Source: Eledone cirrhosa
Taxonomy: Eukaryota
DNA length: 64,000 nucleotides
Assembly: GCA_964016885.1 (NCBI GenBank)
Contig: OZ024742.1
Location: forward strand, 266,104,001 to 266,168,000
Direction: 5' to 3'
Shown here in pieces: positions 1 to 64,000 of this stretch. The notes beneath the pieces are model-generated. The model was not told where the DNA came from. It did no database searches and was given only the letters and a program-made list of their open reading frames with translations. Positions within the stretch are counted from its first letter, which is position 1, and every line of letters starts with the position of its first letter. The position numbers and the translations under genes are program-made.

Positions 1-59
1 TGTCATACACCCATGACATCATACTTGTCATCCTTCCTAAGACCACCCACCCTCACCCA

Positions 60-850
60 TAGTGTAGAGAAGGCTCTTCAGTTAAGTCAATGACTGATGA
101 CCTCTCTAGTGCTAGTATCATGAAAAAAGCACCCAGTACACCCTTTAAGGCAGTTGGTGAAAGTAAGGACATCCTACTCTAGAAACCATGTCAAAAAGAG
201 TTTAAAGGACACTTTAGTTGTGTCAAGGGCACATCAACCTTTCTAGTGATGGTGATCTACATGATAAATTCACCCAGTGCACTCTGTAAAGTCGTTGGTG
301 GTAAGAAGAACATCCACCATAGAGAACCTTCTAAACAAAGTGTTAAGCGGGATCTTCAGCTGTGTCAAAGACATGGCAACGTCCTTAGTGATGGTGCCAT
401 GATAAAATGCCCTCAGTAGAGAATATGTGAGCAAAATGCAGGCCCTGGCCTGTCTATGTGCTCAGTAGAGTGCAAGAACATATATAAGCAAGGTGCAGGT
501 CCCCCAGCCCATCTGAAAGGTCAAACTTCTATGGTGTATTAAACCCTCACTAAATGGAAAGAACTTCATCTAGCCAACAGACAAGAGAACACACATTTAT
601 TTTTTTCTGGCTGCCAATTATATATTTCTGGTATGTTACAGGGATAATTTGATTTTGATGTTAGTTGTTGTTTCACCTCAGGTCAGTGCTGAGCCCAACA
701 TGCCTATGATCAGAGACATTCCAACCACAACCACTACTCACTTCCACATTTTCCTTCTTCAGATGTTAGACTACAGCATGAAATATAACCCTTGCTAACA
801 GAGAAACAAATGTTAAATGATGATGAAGATAATAATGATGATGAAGATGA
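60..850 (+). repeat. Old degenerate RTE-3'UTR/SINE-like repeat with (GAT)n tail
   Basis: Repeated AAAAGCACCCAGTACAC...CATCC..TAGAAAC units ending in TTAAATGATGATGAAGAT; similar decayed copies near 6150-7240, 8990-9245, 53187-53430, 63360-63700. Confidence 0.55.
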
Positions 851-944
851 AGGTGTTGGCAGTGTGATGATTTGAAAAAGATATGATTGAGAAAAAGATA
901 TGATTTAGCTACATACAATAGCTGCAATTACAGTACAGAAGAAT

Positions 945-1372
945 AGAATAGATAAATTACAGTATAATGTAATAGCTGTCAGTACACTATGACAGAATAG
1001 TTATAATTACAGTACAGTACAACAGTATAGCTAAATTACAGTACAACAGTATAGCTGCATTACAGTACAACAGTATAGCTGCATTACAGTACAACAGTAT
1101 AGCTGTATTACAGTACAACAGTATAGCTGTATTACAGCACAACATAATAGATGCATTACAGAACAACAGAATAGCTGTATTACAGTACAGTACAATGGAA
1201 TACCTATATTACAGTACAGTACAACAGAATATATGCATTACAGTACAACAGAATAGATGTAGTACAGTACAACAGAATAAGTGTATTACAGTACAATGGA
1301 CTAGATGTATTCCAGTACAGTACAATGGAATAACTGTATTACAGTTCAATGGACTAGATGAATTATAGCTGC
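945..1372. repeat. 24-bp minisatellite (TTACAGTACAACAGTATAGCTGYA)n
   Basis: Direct tandem copies, most regular at 1037-1190, with 29-bp variants. Confidence 0.9.
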
Positions 1373-2060
1373 CACAGAGCCAGCTGCCTTCCACACCATG
1401 CTGCCCTCAACGAGGTCATAAAGCATGGCTTGGATGCTGCAGCCTTCCCCCTCCCAGCTAGAGCCGGAGGGGCTGGACTGAGGGGACGGCAAAAGGCCAG
1501 ATGGTATGACCATCTTCCCGCTCCGCGGTGGCAAACCCTTCGTCGGGGATGCCACTTGCAGCAACACTTTCTCCAGTCACAACTTGGTGCAGTCTGCGAC
1601 TAACCCAGGTTCTGCTGCACGTCGGGCTGAGGAGGCCAAACTCTCCAAATACCGGTCGCTTTCCAACAGATTTGTGGTCATGCCCTTGGCTGTGGAGCCT
1701 TCTGGTGTCCTTGGCCCTAGGGCTACCTCCCTACTCCCTACCATAGGCGCTGACTGGCCAGCCGCAGGTGTGAGCTTCGTAAGTTGGAATGGCTCTTCCA
1801 GTGCATTTCCCTTACCATCCCCCGGGGAAACACCTTGTCCATTCTGTCCGCCAGGGCTGTAGGGAGGCCAGCATGTGGGACCTCATTTGCTCACCACACA
1901 GAGAGATGGAGAGGGCGAGAGAGATGGAGGCGATGACAGTGGGAGTTCGGCTCTTCTACTTTCGGACCATATCCTCGTGGTTGTGTTCATTCTATCTATC
2001 TATAGAGTTCATTCTCCGGAATCATCGAGAATACGTTTCTTTCTCCTTCCCTTTCTCTCA
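1373..2060 (+). mobile_element. Degraded 3' fragment of an RLE-type (CRE-like) non-LTR retrotransposon
   Basis: GC-rich; HAALNEVIK...RPDGMTIFP-RGGKP-V-DATC...AARRAEEAKLSKY...PLAVEPSGVLGP across frameshifts, resembling a PD-(D/E)XK restriction-like endonuclease. Confidence 0.7.
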
Positions 2061-2121
2061 GTAGAATAGATGTAATTACAAACCAACACATGCATAAACA
2101 AAACCTCCCCAAAATACTTAC

Positions 2122-2230
2122 TTCGTTGACAGCGCCAGAAAATGTCATCCAAATTTCTCCTCTCAAGTTATCTGGAATACCTTTCAGAATAAGTTCTCGG
2201 GTTTTGTATGTACGGTACATACATACTCCT
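2122..2230 (-). CDS. TBC1D9: TBC1D8/9-family coding exon, start of TBC domain (GVCMYRTYKTRELILKGIPDNLRGEIWMTFSGAVNE)
   Basis: tttcag acceptor, gtaagt donor; 109 nt; GIP--LRGE-W---SGA TBC motif; gene continues left of the window. Confidence 0.95.
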
Positions 2231-2786
2231 CTGAAATAACAATAGCAATGATGATGATTTCTCTTAAGTAGATACAATGTTAATTTTTGTTAGACAGTAT
2301 TTTCACAATGATCTATTCACTATTAAAGATACTACAAACATTTGAATTAAAAAAAATTGTTTTTTTTTAATATTTTCTGCTAAATCATTTCAGGGTGTTA
2401 AGAGCTAAACAGCCATAGATAAATGTCAGGTCCAACATGGTAGGATTTTAATTCTAAATTATGAGATGTTAAATATAATTTTAGTTTTGTTCAGTTGGCC
2501 ACGCTGTACCTTGCTCAAACTGAACTGTATTTTGGAAGGGATTTTTATAACGAGATGCCCTTCCTAACACAAACCACGTTTACAGTGTGTGGTCCTGTTA
2601 TGAAAAAAGTCTGGCCAGATGCCCACACCATGCCTTGCACATAGGACCTATAAAGAACTGCAAAGTAACCCCATAACACCATTCTTATCATATTTATATT
2701 TACTTTCTAATTTTCATTGTGGTAGCTTTCAAACAAAACATTATTTTCTAAATATATATATTTGTGGAGAGAGAATGCTCACTTAC

Positions 2787-2916
2787 TTTCCATATTCAGA
2801 AAAGTGGATACTCCACAGGTGTTGTTTTATGGACTCCTTATTAGTCAGTTCATCAGAGTCTCTTCGATTAAATAAGCTAATTAAAGCAGGTTGGATTGGA
2901 AAATTACCATTAGCTT
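2787..2916 (-). CDS. TBC1D9: TBC1D8/9-family coding exon (EANGNFPIQPALISLFNRRDSDELTNKESIKQHLWSIHFSEYG)
   Basis: tttcag acceptor, gtaagt donor; 130 nt; KE--K---W-IHF-EYG motif preceding the TBC domain. Confidence 0.93.
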
Positions 2917-3462
2917 CTGAAATTTATAATTAAAAAAACAACATTCAATGTTTTATATCACTATGAAATAACAGTATAGTTGTTGTTGTTGGTATGGGTT
3001 AGCACTTGAATAGGTTTGGTAGGCCTCCTCTGAGGTTCCAATTCATTGTAGTTTCTTAGGTGCTTTAATGCTAGAGTTCCCAGTACAATCATGTTACCAT
3101 TTTTCTGGTGACACAAAATGGGATTTAGACCTAGCACACACAGTCAGATAAAGCAAAGCACCTTGTTCCACACTAATCCACTCTCCTGGACTGATACTTT
3201 GTCTATTAACCCCAAAAGGATGAAAGGCAATGTTGACCTCGGTTGGGCAACAGTGTTGAACTTGGCATGCAGAAAGCAAGAACAAATAATACAAAGCATT
3301 TAATCTGATGCTCTCGTAACTCTGCCAATTTACAGCCTGAATGTTTCACAAGGGTTATGATTGGATGAGGTACTACAGTGAGTCTGAATGTCACAGCCAT
3401 AGTATCCTTGGGATTACCACACATGTTTGAGTCAATATAAACAAGAGAAGATATTTATATAC

Positions 3463-3503
3463 CTTTAGGTTGATTACTTTCAGTGGTTCCATTGTCTCCG
3501 GCA
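3463..3503 (-). CDS. TBC1D9: TBC1D8/9-family small linker exon (AGDNGTTESNQPK)
   Basis: tttttccag acceptor, gtatat donor; 41 nt; supplies the phase 2-to-1 change needed between the flanking exons; sequence itself poorly conserved. Confidence 0.7.
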
Positions 3504-3534
3504 CTGGAAAAAAAGGAATAATAAAAAAATAATT

Positions 3535-4860
3535 ATTACAATAATAATAATAATTTCTTTATTAACCTCAAAGAATTTACATCAAGAAAAACATCAAGGA
3601 CAAACGTTTAAATATAAGGGGAGGTAACAATAAAATGTTTACAATGAGTGTTTCTCAATAGGGAAGAGATGTCCGAGGAGGTGGAAGGTAACAATGAAAT
3701 TTTAATATTAGTATTGCTCAGTAGGGAAGAGATGTCCAAGGGCTACTCCTAGAAAACCCCATAAAACAATGGTTGCTTTGATTGCTAGGGCAAGTACCCT
3801 CTCTCAGTTTTTCAGTTCTGATTTACAGGCGTATACTCAGGGCAGGCCTGTTCACTTGGACCATACTTGCCACTTTCCTCCACCTTTCAACAAAATGGCT
3901 GGAAGGCAATACTTCTCTCTCTACCTTGATTTTCCTCTTCAAGTGAAACTTGAAGTTGATGAGGGATTCACGAAAGAGAAAAGTGTTTGTCTTCAGCCCC
4001 TTCAGTCAAGTCCACCAGGCATATAAAACCTGCCTGCCCTTCTCGACTAAAGGAAAGCAGCAGGGTGATCTTCACAATGAATACAGTTGACAACCGGATC
4101 TGTCATATATGTTACAACAAACCCACAGGTAAGTAATACTCAGGTACTGAACAGGTGCGTGTAGGGCAGTTTCTTTGCTCTGTGCACATCTCAGACATAC
4201 TCAGCTGATGAGACTTCCATGCCTGTAGAGTTTATTTCAAACTGGCAAAGCTCCCCAGTAGCACTGCAAGGGCGGGGATTTCTGAAAGTCATCCCTCAGT
4301 CCTGGATGAAAAGTTCTCCGAAAGAGAATGGCTAGTTGCTTACCCTCAACCCCCAGAGTCCCTCCAAGAACATTGCTGATTTTATTCACCACTAATCCTC
4401 TATAGAACACCAAAGTATAATTTTCTTCAATCATACTTCTTGATTGGTGGAGGAGTATAAATGCTTGAAGACATTCCAGTTTCTAAGCGCTCCCTCTCGA
4501 TCTTTGCTTGACTCAGTACTGCAGCCCCATCAAGGAGATAAGCTGGGGAAACACATCTGTCAAAAAGCAACCACACCTGTTCACCATCAAGGAAATGCTG
4601 TCATAGTCTCAGTCCATGTTTGCACATCATAAACCATGGCATAGCCAGTCCTCTATGCAGCAGATGTTGAGAGAAGATGGACCGTCAAACTTTTAGAATA
4701 CATCCTTTCCACAAGAAGTGGAAGAGTAGGCACTCCAGAGCAACCAGATATGGACTGGGGCAAGGCACAATGGTCAGGCGATAGTAGATGACAAATGTGA
4801 TGTACACATTCGCCATCTCTGCCTAACCTATCACGATAGTTTTCTCTCAACCCATGTCTT
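3535..4860 (-). mobile_element. Degraded Tx1/L1-like LINE 3' part
   Basis: Minus-strand C-terminus ...FKFHLKRKIKVEREVLPSSHFVERWRKVASM...; ends AATAAAGAAATTATTATT; upstream frames broken. Confidence 0.5.
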
Positions 4861-5026
4861 TAGAAACCCTTATTAACATCAACCTTTTTAGCCACATTTT
4901 ACAACTCTCAGACCTATATTGTTATTTGCTTTCTATGGGACTGAAATCTATAAAAGATTTTTAAAAATAAAAAAAGGATTCACAAGTAAGAAAATCCAAA
5001 TAAATACATAAAAAAAAGAAATTTAC

Positions 5027-5115
5027 TCTTTGATACTTGGTTGTTTGTACAAAAAGAATGATATTTTGTCCAGTATAACTTCTCTGTCTTGTAGTTGAGT
5101 GAATGTAAAACTCAT
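5027..5115 (-). CDS. TBC1D9: TBC1D8/9-family coding exon (MSFTFTQLQDREVILDKISFFLYKQPSIK)
   Basis: tttccag acceptor, gtaaat donor; 89 nt; F-F--L-DR-----IS-FL motif. Confidence 0.88.
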
Positions 5116-5139
5116 CTGGAAACAAAGAGAGAAAACACA

Positions 5140-5615
5140 ATAATAATAATAATTGTTTCTACTTTTGGTGCAAGGCCAGCAATTATCTCAGTGTATTACT
5201 GGTACTTTATTTTATCGACCCCGTAAGGATGAAAAGCAAAGTTAACCTCGGTGGTATTTGAACTCAGACAACAATAATAATAATAATGGTTTCTGATTTA
5301 GGCACAAGGCCAGCAATTTTGGGGGAAGGGAAAGTGGATTAAATCGACACTAGTCCATGACTGGTACTTTATTTTATTGGCCCCATAAGGATGAAAGGCA
5401 AAGCTAACCTCGGCAGGATTTGAATTCTTAACATAAAGGGTCGTAACTATGTCATAAAGCATGTCCGACACTCTACCGATACTGCCAATCCACCAATAAT
5501 AATAACAATTGTTTCTAACGTAGGTACAATGCCAGTAATTTTGAAGGAGGGAGAAGTCAATCAAATAGAGTCCAGTACTTTACTGGTACTATATTTATCG
5601 ATCCAGAAAGGATAA
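5140..5615 (-). mobile_element. Cluster of three partial/full tRNA-derived SINEs with (ATT)n tails
   Basis: A-box TGGCAGTATCGG, B-box GAGTTCAAA, central GCCTTTCATCCTTAYGGGGTCGATAAAATAAAGTACCAG; copies separated by (AAT)n. Confidence 0.8.
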
Positions 5616-7789
5616 AACAATAATAATAATGAAAATAACAACAACAACAATAATGAAAATAACAATTATAATGATAATTTTAACAACAGCAAGCATATTA
5701 AGGTCATTTTCTCCTGCTAAAGAAAGGGTTAGCCTTGCAGACACCATGGCAGGTTTCATATTTATCATGAGGTCCTTTCTGAGGTAGTTTCATAACTATA
5801 TGCTGTTCATCACACCAACTCTTTTTATCACATTTTATGATATGCAGGGATATGGTGTACAATAATGATGATAATGAACACACAAACACACAGTAATGAT
5901 GATAATGAACACACAAACACAGAAGTGAGCATACACATAGATACATGCCTGTATGACTTACACTGAAGTAAAGTTAACAAAATCAACCACCGATAAAATA
6001 TATGAAACTTTAAATAAATATAATTTTCAGATTCTATCACAATGTGTGGCACTTTAGGCCGATGTCTTCTACTATAGCCTAAGGCTAACCAATGGCATGT
6101 GATTGAAATTTATAGATGGAAACTGTGCAGAAACCAGTCACATATACATAGTGATAGGAAGGGCATCCAGCTGTAGAAAACTACCAAAAAGGGTAGAGAA
6201 GACTCTTCAGTTCTGCCAAAGTCTTAAACTTCCTAGTGGTAGTTCCACAATAAATTGTGTAGTGCACTATATACACTGCAAGATCAGAAGCTCCAATTAA
6301 ATACTGACTTCATCTGCAATGACCTATCTAACCCTTGCTAGCAAGGAAAACAGATGTTAAATATATGAAGACCTGGCCACAAGCATAAAATATAACCTGA
6401 CCCATCCATGTGCATCCCCCCCTTTCCACTAACACTCCCCACCAATACACCCACCACTCATGCCCCCTCAGTACCACTCTGTAGCTACTCCCCTCCAAAG
6501 CCCATGGATACTCTCACTATCGCACTCTAGTAACTACTCTCGCAACCCATTGTGCACCCACCCTCACTACCACCCATTAGCTATCTCACTATCACTGCCT
6601 CCCAATTCTATCAACTACACCATCCATACCACTACATCTCCTCTTCCCTTATTCATCACCTTGTCAAATCACCACATACACCTAGAACTTCATACCTATC
6701 TCTTCACCCCCTTCTCGAGAGTAGAGAAGGCTCTTCGATTGGGACAATGACTTGGGACTATGACCAACAACCTCTATAGTAATGGTGCCACAAAAAATGC
6801 ACCCAGTACACCCCATAAGGTGGTTGGCAACAAAAAGGTCACCACACTGTAGAAACCATGCTTAAAAGGGTTAAGAAGACTCTTCAGTTGTGTCAATGAA
6901 TAACAACCTCCCTGGTATTGATGATCTACACAACAAAACCACCCAGTACACACTGTAATGTAGTTGATGATAAGAAGGGCATCCAACTGTAGAAAGTTTG
7001 TCAAACAAAGGGTTGGGAAGAGCTTTAAGTTGTGTCGAGGACATGGCAACCTCTCTAGTGATGGTGCCACTATAAAATCCACTTGGTAGAATGCAGAAAT
7101 GTATGTAAGCTAGGTGTAAACCACCAGCCTGTCTGGGAGATCAGTGGCCCCACTTCAATACAAACTTGGTCTGTGAAGACCAATTCAACCCTTGCTAGCA
7201 GGGAAAGTGGATGTTAAATGATAATGAAGATGATAATGATTTATATATATATAAACTCATCATCATCATTTAACCTCCATTTTTCCATTACTTAGACAGG
7301 TTGTAATAGAGCAAGTCAGTGTTTTCCGAGACAAGTCAAGGGACCATTTCTTCCTTAATATGCTCCATTTTTGGTATGTTTTCTACACTTGGATGCCCTT
7401 CCTAACACCAACCATTTTACAGGATGTACTGGATGCATTGTATTGTGGCACCAGCATTAGAGCGATTGCCCTGTCGTAGACATGGCTGAAGAGTTCTCTC
7501 TACATTGTTATTATCTTGAATGCCAACCACTTTATGGAGTGTACTGAGTGCCTTTTTTAGCAGTACAAACACAATTAAGGGTACTTTGTTCCAAGGCAGG
7601 TGTGACCAAGAGTGACAAGGAGTAGTGATTAAGGGGAACATTGGGGGATGCTTTATAACAAAGCAAATATGACCAAGAGGAGAGATGGAAGAAATGTGAA
7701 AACTAAGAAAGAAAGGATGTATGGTTAAGAGTGTGGTAAAGAAGATAAAATGATGAGGCTACATGCTAGTTATTGGTAGGAGATTGAAT

Positions 7790-7965
7790 AAATAACTGTT
7801 TCTACTTTAGGCACAAGGCCAGCAATTACACAGTGCATTACTGGTACTTTATTTTATCGACCCCGTAAGGATGAAAGGCAAAGTCAACCTCGGCGGGATT
7901 TGAACTCAGATCGTAAAGGGACGTAACTATGCTGGAAAGCATGGCGTCCGACCCTCTACCGATAA
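7790..7965 (-). mobile_element. (ATT)n-tailed tRNA-derived SINE
   Basis: Same head, B-box and central domain as the 5140-5615 and 58600-59470 copies. Confidence 0.8.
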
Positions 7966-8378
7966 CAGCCGGAAAACTGTAGAGAGAATGTGAGCAAGGG
8001 ATAGATAGCATCAAGAGTGAGTAATTGAGGGATGTGTGTGTGTGTCTCTCTCTCACTCTCATGTGCTTCACATTTGGAACTGCTTGAGCAGCTAGTGATA
8101 TTGATTTATGTTCCACATAAAAATATGTCCTGCAGTTCAGTGGTTCAACATGTGAAGTTCAGCAAAACAGATACCTTACTTAAATTAAATACAAGTAAGA
8201 GTTGGTAGTAGGAAGGATATCTAACCACTGAATAGTGCCTAAAAAAATTCTCATCTTCCCCATACCTGCATAGAAAAGTGGACATAAAAACGATAATGAT
8301 GATGATGAAGAATTAAAATGGAATAAAATATATTAGAAAACTTTTTTTCTAAATAGTGTAACTGTACTCTCAACTCAC

Positions 8379-8498
8379 CTTGCCTTTGGTTGTTATTAAT
8401 ATAGCATTGGTAATGACATTGCCAGAAGGTGAACTATCAATTTTCTCTACTACAAGAATTTCTCGATTGGGGATTATCACAGATACTTGATCACGGAT
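8379..8498 (-). CDS. TBC1D9: TBC1D8/9-family coding exon (IRDQVSVIIPNREILVVEKIDSSPSGNVITNAILITTKGK)
   Basis: ttccag acceptor, gtgagt donor; 120 nt, phase 0-0; second half of GRAM 2. Confidence 0.92.
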
Positions 8499-9429
8499 CT
8501 GGAAAGAACAGCAAAACAACAATAATAAAACTATCAGAACAACATACACATACATGAAAGAACATCACAGCAAGTCACAGTCACTAAAGTACCAATAATC
8601 TATTGCCTGAAAAGATCAACAGTTCATAATTGATAGTTTCTACACCTAAAAGACTCTATGGCCAAGACACAGTCAATGGCCGCAATCTACCTTGACATCT
8701 AAACTAGGGAGTGTTACAGTCAATGACATACAGTTGCAGTACCAGCCACTTCATTATACATGAGGGCACTATATTATTAACAAGGATGTTTTTAGTTTGA
8801 AGCACTAACTTCAAATCTTCTCATGAGCTTTACACAACTGACAATGAATCTAGTATCAAATGACCAGCTCAGTCTTCAGTTCAAATCCACTGCAGGAATG
8901 TTGTTATATATGAGTAGTAGACTTAATTATACATGTGTTAGTATATCTAGTTGTTAGAATTAGATAGACAAACATTTAGCAGAATACAAAGTGTTGTACC
9001 GGTGCCACAACAAAAAGCCCCCAGTTCAACCAGTAAGGTGGTATTTCTGGTGCCATGAAAATGGCTCCCAGTACATAGTGTAAAGGGGTTGGTGTTTGGA
9101 AGAGCAGCAAGCTATAGATAATGAATCCCAAAATGGAATGCATGAGTAAGACATGGTCACCTGATCTGTCTAGCCTCATAATGTGACCACCTGTCTAACC
9201 TATGCAACCATAGAAAATAGATGTTAATAGTGATGATGAAAATGACACTTATTGGTGAGAATTAGATAGATTGACGTTTATCAGAATAAATGTGTTAACA
9301 CAACTAATTGTTAGATACAATTGAAAAATAAACATTAGTCAAGATAGGCCAATTTAAGCCATACTTCACACACATACATGGACCTGGGGAGATATTTTAC
9401 ACATATTGGAGATGAATGGTGCTATGCTA

Positions 9430-9750
9430 AGTTTACTTGAACAAATGGTTCTATGTCAGTTTGACATATCACAAATGATGGTGTGCCAAATTGACATGTT
9501 ACAAATGATGGTATATCACAAACAATGCTATGTTAGGCCAACACATCTCAAACGGTGATATGTCAAGTTGACATATCACAAATGATGCTATGTCATGTTG
9601 ACACGTCACAAATGGTGCTATGCCAGGTTCACTTGTCTCATATGAAGCTATAATAGGTTGACATATGCAAAATGAGTGACATGCCTAAAATAGTGTTATG
9701 TTTATTGGATATGTCCCAAATAGTGCTATGGCTGGTTTGTTTATCCCAAA
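9430..9750. repeat. Degenerate ~30-bp minisatellite (GTTGACATATCACAAATGATGCTATGTCA-like)
   Basis: About ten diverged tandem units. Confidence 0.7.
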
Positions 9751-10750
9751 TATACAAACTTTCATTCTAATCCACCCAAGTTACAGTAAATTTAAAGCTA
9801 ACAACAACCACATTTACCTAATGCCATAGACCAATTGGTCACAGGTCTACTCCATCAGAATTGTTGTGAGGTTAAACAACTGTAATAACCACATCCAAGA
9901 TAAATTTTGTCTTTCATTCTTTTCAGAGGTGATAAAATAGAGCACCAGTCCAGAATGAAGGATTGGTGGAATTGTTAGAGTGTCAAACACAATACTTTGG
10001 GGTACATGTTTCAACTCATTGTATTCTGAGTTTGAATCCTGCTGTGGTCAACTTTAGAGGTAGATTTAATCCATCACCTGATTGAACACCACCACCTGAT
10101 TCTTGGGGATCTTTAGCAAAGTCCATTCTGTTCTAAGTAGCTGAACCAGTCTTTGTTTTGAGGATAGTTTTTTTCCTCTTTTCCATATTTCTCATCAGCC
10201 CTGAAAAGGGTGATGGGAAATGCTCTCTCCTCCCTAAATAAACAGTTAAAAGTTAAAAAAGGAAAGTCTACCCAACACCACAAACGATCTTATGCCTGAT
10301 AGAATAAAGTTCACAACCAACTGAATTAAAGATCTGCTTAATCAGGATTAATCTATAGTTAAATAAGAACCACAAACATCCAACACTAAAAAATTGATTA
10401 TAGGTCTGCTGTAGTAAGGTTGACCTGTGGCTAAATAACAACATGCATTACAACACACAAACAGGTTGAATTTAAAGATATACAATGATTACAGTAGAAA
10501 GAAAGTGCAACACAAACTATCATACACTGCCACTCTATACAATTATCTTCTACAAATCAAACTGTGTAGTATGGTTCTCAACAAGATGAAGGCACAACAT
10601 AATATAAATCTGTGGGTCACTGTTCATCATTCAGCTGACTAACTTTGTGCCATGGGTATGATCAATGAGACTTCGTCTAGGAGCTACACAGCAATAACAA
10701 ACAACACAATCAATAAAATATAATAGCACCACATAATTATTGGTACTTAC

Positions 10751-10883
10751 CCTACTGGCAAAACAGATGTAATTAAGTGAGAGATAGAGTCTGCCACTGA
10801 CATGTTGCTTGTTATATGGGGTCCACAGCATGCAGTCTGTGTCTCCATCAAGTTTTTCATGGGCTGGTAAATGAAAGGCAGCC
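10751..10883 (-). CDS. TBC1D9: TBC1D8/9-family coding exon, GRAM 2 (AAFHLPAHEKLDGDTDCMLWTPYNKQHVSGRLYLSLNYICFASR)
   Basis: tttgcag acceptor, gtaagt donor; 133 nt; LP--EKLDG-TDC-LWTP motif. Confidence 0.95.
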
Positions 10884-10948
10884 CTGCAAATACAAACACA
10901 TATACATATAGATAGATGTACATATACATATATACATATTTATATATA

Positions 10949-11838
10949 CAGGGTGCGGACGATATTTGTTCGCAATTTTCAACTGCTACTTTTATGCAAA
11001 TTTTTTTTACTTCCGTTGTCACTCTTGTCTTCATAAAAACAGTGACTATATTTCCATTATTTATTTTCAGAATAATTGATTATGAATAATTTTGAACCTC
11101 CAAATTTGTGGAAGAGACATCGAGTTCTTGGAATCCGCGCCAGGGGGACAAATAAGACCAGAAGATCAACTCCCAGAACAACAGGTGGCTCGCTGTCTCA
11201 TCCAAAGACGTGCCCAGAGTCATGCAGACAAAGTTTCCAGCGACAACATTGGTCTTAGGTGTCGCCAGCAGTCAAGGTGACGTCATGCCACCTCACTTCT
11301 TCCCTGAGGGCCTCAAGCTGAACACCAATGGCTACATCCGCGTTCTGAGCAAGGTAGTAAAGCCCTGGATCGACCAGGTGGCTGCAGGTAGGCCGTACAT
11401 GTGACAGCAAGACTCAGCGCCCTGCCATACCAGCCGAAAGACCCAAGCCTGGCTGTCAGAGAACTTCGTCGACCACACTTCACCTGACATCTGGCCTCCC
11501 AGCTCGCCTGACTGCAACCCCCTCGACTTCTTTGTGTGGGGCGCAGTGGAACGAAACACCAACAGATCTAGCTGCAATACGAAAGATGATCTGAAAGCCA
11601 GGATCACAAGTGTCTTTAGGGGCCTAAGTCGGGGGGACAGTGACGAAGGCCTGTAGCTGGTTCTGAGGCCGCCTTGAGGCCATCATCAAAGCCAATGGCG
11701 GGTTTATCAAGTGAGATCGAAAGAACAAGTCATGAAGACAAACTGACCCAAGTTTGATAAATAAATCTTAAAAAATAAAACTACTGTGTTATCTTTTCCT
11801 AGACAGTAATCTTGCGAACAAATATTGTCTGCACCCTG
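10949..11838 (+). mobile_element. Internally deleted Tc1/mariner DD37D (maT) DNA transposon
   Basis: 27-bp TIRs CAGGGTGCRGACRATATTTGTTCGCAA (2 mismatches), TA on both sides; transposase remnant TKFPATTLVLG...QQDSAPCH...WPPSSPDCNPLD with 37 residues between the 2nd and 3rd Asp; stop codons; most of the N-terminus deleted. Confidence 0.92.
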
Positions 11839-11899
11839 TATATAATACAAATAGTGAAAACAATGAAATTAAACAAAATACGGGTAATTCATAGTAAAA

Positions 11900-12015
11900 C
11901 TCATTATTTTACGATCGTTTCTGGGGGATAGTTCTCCATATGTTCATTCTATTAGTGATCTATGTAAGAAAATATACATACGTCTTCTCTACCCGCCATC
12001 TTCAGAAATAATGAG
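11900..12015 (-). ncRNA. Hammerhead ribozyme copy in the inverted pLTR
   Basis: Reverse complement of 14891-15039 with a 25-bp deletion in the stem II insert; core residues intact. Confidence 0.78.
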
Positions 12016-12253
12016 TTTTGTTTATTGAAGAATATAAAAACATGTATGAATAAGTAACCTTTTAAGAACAAGGTTGAGATTGACCAATAGTAAAAATAGG
12101 AAGGGGCAATAGGAAGGTGGTCTATATCGCAATGACTGTCTTCTTCTATCTAACAATCTTAGTCTCTCAGCAATTGAGAGAACTAAAAAACAAATTAGGG
12201 AATTCCTCAAAGATTACCATAATCTTACCATTACTTTTGAAAATAGCACTAAA

Positions 12254-14128
12254 GTGGTCAATTTCCTCGACATCACTTTGGATCAACCCTACCATAAACC
12301 AAACCAAAACCTGCATTATATACACTTACAATCTAACCACCCTGGTTCCATACTAAAAAATCTAGTGTACAACATCTCACTCAGATTATCTAAATTATCA
12401 TCTAATGAAGAAATATTCTATAAAAATGCACCTTATTATAATGAGGCTTTAGCGAGAAGTGGCTACAAGGATAAAATATTTTACATACCTAACACCATAA
12501 ATACCTCCAACATACAACCAAACATAAACAACAAACACCAAAAGAAACACCTAAAATTTAATGCCAGCAATAAAGCACCGAAAAACCTAGATCCTAGTAC
12601 CCGCATTAATATGAATTACACAAACTCTCTAAAAATCATCAATCCTAATGCTTCTGAATACTTCTATAACCTACCTAATAATATTACTATCAACCATACG
12701 AAAACACCTAACTCCATTAATCTTAAAAAAGCAGTTAATAATAACATCTTATATCTTAATTCTCACAATAAACCTAATGATATATTACCTATTTCATTGA
12801 ACCTTCAACCTAACCAAACCACATCTTTACAATCGAATAAACCAGAGAAACATATCCAAACTACTATAAATAACAAGAATAATACCAAAACACCAGGTCC
12901 AATCAATAAGGCTCCATTAATAAAACTCCCAATATCATCTATAAATCAAGCAAAAAACAATAAATCAAAAACTAATACAATTCAAAAATCTACGAAACAA
13001 TTTGTTCACACCCCTAATAATAATCACAATATTATAGTATCACCTGATAACAAAATCTATCCTCAAACTTCTATACATACCCAATATAAAAATAGGAAAC
13101 CAATTAGAAATCATAAAAGAAATATAACATGGTATAATGCTCCGTTTAACTTGCAAACTATGGGCCAAATCCCTAAAAAAATGTTTACAATTCTCGATAG
13201 ACATTTCCCACCTAACCACAAATACCATCAAATCTTAAACAGATATACAGTAAAATTTCCTTACTCCACATTGAGCAATATACAACAAAAAATAAGTGCA
13301 TATAACATCTATAAATGTAAAAAAGCTCTATGTATACCTCTAGCACACCACACACAAACTAACTATAATAATACTACAAAGCATAACCAGAATATCATTA
13401 CCTATCCACCAGTTACATCCACTCACTCACCTCACCAACACAATACATCAGCCTACAACCAACTACCATCTTCCTCATCCTTAATAGGAACTAAGAATTA
13501 CATACCCAATCTGACCAATAACTTCCAAAACAACCATGATTCTATAAACACTATATCCCCTATAATTTCACCAATTAACAACCCTTTGAGCCATGACCAC
13601 CCAACCACAAACCCTTCTCTCTCATATAAAAATGTAAATACAAATACTAGCACTGTTATTGGGAATATAGCAAGCACATCTGAAACCCTATGTACAAACG
13701 GTTGTAATTGTAGAGTAAAAAGTAATTGCCCCTTAAATGGAAATTTCTTAATTAATAATATAGTGTATAAATGTCTAATTACCATTAAGGACTCTAATCA
13801 ATCCTATATTGGATCCACATCTAATCTATTTAAATCAAGATTTTATGCACACACCCACAGTTTTCGAAATACAAGATTATCTAATACCGCTTCTCTAGCG
13901 GAAGCAGTTAATAATTGTAAAAAGAAGAAAATTAATTATAACCTAACTTGGAAGATTCTCAAAAGAGCCATTTCTTATCAGGGCAATAGAAAGGAGTGTG
14001 GACTATGTTCCCAAGAAATTTTTGAAATTACTAAATCGAAAGACATTCTATTAAATAAAAGACAAGAATTAATTATCGCATGTAACCATAGAATTAGAAA
14101 GACATTCAAGTATTATAAATACAACTAA
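12254..14128 (+). pseudogene. Penelope-like RT thumb + GIY-YIG endonuclease ORF remnant (624 aa, N-truncated)
   Basis: VNFLDITLD...PYHKPN...YIHLQSNHP, RNITWYNAPF, CNCRVKSNCPLNG, YIGST...FKSRF, CGLC...CNHR. Confidence 0.85.
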
Positions 14129-14890
14129 ACAAATAAAGAAAAAAATATAAAAGAAAATATATATATATAGATATATATATGTGTGTGCATATATATATAT
14201 TTTGCTATTAGAATTAATCCATAGATCCAATCTTATATTTCATCCCTATAACTGTTTTAAATAATTAACTATTAATCAGCACTATATATTACATTATATT
14301 CAACACTCTAACAAAACTTTAACAGACATGCATTTAAACCTATTAAGAAAACCAGATTATTAATGGGATTTCTTATTTGAAAATAAAATTCCTTACAGGT
14401 AAAACTTCATTCTGACCACTCTAACACAATACAATACTTACACAAATTTTATTATTTTCTTACCTATATATTTTTTTATCTAAATTTTACTTGTCTTTAG
14501 TTCCATCTATATTCCTCTACTTGTTCTATTTTTAAAACATATTATTGCTCTTGAACAAAGAAATAACAAATATTTAGGACTGTTCTATACTATTCTACTG
14601 GTTATAACACACTGATATCTGCACCCCTTTTCCTCCAACTTTAATCATCCTTGACCGTCCACACTTTTCTGAAATTTCTATACAATCTGTTTAAATTCAT
14701 TTACACTCGCAACTTTCTTTTCTTAAAGGTCATTCGATACCTCATTCTCTGACTGCTAATTTATTCATCTACTACTACCAGCTTAATGATCTATATTGCC
14801 CCTTCCTATTTTTTACTGTTGGTCAATCTCAACCTTGTTCTTAAAAGGTTACTTATTCATACATGTTTTTATATTCTTCAATAAACAAAA

Positions 14891-15039
14891 CTCATTATTT
14901 CTGAAGATGGCGGGTAGAGAAGACGTATGTATATTTTCTTACTTTGATAATTTGTAATATATTTTACATAGATCACTAATAGAATGAACATACGGAGAAC
15001 TACCCCCCCCCCCCCCAGAAACGATCGTAAAATAATGAG
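14891..15039 (+). ncRNA. Type I hammerhead ribozyme in the Penelope pLTR (expanded stem II)
   Basis: Stem I CTCATTATTT/AAATAATGAG (10 bp), CTGAAGA core, stem II TGGCGGGTAG/CTACCC..CCA, GAAAC-GATC-GTA with palindromic stem III; predicted cut after 15029. Confidence 0.8.
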
Positions 15040-15130
15040 CTTTACTTTGAATTACCCGTATTTTGTTTAATTTCATTGTTTTCACTATTTGTATTATTTT
15101 GACTCTGCTTCCAATGAATTATATCATTGA

Positions 15131-15386
15131 AATTTTGTATTTTAAACTTTGCTTCACGACATCTACATACAGATTACATTGAGTTCTTCATACGACTTGG
15201 ACCCTACCATTAATTGGTGGATTTATCTGTAACCCTTGCAAGCAGGGAAAAAGCGGATGTAAAATGATGATGATCATGATATATACACAGATAAATCCAC
15301 CAATTAATGGTAGGGTCCAAGTCGTATGAAGAACTCAATGTAATCTGTATGTAGATGTCGTGAAGCAAAGTTTAAGATACAAAATT
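15131..15386. repeat. 100-bp inverted repeat with 56-bp spacer
   Basis: 15131-15230 and 15287-15386 are reverse complements (one mismatch seen); the spacer is a (GAT)n SINE/RTE tail fragment. Confidence 0.92.
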
Positions 15387-16223
15387 ATATATATATACAT
15401 ATACATATACATACATATACACACATATACACATACAACTCAGAGTTTCATATGAAACTCTTCACTTGTATGCATTATATTTCAGCTTCCATCAAATAAT
15501 ATTACATATATGTATAGTCAGGTCAGGCTTCTGCCTGCTACTGATACCATGTAACCCAGTATAACCTGCTTCATGATTGAGTGGTCAGTGATTAAAATGG
15601 CTCCCCCACCAGACCCTGGTAAGTGGAACCCCAGCAGTACAAAAACAAGAGCTGTTAAAAGGGCAGACGAATTCCTGAAAGCCATTGGCCATTCACCCAA
15701 ACTATAGGTTAAATACCTGATCAGCTCACAATTGGATAAGCATGGTGAGTACAGCTACACCACTGACTTGACCAAAACCGATCAGAAAGCGGTGGATGTA
15801 AATTAGGAAGGGGTTCATCCAACAAGAGTAAGAAAGCCCTGGATTGGATTGGATATGTATGAAGGTTTTTAGAATAGGTGCACTAAATCCCTATGTAAAA
15901 AGCAACTAAAAAGGTAAGTTTAAGAACGGACATCTAGCTGCAAAACACTAACAGGAATCACATCAATATATTGAGCCACAAAAAAACCCCCAGAAAAACA
16001 GGAGCTCTGATCTCAATACTATAAAGGTATAGTTGTTATCACCCCTTACAGAAGCGACTTGGTCCCAATACTATACTATATAAAGGTGTGGTCAGAAACA
16101 CTGCCTAAAGATCTTGAATTGCCCTCACACACAAAAGACCTACAAGTAGGAAGCAGTATATTGAATTACCTCCCCGGGCCTGAATGGATGTATGAAAAAA
16201 AAAAACAGTATTAACAAACTCAC

Positions 16224-16295
16224 CGGAAAGCTTCGCTGCGAGCTTTGGCATCTAAATCTCTTTTCAGCAGTGATATTTTCCTGGAAGCTCTTTTT
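16224..16295 (-). CDS. TBC1D9: TBC1D8/9-family coding exon (KRASRKISLLKRDLDAKARSEAFR)
   Basis: ttttag acceptor, gtgagt donor; 72 nt; LKRDLDA-A-SE family motif. Confidence 0.93.
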
Positions 16296-16580
16296 CTAAA
16301 ACATTAAATAAACATACATTGTATGAGGATACTTATAAAAAGGCAGTTAAATTATTAATAGTAGCAGTAGTAGTAGTAGTAGTAGTAGTAGTGATGGTGC
16401 TGGTGGTGGTGGTAGCAGCAGAGCGGTATCATCATCATCAGCAGTAGTAGTAGATTAATAATGATTTCTTTATTAACCACAAAAAGTAGAAATCAAGAGT
16501 GCAAGAAAAAATGCCTTGCAATAATTTTGTCCCAGTATGATCTTTGTTAAAATCTTACTGAGATTAACATAACTTTTCAT

Positions 16581-16764
16581 TTGGCAGTATCGGTAGAGGG
16601 TCTGACGTCATTCTTTGCAACATAAAGTTACATCCCTTTATGGTCTGAGTTCAAATCCCGCCAAAGTTAACTTTCCCTTTCATCCTTACAGGGTTGATAG
16701 AAAAAAGTACCAGTAATGCACTGGGATAATTGCTGGACTTGTGCCAAAAGTAGAAACAATTATT
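16581..16764 (+). mobile_element. (ATT)n-tailed tRNA-derived SINE
   Basis: TTGGCAGTATCGGTAGAG...GAGTTCAAATCCCGCC...CTTTCATCCTTACAGGGTTGATAG...GTAGAAACAATTATT. Confidence 0.8.
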
Positions 16765-17923
16765 CTAGGGATCGCTACAATACCTTCCAATTAAGTTCTG
16801 AGGTTCAATTCAATCATCTTCACTTCCACCCTAATGAGTAACCTTGTATTGATGTTAGACATTTAAAAAAATGTTATTGTTATACTTTGGGAGGCTCATA
16901 TACCAGCACACTAGTTAAGTTTCACTTCAGTTTTATTATTAGTTATGTAACTAACCCATTCCTTGATTAGTTTAATAAATGGATATTTATTTGTCATATT
17001 TATTGTCAAAGCTCTTTCATCACACTTTGTGATCTCAATTATTATTCACATTCCTCTGTTTTTTTATCTTATCTTTCTGTAATTTGTATGTGGTCTACAG
17101 TGTGAACCTGTATGTGTATCTTTGTTTGCTACTACTTCCACAAGCTTCTCTGTTTGGCAAGGGGAGAGGGGGTCTGCATGCAGGTGTGTCTTTCTATCTT
17201 GTTTCTCCAAGATTGTGGGAGGGAGGGGGTATTTTTCATTATTACTATATTATTACTCATGTGTATGTCCTCATTTTAGAATAGGTACACTGCATCCCTG
17301 TCTTTTGTAGGACGGAACTAAAAGGGTTAGAATCAAGAAGGACATCTGACAGTAAAACAATGCCTCAAAATGTTTTGCCCAGTCCTATATGGATGGGAGT
17401 ATGTAAAATTGGTGATTAGGAAGCTAATACTTTCATAGATCAGCAGATCTATAGGACATTACATCAGGCTGAATGATTTACAATATCTAGTTATAGTCTC
17501 TGCATTCCAAGTTCAAATACAGACTTTTGTATTTGCCGAGTTGCTTAAATAACTATCAAGCATGCATTGTTGTTGATGCAATTAATTGTAGTCTTTGCCA
17601 ATAGATGTGAACACATTTGGTTATATGAAAAATCATTTCTTGTTTCGCATCTTGTTCTTTGCCTCAATCAAACCTCACTATTTCAATATGAAGAATACTT
17701 TGGTAGACAAACCTTTGTCCAGTCACAACACAATATCTGAAGTAAGACTATATAATCAACTGACCAGCAACAACAGAATGAAGACTATGTGGTCAGTTCT
17801 CCCTCAACAATACAAATACAGCTAAGTAAGACTCTGTGGTCAGCAGCCAAGCAGCTTACACACACGGACATTAAAACAAAATAGTTTACCTTGGAAAATG
17901 AATCATAAAAACCCCCAACTTAC

Positions 17924-17977
17924 TTTGTTCTATGAGTCAACAATTTGTCCTCTTCAAATCCCGCTTCAGACATTAAC
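17924..17977 (-). CDS. TBC1D9: TBC1D8/9-family coding exon (LMSEAGFEEDKLLTHRTK)
   Basis: ttctag acceptor, gtaagt donor; 54 nt, phase 2-2. Confidence 0.85.
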
Positions 17978-19410
17978 CTAGAATTTAGAATGAAATAATT
18001 ACTTTTTGTTTTGTTTTTTTTTTCTTTTTTCCCAATGGTAAACATGGAATCTTATAGAATCAAGAAAGATTGATGTATGAGTATTTCTTAAGGACATGGC
18101 TGTGTGGTTGAGAAGTTCACTTCACAAATATTTGGTTGCTGATTCGACCTTGTGCAAGCAGCTTGTTATAGCCTCAGGCTGACCAAGGCATTGTAAGTGT
18201 AATTTGGTAGACAGAAACTATGTGGAAGTCCATCATGTATGTGTGTGTATGTATATATATATATAGTTAGGGAAACAGAAAACTGCTTATTGTGATCCAG
18301 TTCGTGGTTAGAAAGCCAGTTTCATGGATGGTTTCAACGTACGGTTAGGGGTAACTCCACAAGTTTGTAAGAATTCCGTTCAATCTTGGAGTATAAAGTA
18401 TAAAAGAGAAAACACAGGCAAGCATTAAGAGAAGGATTTAATCCAGGTATTTACAACCGTTTCATTGGTAAGTGCAACCTTATATTGCTATAGTGCAAAT
18501 AGCAGCCACTCAATTATAATTGTTGTTCATATATTATATATATATTATATATATAGGTAAAAAGTAAAAGTGAAAAAGCACAGATGTATATGTAAAGATT
18601 AATTTTTCTTTAATCTGACAGAATTAATAATTTTATAATAGCTATATTAAATGGATTTAAATTCTGTCAAACATTACCAGCTTCAATTGGTATATCAATC
18701 TTATCAAATATTAAACATCTAAAAATGTTTTTCACATATTCTGTGAAGAGTTTGAACATATATCTTTCTATATATATAAAATTCTGTCTGTCTTTTCCTT
18801 ATGCCTTCTCAAATGGTTCGACCAAATCAAATCAAATTTTACAAGGTATTAGACCCCGGGATTAACAACATGTAATTTTCATTTGGATTAAAACAATATA
18901 ACATTTTAACTAAAATAATCTACTATTGTCAACTATAAAGTAAACGGGCATTTTATAACACAACGACGACATCACATTTTGTATGAGCGTGTATGTGTCT
19001 GTGAGTGTGTGTATGTTTGCGCGTTCGTTAGGTATGTTAGGCCTTAGTAAGTTACATACAGACACATCTTCACGTAAATATTTAATCAGATACACAGAGA
19101 ATTAAACACACACATACACATACATATGTGATGACTGACAAGTATATGTGTGTGAGTGTATGTGAGAGTGTATGTGTGTGAGTGTATGTGAGAGTGTATG
19201 TGTGTGTGAGTGCACATACATTTCTGTGACGATTGATATAACGAAACGCTGTGGGTGAAACTGTGTGTTTGTCTGAATGTATGTGCATGTGTTTTATTTA
19301 AGTTTGTGTGAGTGTATATATGTCTCTTCGTTTATATTTATATTCTCATACCGAAGCAATTGTATTATGCCAATAACATTTGTACATATGCGAAAAGCTG
19401 ATAAAAGCAG

Positions 19411-19900
19411 GTGAAATACAGGAAGCGATGTCTGACTGCACAAGAGGGACGTTATAGACAACTTCAGGCCCATAACTCTGCTAATGCAGAGCTCAAGATT
19501 TTGGCCAAGGTGTTAGCAACGAGATTGGGGCTTGACGTTGGTGATATGGTGGGAGAGACGCAGACATGCGCCATTCCACCTCATGCAATACATCATAGAG
19601 AGGGTGGTTAAGGAATCTGGCACGGGTGGGGTCCTGATCAACTTGGATAAATCTAAAGCATTTGATAGGGTCAACCATCGGTACCTGGCAGTGTCCTTGA
19701 GGTGGCCGGCTTTGGGCCCGTTTTCTGGGGTTGGTACACTGCGATGCACAGTGATATCAGCTCAGTTATGAGGGTGAACGGTCACCTGTCACAGCCATTC
19801 AGTATCAGGCGTTCGGTCCGCCAGAGTTGTCCCCCTCGTCCATCTTGTACATATTGGCCCTCGAGCCGTTACTGCACAAATTAGAGGCAATGAGGAGCGT
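19411..19900 (+). mobile_element. Tx1/L1-like LINE reverse transcriptase fragment (frameshifted)
   Basis: NFRPITLLNAELKILAKVLA, LINLDKSKAFDRVNHRYL, RSVRQSCP, LYILALEPLL in broken frames. Confidence 0.75.
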
Positions 19901-20564
19901 CCCACGCGAACTGGGATGTGTGAGATCCGTATCGGCTTATGTGCTTGGAAGCTGGAATGTCTCCAAGTGTTCACCACCTTCTACCAGCTGAGCACTAGTA
20001 TTGGTGGAACATCCACCTCAGCGTTCTATAGGAAGGGCATCCAGCTATAGAATGCTACCTCAAAAAAAAAATCTTATTCCAACACATGCCAACATAGATA
20101 AATAGATATAAAAACCATGGTGATGATGATGGTGGCAGAATAATTTGATGAAAAAGTCTGTCAATATTAAGTATTAAAAACAAAGGCTTGTAGCACATAT
20201 TAGCCTTCAATTACAAACTTCCAAATTTAAGGAAAACTAAAAGATTAAAATAAATGAAAAACATTTAATAGATATAATGAATAGTTAAATTATTCATCAT
20301 CATTATATGGCCACTCTTCCATAATGGCATAGGTTTGATGAGACTCTTTGAGGCAATATTTTATGTCCAGGTGCATCTTCTGATGCTAAACCAATGCATT
20401 GATGAATACTCTTATGCAGAGAATAGGGAAGGGAAATTAGTGATGATCTGTGTTGGTAAAATATAGACACACAAACAAACATGTATATAAAGACACATGC
20501 TCATTTACAAAGATACATAGATGAAGAGAGAGTTAGAAGGTAATTAGAAAGTGTCAATACTTAC

Positions 20565-20641
20565 TGTTTCATTGCCATATTAGTTAGCTGCTCCATCAGC
20601 CTGAAGGTTTCGGAACTGTGTAACAACATTGAGAAGTAATG
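20565..20641 (-). CDS. TBC1D9: TBC1D8/9-family coding exon (HYFSMLLHSSETFRLMEQLTNMAMKQ)
   Basis: ttgcag acceptor, gtaagt donor; 77 nt; ETF-LMEQL-N-AM motif; follows a 31,026-bp intron. Confidence 0.93.
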
Positions 20642-21311
20642 CTGCAATAAAAAATTTTAAAATTAGCTTTTATATATATATATATGTATATATGTATAAT
20701 GATATAACATTCATTTTCCTGCTAGCAAGGGATGTATGCTTTATTACAGACTGGGTCAGTACTCAAGCATAGCTACTGAACCTTCAGACAGGCTGGGGCC
20801 TTACATCTCACATTAGCACACTCTACCAAATGCATTTTAGCATGGCACAAGCATTAGAGAGGTTGCCATGTCTTTGATACAGTTGACATGTCTTTCTGAT
20901 TATTTGGCAGGTTTTCCATGGCTGAATACACTTCCTAACACATACTGTCATACCACTTACATGTATAGCTATGTGTGCATGTGTGTTTGTACATGTGTGT
21001 GTGGGTGGATGTGCATGCATGTGAAGAGAATAAACATTGTGTAGCCACATGTCTAATTGTATGTATACAGATCTTTAACGTCTATCTTCCATGGTAGCAT
21101 GGGTTAGACAGGTTTGTCCCATATAGAGATATAGAGGCAAGTTGGGCCGGGTGACCAAGTCTTGCTCATATTGGACTGTTTCTGGCTGGCTTTCTACGGC
21201 TGGATACCCTTCTTAGCGGCAACCACATTTATAGTGTATGCTGGGTGCTTTTTGCTGTCTTTTACATGACCACTTTAGAATGTGGGCTGCATGTTTTATG
21301 GTAGCAACATA

Positions 21312-21540
21312 ACATATATATATATATATATATATAGTAAATATATATATATATATGGTATATATATATATATGGCTTATATATATATATATATATGGTA
21401 TATATATATGGCATATATATATATATATATATGGTATATATATATATGGCATATATATATATATGGTATATATATATGGCATATATATATGGTATATATA
21501 TATATATATATTTACTATATATATATACCATATATATATA

Positions 21541-21611
<71 letters not shown>

Positions 21612-21697
21612 TAGATATATATATGGTATATATATATATATGGTATATATATATATGGTATATATATATATGGTGTATATATGGTGTAGATATATGG
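21312..21697. repeat. (TA)n array interrupted by GG/CC units
   Basis: TATGGTATA / TATGGCATA units with an internal inverted segment. Confidence 0.9.
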
Positions 21698-22075
21698 TGA
21701 CACACGACCGTGACTTCTGGCGTCACGCAGTAATACAGGGTACCCGACCTCCCATGGGTACATGCTGAAGCATATAAACAATATGCCCCCCCCCCCCCCC
21801 CACCGCAAGGTGGTCGTGGAGGTGCCACGGCAAAAAAGCACCCAGCCCACACTGTAAAGTGGACGTGTAGGCGCCACGAAAAAGCACCCAGCACTCACTG
21901 TAAATGAGGTTGGTGTTAGGAAGGGCATCCAGCTGTAGAAATCAAGCCAGATCAGTTCCTGTATGAGCAAGGCATGGTCAGCCGACCAGACACTGCCCAC
22001 AACAGGACAACCCGTCTAACCCATGCTAGCGTGGAAGAACGGACGTAAAACGGTGATGATGATGATGATGATGAT
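21698..22075 (+). mobile_element. RTE LINE family B, 3' fragment with (GAT)n tail
   Basis: Near-identical to 47490-47865. Confidence 0.92.
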
Positions 22076-22088
22076 ATGGTATATATAT

Positions 22089-22579
22089 ATAAACTCCGAC
22101 CTCACACACTTACACCTCTCCAAGACAATGTCACTGGACCGAGACCTTTGGCGGTACTCAGTAACAGAGAAGACCCGCCTTACCTAAATACATAGTAAAA
22201 CCTACTACAGCCAGTAGGCATCTAACAAAATACCCCACCCCACCACCCCACCCCCGTCCCACCACCCCCAACCCATCCACGCCACCCCGTTCTATGTAAA
22301 GTTGTGTTGGTGCCACACCATCCAGGCCAAAACAAATGAGATTGTGTAGGTGTCACGACAAAAAAACACACAGTCCACGCTGTAATGTGGCCGTGTAGGC
22401 AACACGGTAAAAACCTCCCAGACCCACACTGTAAATGTGATTGGTGTTAGGAAGGGCATCCAACTGTAGAAAACCTGCCAGACAGTCCTATGCGAGCAAG
22501 ACAATCACTCTTGCCTCAAGTGGGACTACACCCGTCCAAACCCATGCAAGCGTGGAACACGGACGTTAAACGGTGATGA
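22089..22579 (+). mobile_element. RTE LINE family A, 3' fragment
   Basis: Matches the ORF end and 3'UTR of 23648-27736; short GATGA tail. Confidence 0.92.
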
Positions 22580-22767
22580 CAACCTTTTGATTGGCGGTAC
22601 TCAGTAATAGAGAAGACCCGCTTTACCTAAATACAAAGTAAAACCTACTACAGTCAGTAGGCATCTCTAACAAAATACACCCCCGTCCCACCACCTCCAC
22701 CCCATCCACACCGCCCCTTTCAATGTAAAGTTATGTTGGTCCCACAACATCCAGGCCAAAACAAATG
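22580..22767 (+). mobile_element. Truncated SINE/RTE-A chimera fragment
   Basis: Begins ACAACCTTTTGA|TTGGCGGTACTCAG, the same junction as 28093-28115. Confidence 0.8.
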
Positions 22768-22801
22768 TTTATATAGATATGTTTATATATATATATATGT
22801 G

Positions 22802-23002
22802 TCATCATCATCATCATCGTTTAACGTCCGTGTTCCACGCTTGCATGGGCTTGGACGGGGGTTTTCCCACTTGAGGCAAGAGTGATTATCTTGCTCGCAT
22901 AGGACTATCTGGCAGGTTTTCTGCAGCTGGATGCCCTTCCTAACACCAACCACATTTACAGTGTGGGGCTGGGAGGTTTTTACCGTGTTGCCTACACGGC
23001 CA
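22802..23002 (-). mobile_element. RTE family A, 200-bp 3' end
   Basis: (ATC)n tail on the + strand followed by the reverse complement of the family A 3'UTR. Confidence 0.9.
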
Positions 23003-23596
23003 TATATATATATATATATCATATATATATATATATATATATATCATATATATATATATATATCATATATATATCATATATATATATATATATATCATAT
23101 ATATATATATATATCATATATATATATATATATATATATCATATATATATATATATATATCATATATATATATATATATATCATATATATATATATATAT
23201 ATATCATATATATATATATATATATCATATATATATATATCATATATATATATATATATATCATATATATATATATATATCATATATATATATATATATA
23301 TCATATATATATATATATATATCATATATATATATATATATATATATCATATATATATATATCATATATATACCATATATATATATATCATATATATATA
23401 TATATATATATATCATATATATATATATCATATATATACCATATATATATATATCATATATATATATATATATATATATATCATATATATATATATCATA
23501 TATATATATATATATATCATATATATATATATCATATATATATATATATATCATATATATATATATATATATCATATATATATATATATATATATA

Positions 23597-23647
<51 letters not shown>
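23003..23647. repeat. (TA)n array interrupted by ATC units
   Basis: TATCATAT units every ~12-24 nt; reads GAT(AT)n on the minus strand. Confidence 0.92.
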
Positions 23648-23648
<1 letters not shown>

Positions 23649-26600
23649 TTTCGCCAATCCACCGCTGCTTCAATTATTTCTATGATGTACTCATGTAAAT
23701 CGTAAAGTACAAATTCTTCTCTCCATTCCACGCTCAATTTCGTACATAGTCCAAACAAACATCCAATCTCGCAAAATCCGAAATCTGTATTTTTTTGTTA
23801 TCTATTTAAGGTTTAAATACGGTGTTTTTGTCGTATTGAACAGAACAAATCTTGCAGTTTTGCTTTTTGTTAAATCGCTGTTAAACATTCATAACCTTCC
23901 AGCTAGCTACCCCACACCCCTCCCTCCCGCCCCCACACACCACCATACTTAATACGTGGACCAATCATAAGCCAGAGCCCCCCCCCCCCCCCCCCCCCCC
24001 CGCATCACCACCATTATTATAAGCCAGAGCCCCCCACCCCCACGCATCACCATTATTATTATTACGCGGACCAAATCATAAGCCAGAGGCCTATACTATC
24101 GCTTGCCCGGTTGCCTTCGATATATGATGGATGGATGGATGGACGGACGGACTGCGGAATCCTGGAGAGTGGAAGGGAGAGAAAAATCTGGACGCCCAGA
24201 GCGAAAATGCCAAAGTTAAAGTCAAATTCACCTCGTGGACGAGAATGCGAGCACTCCTCTTTGTTTCGTTCGCGGATGGCTAACATAACCCTATCTCCTC
24301 CCGCCCCCCACCCTCCAAACGCAACCCAAAACTTCAGAGTTGGTACCATAAATGTAGGCACCCTAAAGGGTCGCGCTAACGAGGTTGTAGAAATGCTTGA
24401 ACGTAAGGAGGTCGATGTTTGTTGTATTCAAGAGACCAGGTGGAGGGGTGGGTCTGCTAGATTCATTGAGGGTAAAAAACGATGTTATAAGCTTTTCTGG
24501 GTGGGAAACGACGATGGGCTGGGTGGAGTAGGAATCATGGTAGCAGAAAAGTGGGCAGATATGATAATAGACGTAAATAGAGTGAACGACAGAATAATTA
24601 AAATAAGACTTGTCCTCAATAGAACTACGGTGACAGTAATATCTGCGTACGCACCCCAATCCGGACTGCCCGGCACTATAAAAGACAGATTCTATGAGAC
24701 ACTGTTGCTAACTACCTCCCAAATATCTGACAGTGACTATATAATTATTGCAGGCGACCTAAATGGTCACGTTGGACAACATTGTGACGGCTACGACGAA
24801 ATCCATGGAGGCTATGGGTTTGGTACTAGAAATGAGGAAGGCTCCAGAATCCTGGAATACTGTGATGCAAATAACCTAACTATCTGTAACACTAACTTCA
24901 AAAAACGTGACAATCACCTGATTACCTATAGATCCGGGGAACACACAAGCCAGGTAGATTATATCCTTACCAGAAGACGTGACAGAGTGTCTGTTGTAAA
25001 CACTAAATCCCTCCCCCATGAAGAATGCACCTCCCAACATAGACTGATAATTAGCGACCTCATAGTCAGGACGAGACGTACCCGACAGCAGAAGAGGACT
25101 ATCCTCAGGAGGAAAATATGGAAACTAAAGGACCCCACAGCCAGAAATAAATTTCAAAGCATATTACTTGATGCTTTCGACAGTAAGGAAGAGCATCTAG
25201 AATCGGACAATATAGAGGGACAGTGGAAATTTCTGAAAGCAAACCTGCTGTTGGAGACAGACGAAGTCTGTGGCTGGAGCAGGCCTGTAGGCAGGAGGAG
25301 AGTAACATGGTGGTGGAACAATAGGGTGGAGGGGTCAATTAAGGCCAAAAAGCAGGCTTGGAAAGTATGGCGGGATGGGGGAAGTAGAGTAGACTATCAA
25401 GTGGCCAGGAGGGAAGCTAGGAGAGAAGTGTACTTAGCAAGAAGGGAAGCTGAGGAAAGAAAGTTCAAGCATGTTCTACAACGCGATGACCAAAAACGTG
25501 AGGTGTTCAGGATTGCCAGGCAATGCGTCAAGGAAAACCGTGATATTGTCGGGGAGAAGTGTGTACTTAACGATGATGGCATACTTGCCATCACCGACAC
25601 TGATAAGAAGGTAGCTTGGAAGTGTCACTATGAAAGGCTACTAAATGAGGAGAATAAATGGGAGAAAGACAGTCTCCCCCATATCGACCCGATAGAGGGA
25701 CCAGCAGTGTTAGTCGAGGGGAGTATAATAAGTAAGGCAATCAAGGATATGAAGACTGGTAAGGCGGCTGGGCCTTCGGAAATAGTTGCTGAGATGCTGA
25801 AGGCATCTGGCACGGTGAGACACACCATGGTCACCCGCATAGTTAACCAAGTCGTACAGAATGGGGTTGTTCCGAAGGACTGGCATAGCAGCATCATCGT
25901 TAACTGTTATAAGGGTAAAGGAGACGCCCTAGATAGGAGTAACTATAGAGGCATTAAATTAATCGACCAGGTCATGAAGGTCACGGAAAAAGTAATAGCG
26001 CAACTAATCAGAGAGAGAATTGATCTAGATGAAATGCAGTTCGGGTTTGTGTCAGGCAAAAGCACCACAGACGCTCTTTTCATAGTACGACAACTACAGG
26101 AGAAGTACCTAGCTAAAGGTAAACCCCTCTACTTAGCTTTTGTCGACCTGGAGAAAGCTTTCGACAGAGTCCCCCGCTCCATTATCTGGTGGGCTCTTAG
26201 AAAACTAGGCGTTGACGAATGGCTTGTGAGGGCTATACAAGCCATGTATAAAGAAACAGTCAGCAAGGTTAGAATTAACAACGAATATAGTGAAGAGTTT
26301 AGCGTAAAAGTTGGCGTCCATCAGGGCTCTGTTCTCAGCCCCCTACTATTTATTATTGCCCTTCAGGCTATAACAGAGGAGTTCAAGACAGGCTGCCCAT
26401 GGGAACTCCTATACGCAGACGACCTGACACTCATAGCGGAATCAATGGCCGAGCTAGAGAAGAAATTCCAAACATGGAAGCACGGCCTAGAGTCAAAAGG
26501 ACTTAAAATTAACCTGGCTAAGACCAAAGTTCTAGTTTGTAGGAAAGAAAACAAGGCGGCGGTCCCTTCTGGGAAATGGTCGTGCTCGGTATGTAGGAAA

Positions 26601-27736
26601 GGCGTAGGTAGAAACTCCATCTTATGTCCTAAATGCAAAGTATGGGTGCATAAAAGATGTAGTGGGATCACAGGTAAGCTAACTAAGAACATAGACTTTA
26701 CATGTGGCCGGTGTTCTGGTGCAATAAGTAGCAGCAAGTGCCCACAAAATACTAGCTCTTTCAATTGCGCAGAGGGTTCTATAGAAATAGTGGACAGCTT
26801 CCGTTACCTGGGCGATAAAATCAGCAGTGGGGGAGGGTGCTCTGAAAGTACTGTAGCTAGAGTCAGAACTGGTTGGAAAAAGTTCAGAGAGCTTATACCA
26901 CTATTAGCTGCTAAAGGGTTCTCCCTAAAAATGAAAGGCAGGTTGTACGATGCCTGCATACGAACAGCAATGTTGCATGGTAGTGAGACCTGGGCATTGT
27001 GTGCAGAGGATATACGCAGACTAGAGAGGAACGAAGCTTGCATGCTCCGCTGGATGTGTAACAGTAATATACGTGAACGGCAAAGCATAAACGAACTAAG
27101 GAAAAAATTAGAGATAAGAGGGATCAGATGTTGTTTACTCGAGAGAAGGCTGCGTTGGTATGGACACGTGATGCGCATGAAAGTCGATAGCTGTATTACA
27201 AAGTGCAGGGCAATAAAGATAGACGGTAGCCACGGAATAGGCAGACCTAGAAAAACATGGGATGAGCTGATAAACTCCGACCTCACACACTTACACCTCT
27301 CCAAGACAATGTCACTGGACCGTGACCTTTGGCGGTACTCAGTAACAGAGAAGACCCGCCTTGCCAGTAGGCATCTCTAACAAACTACACCCCGTCCCGC
27401 CACCACCACCACCCCATCCACACCACCCCGTTCTATGTAAAGTTATGTTGGTGCCGCGCCATCCAGGCCGAAACAAATGAGATCGTGTAGGTGTCACGAC
27501 AAAAAAACACACAGTCCACGCTGTAATGTGGCCGTGTAGGCAACACGGTAAAAACCTCCCAGACCCACACTGTAAATGTGGTTGGTGTTAGGAAGGGCAT
27601 CCAACTGTAGAAAAACTGCCAGACAGTCCTATGCGAGCAAGACAATCACTCTTGCCTCAAGTGGGACTACCCCCGTCCAAACCCATGCAAGCGTGGAACA
27701 CGGACGTTAAACGTTGATGATGATGATGATGATGAT
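23648..27736 (+). mobile_element. Full-length, apparently intact RTE-clade LINE (family A)
   Basis: 5'UTR, single APE+RT ORF, ~350-bp 3'UTR and (GAT)n tail; inserted in an interrupted TA array; CAT(AT)nACCAT(AT)n on both flanks is consistent with a TSD. Confidence 0.95.
24111..27380 (+). CDS. RTE ORF: AP endonuclease + reverse transcriptase with inserted PHD-type finger (true start probably ATG at 24207 or 24277)
   Basis: APE motifs GTINV, CIQETR, GDLNG, SQVDY, SQH; RT motifs FVDLEKAFD, GVHQGSVLSP, YADD, FRYLG; C-terminal RRLRWYGH...GRPRKTW; no stops. Confidence 0.95.
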   Translation: MPSIYDGWMDGRTDCGILESGRERKIWTPRAKMPKLKSNSPRGRECEHSSLFRSRMANITLSPPAPHPPNATQNFRVGTINVGTLKGRANEVVEMLERKEVDVCCIQETRWRGGSARFIEGKKRCYKLFWVGNDDGLGGVGIMVAEKWADMIIDVNRVNDRIIKIRLVLNRTTVTVISAYAPQSGLPGTIKDRFYETLLLTTSQISDSDYIIIAGDLNGHVGQHCDGYDEIHGGYGFGTRNEEGSRILEYCDANNLTICNTNFKKRDNHLITYRSGEHTSQVDYILTRRRDRVSVVNTKSLPHEECTSQHRLIISDLIVRTRRTRQQKRTILRRKIWKLKDPTARNKFQSILLDAFDSKEEHLESDNIEGQWKFLKANLLLETDEVCGWSRPVGRRRVTWWWNNRVEGSIKAKKQAWKVWRDGGSRVDYQVARREARREVYLARREAEERKFKHVLQRDDQKREVFRIARQCVKENRDIVGEKCVLNDDGILAITDTDKKVAWKCHYERLLNEENKWEKDSLPHIDPIEGPAVLVEGSIISKAIKDMKTGKAAGPSEIVAEMLKASGTVRHTMVTRIVNQVVQNGVVPKDWHSSIIVNCYKGKGDALDRSNYRGIKLIDQVMKVTEKVIAQLIRERIDLDEMQFGFVSGKSTTDALFIVRQLQEKYLAKGKPLYLAFVDLEKAFDRVPRSIIWWALRKLGVDEWLVRAIQAMYKETVSKVRINNEYSEEFSVKVGVHQGSVLSPLLFIIALQAITEEFKTGCPWELLYADDLTLIAESMAELEKKFQTWKHGLESKGLKINLAKTKVLVCRKENKAAVPSGKWSCSVCRKGVGRNSILCPKCKVWVHKRCSGITGKLTKNIDFTCGRCSGAISSSKCPQNTSSFNCAEGSIEIVDSFRYLGDKISSGGGCSESTVARVRTGWKKFRELIPLLAAKGFSLKMKGRLYDACIRTAMLHGSETWALCAEDIRRLERNEACMLRWMCNSNIRERQSINELRKKLEIRGIRCCLLERRLRWYGHVMRMKVDSCITKCRAIKIDGSHGIGRPRKTWDELINSDLTHLHLSKTMSLDRDLWRYSVTEKTRLASRHL

Positions 27737-27756
27737 CATATATATATATATATACC

Positions 27757-27787
<31 letters not shown>

Positions 27788-27799
27788 ATATATATATAT

Positions 27800-28102
27800 A
27801 TCATCATCATCATCATTTCATGTTACGTCCGCTTATTCCCTGCTTGCAAGGGTGGGACGGGAACTGATTCTGGCTTGATTTCTACAGCTGGATGCCCTTC
27901 CTAACACCAACCTCATTTACAGTGATTGCTGGGTGCTTTTTTACCGTGGCACCTCCACGACCACTTTGCAGTGGAATGATATGGACCCCAGTCCCTATCA
28001 TCTCATTTCTACAGCTGAGTAAACTGGAGCAATGTGAAATAAAGTGTCTTGCTCAAGGAAACAACACATCACCCGGTCTGAGAATTGAACTCACAACCTT
28101 TT
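27800..28102 (-). mobile_element. 5'-truncated, internally deleted (GAT)n-tailed tRNA-derived SINE
   Basis: Matches 41586-41972; truncated just upstream of the B-box, where it fuses to RTE-A. Confidence 0.85.
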
Positions 28103-28526
28103 GATTGGCGGTACTCAGTAATAGAGAAGACCCGCTTTACCTAAATACAAAGTAAAACCTACTACAGTCAGTAGGCATCTCTAACAAAATACACCCCCGT
28201 CCCACCACCCCCACCCCATCCACACCACCCCCTTCTATGTAAAGTTATGTTGGTGCCACAACATCCAGGCCGAAACAAATAAGATCGTGTAGGTGTCACA
28301 ACAAAAAACACACAGTGCACGCTGTAATGTGGCCGTGTAGGCAACACGGTAAAAACCTCCCGGCCCCACACTGTAAATGTGGTTGGTGTTAGGAAGGGCA
28401 TCCAGCTGTAGAAAACCCACCAGACAGTCCTATGCAAGCAATGACAACCACTCTTGCCTCAAGTGGGAAAACTCCCGTCCAAGCCCATGCAAGCGTGGAA
28501 CATGGACGTTAAACGATGATGATGAT
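28103..28526 (+). mobile_element. RTE family A 3' fragment fused head-to-head with the SINE
   Basis: ORF end plus 3'UTR plus (GAT)n tail. Confidence 0.9.
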
Positions 28527-28773
28527 ATATGATATATATATATATATATGATATATATATATATATATGATATATATATATATATATGATATATATATAT
28601 ATATGATATATATATATATATATGATATATATATATATATATGATATATATATATATATGATATATATATATATATATGATATATATATATATATATGAT
28701 ATATATATATATATATGATATATATATATATATGATATATATATATATATGATATATATATATATATGATATA

Positions 28774-28822
<49 letters not shown>

Positions 28823-28866
28823 ATATATATCATATATATATATATATATATATATATGATATATAT

Positions 28867-28900
<34 letters not shown>

Positions 28901-28986
28901 ATATATATATATGATATATATATGATATATATATATATATATATGATATATATATGATATATATATATATATATATGATATATATA

Positions 28987-29031
<45 letters not shown>

Positions 29032-29050
29032 ATAAGTAAATATGATATAT
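28527..29050. repeat. GAT(AT)n array
   Basis: Continues directly from the (GAT)n tail; units about 16-19 nt near the tail. Confidence 0.92.
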
Positions 29051-29468
29051 AGTAACAGAGAAGGCCCGCCTTACCTAAATACATAGTAAAACCTACTACA
29101 GCCAGCAGGTATCTCTAACAAAATACACCCCGTCCCACCACCCCCACCCCATCCACACCACCCCCTTCTATGTAAAGTTATGTCGGTGCCACGCCATCCA
29201 GGCCGAAACAAATAAGATCGTGTAGGTGTCACGACAAAAAAACACACAGTCCACGCTGTAATGTGGCCGTGTAGGCAACACGGTAAAAACCTCCCAGACC
29301 CACACTGTAAATGTGGTTGGTGTTAGGTAGGGCATCCAGCTGTAGAAAACCTGCCATACAGTCCTATGCGAGCAAGACAATCACTCTTACCTCAAGTGGG
29401 AATACCCCCGTCCAAACCCATGCAAGCGTGGAACACGGACGTTAAACGTTGATGATGATGATGATGAT
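29051..29468 (+). mobile_element. RTE family A 3' fragment
   Basis: 3'UTR plus (GAT)n tail; followed by GAT(AT)n array 29469-30125. Confidence 0.92.
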
Positions 29469-29910
29469 ATATATATATATATATGATATATATATATGTA
29501 TATATATATATCTATATATGATATATATATATGTATATATATATATCTATATATAATATATATATATGTATATGATATATATATCTATATATAATATATA
29601 TATATGTATATGATATATATATATATATGATATATATATATGTATATGATATATATATATATATATATATGATATATATATATGTATATGATATATATAT
29701 ATATATATATATATATGATATATATATGATATATATATGATATATATATATATATGATATATATATGATATATATATATATATATGATATATATATATAT
29801 ATATATATATGATATATATATATATATATATATATGATATATATATGATATATATATGATATATATATGATATATATGATATATATATATGATATATATA
29901 TATATATATG

Positions 29911-29957
<47 letters not shown>

Positions 29958-30070
29958 GATAAATATATATATATATATGATATATATATATATATGATAT
30001 ATATATATATATATGATATATATATATATATGATATATATAAATATATGATATATATAAATATATATATG

Positions 30071-30101
<31 letters not shown>

Positions 30102-30125
30102 ATATATATATATCATATATATATA

Positions 30126-31042
30126 TGGGAGGGCCCTGTAGAAACAGTAGACAGCTTCTGCTACCTAGGTGACCGAATTAGCAACGGAGGTGGGTGCTCA
30201 GAAAGTACAATAACTAGGGTAAGAACGGGATGGAAGAAGTTTAGGGAACTACTACCACTGCTAGCTGCAAAAGGCTTCTCCCTCAGAATGAAAGGCAGAC
30301 TGTATGATGCGTGTATCCGAACAGCGATGTTGCATGGTAGTGAGACCTGGGCGCTGAAGGTGGAAGACTTACGTAGATTAGAGGGAAACGAAGCCTGCAT
30401 GCTCCGATGGATGTGTAACAGTAATATACGTGAACGACAAAGCATAAAGGAATTGAGAGAGAGACTGAGCATAAGAGGAATCAAATGCTGCGTGCAGGAG
30501 AGGCGGTTACGCTGGTATGGACATGTGATGCGTATGAAGGATGACAGCTGCATAAAAAGGTGCAGAGCACTAGAAGTTGATGGAAACCGCGGAGTGGGGA
30601 GACCCAAGATGACTTGGGATGAGGTGATAAAAGCCGACCTTACCCAACTACACCTCTCAAAGTCAATGACACACGACCGTGACTTCTGGCGTCACGCAGT
30701 AATACAGGGTACCCGACCTCCCATGGGTACATGCTGAAGCATATAAACAATATGCCCCCCCCCCCACCCCTACCGCAAGGTGGTCGTGGAGGTGCCACGG
30801 CAAAAAAGCACCCAGCCCACACTGTAAAGTGGACGTGTAGGCGCCACGAAAAAGAACCCAGCACTCACTGTAAATGAGGTTGGTGTTAGGAAGGGCATCC
30901 AGCTGTAGAAATCAAGCCAGATCAGTTCCTGTATTAGCAAGGCATGGTCAGCCGACCAGACACTGCCCACAACAGGACAACCCGTCTAACCCATGCTAGC
31001 GTGGAAGAACGGACGTAAAACGGTGATGATGATGATGATGAT
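30126..31042 (+). mobile_element. RTE family B 3' fragment
   Basis: Near-identical to 46949-47865; ORF end ...GTRPPMGTC*; followed by GAT(AT)n array 31043-31665. Confidence 0.93.
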
Positions 31043-31436
31043 ATATATATGATATATATATATATATATATGATATATATATATATATATATGATATATA
31101 TATATATATATGATATATGATATATATATATGATATATATATATGATATATGATATATATATATGATATATATATATGATATATGATATATATATATATA
31201 TATGATATATATATATATATGATATATATATATATGATATATATATATATGATATATATATATATATATATATGATATATATATATATGATATATATATA
31301 TATATATATATGATATATATATATATATATATGATATATATATATATATATATATATCATATATATATATATATGATATATATATGATATATATATGATA
31401 TATATGATATATATATATATATGATATATATATATA

Positions 31437-31485
<49 letters not shown>

Positions 31486-31557
31486 ATATATATATATATA
31501 TGATATATATATATATATATGATATATATATTTCTATATGATATATATATATATATA

Positions 31558-31594
<37 letters not shown>

Positions 31595-31665
31595 ATATAT
31601 ATATATATATGATATATATATATATATATATATATGATATATATATATATATATATATGATATAT

Positions 31666-32463
31666 ATCATCATCATCATCATCAACGTTTAACGTCCGTG
31701 TTCCACGCTTGCATGGGTTTGGACGGGGGTAGTCCCACTTGAGGCAAGAGTGATTGTCTTGCTCGCATAGGACTGTCTGGCAGGTTTTCTACAGTTGGAT
31801 GCCCTTCCTAACACCAACCACATTTACAGTGTGGGTCTGGGAGGTTTTTACCGTGTTGCCTACACGGCCACATTACAGCGTGGACTGTGTGTTTTTTTGT
31901 CGTGACACCTACACGATCTCATTTGTTTCGGCCTGGATGGCGCGGCACCAACATAACTTTACATAGAACGGGGTGGTGTGGATGGGGTGGGGGTGGCGGG
32001 ACGGGGTGTAGTTTGTTAGAGATGCCTACTGGCAAGGCGGGTCTTCTCTGTTACTGAGTACCGCCAAAGGTCACGGTCCAGTGACATTGTCTTGGAGAGG
32101 TGTAAGTGTGTGAGGTCGGAGTTTATCAGCTCATCCCATGTTTTTCTAGGTCTGCCTATTCCGTGGCTACCGTCTATCTTTATTGCCCTGCACTTTGTAA
32201 TACAGCTATCGACTTTCATGCGCATCACGTGTCCATACCAACGCAGCCTTCTCTCGAGTAAACAACATCTGATCCCTCTTATCTCTAATTTTTTCCTTAG
32301 TTCGTTTATGCTTTGCCGTTCACGTATATTACTGTTACACATCCAGCGGAGCATGCAAGCTTCGTTCCTCTCTAGTCTGCGTATATCCTCTGCACACAAT
32401 GCCCAGGTCTCACTACCATGCAACATTGCTGTTCGTATGCAGGCATCGTACAACCTGCCTTTC

Positions 32464-32470
<7 letters not shown>
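31666..32470 (-). mobile_element. RTE family A 3' fragment (near-identical to the full-length copy)
   Basis: Reverse complement of about 26925-27736, including the RLASRHL* deletion variant. Confidence 0.95.
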
Positions 32471-32520
<50 letters not shown>

Positions 32521-32552
32521 ATATATATATATATATGATATATATATATATA

Positions 32553-32608
<56 letters not shown>

Positions 32609-32619
32609 TATATATATAT

Positions 32620-34980
32620 AACGTGAGGTGTTCAGGATTGCTAGGCAATGTGTCAAGGAAAACCGTGATATTGTCGGGGAGAAGTGTGTACTTAATGATG
32701 GTGTACTTGCCATCACTGACGCTGATAAGAAGGTAGCTTGGAAGTGTCACTACGAAAGGCTTCTAAATGAGGAGAATAAATGGGAGAAAGACAGTCTCCC
32801 CCACATCGACCCAATAGAGGGACCGGCAGTGTTAGTCGAAGGTAGTATAATAAGTAAGGCAATCAAAGATATGAAGATGGGTAAGGCGGCTGGGCCTTCG
32901 GAAATAGTTGCTGAGATGCTGAAAGCCTCTGGAACGGTGGGACACACCATGGTCACCCGGATAGTAAACCAAGTCATACAGAATGGGGTTGTTCCGAAGG
33001 ACTGGCGTAGCAGCATCATCATTAACTGTTACAAGGGTAAAGGAGATACCCTAGATAGGAGTAACTATAGAGGCATTAAATTAATCGACCAGGTCATGAA
33101 GGTCACGGAAAAAGTTATAGCGCAACTAATCAGAGAGAGAATTGATCTAGATGAAATGCAGTTCGGTTTTGTGTCAGGCAAAAGTACCACAGACGCTCTT
33201 TTCATTGTACGACAACTACAGGAGAAGTACCTAGCTAAAAGTAAACCCCTATACTTAGCTTTTGTTGACTTGGAGAAAGCCTTCGACAGAGTCCCCCGTT
33301 CCATTATCTGGTGGGCTCTTAGAAAACTAGGTGTTGACGAATGGCTTGTGAGAGCTATACAAGCCATGTATAAAGAAACAGTGAGCAAGGTTAGAATTAA
33401 CAACGAATATAGTGAAGAGTTTAGTGTAAAAGTTGGTGTACATCAGGGCTCTGTTCTTAGCCCCCTACTATTTATTATTGCCCTTCAGGCTATAACAGTG
33501 GAGTTCAAGACCAGCTGCCCATGGGAACTCCTATACGCAGATGATCTAACGCTCATAGCTGAATCAATGGCCGAGCTAGAGAAGAAATTCCAAACATGGA
33601 AGCATGGCCTAGAATCAAAAGGGCTTAAAATTAACCTGGCTAAGACTAAAGTTCTAGTTTGTAGGAAAGAAAACAAGGCGGCGGTCCCTTCCGGGAAATG
33701 GCCATGCTCAGTGTGTAGGAAAGGCGTAGGTAGAAACTCCATTTTATGTCCCAAATGCAAAGTATGGGTGCATAAAAGATGTAGTGCGATCACAGGTAAG
33801 CTAACTAAGAACATAGATTTTACATGTGGCCGGTGCTCTGGTGCAATAAGTAGCAGCAAGTGCCCACAGAATACTAGCTCATTCCATTGCACAGATGGTT
33901 CTATAGAAATAGTGGACACCTTCCGTTACTTGGATGACAAAATCAGCAGTGGTGGAGGGTGCTCCGAAAGTACAGTAGCTAGAGCCAGAACGGGATGGAA
34001 AAAGTTCAGAGAGCTTATACCACTATTGGCCGCTAAAGGGTTCTCACTAAAAATGAAAGGCAGGCTGTATGATGCCTGCATACGAACAGCAATGTTGCAT
34101 GGTAGTGAGACCTGGGCATTGTGTGCAGAGGATATACGCAGACTGGAGAGGAACGAAGCTTGCATGCTACGCTGGATGTGTAATAGTAATATACGTGAAC
34201 GGCAAAGCATAAACGAACTAAGGGAGAAATTATGAATAAGAGGGATCAGATGCTGTTTACTCGAGAGAAGACTACGTTGGTACGGGGTCATGATGCGCAT
34301 GAAAGACGACAGCTGTATAACAAAGTGCAGGGCAATAAAGATAGACGGTAGCTACGGAGTAGGCAGACCCAGAAAAACCTGGGACGAGCTGATAAATTCG
34401 GACCTCACACACTTACACCTCTCCAAGACAATGTCACTGGACCGAGACCTTTGGCGGTACTCAGTAATAGAGAAGACCCGCCTTACCTAAATACAAAGTA
34501 AAACCTATTACAGTCAGCAGGCATCTCTAACAAAATACACCCCTGTCCCACCACCCCATCCACACCGCCCCTTTCAATGTAAAGTTATGTTGGTGCCACA
34601 ACATCCAGGCCGAAGCAAATGAGATCGTGTAGGTGTCACAACAAAAAAACACACAGTCCACGCTGTAATGTGGCCATGTAGGCTACACGGTAAAAACCTC
34701 CCAGGCCCACACTGTAAATGTGGTTGGTGTTAGGAAGGGCATCCAGCTGTAGAAAACTCGCCAGACAGCCCACGCTGTAATGTGGCCGTGTAGGCAACAT
34801 GGTAAAAACCTCCCAGCCCCACACTGTAAATGTGGTTGGTGTTAGGAAGGGCATCCAGCTGTAGAAAACCCGGCAGACAGTCCTATGCGAGCAAGACAAT
34901 CACTCTTGCCTCAAGTGGGAAAACCCCCGTCCAAACCCATGCAAGCGTGGAACACGGACGTTAAACGTTGATGATGATGA

Positions 34981-34985
<5 letters not shown>
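32620..34985 (+). mobile_element. 5'-truncated RTE family A (premature stop at 34233; tandem duplication in the 3'UTR)
   Basis: ORFs 32628-34235 and 34290-34490 align to the full-length ORF; (GAT)n tail. Confidence 0.95.
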
Positions 34986-35020
<35 letters not shown>

Positions 35021-35024
<4 letters not shown>

Positions 35025-36192
35025 CTTCTAGAATTCTGCGACGCCAATGACATGTCGATATGTAACACAAACTTTAAAAAACCCGACAACCACCTGATCA
35101 CCTATAGATCAGGGGAGCACTCTAGTCAGATAGATTTTATCCTCATCAGAGCACGTCACAGATGGACGGTCGTAAACACAAAAGCCTTCCCTAGTGAGGA
35201 ATGTACATCCCAACATAGCTTAGTTGTCAGCGACCTCACAGTCAGAACTAGACGAACCTGGAAACATAGGCCAACCTGGAGAAGAAAGATCTGGAAGCTG
35301 AAAGACCCCTCAACCAGTAACAGATTTAAAGATATTTTACTCAACGCCTATGACAGTAAAGAAGAACAGATAGGGACATTCAATGTAGAAGAGAACTGGG
35401 AGTTCCTAAAAAAATAACTTACTAGAGGCGACGGATGAGGTCTGTGGCTGGAGTAAGACCTCAAGCAGGAGGAGAGTGACTTGATGGTGGAACAATAAGG
35501 TAGATGAGGCAGTTAAGGCCAAGAGACAGGCATAGAAAGAAATTAGGAATAAGAGGGATCAGATGCTGTTTACTCGAGAGAAGACTACGTTGGTACGGGG
35601 TCATGATGCGCATGAAAGACGACAGCTGTATAAAAAAGTGCAGGGCAATAAAAATAGACGGTAGCCACGGAGTAGGCAGACCCAGAAAAACCTGGGATGA
35701 CTTGCTAAATTCCGACCTCACAAACTTACACCTCTCCAAGACAATGTCACTGGACCGAGATCTTTGGCGATACACAGTAATACAGAAGACTCGCCTTGCC
35801 TAAATACAAAGCGAAACCTACAGTCAGTAGGCACCTCTAACAAAAATACACACCGGCCCCACTACCCCCACCCCATCCACACCACCCCTTCCAATGTAAA
35901 GTTATGTTGGTACCACAGCATCCAGTCTGAAACAAATGAGGCCGTGTAGGTGTCACGACAAAAAAACACAGTCCACGCTGTAATGTAGCCATGTAGGTAA
36001 CACGGTAAAAACCTCCCAGTCCACACTGTAAACGTGGTTGGTGTTAGGAAGGGCATCCAGCCGTAGAAAACCCGCCAGACAGTCCTATACGAGCAAGACA
36101 ACCAATCTTGCCTCAAGTGGGAAAATTCCCGTCCAAACCCATGCTAGCGTGGAGGATGGACGTTAAACGATGATGATGATGATGATGATGAT
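35021..36192 (+). mobile_element. Chimeric RTE: divergent APE/linker segment joined to a family A C-terminus
   Basis: RLLEFCDANDMSICNTNF...WEFLK differs from family A; jumps near 35538 to KLGIRGIRCC... and the 3'UTR. Confidence 0.85.
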
Positions 36193-36233
36193 ATGGTATA
36201 TATATATATATGGTATATATATATATATATGGT

Positions 36234-38811
36234 ATCATCATCATCATCATCATCATCAACGTTTAACGTCCGTGTTCCACGCTTGCATGGGTTTGGACGG
36301 GGGTTTTCCCACTTGAGGCAAGAGTGATTGTCTTGCTCGCATAGGACTGTCTGGCAGGTTTTCTACAGTTGGATGCCCTTCCTAACACCAACCACGTTTA
36401 CAGTGTGGGTCTGGGAGGTTTTTACCGTGTTGCCTACACGGCCACATTACAGCGTGGACTGTGTGTTTTTTTGTCGTGACACCTACACGATCTCATTTGT
36501 TTCGGCCTGGATGGTGTGGCACCAACATAACTTTACGTAGAAGGGGGCGGGGTGTATTTTGTTAGTGATGCCTACTGACTGTAGTAGGTTTTACTATGTA
36601 TTTAGGTAAGGCGGGTCTTCTCTGTTACTGAGTACCGCCAAAGGTCTCGGTCCAGTGACATTGTCTTGGAGAGGTGTAAGTGTGTGAGGTCGGAGTTTAT
36701 CAGCTCGTCCCAGGTTTTTCTAGGTCTGCCTATTCCGTGGCTACCGTCTATCTTTATTGCCCTGCACTTTGTTATACAGCTATCGACTTTCATGCACATC
36801 ACGTGTCCATACCAACGTAGCCTTCTCTCGAGTAAACAACATCTGATCCCTCTTATTTCTAATTTTTTCCTTAGTTCGTTTATGCTTTGCCGTTCACGTA
36901 TATTACTATTACACATCCAGCGGAGCATGCAAGCTTCGTTCCTCTCTAGTCTGCGTATATCCTCTGCACACAATGCCCAGGTCTCACTGCCATGCAACAT
37001 TGCTGTTTGTATGCAGGCATCATACAACCTGCCTTTCATTTTTAGGGAGAACCCTTTAGCAGCCAATAGTGGTATAAGCTCTCTGAACTTTTTCCATCCA
37101 GTTCTGACTCTAGCTACTGTACTTTCAGAGCACCCTCCCCCACTGCTGATTTTGTCACCCAGGTAACGGAAGCTGTCCACTATTTCTATAGAACCCTCTG
37201 CGCAATTGAAAGAGCTAGTATTTTGTGGGCACTTGCTGCTACTTATTGCACCAGAGCACCGGCCACATGTGAAATCTATGTTCTTAGTTAGCTTACCTGT
37301 GATCCCACTACATCTTTTATGCACCCATACTTTGCATTTCTGACCCAAAATGGAGTTTCTACCTACGCCTTTCCTACACACTGAGCATGGCCACTTCCCG
37401 GAAGGGACCGCCGCCTTATTTTCTTTCCTACAAACTAGAACTTTGGTCTTAGCCAGATTAATTTTAAGGCCTTTTGATTCTAGGCCGTGCTTCCATGTTT
37501 GGAATTTCTTCTCTAGCCCGGCCATTGATTCAGCTATGAGTGTTAGGTCGTCTGCGTATAGGACTTCCCATGGGCAGCCGGTCTTGAACTCCTCTGTTAT
37601 AGCCTGAAGGGCAATAATAAATAGTAGGGGGCTAAGAACAGAGCCCTGATGGACACCAACTTTTACGCTAAACTCTTCACTATATTCGTTGTTAATTCTA
37701 ACCTTGCTGACTGTTTCTTTATACATGGCTTGTATAGCTCTCACAAGCCATTCGTCGACACCTAGTTTTCTAAGAGCCCACCAGATAATGGAACGGGGGA
37801 CTCTGTCGAAGGCTTTCTCCAAGTCGACAAAAGCTAAGTATAGGGGTTTACTTTTAGCTAGGTACTTCTCCTGTAGTTGTCGTAGAATGAAAAGAGCGTC
37901 TGTGGTACTTTTGCCTGACACAAACCCGAACTGCATTTCATCTAGGTCAATTCGCTCTCTGATTAGTTGCGCTATTACCTTTTCCGTGACCTTCATGACC
38001 TGGTCGATTAATTTAATGCCTCTATAGTTACTCCTATCTAGGGCATCACCTTTACCCTTATAACAGTTAACGATGATGCTGCTACGCCAGTCCTTCGGAA
38101 CAACCCCATTCTGTACGACTTGGTTAACTATCCGGGTGACCATGGTGTGTCCCACCGTGCCAGATGCCTTCAGCATCTCAGCAACTATTTCCGAAGGCCC
38201 AGCTGCCTTACTCGTCTTCATATCCTTGATTGCCTTACTTATTATACTACCCTCGACTAACACTGCTGGGCCCTCTATTGGGTCGATGTGGGGGAGACTG
38301 TCTTTCTCCCATTTATTCTCCTCATTTAGTAGCCTTTCATAGTGACACTTCCAAGCTACCTTCTTATCAGTGTCGGTGATGGCAAGTACGCCGTCATCAT
38401 TAAGTACATACTTCTCCCCGACAATATCACGGTTTTCCTTGACACATTGCCTAGCAATCCTGAACACCTCACGTTTTTGGTCCTCGCGTTGTAGAACATG
38501 CTTGAACTTTCTTTCCTCTGCTTCCCTTCTTGCGAAGTACACTTTTCTCCTAGCTTCCCTCCTGGCCACTTGATAGTCTTCTCTACTTCCCCCATCCCGC
38601 CATACTTTCCAAGCCTGCTTTTTGGCCTTAATTGACCCCTCCACCTTACTGTTCCACCACCATGTTACTCTCCTCCTGCCTACAGGCCTGCTCCAGCCAC
38701 AGACTTCGTCTGCCGCCATCAGCAGGTTTGCTTTCAGGAATTCCCACTGCTCCTCTATATTGTACGACTCTAATTGCTCTTCCTTACTGTCGAAAGCATC
38801 AAGTAGTATGC

Positions 38812-38814
<3 letters not shown>
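36234..38814 (-). mobile_element. 5'-truncated RTE family A with open 705-aa RT/PHD frame
   Basis: ORF 36602-38719; (ATC)n tail at 36234; 5' end in (TA)n. Confidence 0.95.
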
Positions 38815-38845
<31 letters not shown>

Positions 38846-38848
<3 letters not shown>

Positions 38849-39559
38849 TGAAGGAAGCAGAGGATTTGATGCAGGAAGTTGAGATTGTGTCGATGAGTGT
38901 GGGGCTGAGAATGAATGAGACTAAGACAAAATGTCTGGTAGAGAATGTTGAGAAGCCAGAGGGGATTACTAATGTAGGCGGGAAGCCTCTGGAATTAGTT
39001 GACTTCCTGTATTTGGGAGCAAAGATTGGGAATACGGAAGATGATGTGGTTGAGAGGAAGAGCAAAGCCTGGGCGGCATGCCACAGTTTGAGATCGGTGT
39101 GGAAGTCGGACCTTCGTGAAGACCTGAAGATCCGCCTCTTCATTGCTGTAGTAGAGTCTGTGCTGCTGTACGGGTCTGAGACTTGGACACTGACCAAGAA
39201 ACTCACTCAGATGGTGGATGGGTGCTACGCGAGAATGCCTCTGAACATTAATCAGTATACACTGAGGATGAACAACTCAGAGCTGTACGGGAGCCTCCCA
39301 AAAGTCAGCTCAAAAGTGACACAGAGGAGACTGAGGTTAACTGGACATGCTCACCGACATCCAGAGTTGACACTGCACCCAGTGCTCCTGTGGGAGCCCC
39401 TGCATGGACACACTGGAAGAGGAAGACCAAGGTTAACGTATGTTGATGCCCTAAAGACAGACACTGGTCTGTTGGAGATGCAGGACATGGCAGCGATAAT
39501 GAAGAACAGAGACCGCTGGAGAGAACTCGTCCATGGATCTCGGGAATTTTACCCGCCCT

Positions 39560-39561
<2 letters not shown>
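38846..39561 (+). mobile_element. 3' fragment of a distinct RTE-group family without PHD insert
   Basis: GLRMNETKTK...FLYLG...ESVLLYGSETWTL...RRLRLTGH...GRPRLTY; the stop codon abuts (AT)n. Confidence 0.88.
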
Positions 39562-39594
<33 letters not shown>

Positions 39595-39596
<2 letters not shown>

Positions 39597-41150
39597 AGTA
39601 CAACAGATGCCTTCTTAGTGACACAACTACAAGAGAGGTTCTTAGAGATGAATAAGCCACTATAGTTAGCTTTTGTTGACCTAGAGAAGGCCTTTGATAG
39701 AGTACCCCGATCTGTCATCTGGTGGTCCCTAAGAAAACTAGATGTAGAGGAATGGCTTGTGAGGACAGTGCAAGCTATGTACAGGGGTGCTGTCAGTAAA
39801 GTGAAAGTAGGAATGAAGTTTAGTGAGGAATTCCAGATACAAGTAGTACATCAGGGTTCGGTTCTCAGCCCGCTCTTTTTCGTTATAGTCCTCCAAACCA
39901 TAACACAGGAGTTTAAGACTGGGAACTTCTCTATGCTGACGATCTGGTACTTACAGCAGAATCAGTAGAGGAGCTAGAGAAAAATTTCTGGCTATGGAAA
40001 CAGCAGTTGGAATCAAGAGGACTGAGAGTAAACCTAGCTAAGACAAAAGTGTTGATAAGTAAGAAAGAGGACAAAACTCTGATTCCATAAGGGAAATGGC
40101 CATGTTCAATATGTAGGAAAGGAGTTGGCATAAATTCTATAAAATGTACACAATGTAGATCTTGGGTACACAAGAGATGTAGTGGGATAGCAGGCAAACT
40201 AACAGTTAGGGAAAACTACATATGCAGTAGATGTACAGGGAAATTTGACAGTAGAAGTCGCAGTGATAGACACATTTTTCAAATACAGATAGGACCTATA
40301 GAGGTGGTTGATAGCTTCCGGTACCTAAGTGATCAGATTAGTAAGGGAGGAGAGTGCTCCGAGGCTATAGTATCTAGAAAAGGACGAGTTGGAAGAAGTT
40401 TAGGGAGCTGCTTCCTCTGTTGACAAAGAAGAGTTTCTCCCTACGAATGAAAGGCCGGTTATATGATGCCTGTGTGAGATGCGCAATGCTGCATGGTAGT
40501 GAGACATGGGCAGCAACTGTGGAGGATATGCTACGGCTGGAGAGAAATGAAGCAAGCATACTCCATTGGATGTGCAATGTCAATGTGCGTGAACAACCAA
40601 GCATAGACGAGTTGAGAGAGAAAATAAGTTCCGTCTATGGAAACGGAATTTGGAATGAAAGGGTCTGAGGGTAAACTTAGCCAAAATTAAGTGCTAGTGA
40701 CTAGGTAAGAAGATACAACCTGATCCCTGCAGGGAAGTGGCCCTGCTCAATGTAAATCTTGGGTACACAAAAGATGTAGTGGGATAATGGGTAGACTAAC
40801 AGGAAAGGAAGACTTTGTCTGTAGAAGACGCACAGGGGTAATCAAAGGAAAGAACATCAGTGATATAAACCTCTAAGTTACAGGAAGGGTTCATAGAAGT
40901 AGTTGATAGCTTTTACTTGCTAGGTGACTTAATTAGCAGTGGAGGAAGGTAGGTGCTCTGAAAGCATAGTAGTTAGAATAAGGAAAGGATGGAAGATGTT
41001 TAGAGAGCTACTCCCATTGTTGACAAAAAGTTTCTTCCTATGTACAAAAGGATGATTGTATGATGTTTGTGTGCGAAGTGTGGTACTGCATGGTAGTGAA
41101 ATATGGGCAGTTACTGTGGAAGACGTGTAGAGAGAAATGAAGCAACCATG
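39595..41150 (+). mobile_element. Two tandem degraded RTE family C fragments
   Basis: FVDLEKAFD, HQGSVLSP, YADD, CSICRKGVG...HKRC...CSRC with stops and frameshifts; second fragment restarts near 40631. Confidence 0.85.
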
Positions 41151-41502
41151 TTCACAGCCAGATGACCTTCCTAACACTAACCTCTTTAGTCACTTCTTAC
41201 AACAGAGAGGGATATGGTGAACCTATACTAAGCTGGCTATACATCGACATATAACTATGACTGTCAATTGCCTTATCTCAAGCGTAAACAAATTCAAGCA
41301 AATGCAGTCAATAAAACTACATTCAACTACACCCACCAGACACACACTACAGAAAACAAAGTAAAACCAATCCCACCCTTCAAAACTATGCCCAAACATT
41401 ACCAGCGTAACAACAATTGACATACACTAATTACTAGTACAAGGATGGGAGGGGGAGAGACGAAAGTCATCAGGCTGAAACTGTTGCATTAAGTGATATG
41501 TG

Positions 41503-41538
<36 letters not shown>

Positions 41539-41585
41539 AAAGGTAAACAGAAATAACAACACAATCGGTACAGTATATGGAAGGT

Positions 41586-41972
41586 ATCATCATCATCATC
41601 ATTTTACGTCCACTTTTCCCTGCTTGCAAGGGTGGGACGGGAACTGATTCTGGCTTGATTTCTACAGCTGGATGCCCTTCCTAACACCAACCGCATTTAC
41701 AGTGAGTGCTGGGTGCTTTTTTGCCGTGGCGCCTACACGACCACATTACAGTGTAGACTGGGTGCTTTTTTGCCATGGCACCTCCATGACCACTTTGCAG
41801 TGGAATGATAGGGACCCCAGTCCCTATCATCTCATTTCTACAGCTGAGTAAACTGGAGCATTGTGAAATAAAGTGTCTTGCTCAAGGAAACAACACATCA
41901 CCCGGTCTGAGAATTGAACTCACAACCTTTCGATTGCAAGGCCAATGCTCTAACCACTAAGCCATGTGCCTC
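41586..41972 (-). mobile_element. Full-length tRNA-derived SINE with RTE-B-like 3' tail
   Basis: A-box TGGCTTAGTGG, B-box GAGTTCAATTC, CORE-like CCTTGAGCAAGACACTT, then GCACCCAGCACTCACTG...GGAAGGGCATCCAGCTGTAGAAATCAAGCCAGA shared with the RTE-B 3'UTR, and a (GAT)n tail. Confidence 0.88.
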
Positions 41973-42019
41973 AAATGTGAATATATATTAGGTTAACACT
42001 TGATATAGCAGGAAGAGGG

Positions 42020-42055
42020 TCTTAACGTTTCGGACGCTAGTCCTTCATCAGAAGA
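42020..42055 (-). ncRNA. Minimal hammerhead motif in a Penelope-like remnant (about 42000-42420)
   Basis: Minus strand TCTT-CTGATGA-AGGACTAGCGTCC-GAAACGTT-AAGA; palindromic AACGTT stem III. Confidence 0.6.
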
Positions 42056-42440
42056 AAGAATGAGAAATAAAATAGATTGAGGAGACGGGCGGGTTGGAAT
42101 TGGAAAAAAATGTCTTTAGATAAAAATAACAGGTCCATTCATGTTGACATCACTTGCAAAACTGTTATAGGGGGGAGAGGTTGGAGAAAGCACTTGAAAG
42201 TAGAAAGTAGAATGGAGCTGGCAGAGAAAAGATTTGAGATTAGGCATATTGAAGGTACTAGGGTGGGAGTGAAAAATAGACAGCTGAGAAGAATGTAGTA
42301 GAGGAAAAGTGGTAGAGAGTCGTGGAATATTTAAATGCAAGAAGCAAAGAAAATTTCAAAGATCCGAAAGATTTCCTGGTGGAAGTTCAGGTGCACTCCG
42401 GGTTGATATCCAGTTTCGAGATATATATATATATATATAC

Positions 42441-43150
42441 GTTATTCCGGGTTGAATCGGAGGTAACCACAGTAAGTAAGGTACTCAATACATAGAGTAT
42501 AAAAGTTTTAATATAGATGAGATTCTACAGGACTAGAACTGTTTCATTCATTAGAAATCATCAGGAATCTGGGTATCAAAAAATAAATATGGTATTTATA
42601 GGTCTCTACAAGTGGTAGGAGAGGGTGGGGAGTGGGATGGGTGCAGGTCATTGGTTGATAGAAAAGGGAATTCATTAAAAGCTAATTCTAGAAAGCTATA
42701 GTTTATTTTTATTTATTTATGTTTTTAGAGTAACAAGGGCAGACAGAATTCTATAAACAGGTTCCGGATGGCATACCATTCCTTGTCAATAAGTTTCTCT
42801 TAAGCTAACAGATGTCTATAAAATCAGTGGGGGGTCAGTCATGGTCGATAGAATTAAAGAAAAGGGAGATTCTTTAAAAGCTAATATCATTAAGGTTCTA
42901 CTAAGTGACAAAGGTCTAGAGAATTCTGCAGACAGATTCAAAATACTGAGTGCATATCTTACTATTATCTTCGAACTTCTCTTAAACTAATCAACTATAT
43001 GCCAAAAATCAACAGACACATTCACAAAAAAACAAAAAAAACACATACTCACTCACACACTTACGCGCAACCATAAACACACACACAAACACATATACAC
43101 ACATAAAAACACACACACATATATAAAAATATATTCATGTACACACACAT
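42441..43150 (-). mobile_element. 3'UTR/pLTR half of a split Penelope-like element
   Basis: 42504-42734 is the reverse complement of 49437-49663; contains a hammerhead. Confidence 0.7.
42520..42570 (-). ncRNA. Type I hammerhead ribozyme
   Basis: Minus strand AGATTC-CTGATGA-TTTCTAATGAAT-GAAACAG-TTCTAGTC-CTGTA-GAATCT; short stem II with a non-canonical closing pair. Confidence 0.7.
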
Positions 43151-43174
43151 ACACACATACATACATACATACAT

Positions 43175-43668
43175 GGTGGCTGCCAACTCGTTTTCGAGTA
43201 CGGCCACTACTTTATATCCATGTAGGAGAACCCCTACTGATGCGCTGAACGAGTGTGACTTTTTAGTCCAGCCAGCGACTTGAAAGCTCTGGTACAAACA
43301 CTACACTTGTGACAATTATTGACACATAGTGCTGGGCCCATGGTACCATGTGACGACAAGTGCAGAGAGATCTCCAGATATAAAGCAATGCCTGTGCCGT
43401 GAAACCTTTATAGTGAGCAAAGGCACTGCACAAAGCCAGTCCCACTCTCTTAACCAAGATGATATTTACCAAAAAGAAGAACAAGTCAACATCATTGGAT
43501 ACCATCAGGGTTGCAGGTGTTATATCAGAGTTTTCCTTCTCCTAGAATTCTGCCTTGACAAAGGCTAAGGGGTCATCTCTCCCGGTGATTTTGGATGGCC
43601 ATTGACTCTTAAGAGCTCCTTTGCCTTTTGACAGGTTTTGTTTTTAGTCCTGCAGGATGTCCAAAGTC
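43175..43668 (+). mobile_element. Unclassified ~500-bp insertion bounded by (CATA)n on both sides
   Basis: Complex sequence between two (CATA)n runs; probably a retroposon 3' end; no clear protein motif. Confidence 0.4.
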
Positions 43669-43670
43669 CA

Positions 43671-43704
<34 letters not shown>

Positions 43705-43935
43705 CATAAATAAGTATATACACATATATACACACACACATATATATATACACATACACACACACATACACATACATACACGCACACACAAAAAAATATA
43801 CACAAATAAATACACTCACACGCATACATACAAACACAAATATACATGTGTATACATATACACACAAATACATATAGACATATATACATACACATACACA
43901 GACACATATATACATACACATACACAGCCACATAT

Positions 43936-44000
<65 letters not shown>

Positions 44001-44069
44001 CACACATACACAAATACATACATACACATATATATATACACACACACACATACGCATACACATACATAC

Positions 44070-44142
<73 letters not shown>

Positions 44143-44144
44143 TG

Positions 44145-44177
<33 letters not shown>

Positions 44178-44382
44178 TATATAAAAAAAACCCATACACA
44201 CACATATATATACATATACACACACATACACACAAACACACACACACATATATATACACATATACATCATCATCATCATCATCACCGTTTTACGTCCGTT
44301 CTTCCACGCTAGCATGGGTTAGACGGGAATATATATATATATACACATTCATATATATAACCACATACATATATACATACAT

Positions 44383-44425
<43 letters not shown>

Positions 44426-44537
44426 TACACACCTATATATACACATATATAAGGAAAAAGCACCATACATACATATATATATATATATATATACACATAT
44501 ATATATATACATATATACACATATACACACACACACA

Positions 44538-44585
<48 letters not shown>

Positions 44586-44786
44586 TATACACACATATAT
44601 ATATATATACATATATACATACATATATACACACACCCACACATATACATATATATATATATATACACACATACATACACACACATACACATATATATAT
44701 GTATATATATATATATATATACATACACACAAATATATACAAATATATAAAAATATACACACATATATACATACATACACACACAC

Positions 44787-44829
<43 letters not shown>

Positions 44830-45308
44830 TACATATATATACACACACATACATACACACATATATATATATATATATACACATACAAACACACATACAG
44901 ACATACATATACACATACATACATATAAACATATATATACACACATATACACGCATGTACATACATATATACATATACATACATATATATATATATACAC
45001 ATATATATATACACATATATACACATATACATATTATATATACAGATATACACACACATACACACATATATACACATACATACATACACATATATATATA
45101 TATATATATATATATCTATATATATATATATATATATATACAGATATATACATATACATATATATATATATACATACAAATACACACACATATATATACA
45201 CGCACACACATATATATATACACACACATATATATACACATACACACACACACACACACATACACATGCATATGTATAAATATCTATACACACACATATA
45301 CACACATA

Positions 45309-45348
<40 letters not shown>

Positions 45349-45417
45349 CACACATACACAAATACATACATACACATATATATATACACACACACACATA
45401 CGCATACACATACATAC

Positions 45418-45494
<77 letters not shown>

Positions 45495-45560
45495 TGCACA
45501 CACACACATATATATATATATATATAAAAAAAACCCATACACACACATATATATACATAT
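43669..45560. repeat. Mixed (TA)n/(CA)n/(CATA)n microsatellite field containing a 63-bp RTE-B 3' end (44265-44327, minus)
   Basis: Low-complexity purine-pyrimidine alternation; a similar field lies at 47866-48660. Confidence 0.9.
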
Positions 45561-45587
45561 ACATTACATAGAGGGTACATTACATAG

Positions 45588-47861
45588 AGACCAAGAGGGA
45601 AGCTAGGCGACAAGTATACTTAGCTAGGAGGGAAGCAGAGGATAGAAAATTCAAGCATGTTTTACAACGTGAGGACCAGAAACAGGAGGTATTCAAGATT
45701 GCGAGGCAGTGTGTCAGAGATAGTTGTGATGTCATTGGAGAGAAGTGTATCCGGAATGATAAAGGTGAGCTTGCCCTCACAAGTGCTGAGAAGAAAGATG
45801 CATGGAAGAGTCATTATGATAGATTACTAAATGAGGAGAATGCATGGGAAGAAGAGACCCTACCCCACGTAGACCCTATAGAGGGACCAGCAGTACAAGT
45901 CAGCGGCAGCGTAGTAAGTAAGGCAATCAGAGATATGAAGATAGGGAAGGCAACCGGTCCATCGGGTATAGCTGCCGAGATGCTGAAGGCATCTGGGTCT
46001 GTAGGTCACACTATAACCACACGTATCGTTAACCAGGTAATACTAGAGGGGGCCATACCAAAAGATTGGTGCAGTAGCATCATTGTCAACTGCTACAAAG
46101 GTAAAGGCGATGCACTAGATAGAGGAAACTATAGAGGTATAAAGTTGATGGACCAGGTCATGAAAGTAACAGAAAGAGTTATAGCACAGCTGATTAGGGA
46201 CCGGGTGAATATAGACGAGATGCAATTTGGGTTTGTACCAGGGAAAGGCACCACTGATGCCCTCTTCCTTGTGAGGCAATTACAGGAAAAGTACCTAGCT
46301 AAAAGTAAGCCACTCTACTTGGCATTTGTCGACCTTGAGAAAGCCTTTGACAGAGTTCCACGTGCAGTAATCTGGTGGGCTCTTAGAAAACTAGGAGTAG
46401 ATGAATGGCTTGTGAAAGCGGTACAAGCCATGTATAGGGGAGCAGTCAGCAAAGTTAGGATTGGCAATGAATATAGCGAGGAATTTAGCGTACAGGTTGG
46501 GGTCCACCAGGGCTCTGTTCTTAGCCCTCTCCTGTTCATCATAGTCCTGCAGGCAATAACGGAGGAGTTTAAGACCGGATGCCCATGGGAACTCCTGTAT
46601 GCTGATGACCTCGCACTCATAGCTGAATCTATGGTAGAACTAGAGAATAAATTCCAAACCTGGAAGCAGGGACTAGAGAGAAAGGGCCTCAAAGTCAACA
46701 TGACAAAGACTAAGGTCCTTGTAAGTAGACGAGAAAACAGAACCCAGATCCCCTCAGGGAAATGGCCTTGCTCAGTATGTAGGAAAGGTGTAGGTAGAAA
46801 CTCCATTCTCTGCCCCAAATGCAAACAATGGGTACACAAGAGATGTAGCGGGATCTCAGGAAGCTTAATTAAGAATGTAGGATTCACATGCAGCAGCTGT
46901 GCTGAAACAGCAAGCAAACAGCCACAGGAAACAAGTACCACCAATCTCTGGGAGGGCCCTGTAGAAACAGTAGACAGCTTCTGCTACCTAGGTGACCGAA
47001 TTAGCAACGGAGGTGGGTGCTCAGAAAGTACAATAACTAGGGTAAGAACGGGATGGAAGAAGTTTAGGGAACTACTACCACTGCTAGCTGCAAAAGGCTT
47101 CTCCCTCAGAATGAAAGGCAGACTGTATGATGCGTGTATCCGAACAGCAATGTTGCATGGTAGTGAGACCTGGGCGCTGAAGGTGGAAGACTTACGTAGA
47201 TTAGAGAGAAACGAAGCCTGCATGCTCCGATGGATGTGTAACAGTAATATACGTGAACGACAAAGCATAAAGGAATTGAGAGAGAGACTGAGCATAAGAG
47301 GAATCAAATGCTGTGTGCAGGAGAGGCGGTTACGCTGGTATGGACATGTGATGCGTATGAAGGATGACAGCTGCATAAAAAGGTGCAGAGCACTAGAAGT
47401 TGATGGAAACCGCGGAGTGGGGAGACCCAAGATGACTTGGGATGAGGTGATAAAAGCCGACCTTACCCAACTACACCTCTCAAAGTCAATGACACACGAC
47501 CGTGACTTCTGGCGTCACGCAGTAATACAGGGTACCCGACCTCCCATGGGTACATGCTGAAGCATATAAACAATATGCCCCCCCCCCCTCCACCGCAAGG
47601 TGGCCGTGGAGGTGCCACGGCAAAAAAGCACCCAGCCCACACTGTAAAGTGGACGTGTAGGCGCCACGAAAAAGCACCCAGCACTCACTGTAAATGAGGT
47701 TGGTGTTAGGAAGGGCATCCAGCTGTAGAAATCAAGCCAGATCAGTTCCTGTATGAGCAAGGCATGGTCAGCCGACCAGACACTGCCCACAACAGGACAA
47801 CCCGTCTAACCCATGCTAGCGTGGAAGAACGGACGTAAAACGGTGATGATGATGATGATGA

Positions 47862-47865
<4 letters not shown>
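45588..47865 (+). mobile_element. 5'-truncated RTE family B with open RT+PHD frame
   Basis: ORF 45935-47560 (frame also looks open upstream); FVDLEKAFD, YADD, CSVC...CSSC; (GAT)n tail. Confidence 0.95.
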
Positions 47866-47897
<32 letters not shown>

Positions 47898-47986
47898 ATA
47901 CATATACAAACATACACGTGCATACACAGACCTATACATAAATATACACATATATATACAGACATATAACGCATATATACACACAC

Positions 47987-48043
<57 letters not shown>

Positions 48044-48168
48044 CACGCGCATACACACATGCACACACACACACACAAATATATATACACACTCTCTCTC
48101 TCACGCACATATATATATATATACATATATATACATATATATATATATATACACATATATACGCACAT

Positions 48169-48257
<89 letters not shown>

Positions 48258-48266
48258 CAAACACAG

Positions 48267-48335
<69 letters not shown>

Positions 48336-48364
48336 CATACATATACATACACATACATATACAT

Positions 48365-48403
<39 letters not shown>

Positions 48404-48578
48404 CACATACATACACACACACATACATACAAAAACATACATACATACATACATACACACATACATACATACATACATACACATATATACACATATATAT
48501 ATATATATACATATATATACACATATATACATACATATACATACATAAATATACACACATAAAACACATATACACACA

Positions 48579-48624
<46 letters not shown>

Positions 48625-48669
48625 TACATATACACACATACAAACAAATATATACACATACAAATAAAT

Positions 48670-49659
48670 AGGTACTCAATAAATATACGCATATACGCAG
48701 GCACATAAAGACACCTCTACAGGCAGAAAATGTAGATACGAAAGAGGTACTCACATAACCATAGTGGCCGTATTTCAGGTTGAGGAGGGGTGGGGGTAGG
48801 GTGGGGAGGAGGTATAGGGTCCAATAGGGGGAGGTCGTTTTTAGCCATCGGGCTTTAACACTGGCTTAAAGTGTTTGAAAGTTGCAAAGTTCTTGTGCAT
48901 GCAGTTCGGGCAGTGTTCAGAGAGTTTGTTCAGTAGCGGGCCCTTGGCGAATAAAATTTCGTAGCTCTCTGAAATACAAAGGTCGCAGCCCTTGTGTCCT
49001 CCGTTGTAAGAGCGCGCTTTCTGGAGTATTTTCCAATTAAGCGTGAAGGGGGTGGAGTTCCTTTTGAGGTCCCAAACGTAGGAGGCGAGTGTTGTCTGAT
49101 TTGCTTTATCAGGTCTTCTGAAGGAGTGGGTATGGGCATACCAACGGGTCTTAAAGTTGTTGGAGGTCATGCCGATGTAAGTTTTTTTGCAATCCTCGGT
49201 GCCTGAAATGACATCGCATTTGTATACGATGTCATTTGTGAGGCATTTGTTTTCAAGTGGGCATGCTTCCTTATTTAGGCAATTACATAGAGCCCCAGTC
49301 CGGGGATTGGTTTCGGAGGTGGTTGGCTTATTTAGTTTAGAATTGTGGTTGGCTATATTCCTAGCAAGGTTAGGTGTGGTGGAGTAAGACAGTCTTATAG
49401 TGTTCTTATTAAAGATGGTGTAGTTACTCTGGTGTAGTTACTCTAAAAACTTAAATAAATAAAAATAAACTATAGCTTTGTAGAATTAGCTTTTAATGAA
49501 TTCCCTTTTCTATCAACCAATGACCTGCACCCATCCCACTCCCCACCCTCTCCACTTGTAGAGACCTATAAATACCATATTTATTTTTTGATACCCAGAT
49601 TCCTGATGATTTCTAATGAATGAAACAGTTCTAGTCCTGTAGAATCTCATCTATATTAA

Positions 49660-49663
<4 letters not shown>
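48670..49663 (-). mobile_element. Penelope-like (Naiad-like) GIY-YIG fragment with 5' inverted pLTR
   Basis: Minus frame 49425-48841: NTIRLSYSTTPN...CNCLNKEACPLENKC...IVYKC...YIGMTSNNFKTRW...CDLC...CMHK; inverted pLTR 49437-49663. Confidence 0.88.
49597..49647 (+). ncRNA. Type I hammerhead ribozyme in the inverted pLTR
   Basis: AGATTC/GAATCT stem I, CTGATGA, GAAA, ACAG/CTGT stem III, GTA cleavage triplet (after 49641). Confidence 0.7.
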
Positions 49664-49725
<62 letters not shown>

Positions 49726-49735
49726 GTATACATAT

Positions 49736-51009
49736 ATCATCATCACCTCCGTTTTACATCTATTTTCCACACTAGCATGAGTTAGACAGGTTGTCCTGTT
49801 GTGGGCAATGCTAGGTCAGGTGACCATGTCTTGCTCATACAGGACTGATTCTGGCTTGGTTTCTACACCTGGATGCCCTTCCTAATGTCAAACTCATTTA
49901 CAGTGTGAACTGGGTGCTTTTTGTTGCGACACCTACACGAACACTTTACAGTGAGGGCTGGGGCCTTCAATGGAGGCAATTTCTTTGGCCTGTCCTCGAG
50001 GGGGTGTATGGGAGAGTGGGTTGCGGCATACTGTATGCTTTGGCTTGTGCTCGTGGGAAGTCGGGTCTTCTGTATTACTTTGTATCCCCAGAGATCTCAG
50101 TCTTGTGTCATCACATTTGAAAGGTGCAATTGGGCGAAGTCAGCTTTTACCACCTCATCCCAAGTCTTCCCGAGTCTCTCCGCTCCATGGCTTCCATCGA
50201 CTTTGAGCGCTCTGCAGCTTTTTATACAGCTGATATCCTACATACGCATCACATGTCTATAACAACGTAATCTCCTCTCCTGCACACAGCATTTGATTCC
50301 TCTTATGCCTAGTTTCTCTCTCAGTTCATTTATGTTTCACCGTTCTCGTATATTACTATTACACATCCATCAGAGCATGCAAACTTCATTTCTTTCCAAT
50401 TTACGCAAGTCTTCTGCACATAGCGTCCAAGTGTCACTACCATGCAACATAGCTGTGCGTACGCACGCATCATCCAGTCTGCCTTTCATTCTGAGGGAGA
50501 AGTCTTTTGTAGACTGCAGTGGTAGTAGCACCATGAACTTCCTCTATCCCGTTCTTACTCTGGCTACTGTACTCTCAGAACACCCACTGCTGCTGGTAAT
50601 TCGGTCACCTAAGTAGCAGAAACTGTCTACTGTTTCTACAGAGCCCTCCCAGAATTTGGTAGCGCTTGTTTCCTGCAGTTGTTGCTGCTTACTATTCCAG
50701 TGCAACTGCTACATACATGTAAAGCCTACATTCTTAGATAAACTTGATGAGATCCCACTACATCTCTTGTGTACCCATAGTTTGCATATGGAGCAGAGGA
50801 TAGAGTTTCTACCTACACCTTTCCTACATACGGAGCAAGACCATTTCCTCAAGGGGATCTGGGTTCTGTTTTTTCTTCTACTTACTAGGACCTTAGTCTT
50901 TGTCAAGTTGACTTTAAGACCCCTTCTTTCTAGGCCCTGATTCCATGTTTGGAATTTCTTCTCTAGTTCTACCATAGATTCAGCTATGAGTGCAAGATCA
51001 TTCACGTAG
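49736..51009 (-). mobile_element. Older degraded RTE (family B-related) 3' fragment
   Basis: DLALIAESMVELEKKFQTW...CSVCRKGVGRNSILC...; (ATC)n tail; stop codons. Confidence 0.88.
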
Positions 51010-51667
51010 ATGGTTGATATCTTGATACTCCAATAACTACATATGAAGCAAAAAAATGTATTTTGGACACTAAATTTATAAATACATGGCTCTGTGGTTA
51101 AGAAGTTCACCTTGCAATCATATGGCTCTAGATCTGATCCCACTGCACCTTGGAAAAATATTTTCTATAGCTTCAACTCGTCAATGAAGTTAGTTACAAG
51201 GAAACTGTGTGGAAGTCCATTGTATAGATTGCACCAGTAACTGTCACACTATTTCTAATTGTGTATTACATTAAAGGTATAACTAGACATTGATTAGTGA
51301 TATTCTAATAATCAATACAAACAAGAGAATCCATTATGCATGTATGTATGATTTCATTATCTGATACAGACAAATATTGATATAATAATGTTCCATGTGT
51401 CCTCCTTCTAAAACCTAGTGGTGAAGTGGAGCAGAAAAAAAGCAAAATAAGAAAAGTATGACACTGTGTGGGTGTGTATGTGGTGACATGTGTGGTTAAG
51501 TATGCATGTGTGTGTGCACACATGTGTGTCTGGTGGCAAGTGTAGTTAGGTGTACAGGAGAGGTACTAGTGGCAGTATCTGTGTGCCTGCAACAGTGAAT
51601 GTGTGTGCATGTGCGTGTGTGTCTAATATGCTGATTAGATTGAAAGCATGTTTAGATCACAACTTAC

Positions 51668-51733
51668 ATCTGCTTCTCTTGTTGATACCTTAACACTGTC
51701 TGGAAATACCATGTTGTTGCCACGGTCAAGTTT
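51668..51733 (-). CDS. TBC1D9: TBC1D8/9-family coding exon (KLDRGNNMVFPDSVKVSTREAD)
   Basis: tccag acceptor, gtaagt donor; 66 nt, phase 0-0. Confidence 0.9.
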
Positions 51734-52053
51734 CTGGACAGGGAAACAGAAAATATACACAGTTACAGATGTAAATACAATTACATTAATATACAATTAA
51801 ATAATCAACAGCAGAGCAACATCATTTAATAGTCACCTTTCCATGATAGCAAATATATACATAAATATAAATTGGACACACATACACACAACACTTTCAA
51901 ATAGAACAAATGAGACAAACACACACAACAACAAACTTCACTCTACACGCACAAAACAAGTTACACTCCACACAAATACACAAAACCACACACATACACA
52001 CAAACCAAACTAGATACATATACACAATACAACAATAGAAGTATGTGAGTTAC

Positions 52054-52187
52054 CGTGACATCTGTCCACCGAATGATCAACTTGGCTTCCTTGCCCATCA
52101 GGTAGGAGTAGAAAGAAATATGATTGATGCTCAAATACATCCAGCCTTGCCTTGGAACTTTGCCTTTCCAGTAGCTACAGGAATAGT
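52054..52187 (-). CDS. TBC1D9: TBC1D8/9-family coding exon, GRAM 1 core ([45 protein letters not shown])
   Basis: tttcag acceptor, gtaact donor; 134 nt; [19 protein letters not shown] is characteristic of TBC1D8/9. Confidence 0.96.
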
Positions 52188-52461
52188 CTGAAATGGTAAT
52201 TGTCATGGTGGGAGAGAGAGAAAGAGAAAATAGAAGTTGTCAGGGATACCAAATATAACCTAGTCACAACATATGGTATGATACATAAACATCACCAGTT
52301 ATGTGTCTGCTTCTTCATGTTGGCATGGGTTGGATGACATTTTATGGGGCAGAATTCTGTGATACTACATACTATGTTAAACACACTACACTTAAACCAC
52401 TGGACTATATCAAACAGACTACATAACACTTACACTACTTGACTAGGCTAAAAGACAGAAT

Positions 52462-52851
52462 TACACCTCTCAAAGGCAATGATACACGACCGTGACCTCT
52501 GGCGTCACGCAGTAATACAGAGTACCCAACCTCCCATGGGTACAAGCTGAAGCATATAGACAATATGCCCCCACACCCCCCACCGCAAGGTGGTCGTGGA
52601 GGTGCCATGGCAAAAAAGCACCCAGCCCACACTGTAAAGTAGACGTGTAGGCGCCACGAAAAAGCACCCAGCACTCACTGTAAATGAGGTTGGTGTTAGG
52701 AAGGGCATCCAGCTGTAGAAATCAAGCCAAATCAGTTCCTATATGAGCAAGGCATGGTCAGCCGACCAGACACTGCCCACAACAGGACAACCCGTCTAAC
52801 CCATGCTAGCGTGGAAGAACGGACGTAAAACGGTGATGATGATGATGATGA
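52462..52851 (+). mobile_element. RTE family B 3' fragment
   Basis: Matches 47472-47865; (GAT)n tail; lies in a small intron. Confidence 0.92.
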
Positions 52852-53006
52852 CACTTATACTACTACACTATATAAAACCAACTAAACTACACTTACAATA
52901 CTTATCCCACAACAAACAGCATTACACCTGCACCACTAGACTAAATAAAATAATCTACACTACACAATACAACACACTCCTACACCATGTTTAAAATACT
53001 ACTTAC

Positions 53007-53093
53007 AATTGACCAGTTTTTCTTCCTTGGGCATGTTGAAAAGTTTATGGAACTTCCGAGTGGCAGCTTTAAATCTCTCTGTTTCATCATCAA
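53007..53093 (-). CDS. TBC1D9: TBC1D8/9-family coding exon (VDDETERFKAATRKFHKLFNMPKEEKLVN), start of GRAM 1
   Basis: tttccag acceptor, gtaagt donor; 87 nt; F--LF-MP-EEKLVNY GRAM motif. Confidence 0.93.
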
Positions 53094-54973
53094 CTGGAAA
53101 TAATTGAAACATGAAATAATTACAACACAAAATAATTACATGAAATAATTACAAAATACAACAAAATAAACAGAAGTGTGGAATGGCATCATCATCATCA
53201 TTTAACATTCACTTTCCCTGCTAGCAAGGGTTGGACAGGTCTACATAGACCAAGTCACTACTGAAGCATGGCTACTGACTTCCCAGACAGGTCGGAAGGT
53301 CTGCTCTTGCTTACACATGGTCTCACATTCTACTGAGTGCACAAGATAAGTTGTCAGGTCTTTCAGACAACTGAATGGTCCTCCCAACCCTTTGTTTGTC
53401 TAGCTTTCCTCAGCTGGATACTCTTCCTATCATAGTTTAAATATACATTTTTTAATATCACTTAACCCTTTTGATACAAAACTGCCTGAAATTGCCCCTG
53501 GTTCAATGATACATAACTTAATTTTAAACTGTTTGGATTTATTTAAAAACTTTCCATCATAATTTTATGTAAGAACCTTTGTTGATCCATCCAGCAAACA
53601 CAGGGAAAGTATTACTAAATTGCTCTAATTTTTGATTATTTTCAAAATTATTCGAAAATCATATGCAGTTTCTTTCTTTAGAAATATGGTAATAAAAGGA
53701 TTAAAAGACTGACAAAAAGCGGAAAAAGCCCACAAGACATGAGTAGTTCCAAGTCAACCCTGATCCAGTAGATCCTTGATGTGTATGTAGATGGCCATAT
53801 AACTAAGCATGACCCAAACATATGTATGTTACTCAAAATATACCATTTGGTTGAGGGCCATACTGTATACTGAAACATATAGAGGTTAATTGCATCATAG
53901 AAAAGTGCTTGAAGCAAACGGAGCCACTGATGATGTAGCTATTTCTGTGAGGGTTTTTTAATGTTTGTCAGAACTAAGTAGGAGAGCAAGAGTGTTTCTG
54001 ATATGGTGAAAGTTTTACATTTGATTTAATCAAGATGTCAATCAGTAGCAGCTGAAAATGACAGAATCCTTTTTATAACTGAATGTAGTTAACTTGATTA
54101 ATTACACCATAACAAAGATTAAAGATCCAATCACTACTCAGATCTTATACCTCACCTTCTCTAATCTTAGAAAACATACAATTAAAAGCCTTATAATTGC
54201 TACTGGTGGCAAGCCTAAATAATGTCTAATGATCTTTCCTGTAAAAGTCAAGTATATAATTGTTGAAACTGCAACACAAAATTTTGACTTCTGCTTTGGA
54301 GCCAGAAAATACTTCAGCCCTGCTGACTAACACAACACCATATACAGTCATTATAATGAAGAATTACAGTTGAAAGTAAGATGATAGCATCTCAATGTAC
54401 TGGTTGATACTACTCTATATATAGTAAATAGGTGATAGAGTGTCATTCTAGTGGCTGATACTTCACCAATTGTAATAGATGGAGATTTACAGTTAAAAGT
54501 AAAATGATAGAGTATCAATGAACTGGTTGATGGTTGAAGATAGATATTTCATTAGCATAGTTACAACCCACTACTGAAAACAACAAGAGCACTATGCAAT
54601 ATACAAGCTGGTAATACTTCAACATACTTATAGCTTAGAAAAGTATGATCTCAAAAAGACAAACCTTAGACATAGTATGTGTCAATGGGGGAGCCTATAT
54701 GTGTAGTACTTCTATGTATTAAATAATGTAATCTTAGATGCAATGTATCTGAAAATAAAATTGAATGATTATATCTGGAATTACATTGATCTTATGTTTA
54801 CTTAGTGACAGCTGACCTGGAACTAAACCTCAAAGTAATCAGCTGTGCCTGTGTGTTCCAAGCAGTTATATCAGATATTCCTTCAGAAGTATGTGATTTG
54901 AAAAAGAGGATCTTGTAATATTGTTTAAAAGTAATTGTTATGTTAATAAGAGAAAATGTTGTAATATTATTAC

Positions 54974-55060
54974 CATCTTTGGAACTGTCTCTGTTAGCAA
55001 GAATACTTTCCACTTTACATTTAACAAACTCAGTAGCATCTTCTTCATTTTCAAATGCAC
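54974..55060 (-). CDS. TBC1D9: TBC1D8/9-family coding exon (GAFENEEDATEFVKCKVESILANRDSSKD)
   Basis: ttgtag acceptor, gtaat donor; 87 nt; phase fits neighbours; FENE-D---FV-K family motif. Confidence 0.9.
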
Positions 55061-55109
55061 CTACAAAAATTTAACAGCAGAAGCAATGATAATAATAGTA
55101 ATAATAATA

Positions 55110-55315
55110 ACATTAATAATAATAATAACTGTTTCTACTTTAAACGCAAGGCCAGTAATTTGAAGGGGAGGGGAAAGTTGATTAAATCGACCTCAGTGAA
55201 TTACTGGTACTTTATATTATCAACCGCGTGAAAGGCAAAGCTAACCTCAGCAGGCTTTGAACTCAGAATGTAAACGGTCGTAACTCAATGCTACAAAGCA
55301 TGCTGTCCAATGCTC
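55110..55315 (-). mobile_element. (ATT)n-tailed tRNA-derived SINE, degenerate
   Basis: Same tail and central domain as the other copies. Confidence 0.7.
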
Positions 55316-55331
55316 AATAATAATGATAATA

Positions 55332-58300
55332 CTGGAGTGGTGACCAGTGCAGTATAGCTCACTTCAATTTTAAGAGATGGTGTCTCAAAAAAAAACACTG
55401 GTCGTAGTGGAACCTTAAAACCTCAATGAATGAAATCTATCAAAACATTTGTTTACACAAAAAAATGAATGGTGTTGGAGCTACTAGTGAAGGCGTCTCT
55501 GAGATTGAGATTGAAATGGTAAAGAAAAAGATAAGCTAGGAGGATATGGAGGATATAAAAGCTCAGGATGATGGAGATTCAAACATAGATGAGAGTATAG
55601 AAAATGATGGAATCCAACAGGAAGAAAGGGAACTGAATATTCAACACAATGCGTGAGTTGACATTAACATTGACAAACTGAAGGACATATCAGAAAAAAA
55701 CAGACAGATGATTGCTGGAGATCTCTAAATCAGGAGGCAGTAATCAAAAAAAATGTTTCAAAAGCAAACCAATGTCAGCTAAAAGAAAGAACTAACAAAG
55801 TAAGCAACATCCTTGACAAGGTGTCAACTAGAATCATCACAGAAACCAACAATCAACTCAGTGCTGCAAATATCTACATTGCTAAATTTTTAGGTCTGAA
55901 ACAGACTACACAAAAGCAGATTAAGGAATCATGGTGGAAAAGGAGAATTGAAGGGGACATCAAAATGCTTAGGAAAGATATCAATAAACAAGGTGAATTA
56001 AAAAAAGGGGGAAAGAACAACAATATCAGGAGAAAGAAGATTAGAACAGTAATTGAGGAGCTGAAACAAAAGGTACTTGCCAGAGCTGCAAAGATTAAGA
56101 GCTATGAACAATGGACCACGCAGTATAAACAGAATATATATTTCCTACAAAATGAGAAGAGATTCTATGAGGAGGTAAATGGCATGGTTAGGAATGATGA
56201 TGTAATCTCTGATTTAGATGAAAGTAAGAAGTTTTGGAGTGATATCTGGAGTGTTGTAAAAGAGCACAATAGAAGTGTGGAGTGGCTAACTAACATCAAA
56301 TATGACATTGAGGATAATCAACAGGGAGAATTGGAGATAACAACTGATATGGTAACTATCTAGTGTAGAAAGATACCAAATTGGAAAGCTCCTGGCAGAG
56401 ACGGTGTGCAAGGTTTCTGGTTGAAAAAGCTGAGGTCCCTTCATGGGAGAATTGCTGAGCAACTGAATAAGATCTTGAATGGACAAGAGAGGTTGTCAGT
56501 ATGGCTAGCCTTTAGGAGAAAAATCTTGTGTTTGAAGGACCCCAGCAATGGAACTGCAGTTGACAACATTAGACCTATCTCTTGCCTCCCTCTTATGTGG
56601 AAACTTATGACGGGTGTCATTGCTGAGGCAACGTATGAATGCCTGGAGGAAACACTACATGCAGAACAGAAGGGGTGTAGAAGAAGCAGGGGGACTAAGG
56701 ATCAATTAATGATTGAAAAAGCGATCCCTAAAGATTGTAAAAGGAGACACACAAATCTTGCCGTGGCCTGGATTGATTACTGCAAGGCTTATGACATGGT
56801 GTCACATAATGAGATAGTAGAATGCTTTAAAATGTTTGGTATTGCAGCTAATGCTAGACAGTTTCTGGTGAGCAGTAAGCAAACATTGGGAGTTGTGAAG
56901 ATCAAGAGAGGAATATTTCAGGGAGACAGTCTTTCAACTTTGCTGTTTGTACTGTGTATGGTTCCATTTTCATTGGTGTTGAGGTCAAAGGCTGGTTACA
57001 AGTGGGGAGAACGAGAGTTTAAGATAAACCACCTGCTGTTCATGGATGACTTAAAACTTTATGGGAAATCCTATGAACATATTGATTCCTTTGTACAGAC
57101 AGTTAATACATTTAGTACGGACATGGAAATGGAATTTGGCATAAAAATGTGGGAGGTTCTACTACTGAAGCAAGGTAGAATTAATAAGATGGAAGGAATT
57201 GAATTACCATATGGACAAGTTATGAAAGAAATTGATGACATTGGGTATAGGTACTTAGGCACCCTGGACACAAACCGAATGGAAGAGAAGAAAATGAAAG
57301 AACTATTATCAAAGGAATATAAATGGAAACTGAAGTTGGTGTTAAAGACGAAGGTAAGTGGTCGGAATAAGATACTGGCTATCAACACATAGGCTGTTGC
57401 AGTGTTAAGGTATAACACTGGTATGATAAAGTGGAGATGTGATGAACTTAAGGAGCATGATAGAAAAATCAGGAAAATGATGACACTACAATGGGCTCTA
57501 CACCCCAAAAGTTATATGGACAGGTTGCATCTATCACGACAGAGAGAAGGAAGAGTCTCATTAGCTGTGAAATGAGTGTGAAGTCAAAGGAAAATAATCT
57601 GGCATGGTAAGTAAAAAATTCAAAGGTGAGATTAATGGCAGGAGTAAGAAAGATAAAGGTCCTAAACAGTGATGAAGCAAAGTAAAAGGGAGAATTTAAA
57701 CACGACAGACAGAATGACACATTGAATAGATGGGAGAGAGAAAAAATGTATGGTCAATTCAAATGTGAAATGTCTGAGACTGTTGACAAAGATAGGAACT
57801 GGGAATGGACTTGGAAAAGTGACTTAAAAGTTGAAATGGAGGCCCTTATGTTTGCAGTCCAGGAACAGACATTGAGAATATTCTATATCAAGTTCAATAT
57901 TGACTAGTCAGGGAATTACTCACTTTGTAGGCTGTGTAGTGAGAAAGGTGAGATAATAAACCACATTATTAGTGAATGTAAGATGATTGATCGGAAAGAG
58001 TACAACATTGCCAGATTGGTTCATTGGAAGCTCTGTCATAAGTATGGCAGGAGCTGAAGTGAGAAATTGTATGAACAGCAACCAGAAATGGTGGCTGAAA
58101 ATTAACAGTATAAGATCTTGTGGGACATGACCACCTAGTGCAACCATTTTATCATGGCTAGAAAGCCTGACATTATTGTTGTAGGAAAGAAGAATAACAA
58201 GGCATGTATTGTGGATATTGCTTCACTGTGGGACCACAGGGTGAATGAGAAAGAAAGTGAAAAAGTTGAGAGATACCAGAAGCTGAAGAGAGAAATCAGA

Positions 58301-58571
58301 TAACTGTGTAGAATCATATATGTAGAAGTGGTTCCGATTGTGGTTGGCACATTCTGAGCAGTTAGTAGAAGGTTGGATACATGACTTCAGAAGCTAGGAA
58401 TTATCATCAGGAATGTTGCAGAAAACAGCCTTGCTGGGAACAGCAAGAATTCTAAGAAGGGTGTTGGAAAGTTAAAGGAAAAGAAATGAGCCAAAGGATC
58501 TTTGGCCATTGGCTATGGCTTGCTCTTTTGGTATAGTGTTGGTATAACATCTGCCAGATCAAAAGCATTAC
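55332..58571 (+). mobile_element. Degraded R4/Dong-clade RLE non-LTR retrotransposon in (TAA)n
   Basis: [61 protein letters not shown]...HIISEC knuckle, RKPDII RLE; (AAT)n on both flanks. Confidence 0.9.
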
Positions 58572-58599
58572 AAATAATAATAATAATAATAATAATAAC

Positions 58600-59470
58600 A
58601 ACAACAACAATGGTTTCTTATATAGGCACAAGGCCATCAATTTTGGGGGAGGGGACAGTCCATTAAATCGACCCCAGTGTGTGACTGGTACTTTATTTTA
58701 TCGACCCTGTAAGGATGAAAGGCAAAGTTAACCTCGGCAGGATTTGAACTCAGATCATAAAAGGCCATAACTCTATGCTGCAAAGCATGGCGTCCGACGC
58801 TCTACCGATACTGCCAATACATCATTTCATTTTACGTCCGCTTTTCCCTGCTTGCAAGGGTGGGACACACACCCTAATAATAATTGTTTCTACTTTTGGC
58901 ACAAGGCCAGCAATTACTCAGTATATTACTGGTACTTTATTTTATCGACCCCGTAAGGATGAAAGGTAAAGTTAACCTCAGCGGGATTTGCACTCAGAAT
59001 GGCGAGGGCCGTAACTCCATGCGTCAAAGCTTGGCGTCCGACCCTCTACCAATACTGCCAATCCACCACCCTAATAATAATAATAATAATTGTTTCTACT
59101 TTTGGCACAAGGCCAGCAATTATCCCAGTGCATTACTGGTACTTTAATAATTGTTTTTACTTTTGGCACAAGGCCAGCAATTACCCAGTGTATTACTGGT
59201 ACTTTATTTTATCGACCCCGTAAGGATGAAAGGCAAAGTTAACCTCGGCGGGATTTGAACTCAGAATGACAAGGGCCGTAACTCTATGCGTCAAAGCATG
59301 GCGTCCGACCCTCTACCAATACTGCCAATCCACCACCCTAATAATAATAATAATAATTGTTTCTACTTTTGGCACAAGGCCATAAATTATCCTAGTGCAT
59401 TACTGGTACTTTAATAATAATAATGATGATGGTATCTAATTTAGGCACAAGGCCAGCAATTTAGTGAAGA
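58600..59470 (-). mobile_element. Tandem multimer of (ATT)n-tailed SINEs (three near-full copies plus partial tails)
   Basis: Repeated AATAATTGTTTCTACTTTTGGCACAAGGCCAGCAATT...ATACTGCCAATCCACC units. Confidence 0.88.
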
Positions 59471-59692
59471 GGAAATTTCATTAAATCTCTGCTATATTTA
59501 AGTGGGTCATTTATCTTATTGGTAAAATTGCTCTCAACAGAATTTCAACTCAAAAGATAAACTATAATTAAATACTGCAAGTCATTTTGTCTGATGCACT
59601 AATGATTCTGGCAATCCTCTACCCTTGTTGTTGACAAAGTGTCCAATTTATACCAACATAGAAAACAGGTATAAAATGATGATGTATATGTA

Positions 59693-60102
59693 TACCTAAA
59701 TACATAGTAAAACCTACTACAGTCAGTAGGCATCTCTAACAAAATACACCCCCGTCCCGCCACCACCCCCACCCCATCCACACCGCCCCCTTCTATGTAA
59801 AGTTATGTTGGTGCCACACCATCCAGGCCGAAACAAATGAGATCGTGTAGGTGTCACGACAAAAAAACACACAGTCCACGCTGTAATGTGGCCGTGTAGG
59901 CAACACGGTAAAAACCTCCCAGACCCACACTGTAAATGTGGTTGGTGTTAGGAAGGGCATCCAAATGTAGAAAACCTGCCAGACAGTCCTATGCGAGCAA
60001 GACAATCACTCTTGCCTCAAGTGGGAAAACCCCCGTCCAAACCCATGCAAGCATGGAACACGGACGTTAAACGTTGATGATGATGATGATGATGATGATG
60101 AT
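59693..60102 (+). mobile_element. RTE family A 3'UTR fragment
   Basis: Near-identical to the family A 3'UTR; (GAT)n tail; lies next to an older AAAATGATGATG tail. Confidence 0.92.
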
Positions 60103-60399
60103 TGTACTGAGTATGTTTGTAAACAACTTTGTATGTAAATTTACATGCCATATGTATATAATAGCCATACATTGAGCCCCTCTCTAGTTAAATAACCAGG
60201 CTTTCTTTGTAGAAGAGAATGAAAAACAATCTGATTTTTTTAACTAGTCAAAGTCAGTTCATCAGATAGGTAATTTCAAAGGTAAGGCAGACAGCCAATT
60301 AACTATGAGATTCTCTTACACCTTCAAACTCTCTCTCTCTCTCTCTCTTGAGTAATAGTATGGTTTCTGTAAAGCTAAATTTACCAGATATCTATTTTC

Positions 60400-61570
60400 C
60401 AATATCTCTCACTCGTAGGCACTTCACATTAGAAAAATTGGTGAAAACAATGTTGTTGCTCAACATCAGAAAAGCTTTCAACCATGTCTTGCAAGTGAAT
60501 CTCCTAAACTGCTTATCTATGGGCTTCATTTAGCTTTCATTACTTTGATTGGTAGCTTCTTATCAGATCATACTACTGGAACGTGAACTGATGGTGCTCT
60601 CTCTGTCCCACACTATCAATTCTGGTATGCCCCAGGGTCCAGTTCTCCTACCCCAACACACACACACTTTTCTTTACAGCATTAACCTACTAGCCATCAC
60701 ACTCAACAACACCCACTCTCATGCAGATGATACTACCCTCCATTCCACCATAACCTTCTCCAACCAAATGTCATACACACACTATCATAACACTTCACAA
60801 GCTTGCACTGATTCCAAGAACAGAAACCTAGAAAGCATCGCCTGGTAGCATCATTCATGCCAATCTCATCTTTCAACAGATAAAAAAACACAAAACACTT
60901 GTCATTTCAAAACATGACACCCCACCTTCCTTAAGCATGAACAGCATGTAACTAGAGCCTTCACAGTCACTTCAAATGCTAAGCCAAACAATCACCAAGG
61001 ATTTCTTTTGTAAAACACCCTTTCTCAACATAGCCAAGACAAAAATCAATGACTGGCCCTTTTCTTCAGAGCCAGAAAATACTTCAACCTCTAACAACTA
61101 ATGATCGGCTACAAGGCTTAGGTGTAAACCTAAACCACAATGGAGTACTGCTCCCACAAATAGGATGGTTCTGCGGTTGTTCACACTAGCATCTTATGCC
61201 ACATCCATAGAAAAGCTACTTGGTTAATCAGTATAAAGTTGATCCCCAACACTCTCCAGTCTCTTGCCCACAGACATGATGTCTTTTTCCTTTGCCTCTC
61301 TTACTATTACTACAATGGTCTCTGTTTCTTGGAGATTGCTAATCTCAACACACATCTACTCAAGCATTCTGATTCATTTGTCTCTTTTCATTTCATCACC
61401 AATGCTGTGTTCAAACCCAGAGGTCTCACACTAACCACTATACCCAACCCTTCTTGCTCCAAATGTCAGCCCTCTAGAACCTTCCCTGTTCATGTCATTC
61501 CAAATAGAGTGGACCTGCCGTGGTATAAGCAGAATATCAACAACATTGATTTCTTCAAACTCGTGTGAAG
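60400..61570 (+). mobile_element. Degraded CR1/L2-group LINE RT fragment
   Basis: LNIRKAFNHV, INSGMPQGPVL, HADDTTLH, MEYCSH, SLAHR...YYNG in broken frames. Confidence 0.7.
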
Positions 61571-61849
61571 GCCAGGATGACTGACCTTTCCTTCTGATCT
61601 ACCAAGTAAAAATAAAAAAGTATGTTTACTTTATCCATTTTAGAAATGATGATTTATAGAAGAGTAAAAGCAGTGCTGATTATTCCTTACATTTTTCATA
61701 ACTAGCTTTAAGCTACACTCTCTCTTTCTCTATGTAGAATAAATGAAATTAATGCTCCTGATGAGCTGGTAATGAAAAGTGAAACAAGTAAAGAACAACA
61801 AATGCTTAATTAACTGACAAGTAAAATAATTATATATAAACAATACCAA

Positions 61850-62070
61850 TATTATAGCAATTTCTAATTTAGGCACATGGTCAGCAACTAGAGGGGAAGG
61901 AAAAGTTGATTATATACACCCCAGTACTTGATTGGTACTATATTCTACCAACTCTTAAAGGATGAAAGGCAAAATTGAACTTGGTGGGATTTGCACTCAG
62001 AATGTAATGAACCAGGACAAATAGCACAAACCATTTGTCCCAAACTCAAATGATTCTGCTAATCCACTAT
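61850..62070 (-). mobile_element. (ATT)n-tailed SINE, degenerate
   Basis: TTTCTAATTTAGGCAC...GGATGAAAGGCAAA...GGATTTGCACTCAGA. Confidence 0.65.
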
Positions 62071-62285
62071 TCTCATTCTCCATAAAATACTGCCAGCAGA
62101 TGTGGCTTTAAGAAAAACATTCGGAAGCAAAACTATTATACTTATTTATATCCTAGATACTATGTTGACAGATTGTGATCAATACACAGTTGTATCATTT
62201 TCAAATCTTAAACTTTTAGGCCATATTTGATTCATATTTAAACCTGCAAAGAATTCATGAATACTTACAAAAATCAATAACTTAC

Positions 62286-62363
62286 CTAATGTAACTATCA
62301 TATGTTGTTCTAACCATTCCCAGTCTCTGTGAATCTCTTTCTTGTTGTTAGCTATAGCCACAG
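62286..62363 (-). CDS. TBC1D9: TBC1D8/9-family Rab-GAP coding exon (VAIANNKKEIHRDWEWLEQHMIVTL)
   Basis: cttacag acceptor and gtaag donor; 78 nt, phase 1-1; matches the family N-terminal WEWLEQ motif; first exon visible in the window. Confidence 0.9.
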
Positions 62364-64000
62364 CTGTAAGACAAATAAAATATATCTTAGATATATAACC
62401 ATTGTTGTAAATGCTACACTTGTGAATCTATGTATATGAATGTGATTGTATACATTCATGGACATCCAGTCTATACCATCAAAAATATCAAGTTATTTGA
62501 AGGTAACTTACTATATATACCCATATCTAACTTGCAATGGTGAATAAGTTACACTCCCCTTTATGTTTATAATATTTTGGCTTACATAAGTGGCATGTTG
62601 TTCATAAATACTGTTTGTAATTTCATTTGTAGATATGCTTAAATCAATAGAAAATATTTAGTTAAAATTACAACAATCACTGCTAGTACAATCTTGCAAA
62701 GTTCTACAACCATAGACACCATAGCAATGCGTTTTTATACCTGGAACAATCAAATTAACTGGCGATTTTAAATCTCCACTCCTAACTGACTAACAATTTA
62801 TGACGCACTTAATTGACATTAGGATTACAGCCGAACAATAGAAAACTGTGCATATATCTTTTGCACACATGGAAGTCATTATTGTTTTCACACAAGCTAT
62901 CATCAACACATATTTCTTTAAGAGGTTGATATTCATGTAGAGTGAATATTGATATAAACAGCTTGCCCATTTGTGTTTGTGTGTATGGATCCAAGTGTAT
63001 ATGTATGTGTGTTAGTGAGTGCTTTGATTTTCAAATTGGTAGCAAAACTTGGTATATAGGTCTTATGCAATTTTTTTAGCCCACTGTTTTTAGCGAAATG
63101 CAGCAATTTATCTATGAGTATTTTTGTTAGATAGATAAAAATCACTGCAGCAACCTCAAGTGTGAATGTTCATATGAATGAGTATCTGCATGCATGCATA
63201 TGCAGCCAATAGTATCAGAATTACTAAGTTATTTGAGACTAACTTACTGTAGCTGACTTCTGAATTTGTAGTTTGGTGAAGAATTCTATATGGCGGAGTC
63301 TGGAAAATGAAACAAAAAAACAGTACAAAATCAACTTAATATTTTATGTGTCTCACAATCATCTCACGTTCATTTTCCCTACTAGCAAGCACTGGACAGG
63401 TCATCATAGATTAAGACAGTATTGCAGCTACAGACTTCTCAGATGGATCAGGAGCCATATCTTACATACTTTCCTACACCCTGCATGATGTACTGGGTGT
63501 GTTTTATTGTGACGCCAGCCCAAGAGGGTTGTCATGCCTTTGACATAACTGAGGAGTCTTCTTGACACTGTTTGACTAGTTTTCTATTGCTGGATGCTCT
63601 TCATAAAACCATCCCCTTTACAAGGAGTACTGGGTGTATTTTATCATATTACCAACATGCTGTTGACACAACTGAAGAGTTCTCTCGGCATACACACATA
63701 TATAAGTATAGTCATTAACAACTATATATAATATAAAAGAGATGTTTATTGGTTGGTTAGTTGCATGAAAACTACACAGACACATCTAAAAAGAGAGAGA
63801 GAGAGGCTGTTATATAGAGAGATATACAATTAAAGTGTTAGATATTCAGAGAGAAAGAGAGAGAGAGACGTCCTACAAAAGTCTTTGATTTTATAGAACA
63901 AAGAAAAAATTAATACTATTTGGAATTAATCTACAGTGTGTATTAAGTTGGATTTTTGAAGATAGGGTCATGTTATTATTGACCTAATTCAGATAACATA

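Follow-up and report, generated by a model that had tools for sequence, protein, structure and literature searches.

Copies of a (GAT)n-tailed LINE in Eledone cirrhosa lie within punctuated TA arrays that likely predate most of them

The window analyzed here, a stretch of 64,000 nucleotides of Eledone cirrhosa contig OZ024742.1, contains a cluster in which LINE copies alternate with TA arrays interrupted by short non-TA units. The features, in window coordinates, are the following:

21314–21682, + strand: TA minisatellite punctuated by ATGGTA (nine forward, two inverted), left end of a putative ancestral array
21683–22075, + strand: 5'-truncated LINE copy of subfamily B with a (GAT)7 tail and, behind it, an ATGGT-TA remnant (22076–22088)
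22089–22578, + strand: 5'-truncated LINE copy of subfamily A with a short tail
22578–22765, + strand: 188-bp direct duplicate (97%) of the SINE/LINE junction at 28092–28279, a probable sign of local DNA-level rearrangement
22803–23002, − strand: 200-bp 3'-end LINE copy, its truncated 5' end adjoining the left side of the ATC array
23003–23647, unstranded: TA array with 28 ATC, 3 TACCAT and no GAT, putative inverted part of the ancestral array
23648–27736, + strand: near full-length LINE with a (GAT)7 tail (27716–27736), flanked on both sides by the ATC/TACCAT array
27737–27799, unstranded: right remnant of the ATC/TACCAT array, with one internal ATC and one TACCAT
27800–28104, − strand: short SINE-like element (a putative label, from flanks shared in other loci) with the family 3' end and a (GAT)5 tail, its 5' part cut off by the next copy
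28105–28526, + strand: 5'-truncated LINE copy with a (GAT)4 tail
28527–29050, unstranded: GAT(AT)n array with 26 GAT and 2 ATC, and non-random repeated unit triplets
29051–29468, + strand: truncated A copy within the GAT array, with GAT units on both flanks
29469–30125, unstranded: GAT array with 30 GAT, 1 ATC and substitution-type interruptions, which mark repeated blocks
30126–31042, + strand: truncated B copy within the GAT array
31043–31665, unstranded: GAT array with 34 GAT and 1 ATC
31666–32470, − strand: young A copy (99.4% identity with the full-length element), its tail facing an array of opposite polarity
32471–32619, unstranded: mostly pure TA, weakly punctuated (2 GAT, 1 ATC)
32620–34984, + strand: truncated A copy carrying a 112-bp duplication within its 3' UTR, with pure (AT)18 downstream
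35021–36192, + strand: composite of B and A fragments ending in a (GAT)8 tail
36193–36233, + strand: ATGGTA-punctuated TA remnant, right part of the putative ancestral array
36234–38817, − strand: truncated A copy, its tail facing the ATGGTA array in opposite polarity, with TA as its 5' flank (38818–38845)

The ATGGTA-punctuated array and the minus-strand copy at 22803–23002 had been overlooked in an earlier note on this DNA. The layout described there is otherwise borne out: the arrays, their GAT or ATC punctuation and the nested insertions exist, with 32471–32619 as a weak case; the full-length element sits inside the ATC array; the later copies starting at 29051, 30126, 31666, and 32620 are all inside the GAT array; no array adjoins the tails at 52849 and 60102, outside TA; and GAT units are missing from the tract after 47865.

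The full-length LINE has a single ORF and no ORF1. The open frame spans 23907–27380 and includes ATGs at 24135, 24207, and 24276. The ORF encodes an APE endonuclease (PF03372), a reverse transcriptase (RT; PF00078), and a PHD finger (PF00628). A complex 3' UTR of roughly 335 nt, found at high copy number in four sequencing runs (short-read contigs), precedes the (GAT)n tail. The protein has 301 relatives, the closest with 53% identity and many with the same domain set; a named RTE reference was absent among the matches listed, and the relatives retrieved from the PDB were only the RTs of L1, R2, and a group II intron. We take the element to be a putative RTE from its anatomy and general knowledge of such elements. 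Subfamilies A and B are about 76% identical in their 3' ends. Truncation at the 5' end is common, with a median body of 464 nt among 170 copies having TA on both sides, and bodies shrink gradually to about 32 nt. The 5' boundaries of long copies were checked by hand at 16 loci.

The earlier note had proposed that the punctuation of each array follows the strand of the adjacent tail. Within the window six tails match and three do not (p = 0.51): read on their own strand, the tails at 27736 (+), 31666 (−), and 36234 (−) are each followed by an array of opposite polarity, and the tail at 34984 is followed by pure TA. All 17 ATGGTA-type motifs of the window fall within 21353–36217, the inverted form occurring inside the ATC array, and the marker is rare genome-wide (169 two-unit matches). 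It joins the 21.3–36.2 kb region into one putative ancestral array, so that the five polarity-matching arrays are not independent. The cluster is likely one TA minisatellite, partly inverted, that was already present when about a dozen insertions broke it up. Unit triplets recur above chance in 28527–29050 (p = 0.0002) and 31043–31665 (p = 0.019); higher-order structure was not significant in 21314–21682 or 29469–30125 and was borderline in 23003–23647. The modal unit length in the window arrays is 17–21 nt. Some observations count against this reading: ATGGTA is absent from the GAT arrays of 28527–32619, whose tie to the ancestral array is therefore indirect, via the mixed ATC block, and the central pair of copies (27800, −; 28526, +) faces outward, each toward an array that shares its polarity.

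The association of the tail with TA is directly observed throughout the genome. A tail followed by (AT)8 gave 23,543 matches, versus 228 for the mirror control. Among 38 element-selected copies, 31 have TA directly after the tail and seven do not, compared with a baseline of 12.9% in 100 kb of arbitrary sequence. TA lies on both sides of 170 of 291 resolved copies, a set partly selected for downstream TA. Target site duplications (TSDs) appear to be about 15–21 nt long (45/291 copies; matches also arise by chance in such periodic sequence).

The flanks of these copies indicate which came first. The dominant unit is the same on both sides in 47 of 81 copies, against a null mean of 8 and a maximum of 16 in 2,000 shuffles. 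The youngest long copies (L190, 99.8%; L193, 99.6%; L309, 99%) lie in mid-array, each with its own local unit on both sides. Flank lengths are equal overall, the 3' flank being longer in 37 and the 5' flank in 41 of 85 copies (p = 0.92). An array of at least three GAT units followed the tail in none of the 38 element-selected copies; conversely, among 40 GAT arrays found independently of elements, three start at a same-strand tail and four end at an opposite one. Fourteen of these 40 show both polarities without an intervening element, so that polarity flips are seen where no copy lies between. Where a GAT array does follow a tail, the 5' flank also has GAT units in 13 of 16 resolved cases. 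Read from these filled sites, the GAT-punctuated arrays likely predate most copies, and the proposal that arrays grow outward from tails as a rule is not upheld. Transduction of a donor array at the 3' end was considered and rejected, as near-identical copies carry unrelated arrays that match their own 5' flanks.

Tails nevertheless leave a trace in TA. GAT exceeds ATC after tails genome-wide (158 vs. 79, p = 3e-7), a 2:1 ratio that counts against our reading and in favor of part of the earlier idea, at under 1% of junctions. Interruptions of the ordinary TGTA/TACA kind are not in excess on the G strand (2,085 vs. 2,519, the patterns not being exactly symmetric), which rules against a general G-strand orientation bias and indicates that tails add something specific. 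Interruptions very close to the tail gave 2,001 matches, TACA units dominating among the 100 listed. Bodiless (GAT)3 in pure TA is found 149 times versus three for its mirror, in line with the claim that tail-derived GAT units enter TA tracts. Body-free arrays of tail-like units occur at L210 (58 units), L211, L214, L218, L219, and L223, some mixing one, two, and three GAT per unit, and tail-TA-tail duplications at L106, L117, and L118. Tail seeding is likely a rare, minor route beside TA targeting, some of its products being amplified into arrays. It likely accounts for the small GAT excess after tails, and stray tail-only insertions likely seed a few GAT arrays elsewhere.

The local GAT unit may have arisen by the same route, through junction duplication or a tail-only insertion near 28526 or 27800 followed by amplification through slippage, an account that differs from ours only in the origin of the unit. 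The bodiless tails, body-free arrays and tail-TA-tail duplications speak for it, as do the 2:1 excess after tails and the element bodies as short as about 32 nt. Yet AGT, the mirror punctuation, outnumbers GAT by a factor of 2 to 3.7 (e.g., 22,133 vs. 11,764), so single-G units need no tail; the idea that AGT arrays stem from a (TAG)n-tailed element was rejected, mirror tail plus TA giving only the 228 matches above. Moreover, a single transition separates ATGATA from the local ATGGTA marker, both being present in one block, and arrays confined to one side are seen with either polarity (G at L303, L311, and L317, and nearly at L314; C at L150 and L324). We regard a tail origin of the local unit as possible, at roughly one chance in four.

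It is considerably less probable that the copies accumulated passively, entering breaks in fragile, cruciform-forming TA tracts or surviving there with no endonuclease preference. AT/TA repeats are described as fragile sites (PMC12972899, PMC11797062), TA runs make up 9.3% of arbitrary sequence, other repeat ends also adjoin these arrays, and there are the seven copies without TA after the tail. Against this, even the youngest copies occupy arrays, and TSD-like flanks are present. This fits selection at insertion rather than later sorting, while break-driven insertion keeps some probability. The LINE family likely targets TA arrays actively, with a loose preference. Equally doubtful is a scheme in which repeated abortive LINE attacks, each leaving a bodiless (GAT)k tail or a 15–21-nt target duplication, would write TA minisatellites (e.g., L214, L223, and L210), set their period, and enlarge the target.

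The telomerase-like reiteration suggested in the earlier note, in which the RT re-primes repeatedly on a TA target and writes the array itself at insertion, is more improbable still. L214 and L223 consist of heterogeneous (GAT)k(AT)n units without repeated higher-order pattern, and the window unit length overlaps the apparent TSD length. Tail-templated, 3'-only arrays common to close copies were not encountered, however: no element-selected copy is followed by a GAT array, the 3' flank shows no length excess, the 5' flank has the same unit, the locus-specific arrays on both sides of young, nearly identical copies are unrelated, and repeated unit blocks point to DNA duplication. Finally, although the order of array units is taken here from the assembly, punctuation arising as a long-read consensus artefact is hardly credible, the units being locus-specific, matching across kilobase insertions, and keeping rare markers and higher-order blocks.

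We therefore favor, with reasonable confidence, a (GAT)n-tailed APE-RT LINE inserted into punctuated TA arrays, its targeting likely active and the local cluster likely one pre-existing minisatellite that it split. The predicted endonuclease would nick within TA runs, and the GAU repeats of the RNA would prime on AT ends. Each insertion would duplicate about 15–21 nt of target, and arrays would expand by DNA-level duplication of units, irrespective of the interruption present; their polarity could flip through template switching in the self-complementary TA sequence. As a minor route, abortive tail-only insertions or junction duplications would add GAT units, amplified by the same DNA process. 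The feed-forward loop put forward in the earlier note survives in a weak form, as a TSD per insertion plus ordinary array expansion; the bolder notion of arrays built outward from tails, surprising had it held, does not pass the genome-wide tests. If targeting is active, the simplest self-complementary microsatellite serves an RTE-like LINE as a landing pad where insertion does no harm, at over 23,000 tail-TA junctions, which would account for the interleaved LINE/TA blocks and add a new target to the few known for microsatellite-directed retrotransposons. Bodiless tails would offer failed insertions a route to seed minisatellite units.

RTE-clade LINEs have a single endonuclease and RT ORF, a microsatellite tail, and many 3' fragments, and base pairing between tail and target has been proposed to influence their site choice (PMC2887409, PMC6007223); their signature includes a T-stretch that lies before the nick, at about 10 nt on the upstream side of the TSD (PMC6007223). 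In these accounts it is the tail, enclosed by the TSDs, that forms the microsatellite, whereas the present LINE lies inside (TA)n arrays. RTE-2_OV is described with a C2H2 finger and a microsatellite 3' UTR (PMC9115989), in contrast to the PHD finger and complex 3' UTR found here. Target-specific families belong mostly to the early-branched, Tx1, and R1 groups (PMC4640811), unlike this LINE with its RTE-like anatomy and loose targeting (31/38). Like the APE-type non-LTR elements Waldo (ACAY), Mino (AC), Kibi (TC), Koshi (TTC), and Dong (TAA), it inserts into a pre-existing microsatellite; in the 2013 list of such targets, (TA)n is assigned only to DNA transposons (Micron) (PMC3812793). The Mutator-like MuTAnT, Micron, TAFTA, and SaTar arrays similarly use TA microsatellites as landing pads, as modules of unrelated elements with microsatellite between them, and TA enlargement reported at sites occupied by TA-targeting Mutator-like elements is a precedent for feed-forward (PMC4486113, PMC5907723). 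Those are DNA transposons, whereas the present element is a retrotransposon with a GAT tail, kilobase-long punctuated arrays, and partly nested copies. A TA-targeting LINE with TA minisatellites as landing pads and rare tail seeding thus likely represents a known strategy with a new target.

The long TA arrays punctuated by GAT or ATC units that the earlier note had described were borne out position for position. Between 21.7 and 38.8 kb, about 12 truncated relatives of a central LINE, representing two subfamilies, and one SINE-like copy are separated by TA tracts totaling 3,183 nt. This (GAT)n-tailed family is placed in the RTE clade by its anatomy rather than by a phylogeny. Two ORF remnants in the window resemble each other and presumably are Penelope-like elements. 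A further landing pad, built of other units, consists of compound TA/CA/CATA arrays.

Repeats and coding remnants of the window.
12113-14128, + strand: ORF remnant, no Pfam match; resembles 48841-49437
23648-27736: central LINE, a single open frame matching APE endonuclease, RT, and PHD finger; (GAT)7 tail
34653-34880: 112-bp tandem duplication in 3' UTR, also at five loci elsewhere (L025, L029, L299, L302, L319)
38818-39561, + strand: further LINE fragment starting at a TA run, weak DUF6451 match
43669-45570 and 47865-48610: compound TA/CA/CATA arrays; they border subfamily B copies at 44266 (-) and 45572-47865 (+)
48841-49437, - strand: ORF remnant, weak GIY-YIG match (E=8e-5); resembles 12113-14128
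55674-57392, + strand: disrupted RT gene from a different non-LTR family (RVT_1, 1e-22)
58878-59418: 267-bp two-copy tandem repeat

An ATGGTA unit punctuates 21314-21682, 22076-22088, and 36193-36233 and, in inverted form, also occurs in the ATC array with its remnant. The window's 17 ATGGTA motifs all lie within 21353-36217, and the two-unit version has just 169 matches in the 3.0-Gb assembly (1,796 contigs), where this and the other genome-wide figures count overlapping pattern matches, not loci. This marker links the region, so the arrays are not independent; they probably derive from a single ancestral array that was split by insertions and in which the ATC block was inverted. A 188-bp direct duplicate (97%) of a SINE/LINE junction, at 22578-22765 and 28092-28279, flanks the ATC-polarity block and indicates local rearrangement. 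The order of units is non-random in two of the five window arrays and borderline in one more, as expected under DNA-level duplication. ATGATA differs from ATGGTA by one transition, but as the GAT arrays of the window themselves lack ATGGTA, an origin of their GAT unit from it is only possible.

According to the earlier note, the polarity of each array follows the adjacent tail. Read on each tail's own strand, however, the array ahead agrees in polarity at six window tails and is opposite at three (27736, 31666, and 36234; p=0.51). The note treats the mismatching copies as later arrivals, but that argument holds equally for 29468 and 31042, where GAT units lie to either side. A pattern search alone (first 100 of 136 matches) yielded 40 GAT arrays at 38 loci elsewhere; among the matches listed, 14 of the 40 combine both polarities (at least five units each) in one uninterrupted tract, so that a flip needs no element.

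The arrays were also claimed to grow from tails and to enlarge the target for the next insertion. We found mostly the reverse causality, in a structure that is itself real. Among 402 tails in the sequences analyzed, the 5' end could be resolved for 291, and 81 of those carried punctuated arrays on both sides. The dominant unit was identical on both flanks in 47 of the 81 (null mean 8, maximum 16 in 2,000 shuffles); pattern-selected loci, some near-duplicate rows, and two copies from the window are part of that set. Each of the youngest long copies lies in the middle of an array whose local unit, particular to that copy, recurs on either flank. No excess of length was seen on the 3' side (longer 3' in 37 and 5' in 41 of 85, p=0.92), and among 150 copies bordered by TA at each end, any tendency was toward a longer 5' flank (84 vs 65, p=0.017). 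At 91 tails, a single G or C unit came next. Of the multi-unit G arrays in this group, 13 of the 16 resolved cases showed GAT units on the upstream side too (a tally in which a duplicated locus supplies two rows, the window two copies, and locus L314 just one upstream unit), and for C arrays this was so in 8 of 10; one-sided arrays occur in either polarity. TSD-like matches accompany 45 of the 291 copies; 23 of these matches measure 15-21 nt, but the periodic flanks make this estimate less secure. About 12 such duplications would supply less than one-tenth of the cluster's TA.

Genome-wide, a tail followed by (AT)8 is matched 23,543 times, and the mirror pattern 228 times. TA directly follows the tail in 31 of 38 copies picked solely by 3'-UTR similarity (38 of 40 matches, as the window's copy and one other were excluded), the baseline, taken from ten 10-kb stretches of arbitrary sequence, being 12.9% of positions. 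At 16 of the 38 the array reaches at least 100 nt, with highly varied units, and at none do three GAT units follow the tail. Only three of the 40 GAT arrays among the matches listed start at a same-strand tail (two by script, L098 by eye) and four end at an opposite one; growth from tails as the rule is not supported. In part of the remainder, a seeding tail could be masked by a later insertion. The mirror unit AGT, which no tail supplies, is commoner than GAT: 22,133 vs 11,764 for single units, 452 vs 136 for three, and 255 vs 69 for four. The predicted link between unit and tail orientation holds in part: GAT follows tails 158 times vs 79 for ATC, but these make up less than 1% of tail-TA junctions. 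Ordinary interruptions after tails (TGTA 2,085, TACA 2,519) show no G excess.

(GAT)3 within pure TA gives 149 matches vs 3 for its mirror. As element bodies shrink gradually to about 32 nt, we take them to be insertions in which truncation left nothing but the tail. Six of 18 inspected loci (L210, L211, L214, L218, L219, L223) are minisatellites whose units read (GAT)1-8(AT)n and which do not begin with an element body; in some, units of one, two, and three GATs are mixed. L210 (G000:C7:3684340-3685810) has 58 units and a polarity flip at its end. Blocks of units are repeated in L210 and L219; the other four have none, and their units may stem from repeated abortive events. These six are the best test cases for tail-seeded arrays. 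Seeding by tails is likely real and rare, with ordinary amplification afterward; the window's GAT unit may have come from it, but this locus does not require it. At L212 (G000:C1:45.108-45.116 Mb), a multi-kilobase GAT/ATC array contains repeated tiny back-to-back 3'-end fragments of the LINE, which form palindromes; these were duplicated and inverted along with the array.

Replication slippage and template switching expand and invert self-complementary TA, and the arrays would grow and flip in this way. The association of tails with TA, the two-sided punctuation, the flank symmetry, and the bodiless tails are observed directly; beyond these, we propose that the endonuclease would nick within TA runs and the GAU tail would prime via AT microhomology, with variable 5' truncation and a short target duplication. 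A role for tail-target microhomology is among the proposals made for RTE tails (PMC6007223). Active targeting is likely, although copies may instead have entered fragile breaks in TA.

At L309 (1585-5007), a 99% identical copy with its 5' part inverted has a GAT array on both sides. At many loci, as seen at the GAT array ends in L061-L098, several other recurring repeat ends adjoin TA arrays, so other families likely share these landing pads. At least one-fifth of the words of window 26400-27715 occur in each of twenty public runs from 17 organisms; the family is therefore likely common to related species.

A search of the openly accessible literature, in part through listings alone, found no TA-targeting RTE-like LINE; the family may already be annotated, for instance in Repbase. 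Among the microsatellites recorded as targets of APE elements are ACAY, AC, TC, TTC, and TAA, TA being listed there for DNA transposons (PMC3812793). RTE tails are already known as microsatellite sources (PMC2887409). TA landing pads, arrays of elements, and enlarged TA where an element has inserted are all known from SaTar, TAFTA, and MuTAnT (PMC4486113, PMC5907723). Compared with these systems, the Eledone LINE follows a known strategy on a new target, with tail seeding as a small but genuine side effect.
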